Shown in pieces: positions 1 through 64,000 of a stretch of 64,000 nucleotides of DNA. Source of the DNA: Pachysolen tannophilus NRRL Y-2460 (Eukaryota); contig KV454011.1 in the NCBI GenBank assembly GCA_001661245.1, forward strand, positions 1,962,041 to 2,026,040, read 5' to 3'. Each line of letters begins with the position of its first letter. Position 1 is the first letter of the stretch. The position numbers and the translations under genes were made by a program. The notes below the pieces were generated by a model. That model was not told the DNA's origin and did no database searches. It was given only the letters and a program-made list of their open reading frames with translations.

Positions 1-2078
1 ATACCACAAATAAGTATCAAGGAAAAATAAAATGATATCTGTGAAATACATTAATGCCAAAAGAATCCATGGTTGGTATGAACAAAACAATGAACCAAAA
101 TAGACCTCTCCAATACATCTTCTAATTTGCATTGTACTCAATTCTCTTATTGGATCACGGAGCGAAAGCGTTAAGAAAAAATATGACTCGGTAAATTTTG
201 CAGAAAATACCAAGACCCAAAGACTCCATGATGATAAAGAATTCCTGCCATGTAATTTATATACCGAACCTGTGAAATATCTACTTGCCAAAAATGATCT
301 TTCATCTCTATTGAGATAACTAATACCGAATAAACCACCTAATGGAGTTATCGAGAAATAGATAACCGTGAAAAGTGAGAAAACAAATTGGGCAATGGCA
401 ATGGTTAAACACTCAAAACTTGAATCATCCAAATCACGAAAAAGGAAAATATAAATTGAAGGAGACGTATTCAAGATTAAAATGAAAAAAAGGAAAAATA
501 ATTTTTTAGTCAAAGGTTCAGCTCCAGGCCATTTTCTTGGAACAAATACGTATTCAGCTAAAGTGGCAACGATATTGATAAAAGTGGAAAGTGATCCTGC
601 TAAAGAAATTGCAGAAAGTGTTGCCTGCATAGTTGGCGGATTATTAAGAGCCTGTTTGTAATTTTTTGTATAAAGGGTTGGAGAATTAAAAACTGTATAA
701 TACCAGAAAACTGATATATGAATGATCCATATACGATTAAAATTTGTAATTAAATGGAGCCAGGTCCTTGTTTCATGAAAAGTCTTATAAAAAGCTTTTT
801 CCCATAAAATGTCCTTCATATAGATATAACGCTGAGTTGGTGGAATGGACATAAATTTTGTCTTACGATCTTTCAAGACAATTTTTTCTAAACCTTTTCT
901 ATACCAAAATAATTGATTCATATCATCGTATCCAATTGTTGAAGAATGATCTTTATCGCAACGAACGTAAGCGCCATCTACCAAATCATATGTTTGGTCA
1001 CGATAAAACTCATATAATGGAGTAATAACATGATCCAAAAACCCATCTGGCGATGCCTGTTCAATTTTTGCACTAAAATCCAAAGAATAGAAATAATCGT
1101 TGCAACATTTGAAAATAAAACAAATACATTCTGGCATAAATCTTATATTATTTGCTTCACCCCAAATCAAAAGGTACAAAGCGATTTGTACAACACAATC
1201 TAATGCTGATAAGGAATTCATATTTTGAGACCACCTTTTTTCTGATTCTTGTAATGACAATACGTCTTCTTTTGTGATATTTTGTGATCTCATATAATCT
1301 TTTGTTGGAGTACCATCCAGCTTAGCGTTTTTATATCCAATTGTGTCATCAATATCTAATTGTGAAGCAAAATACCATTTCCTAAAATTTGAATTTAATC
1401 CGCCAATATAATCTGCATGTAAGGATCTTAGCGCTAGTATTGGTCCCATTCTTGAAGCTCTTGAATCTAATAGTTTTAAAAGATAATCAAACATATTTCT
1501 AGTGTTATCCAATTGGAAACCAAATACGTCTGTCAATTGTATGAATATTGCTTCAATTTCCATTCTAGTTATTGGGATGCATTCAGGGGGATTCCATGAT
1601 GGATAGGGATCATAATAATTATCAAATGCATCATAAATTCCTCTTTCCTTAAAAGCTTCACCTTCGACTTTTTGATCGGCACCAAATTTTTTACTTGCAT
1701 AAAGATTTCTAACTTTACCCAAATCATTCCAATGACTTGTATTAATAAAAGGTGTATTAAAAGCGCTAAATGGCAAGGCGCTTTTTTCTGTAAAAGCTGA
1801 ATTAAACCCAGTTCCATGGAGATCATTTATATTAAATGCTTTAAAAATGGGTAAAAGTTAGTAAAAGAGGAAAATCCAACAAATCAGCCTATCCGCCTAC
1901 TGAGGTAATTCTTACTAGAAGTTGTTGATTTAGGGTTATTTTGATATTCCGGTGAATCAGTATACCTCGTTGAAGAATCATCTGAAAATTCTTCCTTCTC
2001 ATGTTGATTGGAAACCAATGGACCATCGCTGATCCCAAAAGGTTCACCATTCGAATTCTTTGATTTTTCATTATTCAT
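1..2078 (-). CDS. FKS: 1,3-beta-glucan synthase catalytic subunit (FKS family, possibly FKS3/GSL-type paralog). 5' part only: join(2078..1916,1838..<1), runs off the window edge
   Basis: Hand translation of the minus strand gives DPYPSW...FGFQLDNTRNMFDYLLKLLDSRASRM...LHADYIGGLNSNFRKWYFASQLD, then SYFFLTLSLRDP (FLTLSLRDP at 177..151) and LFFLDTYLWY, all Fks motifs. The 64-aa ORF 1884..2078 supplies exon 1 via an in-frame intron. Confidence 0.93.
1839..1915 (-). other. 77-nt spliceosomal intron in the FKS gene
   Basis: GTAAGA donor at 1915, TACTAAC branch at 1863..1857, AAG acceptor ending 1839. Removal joins exon 1 in frame to the Fks ORF (TCT A|CA TTT) and skips the TGA. Confidence 0.85.
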
Positions 2079-3042
2079 TTTTTCCTTAATTTCTAATCTT
2101 TTTTTTTTTAAAAAAAAAACTTATCACCTTAATGATAACAACAATTCAAAACAAATTAAAAAAGCACTTAATGATTAATAGGCTTAAAGGCAAAACAAAA
2201 GGACACTTGTTAGAATAATTCTAAAATTTGTAGACTTCAAAAACAACAAAGTTGTCAAGCTATTATTTAACCGCCATTGGTATCAAGGTATTCCTCACTT
2301 TAAACAAAGAAAAAACAAAAAAACAATTTTTAAACAAATAAAAAAATAATATGCAATCAATCTTTCCTTTCAATTGGATTTCTTTTAGGTTTTAATTCCT
2401 ATTACTTATAGAGCTTTTATTTGAAATCTGATTTTGGTTAAGAAAAGATGAAAGACAAGTTTTGAATCTGATTTTAGTTATCTGGTCTTCTATTTGTGTA
2501 ACAGCGCTTAAAAATAAATACATTTTTTTTGTTGTACCAAAATCTCAAATTCTTTTTTTCTCTTCAGCCGCACATCGAGGGAGTGCCGAGGGACCTCCGA
2601 GGGCGCACTATAGGAGTGCCTAGAAGTTTCAGTATTTTTTTTCACTTGCATTATTTACAGACGTTAGTTATGTTTAGTCCCAATTAACTATTAACATTAG
2701 TTAAGTAATTAAATCTAGTAGATGGGACTCATCTCCTCGTTTTCAAATAATCAATAGCTTTTACTTATACAAACTTTCAATTAAAATTAAATAGTAAAAA
2801 AAATTAAGATATTATTAAAATAAAATGATTATTATCAAGCAAAGCTAAAATAAAAGAAAAAGAAGAAGACATTAACAACAATAATAATAATTAAAGGATT
2901 AAAAGCATTAAAATAGTAAGAAGAAATTACATACGTTTCTCATCAATAATAGTGAAGCAAGGGCGTAAAAAAAAGTAAAGAAAATTAATAAATAAATAAT
3001 ATGCTTTTTTTTTCAATTTTTTTTNTTTTTTTTTTTTTTCTC

Positions 3043-4983
3043 CTATAACTTTTTCATTTTATCTTTAACAGCAAAGAGGAACATAATCCATCCCATTAAA
3101 AGTGTAACACATCCAATACTAACATTGAGAGTGAACATTTCTGTGAAACCCCTATATTCCAATGCTTGAACAATAGGATCAGTACTTTCCATGAAAACCA
3201 GACCACCAGCCAATAGTGCAAAACTTGTAAATAGCTCTGTAAAAGGTCTTGAAGGTTTGAAATAATCTTCAGCATCATTGTAAGGCCAAAAAGTCAACAA
3301 GACAAAAGTGAAAAGTCTGAAAAATGAACCATAGGATAAAAGAGATCCCCATTGAACATGAATACTTGTCGATAAAGCAGACAGCTGGGCATGACGAGAC
3401 ATCAATAAACCAGTGAAAAAAATAGTGAATGCAGGAAATGGATTTAATGAATACCCTGGAGTGCATGTCTTGATTATGGAAGGATCAATTCTCATTGAAG
3501 ACTCGTTTACTCTGCTGATTGCCAGCATGAATTTGTTCCGTCTCCATGAATTTAATTTAACTTCAGTAATGACTCCACATAATCCACAACCAATATACAT
3601 GAAGGCAATAGAAACATGTTGTAAATCTTTCAGAGTCCAAGCACCTCCGGCTGCGGCAAGATGCTCCAAGAAAATATTTGTTGAACCATAAAATAAAATT
3701 AAGGAACTTTCAATCATTTCCATTGTGAGCATACCTGAAATTGGTTGAAATCTGAGATAAATTGAGCTAGGATGCTCATATTTAGAGATAAAAGAATGAT
3801 TCCATGCAAGTCCACATTTTTCAAAACCACCACAATACCTTGCCAATGACAAAACACCTAACAGAAAGAAAACTCCACCTTTAATGAAGTGTGCTAATAA
3901 ATTGAAAACAGTACCATTTAATCCCAATAAATTCAATACAGCAACACCTGTGATTGTATAAATATAGAGATAAATCAAATTCATATAATTTAACAATGCA
4001 AATGCAAAATTTGCAATGTGGTCAAAGGCACCAACAATTCTAGTAACATGTTGGTTCTGGAAAATTTTATTGAATAACGCATCTCTTTCAACGGATAATT
4101 TAGACCTTGCTGCATGTTGTTGCATTTTGAAACCACCTTCGTTTTCTGCGAATGTGACTGCATCAGCACCTGCATCCAAATCTAAAGAATCATCTCTTGG
4201 AGAATGAGAACTACCATCATTAGCAGTAGTAGTAGCATCACCGACGTCACCGATACCTCCATGCAGATGTTGAGCATCATCTGAAAATAAAGTTGAAGCG
4301 GGGGATTCACACTCATTTCTGGATATATCGTTTAGTGGAATGAACGTATTTGACATAGTTGATGACAAGTCATAATACTTGCTTGTATTGTTACCCCCAT
4401 TAATCCATTTAGTAGCAAATCTAACTAGGGCAGCAAAATAGTGAACTGTTACAAGGAAAAATAAAATAACCCCCATTTTGCCATAACAATTTTTTGGGTA
4501 CAAATCTTCAACATTGGTAATAAAAGTCATGTAACAAAACAATGAAATAACCATCATGATGAAATTTAAAGTCAAAGAAGGAATATACCAATTTGAATTT
4601 ATATTATCTAAGACCAAGCAAATTGGGTATACAAAGATTAATGAAACCAACACAAGACCAAAATGAACAAGTAATTGTCCTCTATAAGATGAATTGACTG
4701 TGAAATAGGTGGTAGTATTATACGCTTCCCAATATAATCTTTCCGCTTCTGTTAGCTTAGTGTCCAAGATAGGAACACCATGCAGATGCTTTTCTTCATG
4801 GGCCACCGGTATTATCTCGCCGGAGCTCTCCGATGACGCTAAAGATGAGGTCGAAGTAGTCACAGAAGTCTCATCATCTGTATCCGCAGCCATGTCCATA
4901 TCCATATCCATACATCTCGTCACCCCTAAAAATATAAACAAAGACAAAAATAAAAAAATTAAGCGCTCATGTGAAAATCTCAT
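3043..4983 (-). CDS. Polytopic membrane protein, DUF2427/Ytp1 family (YCR061W-like)
   Basis: 646-aa ORF with an N-terminal signal peptide, many TM segments and motifs FNLLAHFIKGGVFF, ESSLILFYGSTNIFLEHL, KDLQHVSIAF, STSIHVQWG, GGLVFMESTD. Confidence 0.85.
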   Translation of the reverse strand: MRFSHERLIFLFLSLFIFLGVTRCMDMDMDMAADTDDETSVTTSTSSLASSESSGEIIPVAHEEKHLHGVPILDTKLTEAERLYWEAYNTTTYFTVNSSYRGQLLVHFGLVLVSLIFVYPICLVLDNINSNWYIPSLTLNFIMMVISLFCYMTFITNVEDLYPKNCYGKMGVILFFLVTVHYFAALVRFATKWINGGNNTSKYYDLSSTMSNTFIPLNDISRNECESPASTLFSDDAQHLHGGIGDVGDATTTANDGSSHSPRDDSLDLDAGADAVTFAENEGGFKMQQHAARSKLSVERDALFNKIFQNQHVTRIVGAFDHIANFAFALLNYMNLIYLYIYTITGVAVLNLLGLNGTVFNLLAHFIKGGVFFLLGVLSLARYCGGFEKCGLAWNHSFISKYEHPSSIYLRFQPISGMLTMEMIESSLILFYGSTNIFLEHLAAAGGAWTLKDLQHVSIAFMYIGCGLCGVITEVKLNSWRRNKFMLAISRVNESSMRIDPSIIKTCTPGYSLNPFPAFTIFFTGLLMSRHAQLSALSTSIHVQWGSLLSYGSFFRLFTFVLLTFWPYNDAEDYFKPSRPFTELFTSFALLAGGLVFMESTDPIVQALEYRGFTEMFTLNVSIGCVTLLMGWIMFLFAVKDKMKKL

Positions 4984-5413
4984 CTTGCAAAGTGAGTTTT
5001 ATATTATATCGATATAAACAAGTCAAATCTCTTTTGTGATAACAATACTAGTCTGCTTTCAAACGGCAATTGCAATTGACTAAACTCAATATGAATAAAT
5101 AAATAAATATCAATCAATATGTGAATATAAATATATAAATATATTTATATATATTTATATATATGTTTCTTTGTTAAAAAGAAACAACGACTAATTCTAT
5201 AAACTTGACTAGCCGTCCAAAAAAACAAAAAAAAAAAAAAAAAATCTATATGGTGATTTTTCTCAATTATTTATAAATAAATCAAATTTACTAAAAAAAT
5301 AATATTATTTAATATATATGTTACAATTGAGAGTACAAAAGAAATGAAACATAATTATTAATTGAGTATTATTATTACCTTACTTATTCTTCTTATAAAT
5401 GTATTTTAGATTT

Positions 5414-5451
<38 letters not shown>

Positions 5452-5502
5452 AATTTTTTGGCTAAGGCTGCTAATTTCCGAATTCCGGTCACAAGCCGTT
5501 AC

Positions 5503-5867
5503 NNNNNNNNNNNNNNNNNNNNNNNNNNNNNNNNNNNNNNNNNNNNNNNNNNNNNNNNNNNNNNNNNNNNNNNNNNNNNNNNNNNNNNNNNNNNNNNNNN
5601 NNNNNNNNNNNNNNNNNNNNNNNNNNNNNNNNNNNNNNNNNNNNNNNNNNNNNNNNNNNNNNNNNNNNNNNNNNNNNNNNNNNNNNNNNNNNNNNNNNNN
5701 NNNNNNNNNNNNNNNNNNNNNNNNNNNNNNNNNNNNNNNNNNNNNNNNNNNNNNNNNNNNNNNNNNNNNNNNNNNNNNNNNNNNNNNNNNNNNNNNNNNN
5801 NNNNNNNNNNNNNNNNNNNNNNNNNNNNNNNNNNNNNNNNNNNNNNNNNNNNNNNNNNNNNNNNNNN
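5503..5867. other. Scaffold gap (365 N)
   Basis: Run of N flanked by poly-T tracts and near-duplicate sequence. Confidence 0.99.
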
Positions 5868-6789
5868 TTTTTTTTTTTTTTTTTATTTTATTTTTTTTGC
5901 TTATGCTGCTTATTTCCGAATTCCGTCACAAGCCGTTACGCTGGTCAAAATTTTTATGGAATACTGTAGAAAAAAAAAATTTCTTCCTTGCTCACTATTT
6001 TTACACATTTCAGGATGTACATGATTAAATCAAGCCATATCGGGTATGGTAGCATATCATAGAAATATTATTATGGTGGTTTCAGTGGTACTAATTATAA
6101 TTATTTAATTACTAATATGCATATTTTTTATGCCATTGGATGAACCGAGCACCGATGCTATTGACTAACAATAGCAAATTTGTGAGAACGAGTATTTACA
6201 GATAGACAGATAGATAGTACTTTATAAAACGAGTATTAATTATTTGATTATCTAAAAGCCGAGCCCTAGAATGAAAGTATATGATGCAGAAATAGTTGGT
6301 TCAAACTTGAAACGGTGCTAACCTTTTACCTGCTACCTCCTACCTGCCTACTTGCTTCCTGCTTCCTATTTAGTTACCAATTGGGAAACTGTTTATGAAA
6401 ATGGCTCTTTCCTCATTGGGAATCTTTTTATTAAATACGCTCAAAATACAATTTTTCTCCGAGCGGAATTTTCGTCCCGTTAAAAAAATTATAGTCAGTC
6501 AGTCAACTTATGTTTTCGAAATGAGAATTTGTGGCTGAGAACCGACGATTTTTCTGTGTTACCAAATTAGGAAAATTTACCAACCTCCAATGGGCTGAAT
6601 AATGTATTACTATATTAAACTGAGCTGAACGGTTAGATCACATCGTTAAATCACAATCCCCTTCCCCTATATACAATAAAAAAAAAAGAAGAAAGAACAT
6701 AAAAACAAAACTAAACTAAAGAAAACAAAATAAGATGAAAAAAAAAAAAAAAAAAAGTTACTAAAAATCATTCATCAGGTTTGTTTGAG

Positions 6790-7470
6790 TTACTCTTTAC
6801 CTAAGGTTGCATTTACTTCTTTAATTTTTTTGGCCAAATGTCTCTTGGTTACTTCAGGATGTGCTTTTTCAAATTCTTCTCTTTTTTCCTCATCATTGAT
6901 GATTTCTTTCCAATTGTCTTCTTCTCTGAAAAGCTTTGGAGCCTTCTTTGAATGTTGCTCTTCGTACATAGACAACCCCATAGAACCTAATAATAATGCA
7001 ACAGTAAGGAATTGGGCGTACATTCTTGCTTGAACAAACTTTTGCGTCTTGGTTAGAAGTGGATCTTTGTCAACGTAAACCCATGATCCCCACATAGATA
7101 GAGCCCATAACCCGGTAATTATCTTATACTTGTGCTCTGAAAGAACTTCAATAGATTTCTCACCCAACGTTAATGAGTGCCATCTTTTATACTCTTCCAA
7201 AGTTCTCTTTTGATCGTACTCAGAAGAATACATCTTCTTGTCGAAATTTTGCGAAGCTAACTCTGATACAATCGAAGTAGTACTAGCAATTGGCATAACA
7301 ACTAATGCAGTCTTGATAGAATAAGAAAGGTTCTTGAACAGCGGATACTTTCTTGGAACGACAGCAAATATACCAAGTGAAATACATGATCCAAGTAAAA
7401 AACCTTTAACAGCACCATTGAATGTGGCCGTGTTCAGAGCCTTAAATTCTTCTTCAGTTAAAACTTTCAT
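6790..7470 (-). CDS. RCF2: Respiratory supercomplex factor 2 (HIG1-domain mitochondrial membrane protein)
   Basis: First ATG at 7470 (MKVLTEEEF). Motifs HKYKIITGLWALSMWGSW and TKTQKFVQARMYAQFLTVALLL are typical of Rcf2. Confidence 0.9.
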   Translation of the reverse strand: MKVLTEEEFKALNTATFNGAVKGFLLGSCISLGIFAVVPRKYPLFKNLSYSIKTALVVMPIASTTSIVSELASQNFDKKMYSSEYDQKRTLEEYKRWHSLTLGEKSIEVLSEHKYKIITGLWALSMWGSWVYVDKDPLLTKTQKFVQARMYAQFLTVALLLGSMGLSMYEEQHSKKAPKLFREEDNWKEIINDEEKREEFEKAHPEVTKRHLAKKIKEVNATLGKE

Positions 7471-8159
7471 CTTCAAAAATATATTAATCTATAAAAAACA
7501 AAAAAAAAAAAATCTTTCACTACTCAAATAATTGCTAAAATATTAATATACATATATATTTATGAATAGATATATGTAAAGATTTATATGGTTTTATATG
7601 CGATGTTAAAAATCGGATGTCAGATACGACAATTTTACGGAAAAAACAGTGTGTGAAAAAAGTAAAACAAAAAAAAAAAAAAAAAGGTTTACAAAAAGCA
7701 AGTGCCGCGTAACCCGTACACTTCGATAGTAAGGTAATATTAGATAATTTTTAGAGATAATGTATGAACAACAATCGATAACCGTTAGACTAGTCACACG
7801 GAGATGACTCTTAAACATGTCACATTTTATAGTTAGTTTTCAAAATCTTCATGCTCAGTTTATACTAACTCGCTGCATCTCTATATGTAATTTAATCCAC
7901 GCGGTTTATTATGAACTAATCATTAATGACGGTCCCAATACACGACTTCATTTAGTACCACCGCCAACAGTCATCGGATGGCTCTTAGTCTTTGCGCGCA
8001 TTTTTGCAGGTAACGCACGCAAGCAAGTAAATACCCACCCACCCACTCACTCACTCACTTAGTAATTACTAATACTATTTCACTAAATGTGGGATTATAA
8101 AACATATATTATACGTGGGTTTTGATTATACACGACTTTGCTAAATTTCTCTACTACTA

Positions 8160-9446
8160 CTAATCATCTTCATCATCATCATCATCATCGTGTATTCCGA
8201 TTCTACGAGTACCTGTATTGGAACGAGAATGGGATTGACGCTGTTGTTGAGACCTAGCTGGATTTGGAATTTGATTTTTTCTTCTTGTTACAGTCACGCG
8301 ACTGTCTTCCGACTCTTCGTCATCGTCATCGTCTTCTTCTTCTGATGACAAGATTCTTGTTGTGGGTCTTCTCTTTGTTATTGTTACTGACTCATCATCA
8401 TCGGCATCCCCATAATCACTGGAGCTGTGTTCATCTACATTTATAACTTCTGCTCCAGTTGTAGCACTGTGGACTTGACCGTCATTATCCGAAGAGTCGT
8501 CATTATTACTATGGTTATTGTCTCCTTCAACGTACACTGGGAACCCTCCAGAGTTAACGAAATGACCCGAGGAAGCTGCAAAATTAGCATCCTCGGACCC
8601 GCTACTATGTCGTTCATATTCATCAGATACACCATGTAGTCTGTGATAAGCTTCATCAAGTTCATCTAAATCGTTATTAATCTCGTTGAGATCCCTATGG
8701 TCTATAAACGAAGAATCATCGCTTGCTTCATCATCGTCATCTTCTTCACCTTCTTCATCATCGTCGTCATCATCATCATCGCTCCTTATAGTTCGATCTC
8801 CAAAATTAAACCCATAATAATGTATATTTTCACCATCCTCATCACTGTCCATTTCTTCATCTTCATCGTCATCCAAGGGATCCGAAAACACCGCACCACA
8901 ATTCAAACACTGAGTTCCGTGTGCCTCCCAATGACACCTGGAACATCTGGCAACACCATCGGCCCGATCTATAACAACTTCCATCAAATCATGGAATATA
9001 CCATTGAACAAATAATCATTTTTGGAATCTATTCTATAATCAGCGGTTAATCTTTTCTCCAAATTTTTCAAAATCTTTTTAAAATCAGGTCGTATCTTCA
9101 CCACCGATTCCAAGAAAGAATCAACAACTTCCCTTAATTTTAAATTTAAAATTGGCAATCTTTTAATATTGGTTCTACATTCGGGACATTTCCGTTGATT
9201 CAGAGTCCACTCCTTCACACAGTTATAACAATAAGTATGGCCACATTGCAACATAAATGGCATCAACATGATTTCTTGACATATAGAACATGTTATAGAC
9301 GAATATACAGTCTTGATTAACTTGATTAATGGCGATTTTTCAGTACAACCTTGTATTATCTCATCAATAGTAACATTGGCATCTTCACCATCCGATTCGG
9401 CACTACTTTGATGCTTCCTAGTAGTATGCTTTTTTGTCAAATCCAT
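8160..9446 (-). CDS. PSH1: RING E3 ubiquitin ligase, Psh1-like (targets CENP-A/Cse4)
   Basis: C3HC4 RING (CSIC...CGHTYCYNC...CPECR), second Cys cluster DGVARCSRCHWE...CLNC, long acidic tail. First ATG at 9446. Confidence 0.78.
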   Translation of the reverse strand: MDLTKKHTTRKHQSSAESDGEDANVTIDEIIQGCTEKSPLIKLIKTVYSSITCSICQEIMLMPFMLQCGHTYCYNCVKEWTLNQRKCPECRTNIKRLPILNLKLREVVDSFLESVVKIRPDFKKILKNLEKRLTADYRIDSKNDYLFNGIFHDLMEVVIDRADGVARCSRCHWEAHGTQCLNCGAVFSDPLDDDEDEEMDSDEDGENIHYYGFNFGDRTIRSDDDDDDDDEEGEEDDDDEASDDSSFIDHRDLNEINNDLDELDEAYHRLHGVSDEYERHSSGSEDANFAASSGHFVNSGGFPVYVEGDNNHSNNDDSSDNDGQVHSATTGAEVINVDEHSSSDYGDADDDESVTITKRRPTTRILSSEEEDDDDDEESEDSRVTVTRRKNQIPNPARSQQQRQSHSRSNTGTRRIGIHDDDDDDEDD

Positions 9447-9932
9447 TTCTATATACACAAGATCACTCAAGATGGTGATTTTAATAATAATAATAAGACT
9501 GATATGGCTCTCGCTAGATAGATATACATCTAGCTGAGATGACAAAAGAAATATATATATATATGATATATATATATATATATGTATTTACACATATACG
9601 GATCTCCTCCAGAATTAAAAAAAAAAAAAAAAAAATGCAATGCGGAGAAGTTTTATTTTCTCCGTTTTTACCATCTACGGAAACCAAGCGGAGAAGTTAA
9701 AATTTAGAATCTTCTCCGTTTGTTTTCAAATCAGGAAAGGTAAAAGTAAACAAAAAAGACAAAAGAGAAAACTGTATAGTAATTGTAATGGCAAAATTGT
9801 ATAAAAGATCGAAACCTATAGAGTTTTTAGAGGTGAATTTAGTGAATCTATGAATAGCTGATTCAATAAAAGTATTTTTGGGAGGGCGCTTTTAATATTG
9901 GAGGGCTTTTTTGTCAAGATTTGGATCAAGAT

Positions 9933-12900
9933 ATGTCTTCCACAATTGAATTAAATCATTTAATTGATTTCATTTTCAGCGTATCCAACACTTTGCAAAG
10001 TTCTAAAAAAGAAGATATAATATATTTTAAGGAAAAAGCGGTGTTACAGTTGTATCTAAATTTTATCAATGATTTATCTTCGAGCAGCTTATTTATTTCC
10101 AAAAAAATTAAACACGATGATAAGGAAGGAGAAAAAGGGATTAGAAATGAGTTTGAGTTTTTAATAATGGAATCATTATTACAAGATTTCCATGGTATAG
10201 TGTCGACTATTGCAATTATTAAACCAAAGGGGTCTTTGAGCTCTGAAATTCCTTTGGAGGCACAATTACAAGTTTTCAATTTACAACATAACGAAAAGGA
10301 GAAGAATACATTTGAAACTTTAAGAGCGCTAATATCCAATGGGATATCTCCTTATTTTGATTCCTTGACAAATAAAGTTAGTGATGACAATGGTAATAGC
10401 GGTAATGTAGGTGAATACTCATCTATAGAGATAACAAAGAAAAAATTATACGAATTGGTAACATTATTGGGAAATAGTCAGCATAATATTCAAACTCCAA
10501 ATTTATTGATGTCGGTAAATCCAATAATTAAAAAATCTATAGAAAATTATGGAAATGATGCCATTGAACACATAGAGTCACAAAACTTATTGACTGACTC
10601 TTCATTTCTAAATGAATTACAAAATAGTGTTAATACTTGGATAAAATTATGTCAAGAAGTAACTCATCTAAATCATGATCCGGCATCAGGAACTGCAGCA
10701 GATGAAATAAGTTTTTGGATATCATTAGAAAAAGCTTTATTGTCTATACAGGAACAATTGAGCTCAGCTGAAGTTTCTTTAACTTTAGATGTATTAAAAA
10801 AGGCAAAAAGATTTCATGCAACGGTTAGTTTTTTGTCTGATACAGGTATTAATGAAGCATTACTTAGAGCTCAGAAATACAACCAATTATTGAAGGATTT
10901 TCCTCTTGATGAAATCTTGTCCTTAACATCTTTTAGTAAGTTAGAAGAAGCTGTAATTTTAGTTTTTAACCATTTGAAAAAATTGAGAGTTACTGAATAC
11001 CCAATAAGTAGAGTTTTACCTTTTGTTGAATTGATTTCCGTGGAAGTTGAGATAAGACTTCGAGCCATATTGAAGGAGTACGATTTGCTGGCTTTACCTT
11101 ACAACGAATTTAACGATATAATGAATAAAATTAATTTATGTTTTAATACATATGATGAACAATTGAAAGAATTTATAAGTTTAGCTCGAGAACTATCTAG
11201 AAAAAGATCAGAGAAACTTATTTTAGTAAGAATTAATTCTAAGACTGATACTTTAAAGGAAAAAATTTATCAAATAAATTCATTTAGAAAATCACACGAA
11301 GAATTGAAAACTACTATACATCTTTTAAATAATGAGGAGTTGAATGATTTATTATCTTATGCTTATGAAAGCATTAAAGTGATAGATATATATGACCAAA
11401 ATAAATGGAATTCAGCTGAAACAATATATAATGAGAGATTAGCTAAAATTGAAGCAATAGTTATTAAGATGTTAAAAGATTCCTTGTCGAATTGCAAAAA
11501 TGCAAATGAAATGTTTGGTATATTTGAAAAATTTAGCACTTTGTTGGCAAAGCCAAATATTAGAAATTCTGTTCAAGAATATCAATCGCAACTATTGGAA
11601 ATAATTAAATCCGAAATCCAGAATTTATCATCTCAGTTGATTCAACAAAAAGAGATTTCAAAGTTATTTAATTTAAGAGATTTACCACCTGTAACTTCTA
11701 TGATAATTTGGGCAAAACAAGTTGAAAAAAATTTAAATTTTTTTAGTGACAAATTGCAATTGGTACTAGGTGATGATTGGAAACAATACCCAGAAGGCCA
11801 GAAACTCTATGCTGAACTTTCGGTTTTCAAAAATAAGTTAGATGTTCAACCTCTTTACGAGAGCTGGTTAAAGGACTCGTTACATATGGGAAACAATAGT
11901 GAAAACTTGAAAATTTTCAAAATAATCAAAGTTAATAATAATAATAATAATGTGAAGTCAGATCAGAAATTTTTTGAAATTGTGATTAATTTTGATTATT
12001 CAATAATTGACCTTTTCAAGGAAGTAAAACATTTATCATTTTTGAAGTTTAATGTCCCTCACTCAATAAGTTTGAAATCAAGAAATATTCGGAAAGTGTA
12101 TCCTAAAATCATTAGTTTATCAGAAACCTTATCTTTGTGGAATCTTGCATTACAAGAAGTGGATAAATTGAGTGATTTGAAAATGTTAATGGACCCTGAT
12201 AAGGAACGCATTATTGAATTAATATCTGGATTAGTAGACATAGAATGGGGAACTTTGATAAAGGCTCAGGACATCGGTGAGGTTGACGACGAACTTGATG
12301 GAAGCCAAAGCTTTATGAAAGATTTATATGAAATGAAGGTATGGAACAATGTGAATCATTTGGAAGAGGTGACTTTGGTGTTTTATGCGAATTTAGAATT
12401 TTTAAACAAAACAAAGGCATCCTTAATTCAGCTTTTTGAACAATTGGCTATTATCAAATATGATTTTGATGAGTTCAGTAATTTGATTTCAGAAGTTCAG
12501 AAAATTGTTGATGAGATCATTTTAAAAGGGTTTACAAACGTTGGTAATTTGGTTTCTGTGATAAATGAGAAATTATCACAAATATTGACCAATAAGTGTA
12601 TCAAAGAACTAGATCTTTGGTACAACTCTGTGAATTTTGATAACTCAGATGATTTGTCAGATGATTTTGATAACGAAAAAAGTCGATTTGTCTCATATTT
12701 GAAATTCGAAATGATAGTTAAAGATCAAACTATCATGATTTCTCCTATGATTGAATCTGCAAAAGTTTCTTGGCTATTAGGGTTACAAAAATTGGTTAAG
12801 GTAATTTTGGATCAGAAAAAAATTACTTCGGAAAGGTTTGATGTGTTTCAAGTAAATGCAGTAAATGCGAACAGCAAAATAAAAATTGACGAAACCCAAA

Positions 12901-15900
12901 AGTTAGAAACATTCAGCAGCATTATTTTTTTTATCCTGAGAGATATTGAACGTTGTTTGAATTTGGTAGATTTCAAATTCAAGAAAATTTCAAAATACTT
13001 GGAGGACTGCTTTAAATTTCAATCATTGTGGGAGTTGCAAATAGAGGATGTTGTTGTGTTCCTTGGTGAGGATGTAGAATCATGGATTTTGCTTTTGAAC
13101 GAACTCAAAGAGTCACGGGATGCCTTCGATACCGTTGAAACTTCAAAAAGTTTTGGCTACATAACAATTGATTACGAACACATACAGTTTAAAGTGACGG
13201 CGAAATACGATATTTGGCAAAGACAAATCGCCTTGAAATTTTCTGAGGTTTTGAATTTATCTATGAAAAATTTTCACTCAGCGGTTTTGAATTCCAGAAA
13301 GTCCTTAGAAAAATTAGACTATAAAGACTCTATTCAAGATACTATTAGTTTAATATCCAACATAAACAGGATTCAATTGAACTTGCCGTATTTTGAAGCG
13401 AGGTTAAAATTGATCGAACAGGCCGAATTATTATTAGTCAAAAATAGATTTCGTTTTGGATCTGATTGGTTGACCTCAGAGCAGGTTCACGATGATTTCT
13501 TTTCCTTAATTGAAATCTTCGATAAAAGATCGAAACTAATTGAAGGTAAAAGGGATTCAATTATTTCCAAGATCAATTCAGAATCTTTGAAAATCGAGGA
13601 CTCCATTTCTACGCTGCTCTTTGACTGGTCCACTGCTAAGCCAGTTTCGGGTAATATTGCACCAGCAGAAGCATTGAAGATTTTGGTAACTTTTGAAAAC
13701 AAACTTATTAGTTTAAAGAAATCGAAGGACGATTTAGTTTCGTCGTCTAAAATATTGGGGATTGATCTCAAATTAGTAAGTTCAGTGGAGTCAACGTTGG
13801 AGGAAATTTCTGATTTAAAAAACGTTTGGAACTCAATTAATGAATTATGGGAAACTCTACTGAATTTTAAGACTCAAAAATGGATTGAGATTTCCCCCCT
13901 TTCTTTGCATCGTCAACTAGATGATTTACTTTCAAAGTCAAGATCAATGCCGCTCAGAATTCGTCAATACACTGCTTTTGAAGGTGCTCAGGATATTATT
14001 AAAAATTATATAAAAGCTAATACCCTTGTTACTGATCTTAAATCAGCTATGAAGCTTCGTCATTGGCAAAATCTTTTCAAAAGCTTGAATAAAAAGTTTG
14101 TTTTCACTTCAATGGAAGAAATGACCTTGGGTGATATTTGGGACTTAGACATTTTAGCTAACGAAGGACTTTTTAAGAATATGATTATTCAAGCTTATGG
14201 GGAAAAATCAATTGAGGATAAGCTAAACGATATTAAAGAAACTTGGAAGAATACGACTTTTGATTTATTCAATTATCACGATAAATGCCGATTGGTTAAA
14301 AATTGGGACGTATTATTTCAGATTTGTGAGGACAATTTAAACTCCTTGACCACCATGCGCCATTCTCCTTATTACCTCTTATTTGAACAGGAAGCATCTC
14401 TTTTAGAAGAGCAATTAAATAAGATGTTTTCCTTATTAGATATTTGGATTGAGGTTCAAAAGGAATTTGTTTATATTGATGGCGTATTCGGTGGTAATAG
14501 CGATGTTAGAAAATTATTACCGTTGGAGACATCAAGATTTTCCAACATTAGCTCTGAATTTTTTTTGATCCTAAAAAGTGTTTATAAATCTGCAATCGCC
14601 ATCGATTCTTTGACAGTTTCTGATATCCACAGATCCATGGAGAGAACTTTAGATGTTTTGATTAAAATTAGAAGATCACTATCTGATTATTTGGAGCAGC
14701 AAAGGGATAACTTTCCTAGATTTTATTTTGTTGGGAACGAAGATTTATTGGAAATAATTGGAAATTCGAATGACTTACCTATTATTCTGAAACATTTCAA
14801 AAAGATGTTTGCCGGTATAGCTGATGCTTCAGTCAAAAAAGAAACAGGCGAGATAACCCATATCATATCAGAAGAAGGAGAACATATAGAATTGTTTAAC
14901 AGTGTTCAGTTGAAGGAGAGTCCTCCTTTACATGAATGGTTAGCAGAATTGGAGTTGGAAACTAAAATCACTTTGTCGAAATTATTGGAAAACTCAATTA
15001 ATGAATTTTCTAACATATTGGGAAACGACTTTGAAATGGAGTCTTTGGTTTCTTGGATGGATAGCTATCCTTCCCAGATTTGTATTGTTACATCTCAAGT
15101 TTGTTGGACCAAGCTGATTGAACTGGAAATTTTGGGCTCTTCAAATTTAGATGCAGTGAAATCAAATATCATGAAGCTGCTCAAATTTTTGGCCAAGTTG
15201 GTTAATCAGGACCAAAGCTTAATTAAGCGAAGAAAATTTGAAAACTTGATTATTGAATTCATTCATCAAAAAGATATCATCACTTTGTTGGTTGCAAAGG
15301 GGGTCAACAGCATTGACAATTACTCGTGGAGAAGTCAATTAACGTTTTATTACGATTCAGAAAATCCTGATTATTTGAGCCGTTTAATTGTCAGACAGGC
15401 CAATAGTTCAACGAAGTATGGTTTTGAGTACCTTGGTGTGCCAGCAAGATTAGCTTATACACCATTAATCGACAAGTGTATTTTAGCAATGACTCAAGCG
15501 TTAAATGAACGTAAAGGAGGTTCTCCCTTTGGTCCTGCGGGTACAGGTAAAACGGAGACAATCAAATTTTTATCTCAAAATTTGGGTAAAATGGTTTATA
15601 TATTTAATTTTGATGAATCATTTCAGTTTTCATCGATCAGCAGAATTTTACTCGGTATTTGCCAAGTTGGTGCATGGGGTTGTTTTGACGAGTTCAATAG
15701 GTTAGATGAGAAAATGCTCAGTGCTGTTTCAACTCAAATAGAGAAAATAGAACTTGGCCTAAGTTTTCAAACTTCTTCAAACAAGATAGAGCTTTTAGGA
15801 AAACAAACTCTGGTACATCCTGAATCTGGTATATTTGTCACCATGAATCCAGGATATGCTGGTAGATCTACATTACCCGAAAATCTAAAGAAGTTGTTTA

Positions 15901-18900
15901 GAAGTTTTTCAATGAATAAACCCGACAGAGAGGTTATTGCCGAGGTGGTTCTTAACTCCCAGGGATTCACCACAGCAGCATCTTTAGCAAAGAAAATTGT
16001 ACCCTTCTTCTCGCAATTAGAGGAAAAGACATCGAGGCAAACACATTACGATTTTGGAGTACGTGCCTTGAAAAGCACATTAATACATTGCGGTATAAAT
16101 AACAGGAAAACGATTGATACGAATCTGGGTGTAGATGAATTGCTCATAGTTTTGAAAAGTTTGGAAGAAACTATAAGACCTAAGTTGACTTCTGCAGACG
16201 AAAAGATTTTCACGAAACTTGAAGATGAATTTTTTGGGCTTAGTTATCAATTGGACAGCCAAGAGGAGCTTATTTCTTGCTTGAAAACGGTTTCGCAAGT
16301 GAGCGGAATTACTCTTTCTTCTGAGTTTATCAAAAAAGTTATTCAGCTTTATCAAATACAATCTACTCATCATGGTATTATGCTTGTTGGAGAAGCAGGA
16401 GTAGGAAAATCTACTATTTGGAAAACCTTACTTTCTGCTTTAGATAGGATTGAAGATTGCGAGAGCATACGTTATATTATTGATTGCAAAGTTATTACAA
16501 AGGACAAGATATATGGATCGCTTGATCCGATAACTCGTGATTGGACTGATGGTATATTTACCCATATTTTGAGAAGAATTGCCGAAAATTTAAGAGGAGA
16601 GTCGTCTAGGCGGACTTGGATCATATTTGATGGTGATATTGATCCTGAATGGGTAGAAAGTTTGAACAGTGTTTTAGATGATAATAAGATTTTGACTTTA
16701 CCTAATGGTGAAAGAATTTCTTTACCACCAAATGTGAGACTTATTTTTGAAGTTGATACTCTTAGATATGCTACTCCTGCCACAGTAAGTAGATGTGGGA
16801 TTGTTTTTATTGGTAATCCGGTCGTAAATGAAACCGAGTTACTATCGAAATTGGTATTTGATTTTGGGTCTCGGGATGGATTTGACGAAGATTCAAGTAA
16901 TCTTTCTTTTCAGAATTTGCAAAAAAGTTATTCCCAGTGTATTTTGAATATTTTGAAGCCAACTGTGCTATCTGAAATTATTCTGAAGGGCTCAACTTTA
17001 GTGCATTACATGGATTATAACGTTGTTCATACATTGACTATGTTTCAAATGATGTCAAGAGTATTTTTGGACAAGATTCTGTCGTCTGGTTATTTTGATA
17101 TTGTGACTGAATTTACAACTAAGGCTGTCTTGCTTTCCTTAGCATGGGCTTTTGCTGGAGATTCTTCAACGGAGGATAGAGAAATGTTCAGCAGTTTTCT
17201 TTTGGATATGTTCAACGAGAATATTCCCGGAGGAACCTTGTTTGATTATACTATAAATTTACCAAACTGTGACTTCGTCACTTTTTTTGTACCAGAAATT
17301 TCGTTAGAAAAGCAAGAACTTTTGAAACCGGATTTACTAATTCCCACAACCGACACTGTGAAACATGAAGAATTGATTTACTCAATTATTCATCAGCATA
17401 AAACGTTGATAATGTGTGGTCCTCCAGGTTCTGGAAAGACAATGACATTGTTTGCTGCGCTACGTAAATCACCAGATTTAGTTTTTGTCGACATTAATTT
17501 TTCTAAAGAAACTACTCCTGAATTACTCTTGAAGACGTTGGAGCAATATTGTGATTATAAAAAATTGCTGAGTGGAACCATATTAGCTCCGAAAATACCA
17601 GGAAAATGGTTGGTGATCTTTGCGGATGAATTAAATTTACCTAAAGTTGATAAATTTAATTCCCAAAAAGTAATCAGCTTTATGCGAGAGTTGGTGGAAA
17701 GAGGAGGATTTTACAAAAGCAACCAGTGGATTCATTTGAAAAACGTTCAATTTGTTGGCGCATGTAATCCTCCATCGGATCCAGGTCGACACCTGCTTTC
17801 AATGAGATTTCTCAGGAATACTATGGTTATTTCTGTCAATTATCCGAATAAAAAATCGTTGTGCCAAATATATAATACTTTAATGACTTCAATTTTTAGA
17901 GGAAGTAAGTTGATTCAATATGCCACATTTTTCAGTTCTTCAATAATCGACATTTACCTCAACTTAAAAAGTAAATTTACAGAGGAAATATTCAGTCCAA
18001 GGGATATAACCAGAGTTATAAAAAGTTTCTTTGTCTATCTTGAAGATGCATCGGACTTGGAGAAGGCATTGAGAATTTTACTATTTAATTTATTGCGTGT
18101 GTTCTCTGATAGAATGTCCAAGGAAATCGACAGAATTGAAATATTTGAAATCTACAAAACTGCTTTAGAATCGCATTTCCCGAATATTTCACCCGAAGTG
18201 TTTAAGCAACCACTACTTTATAGTAACTGGTTCTCAATGGGATATGAAGAGGTAAAATATGCCGAATTTCGATCATTTGTTTCAGAAAGGTTACGTATAT
18301 TTTGTGAAGAGGAGACAGATGTACCTTTAGTTTTGTACGACGAGTTATTGGATCATGTATTACGAATTGATAGAGTATTGAGACAACCTCAAGGACATAT
18401 GATATTAATCGGTACAAGCACTAGCGGCAAGACAACGCTAGCGAAGTTTGTTTCATGGGTCAATGGGTTGAAAACTTATAAGTTATTAACAAATAGAAAA
18501 TTTTCTTTGGAAGATTTTGACCAAGAATTACGTGATGTTTTAGTCAGAGTAACAATAAAGAATGAAAAACTTTGCTTTATTGTTGATGAATCTAATATCC
18601 TTGAGACTGCGTTTTTGGAAAGAATGAACAATCTTTTGTCTAACTGTGAAATTCCTGGACTATTTGACGAGGAAGAAATAAAGGTTATGACAAACAGATT
18701 AGGATTAGAAGAATCTGAATTCACTAATTTTTTTAAAAATAAAATTTCTGAAAATTTACATGTTATTTTCACTATAAGTGATTCCGATGATATTCACTCA
18801 CCAAGAATTCTTTCTTCTCCCGCATTGTTAAATAGATGTGCGGTAAACTGGATGGGCGATTGGTCCAATAAAACATTATATCAAGTTGCAACCTCTTTGA

Positions 18901-21900
18901 TACATAATCTCCCGGTTGATATGCCAAACTATTCGGAGCCAGCGTCATTTGAAAAGTGCATTACTCAATCAATTCAAAGCTATGGCGATGTTGTTGTTGA
19001 CTCCTTAGTTTTTATTCATCGTCTGAAAGTTAATAATTGTGATCGTTTTTTTCAATCTCCAGGCACCTTTTTGGATTTCACTAACCACTTTTCAAGAATT
19101 TTCATGCAAAAAGAAGAAGAATTACAAAACCATCAGAAACATATTAACGTAGGTTTAGATAAATTAAGAGACGCTGTGCTTGCAGTAAGAGATTTGAAGG
19201 AAATGTTATCCAGCCAGAAAGCTGATTTAGAAACGAAGGATAAAGAGGCAAGATCTATGCTAAATAAGATGCTCTCTGAACAGAACGAAGCAGAACGCAA
19301 AGAGGAGGCTTCTATTGAAATTCAGACTGCTTTGGAAGAGCAAGAAAAAGAAGTTACAAAACGTAGGGCGATTGTTATGGAAGATTTAGCGCTGGCAGAG
19401 CCTGCTGTTTTAGAGGCCCAGAGAGGTGTTAAAAATATCAAGAAAGAACATTTAAATGAATTGAAGGCAATGAGAACACCACCTGAAGCTGTTGTTTTGA
19501 CTTTAAAATCTGTTTGCGATTTAATTGGTTACAATCCCGAGACATGGCGTGATATTCAATCAATTATCAGGAGTGATTCCTTCATTGTTGACATTGTTAA
19601 TTTTGACAATGAACGTCAATGTACTCAAGATGTGATTAACTATATGCACGAAAAATATCTTTCGCGTCCAGATTACAATTACACCACTGCTAATCGTGCA
19701 AGTAAAGCATGTGGTCCGTTACTTCAATGGGTTGAAGCTCAGATAAGATATGCTTCAATATTGGAGAAAGTAGGCCCTTTGAGAGATGAAGTTCATACGC
19801 TAGAAAATGAAGCTAAGCAGACGAAGGTGAAACTAAATGCGGTTGATGAGATGATTCGAGATTTACGCAATAGCATTGAACATTATAAGGATGATTACAG
19901 TTCTTTGATTAGAGAAACTGAACAAATTAAAACGGCTATGTCCACTGTGGTACAAAAAGTAAGACGCAGTGAGAAACTAATTGAAGACCTTACAGGGGAA
20001 AGAGAAAGGTGGAGAGCAAGCGTAAAGGAATTTCATCTACAACGTAAGTGTTTGGTTGGAAATTCTCTTCTATCGGCTGCTTTTTTAAGTTATTGTGGTT
20101 ATTATGATCAGAAGACTAGGTTCAACTTACTCAGGATTTGGAAGAGTAAGTTAATGTCTTCCGGAATTGCTGTGGATGAAAATTATGTTACTACTAACTA
20201 TCTATCCACTCCTAGCAACATTATAAAGTGGGAAGAAAATGGCACACCAAATGATGACTTGTTTATTGAAAACATGATAATGCTTACTCATTCACAGCGC
20301 TTTCCTTATATAATTGACCCTTCAGGAAAAATGTTAGAGATTTTAACTGCTGAAATTTTACCTAGAAAGTTGATTATAACCAGTTTTCTCGATGACGGTT
20401 TTGTGAAAAAATTAGAAAACGCTTTAAGATTTGGCAGTTCTATATTAATTCAAGATGCTGAAAAGTATGATCCAATTATAAGTCAAATTTTGTCTAAGGA
20501 AGTCCATAGAACAGGGGGTAGAACTTTAATGTGTTTAGGTAAACAAGAAATTGATTGTACAGATGGGTTTAAATTATATCTTTATACCAGAGATCCTTCT
20601 GTTAAGATACCTCCCTTTGTATCAAGCCGTACCACCACTATTAACTTTACTGTTACAGCTAGTTCATTGGAGGCACATTCTTTGAATATGACTTTAAAGA
20701 AAGAGAATCCCGAGATTGAAGAACAGAGATTAGAATTAATCAAAATACAAGGAGAGTATAAGGTGCATTTGCGAAAATTGGAAGATCAACTATTGAAATC
20801 ATTAACCGATTCAAATGGAAACATTTTAGATAATGATGAAATTATAAATACGCTAGAGATATTAAAGCATGACTCAACTGATATTTCAAAGAAAATGGAA
20901 GAAACGTCACATATCATGGAAAAGATGGATTCTATTCTTGTCCAATATTATCCGTTGGCTTCTTCCTGTTCTTCTTTATACATTATGTTGGATTCATTTA
21001 AAAATGCTAACAGATTTTATCAGTTTTCATTAGGTTATTTTGTTGAATTATTAACTTGCGTCTTGAATTCAGAAAGAAATTTAGACCCTCGACATAACAA
21101 AGTGGATGATTTAGTTAAAAAATTGTATCAAGAGGTATACTCGAGAACTGCACTATCTTTATTACATGAAGATAGAGTTATTCTTTGCCTAACAATGTTT
21201 GCATTATATTTCAATTTTAAACATAATGTTTCACTTTTACCTATAGTCATAGCCATTTTGCGAACAATTTCGAAAAAGGACCTGAATGTCGAAGATTTAA
21301 TAAGAATTACAAATTTGATGGAAATAAAAGTTGACCATGAATTATTAGAATCATGTTATAATGATTGGTCGGAAGAGTCATTTAAAACTTTGATTAAAAA
21401 TGTCAAAGATTATGATTTTATCATTCCATTGTTAAAATCATCATTTAAAATTAAAAATGCTTCAAATGAATGTTTAAGTGTATTTACTGAAGTCAGCAAA
21501 TTTTTCCTTGAAAATAGTAATAGTCCGTATGGCTCCAAATATAGCTTGAGTGACGTTGTACTTTTCAATAACGAGCATTCCTCTAAACCAATTGTTTTAT
21601 GCTCACCAGAAGGTTATGATGCCACTTTTAAAGTTGAAAGTATTAAGCAAGAATTTTGTATCGACAAATTGGTAGTAATAGCTATGGGATCCAACGAAGC
21701 TATTGAAATTGCAGATAAGGAAATTAATAAAGCGGCAAAGGAAGGATATTGGGTCTTGATTCAAAATGTTCAAATGTCTAACAATTGGCTTGAATACCTT
21801 CAAAAAAATTTAGAATCCTTAGTTTTACCTCATAGAAATTTTAGGCTATTTTTAACTTGCAGTTTGGCCTCCAAACTACCAATAACACTTTTAAGAGAAT

Positions 21901-22547
21901 CTTCGGTTTTAATATTTGAGAATTCTCCGGGAATTAAATCAGTAATGCTAGAGTTATTTGTAAATATTCCTCATGAAAAATTAGAAACAGAAAAGCCAAT
22001 CGAAAAGAAATACTTGTACTTTTTGTTATGTTGGTTTCACGCTGTTTTACAGGAAAGACTAAGATTTGTCCCGATTGGTTTTAACAAGTACTACGAGTTT
22101 AACAATACTGACTTTGAATTGGGGATAGCTACCATTGATAAGTGGGTTGCTGAGATTGCTAAAGGTAGAACCAATGTCGCACCAGAGCATTTACCATGGG
22201 AAGCATTACAAATCCTTATTAGTGAAATTGTGTATGGAGCTAAAGTTGACATTAAGGAAGATTTACAAATTTTGATCGAACTATCAAGGAAAATTTTTAG
22301 ATTAGAATCTTTTGATAATGGCTTTAACATCATTGAGTACGATGAGATAACCTCATTAGATAAGTTGTTTCCACCAGAGATTAAAAGTGTGAAGAACCTT
22401 TCTGATTGGATTCGTAACGAGCTCCCAGATATGCAACCACCTACGTGGTTAGGTTTGAATAATGATGTCGAACTCAAAATAAAAGCTGAAAAGGGCAGAC
22501 AAGTGGCCTCTACAGTTTCTACTCTATTAGAGCAGTTTATTGCCTAA
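9933..22547 (+). CDS. DYN1: Cytoplasmic dynein heavy chain (4204 aa)
   Basis: Four P-loops (GPAGTGKT, GEAGVGKS, GPPGSGKT, GTSTSGKT), WGCFDEFNRL, FPRFYFVGNEDLLEIIGN, stalk ANRASKACGPLLQWV. Ends after AAA6 like yeast Dyn1. First ATG at 9933. Confidence 0.98.
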   Translation: MSSTIELNHLIDFIFSVSNTLQSSKKEDIIYFKEKAVLQLYLNFINDLSSSSLFISKKIKHDDKEGEKGIRNEFEFLIMESLLQDFHGIVSTIAIIKPKGSLSSEIPLEAQLQVFNLQHNEKEKNTFETLRALISNGISPYFDSLTNKVSDDNGNSGNVGEYSSIEITKKKLYELVTLLGNSQHNIQTPNLLMSVNPIIKKSIENYGNDAIEHIESQNLLTDSSFLNELQNSVNTWIKLCQEVTHLNHDPASGTAADEISFWISLEKALLSIQEQLSSAEVSLTLDVLKKAKRFHATVSFLSDTGINEALLRAQKYNQLLKDFPLDEILSLTSFSKLEEAVILVFNHLKKLRVTEYPISRVLPFVELISVEVEIRLRAILKEYDLLALPYNEFNDIMNKINLCFNTYDEQLKEFISLARELSRKRSEKLILVRINSKTDTLKEKIYQINSFRKSHEELKTTIHLLNNEELNDLLSYAYESIKVIDIYDQNKWNSAETIYNERLAKIEAIVIKMLKDSLSNCKNANEMFGIFEKFSTLLAKPNIRNSVQEYQSQLLEIIKSEIQNLSSQLIQQKEISKLFNLRDLPPVTSMIIWAKQVEKNLNFFSDKLQLVLGDDWKQYPEGQKLYAELSVFKNKLDVQPLYESWLKDSLHMGNNSENLKIFKIIKVNNNNNNVKSDQKFFEIVINFDYSIIDLFKEVKHLSFLKFNVPHSISLKSRNIRKVYPKIISLSETLSLWNLALQEVDKLSDLKMLMDPDKERIIELISGLVDIEWGTLIKAQDIGEVDDELDGSQSFMKDLYEMKVWNNVNHLEEVTLVFYANLEFLNKTKASLIQLFEQLAIIKYDFDEFSNLISEVQKIVDEIILKGFTNVGNLVSVINEKLSQILTNKCIKELDLWYNSVNFDNSDDLSDDFDNEKSRFVSYLKFEMIVKDQTIMISPMIESAKVSWLLGLQKLVKVILDQKKITSERFDVFQVNAVNANSKIKIDETQKLETFSSIIFFILRDIERCLNLVDFKFKKISKYLEDCFKFQSLWELQIEDVVVFLGEDVESWILLLNELKESRDAFDTVETSKSFGYITIDYEHIQFKVTAKYDIWQRQIALKFSEVLNLSMKNFHSAVLNSRKSLEKLDYKDSIQDTISLISNINRIQLNLPYFEARLKLIEQAELLLVKNRFRFGSDWLTSEQVHDDFFSLIEIFDKRSKLIEGKRDSIISKINSESLKIEDSISTLLFDWSTAKPVSGNIAPAEALKILVTFENKLISLKKSKDDLVSSSKILGIDLKLVSSVESTLEEISDLKNVWNSINELWETLLNFKTQKWIEISPLSLHRQLDDLLSKSRSMPLRIRQYTAFEGAQDIIKNYIKANTLVTDLKSAMKLRHWQNLFKSLNKKFVFTSMEEMTLGDIWDLDILANEGLFKNMIIQAYGEKSIEDKLNDIKETWKNTTFDLFNYHDKCRLVKNWDVLFQICEDNLNSLTTMRHSPYYLLFEQEASLLEEQLNKMFSLLDIWIEVQKEFVYIDGVFGGNSDVRKLLPLETSRFSNISSEFFLILKSVYKSAIAIDSLTVSDIHRSMERTLDVLIKIRRSLSDYLEQQRDNFPRFYFVGNEDLLEIIGNSNDLPIILKHFKKMFAGIADASVKKETGEITHIISEEGEHIELFNSVQLKESPPLHEWLAELELETKITLSKLLENSINEFSNILGNDFEMESLVSWMDSYPSQICIVTSQVCWTKLIELEILGSSNLDAVKSNIMKLLKFLAKLVNQDQSLIKRRKFENLIIEFIHQKDIITLLVAKGVNSIDNYSWRSQLTFYYDSENPDYLSRLIVRQANSSTKYGFEYLGVPARLAYTPLIDKCILAMTQALNERKGGSPFGPAGTGKTETIKFLSQNLGKMVYIFNFDESFQFSSISRILLGICQVGAWGCFDEFNRLDEKMLSAVSTQIEKIELGLSFQTSSNKIELLGKQTLVHPESGIFVTMNPGYAGRSTLPENLKKLFRSFSMNKPDREVIAEVVLNSQGFTTAASLAKKIVPFFSQLEEKTSRQTHYDFGVRALKSTLIHCGINNRKTIDTNLGVDELLIVLKSLEETIRPKLTSADEKIFTKLEDEFFGLSYQLDSQEELISCLKTVSQVSGITLSSEFIKKVIQLYQIQSTHHGIMLVGEAGVGKSTIWKTLLSALDRIEDCESIRYIIDCKVITKDKIYGSLDPITRDWTDGIFTHILRRIAENLRGESSRRTWIIFDGDIDPEWVESLNSVLDDNKILTLPNGERISLPPNVRLIFEVDTLRYATPATVSRCGIVFIGNPVVNETELLSKLVFDFGSRDGFDEDSSNLSFQNLQKSYSQCILNILKPTVLSEIILKGSTLVHYMDYNVVHTLTMFQMMSRVFLDKILSSGYFDIVTEFTTKAVLLSLAWAFAGDSSTEDREMFSSFLLDMFNENIPGGTLFDYTINLPNCDFVTFFVPEISLEKQELLKPDLLIPTTDTVKHEELIYSIIHQHKTLIMCGPPGSGKTMTLFAALRKSPDLVFVDINFSKETTPELLLKTLEQYCDYKKLLSGTILAPKIPGKWLVIFADELNLPKVDKFNSQKVISFMRELVERGGFYKSNQWIHLKNVQFVGACNPPSDPGRHLLSMRFLRNTMVISVNYPNKKSLCQIYNTLMTSIFRGSKLIQYATFFSSSIIDIYLNLKSKFTEEIFSPRDITRVIKSFFVYLEDASDLEKALRILLFNLLRVFSDRMSKEIDRIEIFEIYKTALESHFPNISPEVFKQPLLYSNWFSMGYEEVKYAEFRSFVSERLRIFCEEETDVPLVLYDELLDHVLRIDRVLRQPQGHMILIGTSTSGKTTLAKFVSWVNGLKTYKLLTNRKFSLEDFDQELRDVLVRVTIKNEKLCFIVDESNILETAFLERMNNLLSNCEIPGLFDEEEIKVMTNRLGLEESEFTNFFKNKISENLHVIFTISDSDDIHSPRILSSPALLNRCAVNWMGDWSNKTLYQVATSLIHNLPVDMPNYSEPASFEKCITQSIQSYGDVVVDSLVFIHRLKVNNCDRFFQSPGTFLDFTNHFSRIFMQKEEELQNHQKHINVGLDKLRDAVLAVRDLKEMLSSQKADLETKDKEARSMLNKMLSEQNEAERKEEASIEIQTALEEQEKEVTKRRAIVMEDLALAEPAVLEAQRGVKNIKKEHLNELKAMRTPPEAVVLTLKSVCDLIGYNPETWRDIQSIIRSDSFIVDIVNFDNERQCTQDVINYMHEKYLSRPDYNYTTANRASKACGPLLQWVEAQIRYASILEKVGPLRDEVHTLENEAKQTKVKLNAVDEMIRDLRNSIEHYKDDYSSLIRETEQIKTAMSTVVQKVRRSEKLIEDLTGERERWRASVKEFHLQRKCLVGNSLLSAAFLSYCGYYDQKTRFNLLRIWKSKLMSSGIAVDENYVTTNYLSTPSNIIKWEENGTPNDDLFIENMIMLTHSQRFPYIIDPSGKMLEILTAEILPRKLIITSFLDDGFVKKLENALRFGSSILIQDAEKYDPIISQILSKEVHRTGGRTLMCLGKQEIDCTDGFKLYLYTRDPSVKIPPFVSSRTTTINFTVTASSLEAHSLNMTLKKENPEIEEQRLELIKIQGEYKVHLRKLEDQLLKSLTDSNGNILDNDEIINTLEILKHDSTDISKKMEETSHIMEKMDSILVQYYPLASSCSSLYIMLDSFKNANRFYQFSLGYFVELLTCVLNSERNLDPRHNKVDDLVKKLYQEVYSRTALSLLHEDRVILCLTMFALYFNFKHNVSLLPIVIAILRTISKKDLNVEDLIRITNLMEIKVDHELLESCYNDWSEESFKTLIKNVKDYDFIIPLLKSSFKIKNASNECLSVFTEVSKFFLENSNSPYGSKYSLSDVVLFNNEHSSKPIVLCSPEGYDATFKVESIKQEFCIDKLVVIAMGSNEAIEIADKEINKAAKEGYWVLIQNVQMSNNWLEYLQKNLESLVLPHRNFRLFLTCSLASKLPITLLRESSVLIFENSPGIKSVMLELFVNIPHEKLETEKPIEKKYLYFLLCWFHAVLQERLRFVPIGFNKYYEFNNTDFELGIATIDKWVAEIAKGRTNVAPEHLPWEALQILISEIVYGAKVDIKEDLQILIELSRKIFRLESFDNGFNIIEYDEITSLDKLFPPEIKSVKNLSDWIRNELPDMQPPTWLGLNNDVELKIKAEKGRQVASTVSTLLEQFIA

Positions 22548-23081
22548 ATAGAAATGCTATTATTGATATCGTCGCTGTTGTTGTCGTTCTTAAATTTATA
22601 GATTTTATAATAATAAAAGTAGTGCGTAATATATCATACGTCTAAATTGGTAAACTGTTGATGTTGAAAAATCTTACTATAAGATTAATTAGACTAAGAG
22701 AATAATAGAATATCTTTCCAAACTCATAATATAGATCAGAAATAGATCAGAAAAAAATCATCCGAAAAGCTTCTGAAGCTGTTCACAAAGGGCTTGTATA
22801 TAATAAGAACAGTTTGCATTATCTCAGGGTTTAATTTTGGCTTGAGTAGAATCATATTCGCTATTACAAAATTTTTTTGCATATTCATGAAAACATCATT
22901 CGTATATTTAAAGATTATTGAGTTGATATAATTTTATGTTTTTCGTATGAAAAGAATTTGGATTGTCCAGTATTGACTTTATTTGGGTTACAATTACCAT
23001 AGTTTGACGATCATTTTGATGAAAACTCCATCTATGTCATTCTAAAACTCTGCAAAATAGAAAAGAATAAAAATTTAAATC

Positions 23082-25493
23082 ATGCGACGCTTGACACCTA
23101 TAAGCCGACATATAAGTCGAAATACACGTAACATCAAGGAAACTTTAATAAATTTTCAATATCAGACAGTATCAAGGCATTATGGTAGAAGGTCATATTC
23201 ATCGGTGTGCATTTTGAACTCTATAACGTCATCTACAAAGTTATCATCAAAGGTAAGATCCGGAGATGATGCTGAAACCGTTTATCGGTCAAACCATGTA
23301 AATAGTTATAACAATAGCAACAACAACAACAATAATAATAATTGTAATAATAATAGGGAAGGGAGATTGGAACATATAGGGGATAGCATTGAATTTGAAA
23401 ATAAGTTAACTAAAACTTTCTTGTTAAAAATCAGAGAACATAAGTACAATTCAGTCATAAGAATAATATATAAATATCATAAGAAACCATTTATAGAATC
23501 ATCCGATAACTTGGAATCGATAATACAGGAGTTGGTGAGTTTAAATCAGAAAAGATTAGCATTTGAGTTTATTAAGATACATGAAGAAATGATTATACGA
23601 AATGTACAATGTTTCAAACCAGATACACTAATTGTATTTTTAGAGTTGATTTATATATTTCAGCGATATGAAATGTTTGATAAGCTTTTCTCTTATTACA
23701 TCAATAATAGTGATTTGGATTTGAAAACTATTCAGAATGCCATTAGTTTCTATATAAAGACAGGTAGAATCGAGTTTGCAAAGCAGTTACTATATCAAAT
23801 GTCATTTTATTTCAATTCCAGAAAGGACAATAATCACGATAATACAGATGTGGAATTTCTATTATACTCCTACCTAACTTCATTGGAAAAATTCAGGGCC
23901 CCTTTGGTTTTATTTGAATTTGGATTTAACACTTGGAAAACCCAAAAATTATCTATTAACAATAAAAGTTATGCTTTAATGATGGATAAATATTATTTAT
24001 CGAAAAATAATGATAAGATTGAAAAATTTAAACGTTATCTACAAGAAATAAATAAAAATGATGTTATAGAGGTTCAACTAGTGAATTTTTATGAAATATT
24101 AAGAAATGGCAACTTGAGTGAGGAAGAACGTTATAAGATGATTTTAGAATGGAGAAACAATATCAACAGTCTTAATGATAGTGAAACGTTGACCTTGTTT
24201 TACAAAAAAATCATTGATATTGTTTCATTTGTATTTAAGGATATTGACATGATACGGGCGAAACTTTTACCCTTAATAAGTGCTGATAATTTGAATAATA
24301 CTGTATCGATTTATTTATCGATAAGTAATTATTATTTACATACTAGAGATTTTGATGGGTTGGTTGAACTATTCGACAAGGAAATAATAGAACAGAAATT
24401 ACCGTTCACTTATAGACATTTAAGAATGGTTTGGGAAACTTTTATGAATGCATATCCAGATTATGGCAAGCATATTGAAACAAAGGACCTTGTTGAAAAA
24501 TTTGTTAAATATGATTTGGCATTATCTAAGGCGTGGGTAAGACAATTTTTAAACAGTATCCAGATTGATAAGCATAGATATAATATAGAGTACGCTTTCG
24601 GTTTGAGAAATAAATCGAATAAAGATGTTGTTAAACTTATAAAGGATATTGACGAAATGGATAAGTTAACAGCCACTGAAAGAGTCTCTAAATTAATTCA
24701 AAAATCTTTGGAAAATGGAGTAAATATTCATTCTCAAAGTTTCATTTCCATACTTGAAAAATATTTGAAGCTATCTAATAATATAGATGAGGTAGGTTTA
24801 TCTGAAATCAACCAACAACTTGCAACGTTAAATCTTGAAGTAAGTAATCGTTTGAAATTAGCTTTTTTGAAAAAAAAATTAAGATTAATTGAAATTCGTA
24901 AATATGAGGTACAAGATCAGCATTTGGACACAAGAATATTACAGTCAAGAGTCATATCGAATTTTGTTGAAGATAACGTTGATGAAAGTTTTGTTAGGAA
25001 AGATTTTTCGGAGTTATGTGATATCTTAATTGATTTCAAATTCAACACGGAAGCTGAAGAAATTTTGAATAACAAATTGAAAAAGGAGAAAACAACGGCT
25101 GATACAGATTTGGGTTATGATCAAATGTTATTAAGCATTTTGGAGACAAAATTGTATTTTAATGATTTGAAAAAATTTATATTGAGTGTTGAACATTTTA
25201 AATCTGAGTTGTTGAGTGGCAAAGTATTTATTAGGAAATTTTATTTCCAACATTTGAAAGTATCAGAAAAGAAATTCAAACTGAAATTCTTTCAAGAACT
25301 AAGAGAATTGAGTAAAAATGAAAACCAAAATGAAGCTTTTGAAAAGAAAAAATTAGTTTATGAGAATTTTTTACATTATTTCCATAATTTTATTAAACTT
25401 TGTGTTCAAAATTATGCTGAAAGAAGAACTCTTGAAAGAAGAAAGTTTTATCAAATTTTTAACCGATATTTGAAACGGGTTGTTGAAGAATGA
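23082..25493 (+). CDS. PET111: Mitochondrial helical-repeat (PPR-like) protein, probable COX2 translational activator Pet111
   Basis: 803 aa, Arg/Ser-rich acid-poor presequence-like N-terminus, PPR-like helices (NNKSYALMMDKY). Size and position beside ROY1 and COX7 match S. cerevisiae YMR256C-257C-258C. The name rests mainly on synteny. Confidence 0.6.
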   Translation: MRRLTPISRHISRNTRNIKETLINFQYQTVSRHYGRRSYSSVCILNSITSSTKLSSKVRSGDDAETVYRSNHVNSYNNSNNNNNNNNCNNNREGRLEHIGDSIEFENKLTKTFLLKIREHKYNSVIRIIYKYHKKPFIESSDNLESIIQELVSLNQKRLAFEFIKIHEEMIIRNVQCFKPDTLIVFLELIYIFQRYEMFDKLFSYYINNSDLDLKTIQNAISFYIKTGRIEFAKQLLYQMSFYFNSRKDNNHDNTDVEFLLYSYLTSLEKFRAPLVLFEFGFNTWKTQKLSINNKSYALMMDKYYLSKNNDKIEKFKRYLQEINKNDVIEVQLVNFYEILRNGNLSEEERYKMILEWRNNINSLNDSETLTLFYKKIIDIVSFVFKDIDMIRAKLLPLISADNLNNTVSIYLSISNYYLHTRDFDGLVELFDKEIIEQKLPFTYRHLRMVWETFMNAYPDYGKHIETKDLVEKFVKYDLALSKAWVRQFLNSIQIDKHRYNIEYAFGLRNKSNKDVVKLIKDIDEMDKLTATERVSKLIQKSLENGVNIHSQSFISILEKYLKLSNNIDEVGLSEINQQLATLNLEVSNRLKLAFLKKKLRLIEIRKYEVQDQHLDTRILQSRVISNFVEDNVDESFVRKDFSELCDILIDFKFNTEAEEILNNKLKKEKTTADTDLGYDQMLLSILETKLYFNDLKKFILSVEHFKSELLSGKVFIRKFYFQHLKVSEKKFKLKFFQELRELSKNENQNEAFEKKKLVYENFLHYFHNFIKLCVQNYAERRTLERRKFYQIFNRYLKRVVEE

Positions 25494-25607
25494 TTACAGA
25501 TGGGTAGAAAGAATAAATGTAATATATAGAATGAGTGTAATAAATTGAAATATATATCTATATATATCTATCTATGTATTTTCTAAAAAATCTACATTAA
25601 CGTCATG

Positions 25608-27404
25608 CTATATATCATGAGGCCCAATAATATTTTTCTCACATCCTACATCATCAAAAACATTAATGATTTTTCTTTCACTGTTAATTTTGTAAAAAAC
25701 TCCTCCTAATATACAAGTCTTTAACTTTGGTAATAAGTCAACACAATTATCCACATATGCTTCCATGAAATGTGACATCACTTTAACCAAAGCTTCAAAA
25801 GCGGATTGGTTAAACTTGCATACGAAATCTTCATCATATTCGTAGTGATGTTCAAACTTAGTTGTTTTCTTGCTGCCAGTATTATGAAAATCCCATGATT
25901 TAGAAAAAAAGGGATACGACAAGCATTGTAAATTTGAACAATTTTGTTCCAAGTTGTCATAATTCAATAACCTTTGGTTCAAATAATTTGCTGCAATACT
26001 GAAGAACCTTGGTGAAATCACATCTTTCATTAGTCCAGTGGCTTCATCGTAATAGCAATGATTCATTATGAAAGTATCAAAAATTGATAAATGAACTTCA
26101 CAAAACTCACACCTGCACCCGTTCCACAATAGCTCCGAGGTTATTACTTCATAACATGAACATGAATTCATAAAACTTGGCGATATTAAAGTTTTCAAAT
26201 TTTGTAAAATTGGTAAAAACTTTGAATATAATTTTTTCCTTCTTAAAAAATTTCCCTCCACGTTATTTTCAATGTTTCCATCAGTTGGAGGGTTATGATG
26301 AATAATCAATGTTTCCAAATTAGACGATATTTTAGGATCAAGATTATAAATAAATCTACCCAAATTGATATCAAATTTTTCAATAAAACTATGATCTTTA
26401 TGTAATGTCTTTTCAATAAAAGATAAAATTTTTAAATTAGTAGAAAAGTTTGAATTTTTCTCTTTTAAATTAGTTAATCCACTTAATTCATCAACAAACT
26501 CTGTGAGACAACTACAATTCAAATCATAATCACAGCCCATTGTTATTTCTAAACTTTTCAAAATAGACAAATCCACGTATTTAAAAAGAAAATCGCTCAT
26601 TAAATTTCTCAAATGCAAATTATAATCATTGAAGCCGTGATAGTAAATGAATTTCAAAGATTTAAATTGAAATAATTTCCCATTAGGTGGTTTTAAGAAT
26701 TCAATAATAAATTTCAAAAAATTCAAAGTCGATAATTCATCAAATGATAAATATAAAGAATCTAATCCAAATAATATTTTTAAACAATAATCTTTATCAA
26801 CAGCCAAGTCTGTAACCACTTTAATTTCATCTTTAAATGAATCTTGAAAATTTATTGTTAAATTCTTAACTGACAAAGGTAATTTCGATAATTCATAACA
26901 ATGATTGATCATGCATGTAGTAAGACTGTGGAAAGAATTGGGAAAACTTAAATTAAAATTATTGTTAAAATTTAAATATGTTTGCAAATTGATACTCTTA
27001 GCTTGTAACAAGTTCGCTAACTCCACATTAACATTTTCATAGTTGAATATCACAACCTTCTCCACATATGGTAGAATCTCCTCGTTTACTTTTAAAGACT
27101 GGAGTAAGATATCTTGTCTTGTCTTGAAAATCAAATCATTCAATCTTTTATCAGCCAATATATTTGACGACCCACTCACAATAGTATATTTACAACAATC
27201 ATAATCATCCGCCAAGAACCCATTACAATCAGACTTAAATAACAAGTTCTGGTACAACAGCGGCAAAACCAATGTGTACAACTTATAATTCGTTTGTAAC
27301 AACTGGAATTTGCTCTGTTGAGCCAACCTTTTAATAATCTTAGAAATTATATCATCAGGTAGACTCTCAAAGTTAACCGCCTTTACCTTTTTAACAGCGA
27401 CCAT
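25608..27404 (-). CDS. ROY1: F-box protein Roy1-like
   Basis: N-terminal F-box (FESLPDDIISKII). C-terminal LLWNGCRCEFC...FDTFIMNH and CKFNQSAFE...SHF...LPKLKTCILGG resemble Ymr258c. First ATG at 27404. Confidence 0.82.
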   Translation of the reverse strand: MVAVKKVKAVNFESLPDDIISKIIKRLAQQSKFQLLQTNYKLYTLVLPLLYQNLLFKSDCNGFLADDYDCCKYTIVSGSSNILADKRLNDLIFKTRQDILLQSLKVNEEILPYVEKVVIFNYENVNVELANLLQAKSINLQTYLNFNNNFNLSFPNSFHSLTTCMINHCYELSKLPLSVKNLTINFQDSFKDEIKVVTDLAVDKDYCLKILFGLDSLYLSFDELSTLNFLKFIIEFLKPPNGKLFQFKSLKFIYYHGFNDYNLHLRNLMSDFLFKYVDLSILKSLEITMGCDYDLNCSCLTEFVDELSGLTNLKEKNSNFSTNLKILSFIEKTLHKDHSFIEKFDINLGRFIYNLDPKISSNLETLIIHHNPPTDGNIENNVEGNFLRRKKLYSKFLPILQNLKTLISPSFMNSCSCYEVITSELLWNGCRCEFCEVHLSIFDTFIMNHCYYDEATGLMKDVISPRFFSIAANYLNQRLLNYDNLEQNCSNLQCLSYPFFSKSWDFHNTGSKKTTKFEHHYEYDEDFVCKFNQSAFEALVKVMSHFMEAYVDNCVDLLPKLKTCILGGVFYKINSERKIINVFDDVGCEKNIIGPHDI

Positions 27405-27906
27405 CAAACTAAAAGAAAAAAACAAAAACTCCAGGGCGAAATCTGCTATTTAAATGTAATTTCTTTTTTTAATTTCTTCAATTAAAAAGAAAAAAAAATA
27501 GCGCATTTAGCTTTTTAAACACATTTCTTTGTTTTTTTTTTAAATCTTTGATTTATAACAAGTAATATCACATTCACAATGTTGTATCCAACCTAGCTTT
27601 GCATTTTTTTTTTTTTTTTTTGTTGGGAATCAAAATGCACACGAAATTACATAATATCTATACCGTTAGTAGTGTATGAGAGTACTAAAATATTTTGGGG
27701 TAGTTCACTTAGGCTCAAAAAGGCTTTTTTTGGAAATTGGTAATCTTTTCAACAAATTTAATTGGCTCTTAGAATTTTGATTGGTACACTGAGGAAAGAA
27801 GAAAAATAAGAGTAAAAAAAAAAAAAAAAAAAAAAAACATCTAACCATTTTACTTGAAGTCAAGTAGTTTGAAGTTTATTTATACAAAGCATCAAGTATT
27901 TACAAA

Positions 27907-27994
27907 GTAAGTTTCGATTTAGATATAGGTTAATAAATTGATTTATATTATCTGCTATAGAGTTTGAAGACTAACTGTGACTGAGGGGAAATAG
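27907..27994 (+). other. Probable 88-nt 5'-UTR intron of COX7
   Basis: GTAAGT at 27907, GACTAAC at 27969..27975, TAG ending 27994 with 6 nt before the ATG at 28001. No ATG in the 66 nt before the donor. Confidence 0.7.
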
Positions 27995-28000
27995 TTGAAA

Positions 28001-28186
28001 ATGCCATCATCTGAGAAAATCATTGAATTACAAAAATTGTACCAATCATCCAAGAAGCCATTATGGATGATTCATCCAAGATCTAAGTTTTATGTTTACC
28101 CATACTATTTGACTTTGGGTTTAACAGTTGGTGTTTCGTTGTACTACACAGGCAGAGCTTTGTTGGGTATTAAAGCATCAAAATAG
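28001..28186 (+). CDS. COX7: Cytochrome c oxidase subunit VII
   Basis: 61 aa; KIIELQKLYQSSKKPLWMIHPRS...YPYY...TM...GIKA matches yeast Cox7. Confidence 0.92.
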   Translation: MPSSEKIIELQKLYQSSKKPLWMIHPRSKFYVYPYYLTLGLTVGVSLYYTGRALLGIKASK

Positions 28187-28469
28187 GTTACGAGCTAGAT
28201 TAATTACTATTATTATCATATTACAAAAGACATTAGTGACTTTAGTGGTTTAAAAACCGCTGTATTTATAATTTATTTTCATTTTTTTTTTCTCTTTTCT
28301 GTTTAATTTTTTCGTTTATTATTTTATTTTGCCATGTTCTTACTCTTTGTGAAGTTGAAGTGCTTATATTTAAAGTCGACAAAAGAATAAATTATAGAAA
28401 CAAAAGAATGTTTAAACGTATATATATGCATCATATATATATATATGAATATTATTGTCTTTTTGTAGA

Positions 28470-30686
28470 CTAAAGCTGAACAGAATCGTAATCAAAATTG
28501 GGGAAATAATTGTTTAAAACTTCTTTTATCCCAAGACTATATTTCATAACGAAATCGTCGTTGCTGATACTTACTTTCCGAAATCTTTTGGAAAGTTTAC
28601 AGCATCTAGTTAAATTGGAGTTCAATTCATTTTGTGACATTTCAATTTTACTCAAGTCGTTTTCTTCATCGTTCCCACTTCTCTTGTCTTGTAAATTGAA
28701 AATAACATGTAAGATCTTAATCAACAAAATTGAAGAAAATAATGAACAAAAATGTATTTGATCACTTAAAAAGGCAAAATAAGAATCATTCGATGTTTCC
28801 AATATAATAGCATCCAACACTTTTTGAGCATGGAAAACCATTGATCTTATCGAAATACTATCTGCCAATAGTAATGTATTATCCATCAAATTATTGTCCA
28901 TTATCAAATCTGCATTGTTTGCAGAAGTAAAAATAGACTCTTCTTCAGCATCGTCATCAGTAGCTTTTTTCAATTTCCTATAATTCCAATTGTACAAGAT
29001 CAATAAATAACCATAATGATAACCTAACTCAACAAATTGGTTTGCAGGTTGATCAAATAAATAACCCCATTGCTCAAACCAGGTTTTCAATTCTTCTCTC
29101 ACAATTTGTAAAGATTGGCGCATGGAATCATTACATTGTATAAAATTATAGACCAAGAGTTGAAGACTTATTTCACTAACCATTCTACCATCGAAATTTG
29201 TTGAAGACGGCAAATTGAGACATTTCCTTGATAAATTCAATCGCAATTCATCTATTATACACATTCGTCCAGTGAATATACAATTCACTATATGTACCAA
29301 CGATAAATGATTCCAAAGTCTATATGCAGTCAACTCATAAAACTCTTCTGTCATATAATCTGGTTTTTCTTTTAATATTATCCCCAAAGAATCTCTTGTA
29401 ATAAATTGTTGTAAACCAATTCCTGATAAATACCAAGCATCAATACTGAAATCTGCATCTGCAGAGGAAAAAGATAATCCATATATGCTTAATATCACTA
29501 ATGCTTGTAAGAATTCTAAAACCTGAGGAGTTTGAATTATATTTTTCTGCAATTCTAATTTAATCCTAGTTAATAAGACTTTTTTATCGAGAACAGCATT
29601 TAAATTTGAGTAACGTAAGGATAAGAAACAACATACAATCAACAATAAGGGACAATTATTTTGAAATTTTAGTACCAATTTTTCTGTGGACACGTTATCT
29701 GGGAATGAGACCCATCTCCCGTATCTATCCCTAAAATCTTGTAGTAATTCAATGGCTTGGTCCTGAGTTAATAAACCGAGTGCAATAAAATTAGCCTCAG
29801 CCAGTGGTTGCCGCTGATTTAAAGATGGATATAATAATTTTGAAATTGGACTTGGAATACAATTTGAAGAACAAATTTTGCTAAAGGAAACAAATGGAGA
29901 TGTTAAGTAGGAAGTTGATGGTGTTCCAAAAGTTCTATAACTGTTCAGATCCATTTCAGCAGAATAGGGGAATAACTTTATATGCTTGATCTCGTTCAAA
30001 AGAACAACATCTCCTTCTTCCAAAGATTGCGATGTTGAATTCATTGGCTCCTCTGATTTAGACTGTCGTGATACATCCTTATCGTATTTTAAAACCTGTA
30101 ATATTTCATTCACATCTTTTTGAAGAATCTTTATTCTATTTTCAAGTGATAAACCATTACCCGTTATTGTACCATTCCCACTCCTGTTATTTGCTTCTCT
30201 AACAGCAGTCAGTGATTTAGTACCTAATCCACCATGATTATTCCCCATTACTTCATTAGTGGATAGCGCACCAATCCCACCATCTTGTAAAATTGCTTCT
30301 TCTTCAAAAGAACAAATCTGACCCAACGAAGAACATCTTAAACACCCAATCGAACTAGTCGAGGGGAAACATCTCGTTTTCTGTTTCCTGCAAGTTGTAC
30401 AAGCTTTCGACACCCGCGTTGCAGGAACTGTCTTGACTTTCTTAGTTTTAACATTTGATCTTGAACTCTCTTTACTATCACCGGTCTCCTTAACATCTGA
30501 AGACTCTAAACCATGCTTCTTTTCACTTCCGCGGTAAGACAGAGTAGACAGAGTAGACAGATTTATCTGCGAATAAATAGCACTATAGTCCATTTTACTA
30601 TTACCCAGTTGCAAATTCGGCAAACTCAGCAAGTCATTAAAAGACCCTTCTTCACGCCTGCCATGAACTCTACCTTTTTCATCCAT
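28470..30686 (-). CDS. URC2: Zn(II)2Cys6 transcription factor, Urc2/YDR520C-like (alternative start ATG at 30593)
   Basis: ACTTCRKQKTRC...CLRC...C cluster; middle-region motifs YGRWVSFP, YRLWNHL, STNFDGRMVSEI. Confidence 0.7.
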   Translation of the reverse strand: MDEKGRVHGRREEGSFNDLLSLPNLQLGNSKMDYSAIYSQINLSTLSTLSYRGSEKKHGLESSDVKETGDSKESSRSNVKTKKVKTVPATRVSKACTTCRKQKTRCFPSTSSIGCLRCSSLGQICSFEEEAILQDGGIGALSTNEVMGNNHGGLGTKSLTAVREANNRSGNGTITGNGLSLENRIKILQKDVNEILQVLKYDKDVSRQSKSEEPMNSTSQSLEEGDVVLLNEIKHIKLFPYSAEMDLNSYRTFGTPSTSYLTSPFVSFSKICSSNCIPSPISKLLYPSLNQRQPLAEANFIALGLLTQDQAIELLQDFRDRYGRWVSFPDNVSTEKLVLKFQNNCPLLLIVCCFLSLRYSNLNAVLDKKVLLTRIKLELQKNIIQTPQVLEFLQALVILSIYGLSFSSADADFSIDAWYLSGIGLQQFITRDSLGIILKEKPDYMTEEFYELTAYRLWNHLSLVHIVNCIFTGRMCIIDELRLNLSRKCLNLPSSTNFDGRMVSEISLQLLVYNFIQCNDSMRQSLQIVREELKTWFEQWGYLFDQPANQFVELGYHYGYLLILYNWNYRKLKKATDDDAEEESIFTSANNADLIMDNNLMDNTLLLADSISIRSMVFHAQKVLDAIILETSNDSYFAFLSDQIHFCSLFSSILLIKILHVIFNLQDKRSGNDEENDLSKIEMSQNELNSNLTRCCKLSKRFRKVSISNDDFVMKYSLGIKEVLNNYFPNFDYDSVQL

Positions 30687-30905
30687 TCTCAACCAACACA
30701 CTAATCTCTAGTTCAAATATATCTCTTCAATGGTGTTTACCGCGGAAAAGGAATTGATATAGAATTTTTGGTCGTGTTTGAAGATAAATGATAATTCCTA
30801 TGAAAAAAAAACATACAAGATGAATGAATAACAACAACGATATCAACAACTCGGGAAGGTGTAACTAGGTTTGGTTTTTAAACAACAGTGGTTAAGGGGC
30901 ATACG

Positions 30906-32537
30906 ATGTCAAAAGAAGAAGAAGACCAATCTGTGATAAAAGCGAATGAAGATCATGATGGGAAAGTAGATGATGATAATAAGAAAGTTGAGAGAAGCAA
31001 GAGTGTAATATCAATGCCTTCTCATGCGTTGAAAGCTTTACCTCTGCAAGTTTTAACCAAATTGAATGTTGAAAAAGTTGAGGAAACACCGGTAGATTTG
31101 ATATTTTCGAATTCTATTATGCTCTTGTTATCGTCATATTTAAATATCAATTCATTTACGTCATTGTCGATCCAGAAATTATTAGGTCTTGCAAAAGTAT
31201 ATTTAAACCAGTTAATACTACATTTGAAAAAATTTATGGAATTTCAAAGAAGGCGGAAACCAGCATTAAGAGATTTGAAGCTTTTGATACGATTATTTGG
31301 GTTGGACTTCAGTGGAATAGATGAAGATGTTTTAAAATTCCGTGAATTATCTAAAACACAAGATTTTAAGTTAAAATTTAACAAAATTTCGAATGATTCG
31401 ATAAGATTTATGAATAATGTAAAGCAAGAACAAGAAATACAAGAAGATGAAATTGATCCATTAGATCCCAGCTCATGTTTTTTTTTAAACCAATCTTATG
31501 AAATCAAAAATTTGGTACCATCGTCTTATGATAATATTTTTTCTTTAAAACACCTTACACATACTTCTTCTTTAATATTACCAGAACTCCCACCTGATTA
31601 CACATTTAAATCAACTCCGCAATTTACTGAAAATTATATTGAAAACGTTAATTTTATAAGAGAAAAATTGTTACAAGAAAGTCGATTAGGAGAAAAAGCT
31701 TTGGAGCATTTATCTAATGGATATGGCAACGAAATTAATGATGAAGTTGATTTGAAGATTGAAGAAGCTGACATCAGCGAAAGTGATAAAAGCGATGTCG
31801 AGAAAGAATTAGAAAGCGAAGAACCAAAAACCGTAGCAATAACTTCAGATCAAGACAATGGTCGCTCTCTTGGTCTTATTGATGAACTTCCAAAAATTGA
31901 AGAAGATGGAAAAATTCAACATTCCCTCTCTATTGAGAAACCAAAAGATGAGAAAAACACTAAAGAAATATTTGATATTGAAAAATTTGCAGCAAAGAGA
32001 TTGAAGAAATTACAAGAAAAAAAACAGCAAAAATTAAAATTTATTGAAGAATTTAAACAAAATAAGTTAAACAAGATCTCGTTATATTTAGGATCTTATT
32101 CAACAAAGACAATAAAGGATAATTCGATTGCTGTATTTATTGATGATTATATGAATGATGTCCTAAAAGATTCTATTGAGAACTTGAAAAAATATGAAAT
32201 TTTAAAGTATAAGAGAGATTTGAAAGAGGGAAAGAGAAAAAAGAAACTTCTTGAGAAAAATTTACTCCTTGAAAAGAAGAGAAGATTAAATAATTTTGAA
32301 TTTGGTGAAGAAGAAGACGAAGAAATTGTTGATTTTGAATTTAATTTTGATGATGATATAGATCAGAACCACGATTATGAGACTAATGCTGAAAATAAAG
32401 AGCAAGATGAAGAAGTTCAAGATTTACAAGAGTTCGAAAAGGATTCATTTGAGCCACAAGCGTCAATGACTGATATTATAGATAACAATGGTACACATTC
32501 AGTTGATTTAAAAACATCTGAAGAAGCACAAGGATAA
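30906..32537 (+). CDS. TAF8: TFIID subunit 8
   Basis: Histone-fold-like region ending LKKFMEFQRRRKP and the TAF8_C motif LPELPPDYTFKSTPQF...ESRLGEKALEHL. First ATG at 30906. Confidence 0.82.
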   Translation: MSKEEEDQSVIKANEDHDGKVDDDNKKVERSKSVISMPSHALKALPLQVLTKLNVEKVEETPVDLIFSNSIMLLLSSYLNINSFTSLSIQKLLGLAKVYLNQLILHLKKFMEFQRRRKPALRDLKLLIRLFGLDFSGIDEDVLKFRELSKTQDFKLKFNKISNDSIRFMNNVKQEQEIQEDEIDPLDPSSCFFLNQSYEIKNLVPSSYDNIFSLKHLTHTSSLILPELPPDYTFKSTPQFTENYIENVNFIREKLLQESRLGEKALEHLSNGYGNEINDEVDLKIEEADISESDKSDVEKELESEEPKTVAITSDQDNGRSLGLIDELPKIEEDGKIQHSLSIEKPKDEKNTKEIFDIEKFAAKRLKKLQEKKQQKLKFIEEFKQNKLNKISLYLGSYSTKTIKDNSIAVFIDDYMNDVLKDSIENLKKYEILKYKRDLKEGKRKKKLLEKNLLLEKKRRLNNFEFGEEEDEEIVDFEFNFDDDIDQNHDYETNAENKEQDEEVQDLQEFEKDSFEPQASMTDIIDNNGTHSVDLKTSEEAQG

Positions 32538-32668
32538 TTATTAAAATGTTTATATATATTATTAATAGTCTGATGGGAAAAAAATTAAATATAAAATAAG
32601 GACAATGAAAACCGTAATGTACACTTTTATACAATGAAAACGTAAGCTTTTAAGATACATAAAATAAT

Positions 32669-33558
32669 CTAAACGTAAACTCTTTTAATTTCAATCTCTT
32701 GAAATAGACCGTCTTGTTTTAATTCAATTTTTTTAGAAGTTGCTAATACTAACAATTCGAAAAAACATTTAGTTGCAAATTTTTTAGGGTATTTAATTTC
32801 TTGATCTTTATTTAAATTACTGAAAATGTATGAAAAATTCGTTTTTTCTTCAGTATTATCTCTTTCAGTTACTAAGGATAAAATATTTTGGCTGTATGAA
32901 TTAGATTCTTCTTCTTCTTCTTCCTCTATTTCTTGTTCTTCATCTTCTACTTCTTGCTCTTGTTGTTTTTCAAACTGTCTAGATTCAAGCATGTTATCAT
33001 TGTCAAATTCGAAATCAGGTCCATAATTTTCAAACAAGTTTTGTTCATTTAGTTGTGATCTTTGATTTTGTTCGTATTCTTGTTCAAGTTCAGCAGTTCC
33101 AACGTGTTCTATTCTTCTTTTCTTTAAGAGACTATATTCTTCAAGTAGGTGAACATAACCAGCATCCAATTCATCTTCTAATATTAATTCTTGAACATTT
33201 CTTGGATCAATATTCAAAGAGCAACGTTGCTCCAATTGTTTTTTAATTTCTGCTGAAGTCAATTCTATAACATCATCTGTCACCAATCTTCTTTTCAAAG
33301 TTCTAACCACATCCGAGTCCAAAAATTTCAAAGTCCTGCTTTTGCGCTGACTCTTTTGTTGTTGAGATTGAGATTGCTCTAATGACTGTACAGGTAAAGA
33401 CATTTCATTTGTTGGCGTAAGTGGTTGATCATTTCCAAGATCGAAATCTTGTGGGCCAGCTACAAAATCATCGTTAAAAGTTAAATCCGGCAACAAATTT
33501 ACCGAATGCTCTGCCCCTTCAATATCATCTAATGGACGTGCATGATCTCTTCCAATTT
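32669..33558 (-). CDS. MCD1: Cohesin kleisin Mcd1/Scc1/Rad21, C-terminal half (frame open from 33565; first in-frame ATG at 33403 would give 244 aa)
   Basis: KRRLVTDDVIELTSAEIK resembles the Rad21 Scc3/SA-binding segment. KKFATKCFFELLVLATSKKIELKQDGLFQEIEI is the Rad21 C-terminal winged helix. Confidence 0.9.
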
Positions 33559-33697
33559 TTAATTTTTATCAAATGTTTAATACCTATAAAGAGAGAAGGT
33601 TTGTCTGGTTTTGATTTTTCTTTTGGTTGTTGTTGCTGTTGCTGTTGTTTTTTTTTGTTTTTGTTGTTGTTGCTGGATAGATAATATAGTGTTGGAA

Positions 33698-34363
33698 ATG
33701 TCGTTTTCACAACAGTTATTGTCAAGAGATGGTCCATTGGCTCATGTGTGGCTTGCTGCAAATTTGGAAAAGAAGTTGACCAAGAATCAGTTGTTGTCGA
33801 CCAATATTTCAAAAACAACATTAGCTATTTCGGACTCGAATAGGAGTCTTCAAGTTGAGCCATTGGCATTAAGATGGACAGGGACATTACTTTATGGTAT
33901 TGTTCGGATTTATTCTCGTAAGGCCAAATATTTGTTAGATGATGTATCAGATGCTTTATTCCGGTTAAAGACGTGTTTTAAGTCGAATAGTAATAGCGTT
34001 ATATTACCAGCAGAGGCAACAGTTATTCCTTCGGTTAAACAGGTTATTTTGAATGATACCGTGACGGCCAATGATTTGTTGTATCAAGCACCTTTAAGTT
34101 TTGATGATGATAATACCAATGAACAAGTTAAAAATTATGGTAGTGAGAATATGAATGAAGACAGTCTTGTTGTTGACGCTTCAACTGGTTCAATTGAATT
34201 AGGAAGAGGAAATGAATTTATGGATGACTTGGATCATCATCATAATAATAGTATGAACAATAATGATTTAGATCTTGAGTTAGATTTTGATTTGGGTGAA
34301 GATGAAGAAAATGTTTCTCATCGTGTATCCGATATAAGTGTTGTTAAAAAAAAAACTAACTAG
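33698..34363 (+). CDS. MCD1: Cohesin kleisin Mcd1/Scc1/Rad21, N-terminal half (221 aa; last residues VKKKTN are read-through beyond the inversion breakpoint)
   Basis: Rad21/Rec8 N-domain GPLAHVWLAANLEKKLTK...PLALRWTGTLLYGIVRIYSRKAKYLLDD, plus separase-type site SIELGR at 34190..34207. Confidence 0.93.
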   Translation: MSFSQQLLSRDGPLAHVWLAANLEKKLTKNQLLSTNISKTTLAISDSNRSLQVEPLALRWTGTLLYGIVRIYSRKAKYLLDDVSDALFRLKTCFKSNSNSVILPAEATVIPSVKQVILNDTVTANDLLYQAPLSFDDDNTNEQVKNYGSENMNEDSLVVDASTGSIELGRGNEFMDDLDHHHNNSMNNNDLDLELDFDLGEDEENVSHRVSDISVVKKKTN

Positions 34364-34380
34364 TCAACCTTTTTGGTCAA

Positions 34381-34386
34381 ACGCGT
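34381..34386. promoter_or_regulatory. MCB element ACGCGT (MBF site)
   Basis: Perfect ACGCGT in AT-rich intergenic DNA. It lies about 176 bp upstream of the MCD1 ATG once the inversion is reversed, and MCD1 is an MBF target in budding yeasts. Confidence 0.65.
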
Positions 34387-34658
34387 CCTTCTCGAGGAAA
34401 ACACGAAGAAAACACCAAAAAAAAAACCACAAAAGTCGTGGATTGTGATATCAATTTGTAAGCGGACAAAAAGAAGGTGAAGAAGATATATAATAATAAT
34501 AGACAAAGGTAATGGCGGTTAATTAATTATAATATATATTTGAATAAAATATTGAATAGGATTAATTAGTTTTCAATCTGTTCAAATTTGGTTTTGATTG
34601 ATTTGTTGATTCTGAGATTTAGTTTTTTTTGGGACCTGAGTATTTTGCTTAATTTAGA

Positions 34659-37600
34659 ATGGTCTACGGAAGACATTATTTGAATGGTAATAGTTCGAGG
34701 TCTTTTAAAAGAAGGGTCGTGGACGATAATGGAGATGAGGACGATGAGGAATATAGTGAGCAGCATGATCCAGAACAGGATGATGATGGGGATGAAATTG
34801 AAGATGAGAGTAATGCTGGAAGTGATAAGGAGCTGGTGAGTAAAGGTGGCGGGGAAGATAATGAAGATGTTCCAGATACAGCGGCGGTGACTCCGCAGAA
34901 AGTTAAACCAAAGAGAATAAATTATAATGAGGATCAAATGTTTGATGAATTATTACCTGATGATGATGAAGATGAGGAAGATGAAGAGGAAAAGGAGGAA
35001 CAGAAGAAGGAAAACATTAAAGTTGAAGATGATTATCAGGATGATTATAATGAAGATGATGACGAAGATGAAATGAAAGATTCGAAAGGAAGTAGGAAAA
35101 ATGTCACTCTAAATTATAAAAATAGAAGAGGAAGAAAAAGGAGAATCGATGATGATGATGATGATGATGCCTCTTTTCATAGCGAGAACGAAGATGAAGA
35201 TGAGGACGACGACGATGATAATCTAAGTTCAACTGAAGTTGAAGCTGAAGAAAGGAAAAAAATTAAAACATTTATCGCCAGTGATGATGACGATGATGAT
35301 GATGATGATGAAGAAGGAGAAGGAGTAACTAGAAGACTGAGAAGAAATGGACGGAAGAGAAAGGAAAAAAATGGCCGTAAAAGACCCAAGTCGGCTTCAA
35401 CTTCAAGAGGTCCGTTAAGAAGATCTAGAAGATTGAATAATGAAGCAGATGAGGATGACGATATGGTTTCAAATGGCCGCCATAGACGTACTCGTCGTGA
35501 AAACCGTAATGATGATGATGACGAGGTTGATGATGATAGTGAACATTTAACTTTAGCTGATGAATTGAGAGATTTGAAAAGTTTTTCGCCGCCTCATACT
35601 CCACCTCACAGGAAGTTTAATTTCAGGCAAAGAAAAGAAGTTAATTATCAAATTCCTCCTCCAATATTAAATGACGTTGAACTTGAAAGAGAATTCAGTG
35701 CTGCTGCTACAACAGCTTCGACGGCTACAAATAATGGAAGTTTATTTTTCTCAACAGCGACTCCTAAAAGAGGAAGGAAAACTGGTAACAGCTCAGTGAG
35801 AAATTTGTTATTTCCAACAGTGGGACCATTTGGTGGAAGTGATGTTAGCTCAGTCTTTGGTGAAAATATCCCAGGATTAACTGCTATTGCAGGGAACTTG
35901 AGCGATTCAGATTCGTCGGATGAAGATATTATACCTTTTAACAATAATAATGGCAATAATGTGAACAATGGTATTATTACTAATGCTAATAATAAGAAAA
36001 CGTTGAATACAACAGGTAAAGTTAATACAAAGAGTTCGTTAGCTGATAGCGACCCATTGGGTGTTGATATGAATATTGATTTTTCTGTTGTAGGTGGGCT
36101 AGATAACTATATAAATCAGTTGAAAGAAATGGTTGTATTACCTTTGCTTTACCCTGAAGTTTTCTCGAAATTTGGTATCACTCCACCTAGAGGTGTTTTA
36201 TTTCATGGTCCACCTGGAACTGGTAAGACATTAATGGCAAGAGCATTAGCTGCTTCGTGTTCAACTGAAAATACTAAAATTACATTTTTCATGCGGAAAG
36301 GTGCAGACTGTTTGTCCAAATGGGTGGGAGAAGCTGAAAGACAATTAAGATTGTTGTTTGAAGAGGCAAAGAATCAACAACCTTCAATTATATTTTTTGA
36401 TGAAATTGATGGTTTGGCTCCAGTCAGATCTTCAAAGCAAGAACAAATTCATGCATCGATTGTTAGTACTTTATTGGCATTAATGGATGGTATGGATAAC
36501 AGAGGACAAGTTATAGTCATTGGTGCCACAAATAGACCAGATTCTGTGGATCCTGCGTTAAGAAGACCAGGAAGGTTTGATAGAGAATTTTATTTCCCGT
36601 TACCAGACTTAAAGGCTAGAACCCAAATATTGAAAATACATACGAGGAATTGGAAGCCTCTGTTAGATGAAGCATTTTTGGACGAACTAGCACATTTAAC
36701 AAAAGGATATGGAGGAGCTGATCTAAGAGCTTTATGTACAGAAGCTGCATTGAATTCTATACAAAGACAATATCCTCAAATATATCAAACGAAGGAAAAA
36801 TTAAAAATAAATCCAGAAAGGATTAAAATTGTATCAAAAGATTTTATGATGGCCTTAGACAAAATAATCCCTTCTTCATCAAGATCAATTTCTTCTTTAA
36901 GCTCTCCTCTTCCACAGCACATTGCTCCTTTATTAGAAGATAAATTCTTAGATATTGTGAAGAGACTAAACGAATTGATTCCATCTTTATCTTCATCGAA
37001 CAAAAAGTTGACTTCTCTTGAACAAGCGATGTATGTCGATATGACAGAATCTGATCCAGATGGAGGTTTTAAAAGACAGAAATTGATAAAGAGCTTAAGT
37101 ACTATAAGGACATTTAAACCGAGAATATTAATTAGTGCCCAACCTGGTAGTGGTCAAATTTATATTGGAAGTGCGATTTTAAACTACTTAGAAGGTTTCC
37201 ATGTTCAGTCCCTTGATTTGAGTAATTTATTTAATGATTCTTCTAGAAGTATTGAATCCGCTATTATTCAAATGTTCATTGAAGCCAAGAGACACAAGCC
37301 TTCCGTTATATATATTCCGAATGTTGATATTTGGTATAATGCAATTCCAGATCTGTCTAAGTCGACTTTGTTAAGCTTACTAAGATCAATTCAACCACAT
37401 GATAAAATATTGCTTTTAGGAATATCTGATTTAGATTATCGATACCTTTCAAAAGATTTGAAAGACATCTTTGGTTTGAATAACTTCATTGACTTGCAAA
37501 TAAAGTTGTCTCAACCGAAATTGGAAAAGTTTTTTGATCAATTATGGATTGCGCTTCATTTAAAACCATTTGAATATATTGATGATTTTGAAAATAGACC

Positions 37601-38930
37601 GAAACGGAATTTACCAAAATTAAAAATTGTTAAGGGCATACGTACTAATCTGTACAATCACAAAACAGACATTACAAGAAATGTAACTTTAAAGGACTTG
37701 AATAAACAAGAAATCAAACTGTTAGAAAAGCACGATATGAGATTAAAAAATTCATTGAAATTAAAATTAAGCGGATTAATGGATTTATTTCAGAAGAGAT
37801 ACAAACGCTTCAAAAAACCTACCATAGATGAAAACTTACTAGGATATTTATTTGATCCGCTGATAGTTCCGGTAGGTGTTGATTTACCATATAAAAAGGA
37901 CAATAATATGATATTGGAGGTTGCCACTGGTCATCATTTTTATAACATGGATTTAGATATAATTGAAGAAAGACTTTGGAATGGGTTTTACAATGAGCCA
38001 AAGCAATTTTTAAGAGATATAGAAATGATTTACAAAGATGCAATAACCTTAAATGATAGGGAGAGGTTGTTACGTGCAAGTGAAATGTTCGCAAATGCTC
38101 AGGTTGGAGTTGAAGAAATTGCTACAGCTGACTTTGTGAAGGAATGTAAATTGATGCATCTGAGAGAGATTGTAAGACAAAATATGTACCTAGAGGATCA
38201 AAGAAAAAAACAACAACAAAAACAACAAAATCATCCTCAAGAATCAGAATCCAAAGATGAAAATTCAAATATTGATCCCATTAGTATTTTGGAGAGAGAG
38301 GAGAGTTCCCCAATTTTATCTCAAAATGGTGATAAATTGGAAGTTAACGTTTCTTCTACATCTTTAAAGAAAGATGCTGAAAATAAGGAAGAGACCAATG
38401 AAGCTGTTTTATCAGATGAAAATCGTCAAGAACAGATACAACAGCAATTAATGCCGCCGCCTCACATTCCATCCTCAATGAATGGAGATGTCTTGAAAGA
38501 CCACTATATCGAAGATAAATCAAATCACCTCAATAGAGAAGATAAATCGAACGATCACAATGATAATAATAATCGTAATGGTAATCAGAAACATACCAAA
38601 CTCGTTACAAATAATTCTGATGCACCTGTTGTTTCGTCATCGGAAGAAGAAGAAGAGATTCCTTCAATTCCGCCTGATCTATTGAAAAAAGATTTATATA
38701 TTGATTCTGAAAAATTAGAGACCATCAAACGCAAATTGGTTCATTTATGTATACATAATGTGGTCAATATCGAGAATTTGGAGCAAATTAATTCTAAATT
38801 AATGGATATTATCTACGAAGATCGAAAGCTTTATGACAAACTGGTCACATTGGATAAGTTGGAAAGGTGTATTAATGAATTTGATACATTTTTTGCTAGC
38901 AGTTCATTAAGTGAAGATGAAGAAGAATAG
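34659..38930 (+). CDS. YTA7: AAA+ ATPase/bromodomain-like histone chaperone Yta7 (ATAD2 family)
   Basis: Acidic N-terminus, GPPGTGKT, FFMRKGADCLSKWVGEAERQLR, FFDEIDGLAPVRS, PALRRPGRFDREF, bromo-like NMDLDIIEERLWNGFY. Confidence 0.96.
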   Translation: MVYGRHYLNGNSSRSFKRRVVDDNGDEDDEEYSEQHDPEQDDDGDEIEDESNAGSDKELVSKGGGEDNEDVPDTAAVTPQKVKPKRINYNEDQMFDELLPDDDEDEEDEEEKEEQKKENIKVEDDYQDDYNEDDDEDEMKDSKGSRKNVTLNYKNRRGRKRRIDDDDDDDASFHSENEDEDEDDDDDNLSSTEVEAEERKKIKTFIASDDDDDDDDDEEGEGVTRRLRRNGRKRKEKNGRKRPKSASTSRGPLRRSRRLNNEADEDDDMVSNGRHRRTRRENRNDDDDEVDDDSEHLTLADELRDLKSFSPPHTPPHRKFNFRQRKEVNYQIPPPILNDVELEREFSAAATTASTATNNGSLFFSTATPKRGRKTGNSSVRNLLFPTVGPFGGSDVSSVFGENIPGLTAIAGNLSDSDSSDEDIIPFNNNNGNNVNNGIITNANNKKTLNTTGKVNTKSSLADSDPLGVDMNIDFSVVGGLDNYINQLKEMVVLPLLYPEVFSKFGITPPRGVLFHGPPGTGKTLMARALAASCSTENTKITFFMRKGADCLSKWVGEAERQLRLLFEEAKNQQPSIIFFDEIDGLAPVRSSKQEQIHASIVSTLLALMDGMDNRGQVIVIGATNRPDSVDPALRRPGRFDREFYFPLPDLKARTQILKIHTRNWKPLLDEAFLDELAHLTKGYGGADLRALCTEAALNSIQRQYPQIYQTKEKLKINPERIKIVSKDFMMALDKIIPSSSRSISSLSSPLPQHIAPLLEDKFLDIVKRLNELIPSLSSSNKKLTSLEQAMYVDMTESDPDGGFKRQKLIKSLSTIRTFKPRILISAQPGSGQIYIGSAILNYLEGFHVQSLDLSNLFNDSSRSIESAIIQMFIEAKRHKPSVIYIPNVDIWYNAIPDLSKSTLLSLLRSIQPHDKILLLGISDLDYRYLSKDLKDIFGLNNFIDLQIKLSQPKLEKFFDQLWIALHLKPFEYIDDFENRPKRNLPKLKIVKGIRTNLYNHKTDITRNVTLKDLNKQEIKLLEKHDMRLKNSLKLKLSGLMDLFQKRYKRFKKPTIDENLLGYLFDPLIVPVGVDLPYKKDNNMILEVATGHHFYNMDLDIIEERLWNGFYNEPKQFLRDIEMIYKDAITLNDRERLLRASEMFANAQVGVEEIATADFVKECKLMHLREIVRQNMYLEDQRKKQQQKQQNHPQESESKDENSNIDPISILEREESSPILSQNGDKLEVNVSSTSLKKDAENKEETNEAVLSDENRQEQIQQQLMPPPHIPSSMNGDVLKDHYIEDKSNHLNREDKSNDHNDNNNRNGNQKHTKLVTNNSDAPVVSSSEEEEEIPSIPPDLLKKDLYIDSEKLETIKRKLVHLCIHNVVNIENLEQINSKLMDIIYEDRKLYDKLVTLDKLERCINEFDTFFASSSLSEDEEE

Positions 38931-39074
38931 ATAGATAACTTAGTTTTCCAGTTTGAGGAATTTTAAGTGGATTTATATGCATAGATTTATTTTATTTTAT
39001 TTCATTCTATTCTTACATAAAAGAATATCCATCAATTAAACATATTAGTACTTTTTTGTAGAAAATCATTAATT

Positions 39075-42000
39075 CTAATTATTATCCAAAGCGTGATTCA
39101 ATTCAACTCTTACAACAGAAGATGTTTCCCTATCTCTGATAACTTTTAAATTATCAAATATTAAGCTCTTTAGCAGCAGAACGTCATTAATATTGGCATT
39201 GATATTGCTCAACATTTTTAGCAATTTATCATTGCATCTAATAAATTGAATACGACAATTTTCAATAGTGAAATCCAAATACTTGAACAACTGCATATAA
39301 CTTAATTTGAAAAGTTCTAAAATTTCGTCATGCAAGTCAATTTTGGTGGAAATAATAGTAAACTTTATGCACAACGATGACATATTTTTGCACGTCGAAA
39401 TATATGATCTCCAAGTTGGAACAATAAAATCAGTATTATATATTTTCAAAAATGAATTCAATGTCAACGACAATAGTTCATTAGAGTAGAAAAATTTTCC
39501 ATCATCTTCATGTATGTTAAAGGCAGAAACCAAACTCTCAACTAACGATAACCTTTCTTCCTCTCTTCTTAAATTTTTACGGGATGATTTGGTGTTTTCA
39601 TGATCACCCGTTTTTAATTTTTTGAATTCTTTAACGTTATAGTCGTCGTCATCACTCTCATTTTCATAATAGTTATCATCTAGGACTTCTGACATGGTTT
39701 TAACGTACTCTTCAATTATTTCGTTAAAAGAACCCACGTATTCACCCATAATCTTGATAACATGTTTCTTGTATTCTTTATTATTTCTTCCTGCTTCTGT
39801 TAGTATGACTTTGTTGATCTTTTCTAGCAAATCATCATCTTCTTCGTTGTCATAAACAAACTTCTTTGATTTAATAGCCAAAAAAACTAATGCTGCCAAA
39901 ACACTCTCTTTTCCCGCCCAAGTTCTACCTTTACAAGCATTTAATATGACTTTAAATAATTGATAAGTTACTTTAGAGCTCATACCGTTCAAACCCCCAT
40001 CAATATTCTCACAAGCATCAGCGATACTTTCAGCGCATACTTTCCTTATTAGATACTTTTGGGAATCAAGGTATTCATCAACCAACAGGCAAATTTCGCC
40101 AATATAGTAAGAAATAGCTCCCTTCCCAGAAACGTTATCAACCCACTCGTTTTCGAAAAAAGTTCGAACTGATTTATCTGGGTCATGTTTTGCTACAAAT
40201 ACGAATGGTAGAAATGCGGAACTGACAGAAGAAAATCTGTCACCACTATATTTCGAAATTGACTCACAAGTCATACCAGCAATCTGCCTTTCTCGGGTGT
40301 CATCAGATTCAAAATACATCGCTTTTAACTTCTTTGATAAGGAAACTACAGCATCTATTGATGCTATACGGCATAAATAACCAGCAGCAGAAGCATACGA
40401 AGAAGCAATAGTTTCATTTCTATCTTTAATTTCGTGAATACAAATTTTCAAAAGTTGGTCACCATGAGGCTTGACAACATACAAATGTCTGACAACTAAT
40501 GTGACTAAAACTCTACTTCCTGCAGCTTTGGAAGGTAAACCAATTGAATTACGAATACTAGACCGTAACACTGGTACGAGATCTTTCATTAAATCATCAT
40601 CAACCATATCTAGCAAGCTCTCAATAGCATCCATCATTGGAGAATGTCCAATACTTTGTAATCTTTTAGCATCTATTTCACTAGCCTTCAATTTATACTT
40701 GTCGGCATTTAATGTCAAGTAATTAATAATTTGTGGTTCTAGAGTTGACATTAACATAATTAATTGATCAATTAAATTTGGAATAAAAGGTCTAATAGCA
40801 ACCCCCGATTTTTTACATAAACTTAAAATAGTCTCTAAAGCAAAGTTTCGAACGTCTTCAACGTCACTCAATAGACCATTAGGACCCAATAAAGTTGGAA
40901 TTAACTTCGATAAAATATTACTTGCTTTCGTTAAAGAAGCACCAGATGCAAAATCAATACTTCTGATCAAAATAGTAGCCAAAGTTCTAGTTAGTTGATT
41001 ACCCTCTTTACGAACGCTGTCTTTAATATCATCAACAGATCTTAAACTCATATTCCAAATTTCCTCTAACCTGTTCTCATATTTCTCTAATGGAACGGTC
41101 TGTAGCAAATCAAGCAAAGCAACAGTTGACGCTTGTCTGACTCTCCATTCTTTATTACCCATTCCTGATAACAATTCATTCAAAATCAAGTCAAAATGAG
41201 CAGAAATAGTCTTAGAGGTATCAATAACCAAAGTGTTCCAAATGTCATTCATGGAATTTTGAACAGAAGTTGAGGGATCATACCTATATCTGTACAACTT
41301 TGGAATGAGCTTTTTGAATAGTTTATCATTTGTCATTAACAACTGATCGAGACTAGACTTCGATAAGATCGATCCTAATCCAAACACAACTCCTTTTCTT
41401 GAAGACCAAAGTGCAGAGTTCCTTGCTAGGGACATAAATTTGTAAACCAAACTAGGATCACCAACTTCAGATGCTAAATTCAAGATATCCTTATAACTTG
41501 AGACTGATCCATCTTCAGTTTTTAAAATTCCTGGTTCAAATAACTGAGTATCTTCAGAAACAGAACCTGATGTTAAAATCGCCAGGGACGTCGAATCTGT
41601 AAAAGATTTTAATAAGCCACGTACCAAAGTATGCTTCAAATCAGTGTCGCCCATTTCAAAAATCATACTTAGGCCTCTAGAAGCTGATTCTTGTATTATT
41701 TCATCCCTATCAGCTAAAAATCTCATGAATGCGAGATGCATCTCCGCCGCGACATCTTTTACTGGCTTCAAATGACCACAGTATTGTACCAAAGACAAAA
41801 GCCAAATGCAACCCGCCCTACGTAATGATGGTTTCGTATTTGAACAAGCATTTAAAATTTTTTCAATTAAAAAGCTTAAACGACTAAAATTTTTGATTAG
41901 CCTTATTTTCAATGGACCCTGTATATCAATTGATCTGTTTAGAACTTTTGAGTTCCATCCAGAAGCAACTATTGTAATCGCTTCGCCACTTGTGAACAAA

Positions 42001-44774
42001 TATTCAATTTGTTTAGAAACGTGAGTGTCATAAACGGATTTTTCAAAATCACTAAATCCCATTTCGTCAAATTCAGAATTTTCTGGATCCTCCACAGTTA
42101 GTGACAAATGTGCCCAAGTTATTGTGGCCTTCTCGTTACACTTTTTAACTTTCGGTCTGATCTCTTCAATGAACTTCAGTCTATAGCTTTGAACACTATC
42201 AGTTAGCACCACTTCAGGACCTAATGCACCAAAAATTGCTAACTGAGATATTGCCTCCATAGAAAAATTGATCACTCTAGTATTGGACGATTTCAAACCA
42301 TTCAAAATCTCTTCCAAAAGATTTTCATAAATTGTCTGTGATAATACTGAACAACGACCCCTTAGACACAATCTTGAAATTAAGTACCCCAACGCTAAAG
42401 TTTTGACTTCCATATCCATTGAAGCGCCATTTATATCATCAATTAATTTTAGAATAGAATCAACCGAGTTTTCTTCATGACTTGCAATTATACCTATAGC
42501 TTGTGAGATATAACGAATCAAACTTTCCGACACCGAAGTAGAACTATCTTTTAATAGTTTGAATAAGTTCGAAATTGCAGGAATCAATTTGAAAACAGTT
42601 GCAGAGCTAGACAATGACAAAATTCTATTAAAAGTTTTGCCAAATAATACCTTGGGGTCATTTTTGTTAATAGAATTACCAATAAATTCGTTCAATATAA
42701 TCTGTAAGAACGAATCCAAGGAGTTCCTAATAATATTGTTTTCAAAATCTAGTTCCACATTCTCTTCCTCGACCTTCAACGATAATTTTGTTAATTTTTC
42801 AGTTACTAACTTAAGCACATTCTCGTCATATTCCAATGACTTTTCTAGTCTGACATCCCACTCTCTATCCGTTATCACAACTGTTTGCTTGCCTTCAATG
42901 GATTCCATTACGAGCGTTTGAAGTGTAAATTTGATGGCATTTGTCATCGCAAAGCGTAAACTTGATTTTTTACCATTTTTAGAAGAATCAACAACTTTTG
43001 ATAAACTTGACACCATATTGGCAAATTTTGGAAATTTGACATTTCTGTTATATCCCAACAAATCAGCTGTCGGTTTAAATTCATTTGAATTTGATGACTG
43101 CAAAATACTGAACCAATATGGATGCAACCCTTTTAAAGCTTCTTCTATGACGTTTGTTCTGTTATTCAACGACGTACCCAAAATACACATTATTCTTGCA
43201 TCAGGATCTTCAAAGGAAAAGCAGCAGTTGACGTACTTGATTGCTATATAACGGCAACTATACAAACCTTCAATTGCATGCTTCAGACTAGTGGCTTCGG
43301 ATCTTTTACACTCATCGATGGTTTCATCGTTAATAAGTAGAGAGTATAACAATTCTTTCAATGCCAATTTATCTTTATGAGATAGATTAGGTAGATGAAC
43401 TGTTAATCCAGATAATGCATCCTGGATGCTTGACCTCAATTCAGGTAAATCTGTTCTTAAAGAATCAAATAAAAACTCAATATAATTCAAGTTATCTAAT
43501 AATTTCGAATTCTTTTTCAAAATCACTCCCAATGCTTGATATTGAGAAGTTCTTTGTTTAACATAAGCAGCATAGTTCCTTGTATTTGAGTTGCTTTCTG
43601 ACCAGGAATCCGTAAGTAAATCATTTTTTAATTGTGCTGCAATTGTAACATTAAAAGAAGACGATTCGTTATCAGCGACATCCGTGCTAATTTCATTCGA
43701 AGAAACATTTTGTGTCACCCACTGAATAAATTGTATCGCTGCCTGTTTTAATTTAAGATAATCAGAGTTTAGCCCAAGTGATGATATTTTGGAAATATAT
43801 GCAGATTTAGTAGCAAACCTACTACGTAGTAAAATATTGCTTATAATTTTTTCTTGTAATGTTGATTTTACTGGTTTCACTCCTAAAGGCTGATTTCCAA
43901 CAATCATCAAGATTAATTTCTCTATTGATAGCCCATCTTCATAATCAATTGTCAATTTTTTCAAAAGAGAATTAGCCTGATCAGAAACAGACGATGATGA
44001 ATCTGTGCTTGCAACCAATAATGGAATTAACAAATATTTATCATCAAAACCGGTGGAAATAAACTTCAAAATGGCTAATTTATAATTTGTCAAATGTGTT
44101 GAATTAAATGAAACACCAGCTTGTGTTGTTAGGAACTTGCAGTCGCTATTACTTAAGCCAGGACAAGAATAATTTTCGGATATAGTATTTGTCCCATTGG
44201 TATTAACAACTGGCACAAACAAGAAAAGTTTTGTAAAACAAGTGCATATAAACTGTTCATCTTTTGGAAACTTGTCAAATTGCAAAAAATCAACTCGAAT
44301 ATCATTTGCCTCTTTTGTAGCCCTCAGCGGTTGTTTATAATTTAAAATCAATTTGCACAATATGTGGAAACATCTTGAAGCTATACTGGGCTGTAAATCT
44401 GAAATACCATGGATGACTTCTGGTATTAATTTTTTCTGTTCCTCTTGACTTAGTCTATCAATTCCTTTTGAAACAAAAAGCAGACTATATAATTGAACTG
44501 AAGTTGGATCCAAACCATCAGCCACTTTTGGCGATTTTACTTGTTTCAACAAAGCGTCAATTGGTAATTTAATCGAAGTGGCGGCGTTTATTCTAGTTAT
44601 CAAATGCTGCACAGATTTCAATATAGTGGTTCTAACTTCTGAATTGGGTGAGGCCAACTTCAATAATAATGGAGCCAAATACAATTTAAGTGAAGATTCA
44701 AATTTCTCATCAGTATCCGCCAATGCAATACGAAGCTCAACTTTATTCACCAACGCCAATTCAGCATCTGTCAT
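39075..44774 (-). CDS. ECM29: Proteasome-associated HEAT-repeat protein Ecm29
   Basis: ELALVNKVELRIALAD...YLAPLLLKLASP, PSLVYKFMSLA...LWSSRKG, LIPKLYRYRYDP, KEWRVRQAS. First ATG at 44774. Confidence 0.95.
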   Translation of the reverse strand: MTDAELALVNKVELRIALADTDEKFESSLKLYLAPLLLKLASPNSEVRTTILKSVQHLITRINAATSIKLPIDALLKQVKSPKVADGLDPTSVQLYSLLFVSKGIDRLSQEEQKKLIPEVIHGISDLQPSIASRCFHILCKLILNYKQPLRATKEANDIRVDFLQFDKFPKDEQFICTCFTKLFLFVPVVNTNGTNTISENYSCPGLSNSDCKFLTTQAGVSFNSTHLTNYKLAILKFISTGFDDKYLLIPLLVASTDSSSSVSDQANSLLKKLTIDYEDGLSIEKLILMIVGNQPLGVKPVKSTLQEKIISNILLRSRFATKSAYISKISSLGLNSDYLKLKQAAIQFIQWVTQNVSSNEISTDVADNESSSFNVTIAAQLKNDLLTDSWSESNSNTRNYAAYVKQRTSQYQALGVILKKNSKLLDNLNYIEFLFDSLRTDLPELRSSIQDALSGLTVHLPNLSHKDKLALKELLYSLLINDETIDECKRSEATSLKHAIEGLYSCRYIAIKYVNCCFSFEDPDARIMCILGTSLNNRTNVIEEALKGLHPYWFSILQSSNSNEFKPTADLLGYNRNVKFPKFANMVSSLSKVVDSSKNGKKSSLRFAMTNAIKFTLQTLVMESIEGKQTVVITDREWDVRLEKSLEYDENVLKLVTEKLTKLSLKVEEENVELDFENNIIRNSLDSFLQIILNEFIGNSINKNDPKVLFGKTFNRILSLSSSATVFKLIPAISNLFKLLKDSSTSVSESLIRYISQAIGIIASHEENSVDSILKLIDDINGASMDMEVKTLALGYLISRLCLRGRCSVLSQTIYENLLEEILNGLKSSNTRVINFSMEAISQLAIFGALGPEVVLTDSVQSYRLKFIEEIRPKVKKCNEKATITWAHLSLTVEDPENSEFDEMGFSDFEKSVYDTHVSKQIEYLFTSGEAITIVASGWNSKVLNRSIDIQGPLKIRLIKNFSRLSFLIEKILNACSNTKPSLRRAGCIWLLSLVQYCGHLKPVKDVAAEMHLAFMRFLADRDEIIQESASRGLSMIFEMGDTDLKHTLVRGLLKSFTDSTSLAILTSGSVSEDTQLFEPGILKTEDGSVSSYKDILNLASEVGDPSLVYKFMSLARNSALWSSRKGVVFGLGSILSKSSLDQLLMTNDKLFKKLIPKLYRYRYDPSTSVQNSMNDIWNTLVIDTSKTISAHFDLILNELLSGMGNKEWRVRQASTVALLDLLQTVPLEKYENRLEEIWNMSLRSVDDIKDSVRKEGNQLTRTLATILIRSIDFASGASLTKASNILSKLIPTLLGPNGLLSDVEDVRNFALETILSLCKKSGVAIRPFIPNLIDQLIMLMSTLEPQIINYLTLNADKYKLKASEIDAKRLQSIGHSPMMDAIESLLDMVDDDLMKDLVPVLRSSIRNSIGLPSKAAGSRVLVTLVVRHLYVVKPHGDQLLKICIHEIKDRNETIASSYASAAGYLCRIASIDAVVSLSKKLKAMYFESDDTRERQIAGMTCESISKYSGDRFSSVSSAFLPFVFVAKHDPDKSVRTFFENEWVDNVSGKGAISYYIGEICLLVDEYLDSQKYLIRKVCAESIADACENIDGGLNGMSSKVTYQLFKVILNACKGRTWAGKESVLAALVFLAIKSKKFVYDNEEDDDLLEKINKVILTEAGRNNKEYKKHVIKIMGEYVGSFNEIIEEYVKTMSEVLDDNYYENESDDDDYNVKEFKKLKTGDHENTKSSRKNLRREEERLSLVESLVSAFNIHEDDGKFFYSNELLSLTLNSFLKIYNTDFIVPTWRSYISTCKNMSSLCIKFTIISTKIDLHDEILELFKLSYMQLFKYLDFTIENCRIQFIRCNDKLLKMLSNINANINDVLLLKSLIFDNLKVIRDRETSSVVRVELNHALDNN

Positions 44775-45264
44775 TATCTTTCCCAAAATTTCAATTATAA
44801 TCTGTACGTCTCGCAACAAATAACCAACAGCTAAGAATTGGTAATATGATCTTTGAAGTCAGACCTGATATCATTCAAAGTTAGCTGTCTCTTCTTATAT
44901 AGTGATAATCGGGGGCAAAAAGGTAAGCAGCGACAGATGCAGATCTAGTGAGTACACTTTGATCTTCTAAATCAAAGTAAAATTCTTTACACGACCATTT
45001 TTTCTGATATCACCAACTCCATTTGTTGCTGCATTTATTGGCATCAATCCGCTATGAACTACATGAGGATGAGTTATGTTTTTACTACAGATTATCATTT
45101 AGAAATCAATTCTCATTTTAGAAGAAAAAAAAATTACACAAAAAAAATACCTTCACCTTTTAACTACTTAAAAGTAAATCTGAAACCATCCAAAAACTTT
45201 CATTAAAACACGTCTGCTCTATTTAAGGAAAACATAAAACATAATTTGTCCTTCAATATAAAAT

Positions 45265-46470
<1,206 letters not shown>

Positions 46471-46563
46471 TTAATAATTAATATTAAAATCTATTAAACT
46501 AATATAATAGCGGTTAGATAATTATTTTACAAATACCATTTTACTTATATAGTCAGCTCATTT

Positions 46564-46572
46564 GGTGGCAAA
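46564..46572 (+). promoter_or_regulatory. PACE (Rpn4 site) GGTGGCAAA in the UBI4 promoter
   Basis: Exact consensus about 155 bp upstream of the UBI4 ATG. A Reb1-type CGGGTAA lies at 46621..46627. Confidence 0.7.
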
Positions 46573-46876
46573 ATGAGGAATAAAAAAGAAATTCTGTGCG
46601 CAATCAGGCAACTACCGAATCGGGTAATGATAACAAGGTAAAGTACAAAACAAAAACAAAAAAAGAAATCAAAAAAACCTCAGTTACCCTATACGGAAGT
46701 CATAGTTTTATTTTTCTTCCTAATCCTTGAAGGTCCTTCCTAATCAAGTAAGTACTACAAAACAAAGAGCAAACTTAGATTTCCTAATATAGTAATTACT
46801 TAATTAAATGCTTCTTTTTGGTTCTATATAGTTCATTAAGTAGAAACCGTATATAATATGCTCTTTTCTCTAGTCT

Positions 46877-47797
46877 CTATACCATTCCTTTGAATGGGTT
46901 TCTATCATCTAAGATTCTCCTCGTTCTATTCCCACTGGAGAGATTAGTTTTTGTGATGGTATATGGTTTTTTAAATGCTATTTCGTTACCATCTTCTTCA
47001 ATTTCAACTTCTTCAGTTAATGTTGTTAAATTTTCCCTTTTTGTTTCAGTACTTGTTGGAAGGCTATGACTATTACTATTCAATTCAAAGCTTTGATCCT
47101 TATTATTCTTATAATATTTTAATCTGTTTAAGTCCAAACTCTTACTTGCAATTTTATTACTGGAAAGATTTGGTAATACAATTTCTTCATTAATATTTTC
47201 ATTATAATTATTACTCGCACTATCCAAGGAATAACGTAGACTTTGGAAACTCTTCTTATTGATTCCATCTTCATCATCATTACTATTACTTTTCTCAACT
47301 TTTAAACCTGGAATAGCCATTGTTGATCTTAATTTATGAAAATTTTCTCTTTTTTCTGATAATTTTGCTTCATCAGTTAATAATATTAAAAGATATTTGG
47401 CTCTATTTTTAATATTCTGATAATTTTGATCATTCTTGGTGTTAAGATTGGCCCTTATCCCTGTCAATATCTTGTCGAAAAAATATATATTTTCTTGATA
47501 ATACCTTGCAAACTCAATGGAACCAACTTGTACACAAAATTGAATAACCGTTAAAGTCTTTAATATCCTCCTGTAATTTCTATTCGAATCACCATCACTA
47601 TTTATTAGACTCAACCGCTTATTCAAAGCCTTGATAATCTCATTCAATTTGTTGTTTTGAAAAGTTAATTTAGCAATTTCATTTAAATCCTTCCCGCTTG
47701 GCCCCCAAGAATCATTATTCGTTATATTTCTAACCTTATTCTCTACCTGTGAACTTGATATCTTTTGAAATGACTTCAAAAATCGATTCTCTGTCAT
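46877..47797 (-). CDS. ENT4: ENTH-domain protein, Ent4-like
   Basis: KVRNITNNDSWGPSG...YRRILKTLTVIQFCVQVGS ENTH motifs and a C-terminal NPF. Sits between UBI4 and PRP19 as in S. cerevisiae. Confidence 0.75.
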   Translation of the reverse strand: MTENRFLKSFQKISSSQVENKVRNITNNDSWGPSGKDLNEIAKLTFQNNKLNEIIKALNKRLSLINSDGDSNRNYRRILKTLTVIQFCVQVGSIEFARYYQENIYFFDKILTGIRANLNTKNDQNYQNIKNRAKYLLILLTDEAKLSEKRENFHKLRSTMAIPGLKVEKSNSNDDEDGINKKSFQSLRYSLDSASNNYNENINEEIVLPNLSSNKIASKSLDLNRLKYYKNNKDQSFELNSNSHSLPTSTETKRENLTTLTEEVEIEEDGNEIAFKKPYTITKTNLSSGNRTRRILDDRNPFKGMV

Positions 47798-48250
47798 TTA
47801 TTCAATCTGCTGATATAGTATTTTTCAAAATAATAAAAGAAAAAAAAAGGGTTTGTAAAGTTGTTTCAAAGTATTGCTATCCTTTATATTTATTTATTTA
47901 TATATATATATTTTTTTGATTTGTGCTTTTTTTTTTTTTTTTACCTGAGTAAATCAATCTCCTTTCTTATTAATTGATTTAGACTAGTTCTAATATTATT
48001 CTAAATTATTGATCTAATTGATCTCTATATGAATTTTAGTAACGATTTAACACATAAATAGATTGATTAATTTATGAATTAGTTTGATAAATTGAAAAAT
48101 TAGTTAGTCCATCTATTACTACTTGTATTAGATTAGAATCCTATAAAATACACAGTAAAAAAAAAAAAAAAAAATAAACAGTAGAAAAGACAAGAGTATA
48201 TATAGTACAAAGAATTTACGTTTTATTAAGCTTTGTGTTTTACTCCTTTC

Positions 48251-49906
48251 TTACTTTTCAGCGACAAATTCCAACTTATGGAGCTTATTACTATGGTCAA
48301 TGGCTACCAATTGATTTATACCATTTTCTTGTTGGAAAAAAATATCAACAATGTAATCTTCAATTTTCACAATATCTTGTTCAATTAACTTCCAAGTTTT
48401 TGTTTTTTTGAAATATCTTAAATATTGTAAACCATGATCGTCTGCCTCGTTGTATCTGAGTACAATTAATTGTGATGATTTATCAATCTTAACTAATGAT
48501 GTGTCCTTAAAATCCAAGCTCAGCACTATATTATAAGGTGCAGATTTTCTTAAATTATAAACAATTAATTTTTGGTTTGAATTTTGGGAATTAACACTTG
48601 CTAATAACCAGTACCCATTATGTGCAAATTTTAAATTGATCACTTCATCAAGTTCTGTGTTAAACTCAGAAACCACCAATCCTTTTGATAATTCGTAAAG
48701 TAAAATTTTACCATTTTCAAGACCTAAAGAAAGTAAATTTCCATCCATATGTAAATCAAAGGAAGATATTTGTGACTCCAATTGTTCTGATTGAAACAAT
48801 AAGTCCCATTGATAATAGATTGAATAATTATAATCATTTATAGCAATGAAAAATTTTGGAATCAATGGATGAACTAATAACCCGGTCAATGAGTTTTTGA
48901 TGTTAATAGTCTGATGATCACCTATCTTCACCACACCATTAGAAAACGCCAATATTGGCTTATAGCCTTCTTCCTCTTCATCTTTAATCCAGTTCAATGA
49001 GACTAAATTACCATCACCAACGGTTTTCTTGGTAAATGAATATTTGTTAATAATTGTATTTTTCTCAGAATCGTACTCTATGCAATTATGGTTTTTTTCA
49101 AAAGTTATTAAAAAAATTTCATTATTCATTGGATTCTGAGAAACATGAGAAATCTTTGAATTTTTACAACCTGGTGTTTTCAGTAATAACTGCAGTAATT
49201 GAGTTTCTTGATTTTCATTAAGAGTTATTAATTTTAAATTCGTTTCTGAAGTTATATTTGAAACAAATTTATTCTCTTGATGTCTTTTAAACAAAATCCC
49301 TTGTGCATCTAGTATTAATTGTGAGATTTCCAGAGAAATTTGAGTATTATCAGTAGCCATAATTTCTTCTTCTTTTACAACATCAGAACCAGCCTCTTCC
49401 AAATGATTGTTAATCTCTCCCTTAGCCATAGAACCAACCAATTCTTCCAACGCTCTCTTGGCCTCATCTCTTTCCTTCACTGCCTTCGCTGCAACCCTAA
49501 CTGCCGCATCATGATGATATAATGCTATACTTAGTTCCTGTCTCGATTCTTTCAATTGTTTTCTTAATTGGAAAATTTCTAACGCTACTGCATCCCATTC
49601 ATCCTGTAAAGAAGATAACAAACTTGGAATTGAAGTATCACTAACAGAGCTCCCCAAAACCTCATTCTGTAAATTCACTTCAACCAAATCATCTAACGAC
49701 AAAGGTTGATCATTAATCGGATCTTTACCATGAGAATTAATATAACTAGTAATCAATTTTTTATCATAAATTGTCCCACTCTTAATTGAAACCACTGGCG
49801 AATTCGTCGGCTTTCCAGAAACTATATTCCCATAATTAAATTGTTAGTAACTCAAATTATATCAATACAAATATAAACTAGGCATCTACTCACTTGAACA
49901 GTTCAT
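48251..49906 (-). CDS. PRP19: Splicing factor Prp19 (U-box, coiled coil, WD40); join(49906..49894,49821..48251)
   Basis: Spliced N-terminus MNCSISGKPTNSPVVSIKSGTIYDK...GKDPI, then SIPSLLSSLQDEWDA...RQELSIALYHHDAAVRV, then WD repeats. Confidence 0.93.
49822..49893 (-). other. 72-nt intron in PRP19
   Basis: GTGAGT donor at 49893, TACTAAC at 49849..49843, TAG ending 49822. Splicing supplies the missing ATG and the U-box start. Confidence 0.92.
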
Positions 49907-50133
49907 CTTTTTTAATGAATTGATTGATTCAACTCTTCTTCTTGTATTCGTTAAATGTAACTTAAAAATTTTTATATGAAAAAAAAAAAAAAGACAAAAG
50001 AAAAATTACTTCGCATAATAGAGAGAAAATCTGAAATTCCAATTTTTAAGAAAAGCAAAGTAATTTTATAATTTAACAAAGGAAAAAGAGTATTGTTTGC
50101 ATTGGCGGTATAGTTAGAGCTTAGGTTTGAGAT

Positions 50134-53070
50134 ATGTCAAGTAGAAATTCTGATGATGATGAAAAGCAGGAGTTTATTCTGCCTTCTTCTAGTTCTTCGC
50201 CAGCGCTAATAGGTGAAGATGAAGATGATGGATCTTCTAGAAGTACACCAGAATTAAGAGATAGGAAACCATTAAGAGAAAAATTAGATTTGCTTCAACC
50301 ATTGACGAGTGAGAGGAAGCATAATAAAATTGTGTTTAGCAAGTCGATTTTCAAGCAGATAATATGGGTAATTTATGTGATGACGCCTATAGTAATTATA
50401 TCTACATACTTGTTACAAAATTTACTATTATTTGTACGTTATGGTAATATTAATGGATATCAAAACAATGAACTGAGAAGTTTTTATCGTCCAGATTTAC
50501 CTTCTTCATTTAATTCAAAGTCTGGAAGGTATGATGACTTGAATATTGAATTTTATGATTTAAAAGATTATCAAGCTTCTAGTGATGGTTGGAATAATGA
50601 TGAAAGAGTTTTATTTTGTGTTCCATTAAGAGATGCTTCTTCACATTTGGATATGTTTTTCAACCATTTGAAAAATTTGACTTATCCTCATAACTTGATT
50701 GATTTAGCTTTCTTGATATCGGATAGTCAGGATACAACTTTAAAAGATTTGAAAAGGCATTTAAAAGATGTTCAAAATGATCTGGATGAATCAATGAGAT
50801 TTGGTAGAATAAATATTTATGAGAAAAATTTTGGTCAATCAATTGGTCAAAGTTTTAGTGCAAGACATGGATTCCAAGCTCAGGGCCCAAGAAGAAAATT
50901 AATGGCTATTGCGAGAAATTGGTTATTATCCACAGCTTTACGTCCTGATCATTCTTGGGTCTATTGGAGAGATATAGACGTTGAAACTTGTCCAGGAACT
51001 ATAATTGAAGATTTGATGCATCATGATAAAGATGTAATAGTTCCTAATGTTTGGAGACCTTTGCCCGATTGGTTAGGTTATGAACAACCATATGATTTAA
51101 ATTCATGGCAAGAAAGTGAAGGAGGTGTAGAACTAGCTGAAAACTTGGATGACAATGCTGTTATCGTGGAAGGTTATGTTGAGTTTGCTACATGGAGACC
51201 ACACTTGGCGTACTTGAGAGATCCAAACGGTGATGAGGAAGTTGAAATGGAACTTGATGGTATTGGTGGGGTTTCAATTTTGTCCAAGGCATCTGTTTTC
51301 AAAAATGGTGCTAATTTTCCTGCTTTTTCATTTCAAAAACATGCTGAAACTGAAGGTTTTGGTAAATTATGTAGAACAATGGGTTATTCAGTTATTGGTT
51401 TGCCACATTATACTATATGGCATATTTATGAACCTTCAACAGATGACATTAAACATATGGAATGGATGGCTGAAGAAGAGAGAAGAAGATTAGAAAGATT
51501 AAAAGTAAAGAAAATTTATGACAAAGCTTGGAAGTTAGCATTTGAAGATGTTGAACCTGATTGGGATCTTTTGAAATTTAATGTTTTCAAAAATACAGAT
51601 TTGAAAAGGTCAATCCAAGTTGATTGGGAAGAAAGTGATGAATATTTACAAGATTTGCATGAATTTGATGAGAAAGGAATCAATTTCGATAAATTATTTG
51701 ATGATGATTATTATAATGCCATTTTTTCTCAAAATAACGATTATAAAAACTATGATCCAAATGATCCTCAGAAATTCAGACATTTACCTTCCCATAAACA
51801 TTCAGATATAAATTTGAAGTTAAAATTGAACGATTATGAAAGTAAGAAGAAAACAAAAGTTGGAACTATGGGTACTTTCAAAAACAAAAATGAAAATGAT
51901 TATTTTGATGTTTTAAATTACGGCTTGAACAAAGGTGAAGAATTGTTCAATAAATTCCCTGTAAACCCTTACTTGTCAACCGGTGAAAAGAGGATAGAAA
52001 AAATGAGATTTGTTAAATTTAAGAAAAATGAAATCTGGAAATTTGAAGACGAAGAGATTGCTCCTAAGACTGACAAAGATGATAATCTTGATGATTTGAG
52101 TGCCGCTGGTAGTAGCGATAATAATATTGAAGTAGAAAGCAAGAACTTAGATTCTTCAGATCAACAGGTCCAAGCTGATGCATCCAGAAAGGAAGGTGAT
52201 GTATATGACAAAGGAAAAGAAGGAGTTGATAAATCTGAACTGGATGAAGCTGAGCTGAACAGGCTGGCGGCCGCCGTAGCTGCTGCCGCTGTAGCTGCTG
52301 TTGGTGGCAAAGACGAGGGTGCAAAGGACTCTCGTATCGATTCTGGAGATGTTGGTGTTCTAGCTGATCAAAACCTTATAGATGAAGAAAGGCCTCTAGC
52401 TAAGGCTGGGTCCTTTGGCGAAAGCAATGAGCAATTTGCTCCTGTTGCTCCAGCGGCACAGGCACAGGCAGACAGAAACAGGGCACCTGTTGGTGATAAT
52501 GCAGATAGTCAGTTCGGTAAAGCGGCGGGTTCAGTCGGTGGCGCTGGTGCTGCTAATGTTCCTGGTGTTCCTGGTGCTGCTGGTGCTCCTGGTGCTCCTG
52601 GTGTTGTTGGTGCTCCTCTTGATGATGCCAACGGGCCCCCTAAAATGGGTGAGATAGTAGGTCTTGCTAAAGATCAAGTAGAGAAAAAAGATAAAATAAT
52701 TCCTAACATCGATGAACCATTACCAAGGAAAGCGATAGGTGTTGCGGGAGGTAGTGACGAAGTAAAAAGAGTTCAGATGAGAGGAGGAGCTGCTGCCGCT
52801 GCCGTTGCAATTGATAATAACAAAGTACGTGCTGCAGCACAGGGTGACAATCCAGCTGCAGTTGCTTTAGAAAATAAGAAAGACCAGTTGGTGCCTGGAG
52901 AAAAAGGTCAAGAATCTATAAATAAAAAAGGATTAAATGAAAACAACCCTCCATTACAGGATGCTAATTTTGGAAAGGAAGCTCTGCAGGTTGGAGTAAA
53001 AGAACCTGACAGCAATCGGAAGGCTGCTTTAAAAGAAGCAGTTGTTGCTGATTCAGGCAAAAATATATAG
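50134..53070 (+). CDS. ANP1: Golgi mannan polymerase II subunit Anp1 with long C-terminal extension
   Basis: Type II TM, LTYPHNLIDLAFL, HSWVYWRDIDV, PNVWRPLPDWL, WRPHLAYLRD and the Anp1-type DDIKHMEWMAEEE. Confidence 0.88.
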   Translation: MSSRNSDDDEKQEFILPSSSSSPALIGEDEDDGSSRSTPELRDRKPLREKLDLLQPLTSERKHNKIVFSKSIFKQIIWVIYVMTPIVIISTYLLQNLLLFVRYGNINGYQNNELRSFYRPDLPSSFNSKSGRYDDLNIEFYDLKDYQASSDGWNNDERVLFCVPLRDASSHLDMFFNHLKNLTYPHNLIDLAFLISDSQDTTLKDLKRHLKDVQNDLDESMRFGRINIYEKNFGQSIGQSFSARHGFQAQGPRRKLMAIARNWLLSTALRPDHSWVYWRDIDVETCPGTIIEDLMHHDKDVIVPNVWRPLPDWLGYEQPYDLNSWQESEGGVELAENLDDNAVIVEGYVEFATWRPHLAYLRDPNGDEEVEMELDGIGGVSILSKASVFKNGANFPAFSFQKHAETEGFGKLCRTMGYSVIGLPHYTIWHIYEPSTDDIKHMEWMAEEERRRLERLKVKKIYDKAWKLAFEDVEPDWDLLKFNVFKNTDLKRSIQVDWEESDEYLQDLHEFDEKGINFDKLFDDDYYNAIFSQNNDYKNYDPNDPQKFRHLPSHKHSDINLKLKLNDYESKKKTKVGTMGTFKNKNENDYFDVLNYGLNKGEELFNKFPVNPYLSTGEKRIEKMRFVKFKKNEIWKFEDEEIAPKTDKDDNLDDLSAAGSSDNNIEVESKNLDSSDQQVQADASRKEGDVYDKGKEGVDKSELDEAELNRLAAAVAAAAVAAVGGKDEGAKDSRIDSGDVGVLADQNLIDEERPLAKAGSFGESNEQFAPVAPAAQAQADRNRAPVGDNADSQFGKAAGSVGGAGAANVPGVPGAAGAPGAPGVVGAPLDDANGPPKMGEIVGLAKDQVEKKDKIIPNIDEPLPRKAIGVAGGSDEVKRVQMRGGAAAAAVAIDNNKVRAAAQGDNPAAVALENKKDQLVPGEKGQESINKKGLNENNPPLQDANFGKEALQVGVKEPDSNRKAALKEAVVADSGKNI

Positions 53071-53300
53071 AAGTCTTGAAGAAGACAAACCATTACGATA
53101 TTTACAGTTCTTTTTTTGATTGAAGTCTTTGAATTTTTTTTTTTTTAGCTTTATGTTTTTTAACTTCAGTTTTTTGGTTGAAACAACTGTTTCATGTAAT
53201 TTCTAGTTTTAAAGGATTTTTCGATTCACATCTAAATATATTTTTATTTCTTCATCTTTACAATTGCAGTTATTTAAAAAGATATTGATTTTCTCGTTAT

Positions 53301-53353
53301 CTCATCTAAATAGGTTAAAAAATTTTCACTAAAAAATTTAAAAAAAATTTTCA
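53301..53353 (+). promoter_or_regulatory. PAC (CTCATC) plus two RRPE (AAAAATTTTCA) ribosome-biogenesis elements
   Basis: CTCATC at 53301..53306; AAAAAATTTTCA at 53317..53328 and about 53342..53353, 60-110 bp upstream of nucleolar NOP13. Confidence 0.7.
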
Positions 53354-53410
53354 ACTTTTTTTCTCTTAATAGTTAAATACAATAACTGATAGGTTTGAAA
53401 CAGTCTTATA

Positions 53411-54562
53411 ATGGCAAAGTCAAATAAAGACAGTATAGATGATGTCTCTGCTTCTGTTTCATCATCAGAAGTAATATCAGAGAAGAAACGTAATCTTGAT
53501 GAGATTGAAATTGATCTTAGCCAAGCTACTCCATTATCTAAAAAACAGAAGAGATTATTGAGGAAAGGAAAACTAGTTACACCAGAGGTAACTCCTGTAG
53601 TGCTGTTAAATGAAGAAAAAGGAAAAAATGATGATGCAGAAACTGAGAGCGTGAAAGAGAAGACGGAAAAGAAGAAATCGGACTATGGTATTTGGATTGG
53701 TAATTTATCATTTGATACCACTAAAGAAGACCTAATTAGATATTTAGTGGCCAAGACTTCACAAAATCCAGTGTACACCACTGAAACTAATGATAAGGAT
53801 ATGGTCAAGATTGAAGAATCGGATATAGTCAGGGTGAATTTACCAAAGGGTAAGGACGGTAAAATCAAAGGTTTCTCTTACGTTGATTTCAACACTTTGA
53901 ATCACGTGATCACTGCTGTTGGACTCTCTGAACAAGCATTAAATGGAAGGAACTTGTTAATTAAAGATTCTAATTCGTTTGAAGGAAGGCCGGAACCAAA
54001 AGCTTCAAGCTTTTCTCTGAGTGGCAAGCCACCTTCTAGAATCTTGTTTGTTGGTAATTTACCCTTTGATACAACAAGAGAACTTTTACAAGAGCATTTT
54101 CTGAGTTGTGGGAAGATAACAAAGATTAGAATGGCAACTTTCGAAGATACTGGTAAATGTAAAGGTTTTTCGTTTGTTGATTTTAAAGATGAAACAGGAT
54201 CCACTGCTGCTATTAAAAATAAAGTATATCATAAGTTGTTAGGAAGAACATTAAGATTAGAGTTTGGAGAGGATAGATCAAAGAGACATCCTAACCATAT
54301 CAACAAGTCACAAAAACTTACAACCGAATCTGTTCCAAACAATGATGTAGAATCTGTTGTTAAGCAAAGATCCAATATTGGAAGGGAAAGAAACAAGCCA
54401 GAAACTTTTGTTGAAAACAAGTTTGCAAAACGTGAACACAAAAACTTTCATACTGATTTAGCTCCAAATAAGAGACTAAAATCTTCAGTGGCATTGGCAG
54501 GTGCTCAGAGACAAAGTGCAGCCATTGTAGAGTCTAAAGGAAAGAAAATTACCTTTGATTAA
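53411..54562 (+). CDS. NOP13: Nucleolar two-RRM protein Nop13
   Basis: EIDLSQATPLSKKQKRLLRKGK, YGIWIGNLSFDTT, PPSRILFVGNL, IRMATFEDTGKCKGF, C-terminal GKKITFD. Confidence 0.92.
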   Translation: MAKSNKDSIDDVSASVSSSEVISEKKRNLDEIEIDLSQATPLSKKQKRLLRKGKLVTPEVTPVVLLNEEKGKNDDAETESVKEKTEKKKSDYGIWIGNLSFDTTKEDLIRYLVAKTSQNPVYTTETNDKDMVKIEESDIVRVNLPKGKDGKIKGFSYVDFNTLNHVITAVGLSEQALNGRNLLIKDSNSFEGRPEPKASSFSLSGKPPSRILFVGNLPFDTTRELLQEHFLSCGKITKIRMATFEDTGKCKGFSFVDFKDETGSTAAIKNKVYHKLLGRTLRLEFGEDRSKRHPNHINKSQKLTTESVPNNDVESVVKQRSNIGRERNKPETFVENKFAKREHKNFHTDLAPNKRLKSSVALAGAQRQSAAIVESKGKKITFD

Positions 54563-55008
54563 ATTCAGCTGATACTTAGATTTTATCATATGTTTCTCTT
54601 TATTTTTTTGTATTTAAATATATAAATAATTCAAAAAATTCCAGTTGATTTTATTTCTATATATATATATAGTTGTAACTGTATAATAAAAAAAAGTGAT
54701 TTGAAGACATTTTATAAACAAAGAGAAATGAAAGATAAGGCAATACATGTTAAAAAAAATAAAAAAAAAAAAAAAAAAAAAGTGGGTATAAAGAGTATGG
54801 GTATAGATAAACAAAACACTATGTCACATAAATATAGAGATTAAAAAAAGTTTCAAAAATGAAAATAAAGTAAATCTTTAATAACTAAATCTTCAGTATT
54901 TGGATATTTCATATTTCAATCATTCTTTACCTTTCCTTTCTTTTAATCGAATAAACCTTGAATCTATATCCGTCATTCTTTTTTTTATTTTTTATCTTTT
55001 TTTTTTTT

Positions 55009-57336
55009 TCAAAGGCTGGAATCATCATTACTACTGCCACTTCCATCAATACTGCTCAAGCTACTGCTTCCAATACTACTCAAATCAAGTAACATACTGT
55101 TATCATCACTGTTTCTATTGCTACTATTTGTAGAATTGCTATTTTTGTTATTACCACTGCTTAACCCTCCTGCACTATTTGTATTATTTCCTTTTTGCTT
55201 CTTGGTAGAGTCTCTTTGTCTTGTTGATGATAAAGTATCAAATACTATCACATCTTTATTATTATCACTGAACACATTAGCTTTACTATTATAATTTGCC
55301 CTTCTCGATCTTGGAATGGGTGGTATTGGAGGTTTCCGCTTGGTATTACTTGCAGCATTGAGTGGAGTTAAAATGCCTTGCTTCTGAGGAAGTTTACTTC
55401 CGTCAATTTTTAATCCGACGTTATCATATCTAGTTGAGTTTTTCTTTGTATAAGTAGTAGTTGATTTAGGAAGTCCTCCTCCAGATCTCACGTTATATGT
55501 ATCAATACCAGTTTGATCCATATCTTTTTCCTCTGAATCATTAGTATGCGAGCTGAAATCTTCTTCATATAACACATCCATCTGCCTAAGAGTAGGTGAG
55601 TTTGCATTGGAATTAATTACATCTGATTGACTCGAAGGTGGTGTGTAATGATCATTATTTTTATAATGATTATTGGCCAACATAGTATCTACCTTTAAAC
55701 TACTAAGACTGAATTTCTTGGAAGGATTCAGAAGACCCTCATCATTTCCACCTTCATTCTCTTCATTTTGTAAAATATTTTTTGACAATCCAATAAGTCC
55801 AAATTGACTGTCTTCGGATGATCTTCGTGAAGGCATCTGTGGGCGTAACGGGGATCTATTCTTTGTGTTGGAAATATATTCAAATCCAAAATCTTCTTCG
55901 TTTAAATTTGAGCCATACGTTGTATTTGCAGCTCCATTTCCTCTTGTACCATCATTGTAAATAGATTTTTCATTTAGTTCACTTGAAGAGCCCATCTTAT
56001 GAGTTGAATTTGATGACACTCCTCCTCCTCCTCCAAATATTCCTAAAAATGATAATTTTGGATGACTATTTTTATTTGTTTTATTCTTGTTGTTAAATGA
56101 CAATGGTTTAAAAATACCAATATCAAATATGCTCTTATGAGTTTTTTCATCCGTGGTGAATGGATTTTCTGGATCTAGTATATTAAAATCATCATCCACT
56201 ACTACATCTCTACCTGTAGCTGTTGTGGTTACATTATATCTTCTCCTCTTTGCTTTAACTTTTCTTCTTCTTAAAACCCATAAAAGTAATAATAAAAGGA
56301 AAAGTCCAACAACTCCTCCTACAACTCCTCCTGCAATCTTGGGAGTACGATCCGTATTGCTACTCTTAGCTGTACTTGAAGTACTAGCAACCCCTGATTC
56401 ATGGGCTAATACACTTTGGAAATATGAATAATCAGTCACTATTGGGCTAGCACTATATGATGATGCAGAAGAAGGAGTGGAATATGAATCGTAAGAATAT
56501 GTCACCACTGTTTCTGTGGGTATATCTGTTGTGAAAGTAGTTGATGCATCTGTTATTATATACTCCTGTGTATAAGAAACAGTTTCCAGTGTGGTTACAT
56601 ATACATCCAGAGCTGATGACGAAGAACTTGAAGAAGAACTTGAAGAAGAACTTGAGCTCGAAGAAGAGTCTGTGGAAGTGGATGCGGACGTCGATGATTT
56701 GGTTGAAGTTGAAGTTGAAGATGAAGTTGAAGTTGAAGTTGAGGACGAAGTGATGCTGGACGATGTGCTTGATGAGGTTTTTGATGAAGATGACGATGCT
56801 GTTGATATCTCGGATGTTGAAATTGGGTAAAATGGACTTGCCAATGCCGCTGAATATGCCGAACTCTCATCCAGACTTCCGTTGGAAGATGCGGTGCTTG
56901 AAGTCCGTGTGGAAACTGTCGCTGTTGATGATGATAAGGATGATGACGATGTCGATGTCGATGATAATGATGATGTCGATGTAAGTGACAAAGATGACGT
57001 CGATGACGTCGATGACGACACACTTATACTACTGGCACCGCTCTCATTATCACTACTTTCACTAATCTCACTACTCGTTGATGAAGAAACTCCATTGCTC
57101 GTTATAGTGTTCCCGACACTTATACTTGTTTCCACTGCTGATGACACACTCTCCGAGTTTGATGGTTCCAGCAAGGCTTGGCTTGAAGTAGTCAAGGAGG
57201 AAGAATCAGCAGTGACTGTCAGTGAACTCGATGTCACCGTCGATGAAGACGCTGTTGACGATTCCGTCGCAGCACTCGAAGACGAATCATCCTCTTCTAT
57301 ATACAGACTTGTTGAAAACGTAGCAGTGTTTTCAAT
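55009..57336 (-). CDS. TDA7: Ser/Thr-rich single-pass membrane protein, Tda7/YNL176C-like; start codon unresolved
   Basis: S/T-rich ectodomain, YTQEYIITDASTTFTTDIPT motif, TM IAGGVVGGVVGLFLLLLLLWVL followed by RRRK, and C-terminal RKPPIPPIPRSR. Adjacent to NOP13 as in S. cerevisiae. Frame is open from 57336. Confidence 0.72.
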   Translation of the reverse strand: MENTATFSTSLYIEEDDSSSSAATESSTASSSTVTSSSLTVTADSSSLTTSSQALLEPSNSESVSSAVETSISVGNTITSNGVSSSTSSEISESSDNESGASSISVSSSTSSTSSLSLTSTSSLSSTSTSSSSLSSSTATVSTRTSSTASSNGSLDESSAYSAALASPFYPISTSEISTASSSSSKTSSSTSSSITSSSTSTSTSSSTSTSTKSSTSASTSTDSSSSSSSSSSSSSSSSSSALDVYVTTLETVSYTQEYIITDASTTFTTDIPTETVVTYSYDSYSTPSSASSYSASPIVTDYSYFQSVLAHESGVASTSSTAKSSNTDRTPKIAGGVVGGVVGLFLLLLLLWVLRRRKVKAKRRRYNVTTTATGRDVVVDDDFNILDPENPFTTDEKTHKSIFDIGIFKPLSFNNKNKTNKNSHPKLSFLGIFGGGGGVSSNSTHKMGSSSELNEKSIYNDGTRGNGAANTTYGSNLNEEDFGFEYISNTKNRSPLRPQMPSRRSSEDSQFGLIGLSKNILQNEENEGGNDEGLLNPSKKFSLSSLKVDTMLANNHYKNNDHYTPPSSQSDVINSNANSPTLRQMDVLYEEDFSSHTNDSEEKDMDQTGIDTYNVRSGGGLPKSTTTYTKKNSTRYDNVGLKIDGSKLPQKQGILTPLNAASNTKRKPPIPPIPRSRRANYNSKANVFSDNNKDVIVFDTLSSTRQRDSTKKQKGNNTNSAGGLSSGNNKNSNSTNSSNRNSDDNSMLLDLSSIGSSSLSSIDGSGSSNDDSSL

Positions 57337-58410
57337 TTATTTTATTTTATTTTATTATTATTTTTTTTTTTCATTTAAAGGCGCACTAGCTCAGCATATT
57401 TTTTATTTTTATTTTTATTTTTATTTTTTTTATTTTTATTTTTTTTTTTGTCTCTTATGCATAATGTTTACCACAACAAACACATCATCACCTACGACTT
57501 AAACAAATACTAAATCAAATAATGAGATCTATGAGTGTATCTGAATATGTTCAGTATTGGTATCTGCTTGTAATGGCCTTAAAAAATTAAGCGCCCTGAA
57601 TGAATAATCCTGTAATTAGGAAAACTTGATATCTAAACCTTGTAATGGCTTGAAAATAATTAAAAAAAGAAATAAGCAAGTCAAAAAAAAAACAAAAGGA
57701 AGAAAATAAATGAAAAAAATACTTCTTCAATATCAGTTAAAAATCTTTATATATATAATGATATATATATATATATATATATAAACTAGTAGCAAAAGCT
57801 GATTGGTAAAACGAAGGAATATCTATACATATACATATATATGTATATATATAGATTGAATATATATATATATCTATCTTATTTTGTTTAAATAAATTAT
57901 TGTTATATTATTGTTATTTTATTCAAATATTAAAAGCGCAGAAATTTAATCTAAAACTTGGGTAGTGTGCGTTTTGACAACTTTCTAAATTAGGAATGTT
58001 ACAATTTCATCTCGAATTGCACGCCAGGAGAAAACGAGTTCAAAAAAAAAAATTTGAAGGCGGAAATTTTCTTGGTCAAACGGGCGGGCAGGCAGGCAAG
58101 TAGGCACCCAGAGAGACAGACAGATAGAAACAGGTATACGAAACAAATTAGTTGTACTAGTTGGACATTTGGCTAGAATAAAAAAAAAGAAATCTTAATA
58201 AATCTTAGTAAGTTATGGTGGTCTAGATGATGGTCTAGATGATATATATATATTTAGATATAACTAACATATATAATTAAATAAATAAATTTATTTTTTA
58301 AAAAAAAAAAAAAAAAAAAAAAAGAAAAGAAAAAAAAATTGGCAACCGTATGATTAATGTGATTTATAGGTTTGTTCTATACTGTAGAATTTTCTTAATT
58401 TCTTTTTTTT

Positions 58411-60621
58411 TTAAACATTTTCTTCTACAATTTCTTGCCAAACCCATTTTCTCCATAGTTCACCACTTTCAATGATGATATTTTCAATGTCTCTTAAGGC
58501 CATTGTTGATTTTTTATGTTTATTCCCCGGTGGTGTCATTGTAAATGGGATTGCAGGTGGTGGTAATTCGGATTCGTTGGTAGTAACGTTTTCATTACCA
58601 CTACTATTAGCACCACTTTTAATTTCATCTTCAAACAATTTTTGAAATCCATCCAATTTCGATGACGATGTCTTATTTAAAAATTCTCTGATTTCATTTT
58701 GTTCCAATTCCAAGATTGCAAATTCTTTTTGTTTTAAAAAAGATAATGAAATAAAAACTATTTGTGTATGAGCATCTAAAGTACTATAAGGAACTTCGCT
58801 ATTGTAATCAGTGATTGGTTTATCATCGGGTGAAGAATTGGATAAATACGACGATTTGTTCAAAGATAACGATGATAATAATGATTTGAGAGATTCTCTT
58901 CTATTACTACTCTTATTATCCATATTTTCCTTTTTTAATTGTTCCTCGGAATATAATGGGTGCCAATAAATATCTGGACCTAATAAGGTCAATATTTCAT
59001 CATCAATAGATAAATCATCAATTTCTTCTTGTAAATTTGATGTCTTTATATCTTCGTATAATCTCCATCCTAATAACATATCCCAAATTCTACCTCTATC
59101 TAACCTAGACCACACTTTGGCACCACACCATTTTAACCAAAAGATTATCCAATCATCATTCTTAGTTGAAGGCGAATTTAAAATGTCTTCTTCAGTGAAA
59201 AATTGTGAAAGTTCAGGTAAAAGTCTTCGAAGACAATATAACATAAAAGAAATCCTCTCATCTGCAGTGCCTCCTTTGATTGGTAACGTTGCGCGCAACA
59301 CATTTAACATGTTTGTGGAAGAAGTTTCTGAAAAATCTTCTTCATTTTCAATCCCATCTTCTTCCACATAATCCCCGGCACTATCGTGTAAAGTCTCTTG
59401 TTCTCCTTTCATCTCTTCTTCTTGTAATTCAGGTTTTGGTTCTGGTGAATGTAAAATCACTAATACTAATCTTTCATAAACTTCTGAAAATGACATATTC
59501 TTGAGATGACGATGATGTAATGAATTGTTATTCGTGTTCGATGACGAAACCGAACTGTTATCGTTGGAGATATTATACGAATATGAACGTGATGGTGATG
59601 ATAACGCTGTTGATCCAATACCAATGTCTACAGACCTTTGACTTTGGGTTTCGTCAGTTGGGAATGGTTGCTGATAATCATAAAAATCATCATTTATATT
59701 CTTCAATACGGTCCTACCGTATTTTGAAACCTCATCCCTACCACATAGCACATAATTTGTACCAAGTATTGGTGGATACCATTCAGCTAGCCCTAAAGCA
59801 ACCCAAGTTAATCCAGAATGATAATTAATTAACGATCCCCATTTTTTGAAAAACTTGAGAATCGAAGACTCTAATATGCTAAAAATGTGTTGTTCAATTT
59901 CATTAAATTCTTCATTTCTTTTGATTTTCTCATTACTGTTCCCATTCCCCGGTACTTTGCCGTTCTCATTATTATTCCCATTTCCATTCCCATTCCCATT
60001 CCCAATATTGTCGTTATCATTAGTGTTATGGCTGTTTCCAACATCTATATAATGATTGCTTCTTTTAAAATACTTTTTCAAATCATGATGAATTTTTTTC
60101 TTTAAATTCTCATTTTCCTTATCTGAATCAACCCCCGCACTTTGTCCATTCTTATCATTATTTTCATCTATATAGTAATTATCATCATCGTCATCATCAT
60201 CACCATCAACTTCCACATCGGGAGTAATATAAGGTTTTAACACAAATGGATGATTTCTAAGTAATAAAGGCCATATCTTACACCTTAAATGAGGCGGCAA
60301 CCCACGCTGTCTAGCAATCAAAGCCAATCCAGTAATATTCTTAGTCTCCAAATAATATTCACACAATGCCATTAATTTTGGTTCATCCAAAATAGAAGCC
60401 CTACCTTTATATTTCATCTTTGGATTATTAGTCAAATTCATTGTGTTTGTAGTGGTCGTAGTTGTCGATGTCGATGGTGACGATGCCTGTGATGAGAAAA
60501 ATTGCTGATCAACATTTCTCATATCATTTTTAGGAAAAAATGAAGGTGTCAACGATGATAATGGTTGAGTTCGTATTTTTGAAGGTTGAACATTATTATC
60601 CGAATCCGTTGCCGGCGACAT
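58411..60621 (-). CDS. OCA5: Oca5-like protein (TBC/Rab-GAP-like fold)
   Basis: GLALIARQRGLPPHLRCKIWPLLLRNHPFV, LTWVALGLAEW, WIIFWLKWCGAKVWS..DRGRIWDMLLGWR, IIIESGELWRKW. Confidence 0.82.
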   Translation of the reverse strand: MSPATDSDNNVQPSKIRTQPLSSLTPSFFPKNDMRNVDQQFFSSQASSPSTSTTTTTTNTMNLTNNPKMKYKGRASILDEPKLMALCEYYLETKNITGLALIARQRGLPPHLRCKIWPLLLRNHPFVLKPYITPDVEVDGDDDDDDDNYYIDENNDKNGQSAGVDSDKENENLKKKIHHDLKKYFKRSNHYIDVGNSHNTNDNDNIGNGNGNGNGNNNENGKVPGNGNSNEKIKRNEEFNEIEQHIFSILESSILKFFKKWGSLINYHSGLTWVALGLAEWYPPILGTNYVLCGRDEVSKYGRTVLKNINDDFYDYQQPFPTDETQSQRSVDIGIGSTALSSPSRSYSYNISNDNSSVSSSNTNNNSLHHRHLKNMSFSEVYERLVLVILHSPEPKPELQEEEMKGEQETLHDSAGDYVEEDGIENEEDFSETSSTNMLNVLRATLPIKGGTADERISFMLYCLRRLLPELSQFFTEEDILNSPSTKNDDWIIFWLKWCGAKVWSRLDRGRIWDMLLGWRLYEDIKTSNLQEEIDDLSIDDEILTLLGPDIYWHPLYSEEQLKKENMDNKSSNRRESLKSLLSSLSLNKSSYLSNSSPDDKPITDYNSEVPYSTLDAHTQIVFISLSFLKQKEFAILELEQNEIREFLNKTSSSKLDGFQKLFEDEIKSGANSSGNENVTTNESELPPPAIPFTMTPPGNKHKKSTMALRDIENIIIESGELWRKWVWQEIVEENV

Positions 60622-61307
60622 TTTAATAATATATCAACCGTTCTTTAATCTTGATCTAGTTCCAACAAAGAAACGTTAAAAGAATAAAAAGACAAATAAC
60701 AGGTATATAAACTCCTATTGATAGATAGACTTATATATCCAGCCTGTCTCTTTAATTCTATATATTTTTGATTATATAAATAGTTTCTGTTAAATTGTTT
60801 AGTACGAAATTTTGGAAAATTTTTTCTTTTTTTTTATGTTTTTTTTTTTATGTTTTTTTTTTCTTTGCTTTTTTGTTGATGTGATTTGAGCAGAAACAGA
60901 AATTTTTAAAAAAAGGTCTTGTGATGAACCACCTAAAAGTGATAAATCAAAGAATAAGATAAATCAAAAGATATTAAGCTTAGGCACAATTGATAAGAAG
61001 ATATATAATGATCAAAATGATCTTTTTGAAAAAACTTGTAATTGCCGAAAACTAGTTGTGGGAGTAAAAAAAAAAAAATAATAATAGTAAACCAATTAAA
61101 AATCACCAAAAAATAATTAAGAAAAAAAAAAAAATTATATATATATATATATATATAATATATATCCATATATTAATGCTGTAAAAACCCACCAAAAAAG
61201 AAGCAACCCATGAACCAATCTCTCTCTTGTAGAAAATAAAAATAAAAATAAAAATAAAATAAAATAAAAAATTCTCTAAATACTCAAAAAATAAAAAAAA
61301 ATAGAAC

Positions 61308-62204
61308 CTAAACCAAAACCATTTCCTCATTTAATAAATTTCTCTCAATGACAAATTTATCAATCTTATATTCCTCTCTTTCATTATCTGTCTTAACATA
61401 TTTCCATCCTAAGTTGTAACCACATTGTTTACAATTCAAATCACAAACTTCGTAAGAACCAGTAATCATTTCTTTTTTCTCCAACATTCCCAATTTACAA
61501 TTAATGATTTTATCCACCAAAAAAGCTGGACCTGATTTACCTCTAAAGTTATCACTTATAACTAAAGTTGATAAACAAATATGATTATGACAATTTTTAC
61601 ACGTGTACAATGTCTTGATAAAACTATTGCTTCTGCCAATCCCATTTCCAGAACCATATGGTGGGGACTTAATTGTGGCAATCAGTGCGGCCGCTGCCAG
61701 GGCAGATGCTGCAGAACTAGCTGCAGAACTGGCCCCAGAGCTGACCCCAGAGACGGAACCTGGGACGGAACCTTGAGCGGAAAGCTGGGCGGAACCGTGG
61801 GCGGAAACCGCAAAAGCAGAACTCCTACTACTGCCGCCACTTTCTTCCGCGGAAATAGCGGTTAAAGTACTTGAATCTCTATCCCCATTCGGCATCTCTT
61901 CATCTTCATATTCGCCATCAGTGGTATATTCTTTAATCTGATCACAACTTCTATTCCGCAGATAAAAAGTAGTGACTATATAACAGTTATTAAGTGTTTT
62001 GTACATTTGCTCCACCTTATAAATATTGCTTCTATCTGTAAAATAATCATTATCATCATCATCATCATCATCATCTATTAGGGTCTTTGATGACGATGAG
62101 CTAAAAGTCCTCTTATCCTTTTTCTTATTCTTATTCTCAATCAATATATCGTTTGAAGTACGTAAAGCAGTGGTCTTGAAGCAATCCGGGTATAGCAAGC
62201 CCAT
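61308..62204 (-). CDS. MOH1: Yippee-family zinc-binding protein, Moh1-like
   Basis: MGL start; C-terminal YTCKNC...SDNFRGKSGPAFL...MITGSYEVCDLNCKQC...LGWKY...YK..KFVIE. Confidence 0.85.
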   Translation of the reverse strand: MGLLYPDCFKTTALRTSNDILIENKNKKKDKRTFSSSSSKTLIDDDDDDDDNDYFTDRSNIYKVEQMYKTLNNCYIVTTFYLRNRSCDQIKEYTTDGEYEDEEMPNGDRDSSTLTAISAEESGGSSRSSAFAVSAHGSAQLSAQGSVPGSVSGVSSGASSAASSAASALAAAALIATIKSPPYGSGNGIGRSNSFIKTLYTCKNCHNHICLSTLVISDNFRGKSGPAFLVDKIINCKLGMLEKKEMITGSYEVCDLNCKQCGYNLGWKYVKTDNEREEYKIDKFVIERNLLNEEMVLV

Positions 62205-62775
62205 ACTCGTGGTTCTTAAAAATCACTTATCCAAATCAATCTCAATCAAAAATGATAAATTATCCAATCGACTATAGGCGCTTAAGGGTATCTCTTATCT
62301 ACTTATATTTTCAATGTCTCCAATGTTTCTTTTTTACAACTAATTAATCTTCTTAAAATGATATTTACTTGTATTCATACTTATAATATAATAATAATAA
62401 TTACTCAATTACTCACACTTTAACCGTTTTGCCTTAAAACAGTAAGAAATTTTTAAGAAAAAAACAAATTAACCGAAAACGGAAATTTGCCCTAAAATAA
62501 AAATAATGTTCCCAAACGGGTAATAATTACAAATATGAAATAAAAAAAAAAAAAAAGATATTTCCAAATCGGGTATTAATTTTGTGAAAAACCCAAATCT
62601 AGACCTAGTTGCTGTTTCAAGTAACTTGTGATTTGTAATTTCTTTCAGATTTCCTTTTTGAGATGATAAGAGAAAACTTTTTTCCTATTATGGAAATTAT
62701 AACCGTTTCCATACATTTCTTTACCAGTTAAAAGTAAGATGAATGGTAAAGCAAACATGTATATAAGTATATAAG

Positions 62776-62807
<32 letters not shown>

Positions 62808-62866
62808 TGGAAATAATTTCAGTTGAAATATTTAGATCTGAGAAGATCAATTGAGTTTGTTTGAGC

Positions 62867-63739
62867 ATGAGTTTTACTGTTAATAAGGAAATTGCCACTT
62901 TTGGTGGTAAATTGTTGAAACTATCTCATGAGTCCAAGGCTACTAATACCAAGATGGATGTTAATGTGTACTTACCGGCTCAATACGAGAACGATCCATC
63001 TGCTACTAAGATTCCTGTTTTACTTTATTTATCAGGACTTGAATGTACTCCAAATAATGCTTCGGAAAAGGCTTTTTGGCAACCATTTGCTAACAAGTAC
63101 GGTTTTGCTGTAGTTTTCCCAGACACTTCTCCAAGAGGTGCTAATGTCGAAGGTGAAGATGAAACTTGGTATTTAGGTACTGCAGCTTCATTCTATGTTG
63201 ATTCTACAACTTCTAAATGGTCCAAGAATTATAAAATGTACTCATATATTAATGATGAATTGCAATCGGAATTGGCAAGTTATTTGACCAAGTTAGATTT
63301 CAATAATATTTCGATTTCTGGTCACTCAATGGGTGGTTATGGTGCTTTAATGATTTTCTTGAAGAATCCTTCAAAATATAAAACAGTTTCTGCTTTTTCA
63401 CCAGTGGCAAATGTTCATGATAATAAATGGTCCGAATTATGTTTTGCTAATTATCTCGGTCAAGAAAAATCAAGTTGGGACCAGTACGATATTTTAAAAT
63501 TGATTAAATCGTATAATGGACCAACACCTGAAATTTTAATCCATCTTGGTACGAAGGATCCTTTCTTGAATGAATTGAAATCCAAATTGATCTTGGATGC
63601 TTCGAAAGGCACAAAATTTGAAGGAAAAGTTGATTACAATTTTGTAGAAGGTTACGACCATTCTTATTACTATGTTTCTTCGTTTGTTGATGAACATGCT
63701 AAACATCATGCAAAGTATTTAGGCTTGGCTGATAACTGA
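62867..63739 (+). CDS. FGH1: S-formylglutathione hydrolase (esterase D family, YJL068C-like)
   Basis: YLSGLECTPNNASEKA, VFPDTSPRG, GHSMGG nucleophile elbow, GYDHSYYYVSSF. First ATG at 62867. Confidence 0.95.
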   Translation: MSFTVNKEIATFGGKLLKLSHESKATNTKMDVNVYLPAQYENDPSATKIPVLLYLSGLECTPNNASEKAFWQPFANKYGFAVVFPDTSPRGANVEGEDETWYLGTAASFYVDSTTSKWSKNYKMYSYINDELQSELASYLTKLDFNNISISGHSMGGYGALMIFLKNPSKYKTVSAFSPVANVHDNKWSELCFANYLGQEKSSWDQYDILKLIKSYNGPTPEILIHLGTKDPFLNELKSKLILDASKGTKFEGKVDYNFVEGYDHSYYYVSSFVDEHAKHHAKYLGLADN

Positions 63740-64000
63740 CTAACAGCTGCTGATATTCCAATTCCACATCTTTGAAAAATAAATCTACAACCAAAACCAC
63801 TATATATATGTATTTCGAATTTTTTTTTTTTTTATTGAAAGAATTTTTGTTAAATATTTTCTCCAAAAATAAAAGGAATATCATCTCCATATGTAACTTC
63901 TCCAACTCTTGTAACCGTATCAATTCTAACCTTATCACTATTAATGGAATTTGTTTTAAGCAAATTATTTAAAATATTACCAACCTTTTGATGCTTTTCC

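What the first reader, a model, noticed from the sequence alone, without database searches (positions are those of the whole stretch)
32669..34363. Cohesin kleisin MCD1/SCC1 is split into two divergent intact ORFs, broken inside a separase-type site
Seen: the N-terminal half lies on + (33698..34363) and ends GAT ATA AGT GTT G|TTAAAA (DISV). The C-terminal half lies on - and begins |AA ATT GGA AGA GAT (IGRD). Reverse-complementing 33559..34343 joins them as GTT GAA ATT GGA AGA = DISVEIGRD, giving one uninterrupted 511-aa kleisin with no base lost. Neither half has stops or frameshifts, and a first site (SIELGR) survives in the N-half. Established: S-x-E-x-G-R is the yeast Scc1 separase motif, Mcd1 is essential in S. 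cerevisiae, and its cleavage opens the cohesin ring. Inference: as assembled, the locus encodes a genetically pre-cleaved kleisin. One chain is 221 aa (Smc3-binding); the other is up to 244 aa from ATG 33403 (Scc3-binding segment plus Smc1-binding winged helix). Possible explanations are a functional two-chain kleisin, a polymorphic or switchable inversion, RNA-level rejoining, replacement by Rec8 or a second copy, or misassembly. I cannot tell whether this has been reported.
Basis: partly seen in the sequence, partly recalled or inferred. Interest (0 to 1): 0.93.

Follow-up and report, generated by a model that had tools for sequence, protein, structure and literature searches.

The report
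Split yeast kleisin: probable assembly inversion
The cohesin gene MCD1/SCC1 looks cut in two by a 785-base flip in this yeast assembly, but contigs built from public sequencing reads join the flipped piece the other way round, so the gene is most likely whole and ordinary.

Summary
The window holds a Rad21/Rec8 N-domain ORF on + (33698..34363) and the rest of the kleisin on - (open frame 33565..32669, first ATG 33403). Flipping 33559..34343 gives a 511-aa frame with no internal stop and rebuilds a conserved S-[IV]-E-x-[GA]-R site.

The split is probably not real. In 4 of 4 public runs (2 samples, 2 studies, one possibly the assembly's own source), a read-derived contig joins 33559 to 34346 on opposite strands at single-copy depth. 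That is the promoter-side junction of the colinear gene, and it contradicts the window's 34343/34344 junction.

The colinear order also puts the window's only ACGCGT (MCB, G1/S) box 177 bp upstream of the ATG. All four runs also differ from the window at an A-run, so the assembly carries small errors here.

The coding-side junction itself was not covered by any laid contig, so a clone-specific or heterozygous inversion is not excluded.

Verdict: assembly inversion of an ordinary, intact MCD1/SCC1 (about 0.8). A real null allele is about 0.13. A working two-chain kleisin or switch is about 0.03. Interest is low.

The parts
33698..34363 (+). N-terminal half of the kleisin as assembled (221-aa ORF). 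Residues 1-215 are Scc1, and the last 6 (VKKKTN) are read-through into flank.
   Evidence: (PF04825 E 5.1e-31)
32669..33565 (-). C-terminal part of the kleisin. The frame is open for 298 codons, the Scc1 sequence starts at 33558, the first ATG is at 33403 (244-aa ORF), and the winged-helix Rad21_Rec8 domain is at the end.
   Evidence: (PF04824 E 7e-08)
33559..34343 (.). 785-bp segment whose orientation in the window is opposite to that in read-derived contigs. It holds 139 bp of 5' region plus codons 1-215 and the first base of codon 216.
   Evidence: table 5 and 8 (joint 33559/34346, opposite strands, 4 of 4 runs)
34190..34207 (+). First separase-type site, S-I-E-L-G-R (residues 165-170), intact in the N-half.
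33548..33558 (-). C-side remainder of the second site ((E)-I-G-R). The S-V and the first base of E lie at 34337..34343 on +.
34381..34386 (.). ACGCGT (MluI cell-cycle box), the only copy in the 64 kb. It lies 177 bp upstream of the kleisin ATG in the colinear order, and downstream of the truncated ORF in the window's order.
33604..33679 (.). Low-complexity (GTT/GCT/T)n tract in the 5' region, where the read-derived contigs end.
   Evidence: skipped repeats note
34344..34355 (.). TT plus a run of 10 A at the right junction. The contigs have 4 unaligned letters between 33559 and 34346 where an exact flip predicts 2.
   Evidence: table 8 (record 10983-10986 in X1)

Best explanation
The organism, an AT-rich budding yeast whose nearest named relatives are Kuraishia and Ogataea, has an ordinary single-chain MCD1/SCC1 gene on the - strand. 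It is transcribed divergently from the YTA7-like AAA/bromodomain gene. The 785-bp segment 33559..34343 (5' region plus the first 215 codons) was put into this assembly in the wrong orientation. The two 'halves' are intact because nothing happened to the gene. Shown here: the colinear promoter-side junction exists in read-derived contigs of two samples. Inferred: the coding-side junction is colinear too, and the window's order is an assembly product rather than a variant in the sequenced culture.
For: (1), tables 5 and 8. In 4 of 4 runs laid (X1, X2 and X4 are one sample; X5 is a second sample and study and may be the assembly's source), one contig per run joins 33559 to 34346 on opposite strands. 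Each has 45 letters on the short side and 240-770 on the long side, with no other letters. The contigs are 11,100, 11,100 and 11,099 nt in X1, X2 and X4, and 358 nt in X5. Their depth (21, 188.4, 137.8, 54.6) is in the range of the other contigs of the same runs, so the flank is single-copy and is attached to the promoter end of the segment, not to 34343. (2) In X5 a 536-nt contig covers 33680..34178 and runs on into the same low-complexity tract as the bridging contig (table 8). The N-half therefore lies with its promoter towards the YTA7 side. (3) Flipping the segment gives a 511-aa frame with 0 stops and rebuilds E216 of a site that 7 of 7 aligned relatives carry. Exactness to the base and no decay in either half are what an artefact predicts. 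(4) The only ACGCGT in 64 kb lies at 34381, 177 bp upstream of the ATG in the colinear order. MBF binds upstream of MCD1 in S. cerevisiae (PMC11457938, passages). (5) The window differs from all 4 runs by one A behind 34416, and probably also in the A-run at the junction (tables 4 and 8), so the assembly has small errors at this spot. (6) The kleisin is cohesin's ring-closing subunit, and its cleavage destroys cohesion (PMC4769318, abstract as listed). A haploid genome with only a cut copy is therefore a priori unlikely. (7) The word share of 0.98/0.97 over 6 kb is about what two junctions plus a homopolymer indel would cost. This is a weak point.
Against: The coding-side junction (34343 next to 33558) was not seen directly. 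Contigs drop rare variants, so a minority or heterozygous inverted form could exist in these samples. The window may come from a different culture than either sample. A blunt, base-exact inversion with no long inverted repeat at its ends (the best is 15 nt, 80%, AT-rich, I5) is not a typical product of any assembler I can name. The other 20 ORFs of 120 aa or more in the window are intact, including ones of 4204, 1899 and 1423 aa, so the assembly is not generally poor. In X1 the bin 34329-34419 holds 21.5 where the bridging contig alone would give about 17, and what else lies there is not listed.
Confidence: 0.8

Rival explanations
1. The inversion is real DNA but a dead allele. It is a recent two-break inversion carried by the sequenced clone or by one homologue of a diploid, and the assembler picked it. 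A colinear copy, as seen in the contigs, supplies function.
For: The window's arrangement was produced by some assembly of real reads and is base-exact. The colinear form is present in 2 of 2 samples, as a heterozygote would also show. Both halves are undecayed, so the event would be recent. X5's contigs are broken at 34178 and near 34556-34585 (table 8), which could reflect graph branching.
Against: The bridging contigs pass through the junction without a break in 4 of 4 runs at ordinary depth. A 1:1 heterozygous junction would usually end a contig there. No joint or listed piece shows the window's order. Homopolymer differences show that the assembly has errors here anyway.
Confidence: 0.13
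2. A working two-chain kleisin, or a reversible inversion that switches cohesin on and off. The two halves would be expressed from the 139-294 bp between them and assemble on Smc1/Smc3.
For: Both ORFs are open and each keeps its SMC-binding domain. The break is inside a separase-type site.
Against: The colinear junction is present in all runs. There are no flanking inverted repeats beyond chance. No recombinase family appears among the Pfam matches of 22 ORFs of 120 aa or more, though 5 had no match. The C-half has no ATG for 52 codons. A cut kleisin opens the ring (PMC4769318, abstract as listed). From recall, not checked here: the C-terminal separase fragment of S. cerevisiae Scc1 is unstable and harmful (Rao et al. 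2001). Relatives all carry one chain: 120 listed hits of 388 aa or more.
Confidence: 0.03
3. A dead duplicate. An intact MCD1 lies elsewhere in the genome, and this locus is a rearranged extra copy.
For: None found. It could not be tested because no whole genome is held.
Against: The flank contigs are at single-copy depth and join colinearly at this very locus. Neither half shows decay. The protein collection holds no full-length near-identical kleisin; the best is 62% identical.
Confidence: 0.02

Closest known systems
Scc1/Mcd1/Rad21 alpha-kleisin of budding yeasts (named relatives: Kuraishia capsulata, Ogataea spp., Komagataella spp.)
   Same: It has the Rad21_Rec8_N domain and the C-terminal Rad21_Rec8 winged helix. 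It has two S-x-E-x-x-R sites in the acidic linker and an LPD/LPE-like stretch after site 2. Once the segment is flipped its length is 511 aa, against 478-562 aa in the aligned relatives.
   Different: It is only 54-62% identical in the N-half to the best hits. As assembled, it lies in two pieces on opposite strands.
Small local inversion errors in genome assemblies
   Same: One gene among 22 large ORFs is affected. The inversion is base-exact with no sequence decay. It is contradicted by contigs rebuilt from reads, and there are homopolymer-length differences next to it.
   Different: No long inverted repeat or gap (N) marks the ends, so the way the error arose is not evident.
Separase-cleaved or TEV-cleaved Scc1 (experimental two-fragment kleisin)
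   Same: The break falls in the second ExxR site.
   Different: Separase cuts after R, while the break here is before E (PMC6858450, passages). Those fragments arise from a loaded ring and mark its destruction; they are not a functional state.

Membership tests
Rad21/Rec8 alpha-kleisin (Scc1/Mcd1) | N-terminal Rad21_Rec8_N domain (binds the Smc3 neck) | tested here: met
   PF04825, E 5.1e-31, residues 1-106 of the + ORF
Rad21/Rec8 alpha-kleisin (Scc1/Mcd1) | C-terminal Rad21_Rec8 winged helix (binds the Smc1 head) | tested here: met
   PF04824, E 7e-08, residues 260-295 of the - frame
Rad21/Rec8 alpha-kleisin (Scc1/Mcd1) | Both domains on one polypeptide | tested here: inconclusive
   Not so in the window. 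Read-derived contigs give the colinear promoter-side junction in 4 of 4 runs. The coding-side junction was not observed.
Rad21/Rec8 alpha-kleisin (Scc1/Mcd1) | ExxR separase sites in the linker, preceded by S or an acidic residue | tested here: met
   SIELGR at 165-170, and S-V-E-I-G-R at 214-219 after the flip. Consensus taken from PMC6858450. Cleavage itself is not testable here.
Rad21/Rec8 alpha-kleisin (Scc1/Mcd1) | Mitotic Scc1 rather than meiotic Rec8 paralogue | tested here: inconclusive
   The best hits that carry a source name are called SCC1, rad21 or MCD1. No tree was built, and the genome could not be searched for a second paralogue.
Site-specific invertible DNA switch | Inverted repeats at both ends of the invertible segment | tested here: not met
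   The only pair across the ends is 15 nt, 80% complementary and AT-rich. It is one of 44 pairs in 866 bases (I5). Nothing appears at the ends among the 25 longest of 374 pairs.
Site-specific invertible DNA switch | Recombinase or invertase gene nearby | tested here: not met
   No recombinase family among the Pfam matches of the 22 ORFs of 120 aa or more in the 64 kb. Five of these ORFs had no match at 1e-05.

The most novel reading that the evidence does not exclude
The inverted order is real in part of the population or on one homologue. This would be a blunt, base-exact inversion that severs the essential kleisin inside its second separase site, with the halves co-expressed from a shared short promoter as a two-chain cohesin or acting as an on/off switch.
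Probability: 0.04. Interest if true: 0.85.

Novelty: not a real feature. Interest (0 to 1): 0.1.

Why it matters
If the split were real it would challenge the view that cohesin needs a covalently continuous kleisin to hold sister chromatids. As it stands, it matters mainly as a quality flag. This assembly carries a local 785-bp orientation error, which causes an essential gene to be annotated as a 244-aa fragment (the only form of it in the protein collection). Gene catalogues or presence/absence studies built on the assembly would wrongly score MCD1 as truncated.

Tried and rejected
- Whole-genome search for a second Rad21/Rec8 copy: no genome is held for this window.
- RNA evidence: no RNA holder was listed by the look-up of sequencing runs, so expression and RNA-level rejoining could not be examined.
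- Coverage of the coding-side junction: no depth was laid on 33146..33509 or on 34238..34328 in any of the 4 runs. X1, X2 and X4 had nothing beyond traces (X1: 2.18 and 1.74 in two bins) on 33692..34328. The tool says a filter drops records, so these holes prove nothing either way. Only one laying is allowed.
- Looking for read-derived protein fragments that span the join: a 'near' search with the C-half found 2 proteins among 1200 candidates, the window's own 244-aa ORF and a 37% relative. A 'longer' search with the N-half found 154 hits, the best 62% identical. No other assembly or contig of this species is in that collection.
- Exact 25-nt search in metagenome contigs with the letters just before the right junction: 0 matches.
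With the N-half alone it gave 80 loci of distant fungi (35-70% identity over the N domain). I did not use them, because they say nothing about this species.
- Microhomology at the breakpoints: read by eye, the joins are blunt.
- Earlier findings of the scan: two look-ups returned nothing.
- I did not fold or dock the halves, because a structure prediction would not bear on whether the DNA order is real.

Full report
**What is in the window**

On the + strand, ORF 33698..34363 (221 aa) matches Pfam Rad21_Rec8_N (PF04825, E 5.1e-31). On the - strand a frame is open from 33565 to the stop at 32669. Its first ATG is at 33403 (the 244-aa ORF), and its end matches the Rad21_Rec8 winged helix (PF04824, E 7e-08).

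The neighbours are a TAF8-like gene to the left and a YTA7-like AAA/bromodomain gene (1423 aa) to the right. The window is 31.8% G+C. Neither kleisin half has a CTG codon, so the variant CUG codes of some yeasts do not affect the reading.

**Do the halves belong together?**

Yes. A search for longer relatives of the N-half gave 154 hits among 2470 candidates, of which 120 were listed. All listed hits are single-chain Rad21/Scc1 proteins. The best is 62% identical (a read-derived protein, 488 aa). The best named ones are from Kuraishia capsulata (54%) and Ogataea (55-56%).

I aligned the two halves with 7 of these relatives. The N-half ends at ...D-I-S-V and the C-half takes up at I-G-R-D, at a site where 7 of 7 relatives have S-[IV]-E-x-[GA]-R. 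A first site (SIELGR, 34190..34207) is whole in the N-half.

Reverse-complementing 33559..34343 by coordinates gives a 511-aa frame with no internal stop. The missing E is rebuilt from G at 34343 and AA at 33558-33557.

- Separase cuts after the R of ExxR (PMC6858450, passages). The break lies before the E, so it is not a 'pre-cleaved' mimic.
- A C-half translated from ATG 33403 would lack 52 residues.

**Is the DNA order real?**

No whole genome is held, so I went to public reads. Five runs hold 97-98% of the sampled words of window 31000-37000. Four come from one sample and study (X1-X4). One comes from a second sample and study and may be the assembly's own source (X5).

I laid the read-derived contigs of X5, X1, X2 and X4 on 32600-35300. 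In 4 of 4 runs one contig joins 33559 to 34346 on opposite strands:

| Run | Contig length (nt) | Depth |
|---|---|---|
| X1 | 11,100 | 21 |
| X2 | 11,100 | 188.4 |
| X4 | 11,099 | 137.8 |
| X5 | 358 | 54.6 |

- Each contig has 45 letters laid on the short side and 240 to 770 on the long side, with no other letters.
- The depths are in the range of the other contigs of each run, so the flank is single-copy.
- This is exactly the promoter-side junction of the colinear gene: the 5' region (33559..33697) abuts the intergenic DNA before YTA7.
- It is incompatible with the window's junction 34343/34344 as the main form in these samples.
- In X5 a further 536-nt contig covers 33680..34178 and runs on into the same low-complexity tract (33604..33679) as the bridging contig. 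This places the N-half pointing away from YTA7.

**Supporting details**

- The only ACGCGT in the whole 64 kb lies at 34381. In the colinear order that is 177 bp upstream of the kleisin ATG. In the window's order it lies behind the truncated ORF.
- MBF, which binds this box, acts upstream of MCD1 in S. cerevisiae (PMC11457938, passages). One such box in 64 kb is about what shuffles give (mean 1.5), so only its position is suggestive.
- All four runs have one more A behind 34416 than the window.
- The contigs carry 4 unaligned letters between 33559 and 34346, where an exact flip predicts 2. This would fit a longer A-run (tables 4 and 8; the letters are not shown, so this is my inference).
- The assembly therefore has small errors right here.

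**What remains open**

The tool warns that holes mean nothing, so I count that neither way.
- Contigs also drop rare variants.
- The inversion is blunt and base-exact, with no inverted repeat at its ends beyond a 15-nt, 80% AT-rich match of the kind seen 44 times in 866 bases. I cannot say how an assembler made it.
- The rest of the window is clean. The other 20 ORFs of 120 aa or more are intact, including a 4204-aa dynein heavy chain, a 1899-aa ECM29 and a five-unit polyubiquitin.
- A real, recent inversion in the sequenced clone or on one homologue therefore stays possible. I put it at about 0.13.
- A functional two-chain kleisin or a switch gets about 0.03. There are no repeats and no recombinase among the Pfam matches. 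The C-half has no start codon at the break. The colinear form is present everywhere. A cut kleisin is what ends cohesion (PMC4769318, abstract as listed).

**Comparison with the known**

Once flipped, this is an ordinary member of the Scc1/Mcd1/Rad21 family, with both terminal domains, two ExxR sites and an acidic linker. It is diverged (54-62% in the N-half) from its nearest sequenced relatives. No separate search for reports of a naturally split alpha-kleisin was made. My one literature search on kleisin fragments (35 papers held at least 4 of the 5 terms, 12 were listed) was aimed at cleavage fragments and is no proof that such a report is absent.

**Verdict**

This is not a real feature of the organism (confidence about 0.8). 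It is a local orientation error in the assembly that makes an essential gene look split. The protein collection holds it only as the 244-aa fragment on one 2.51-Mb contig. Interest is 0.1. The decisive test is read mapping or orientation-specific PCR across the two junctions on the assembly's own strain.

Noticed in passing
window 34407-34416: All 4 runs laid carry one more A behind 34416 than the window does (table 4). This is a homopolymer-length difference in the MCD1-YTA7 intergenic region.
   Followed up: no
window 34991-35052: In 4 of 4 runs a contig skips 60 letters (20 codons) inside the acidic GAT/GAA repeat region near the start of the YTA7-like gene. The shorter side is only 20 letters (table 5). 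It may be a true in-frame length difference or a repeat alignment effect.
   Followed up: no
window 34381-34386: This is the single ACGCGT (MCB) box of the whole 64 kb. It sits in the intergenic region shared by the kleisin (once flipped) and the YTA7-like gene.
   Followed up: partly
window 23082-25493, 25608-27404, 28470-30686, 55009-55995, 58411-60621: Five ORFs of 328 to 803 aa have no Pfam match at E 1e-05. They were not examined further.
   Followed up: no
whole window: CTG is rare: 74 of 1886 Leu-box codons in 22 ORFs. It is absent from the polyubiquitin gene and from both kleisin halves. Which amino acid CUG stands for in this yeast was not tested.
   Followed up: partly
window 33547-33558 and 34197-34208: The coding sequences of the two separase-type sites (E-I-G-R and E-L-G-R) form a 12-nt, 83% match (I14). 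It is inverted in the window and direct in the colinear order. Neither copy's partner is a breakpoint, so it does not explain the inversion.
   Followed up: partly
window 9933-22547, 39075-44774, 45265-46410: Intact dynein heavy chain (4204 aa), ECM29 (1899 aa) and a five-repeat polyubiquitin gene. These show that coding regions elsewhere in the window are well assembled.
   Followed up: yes
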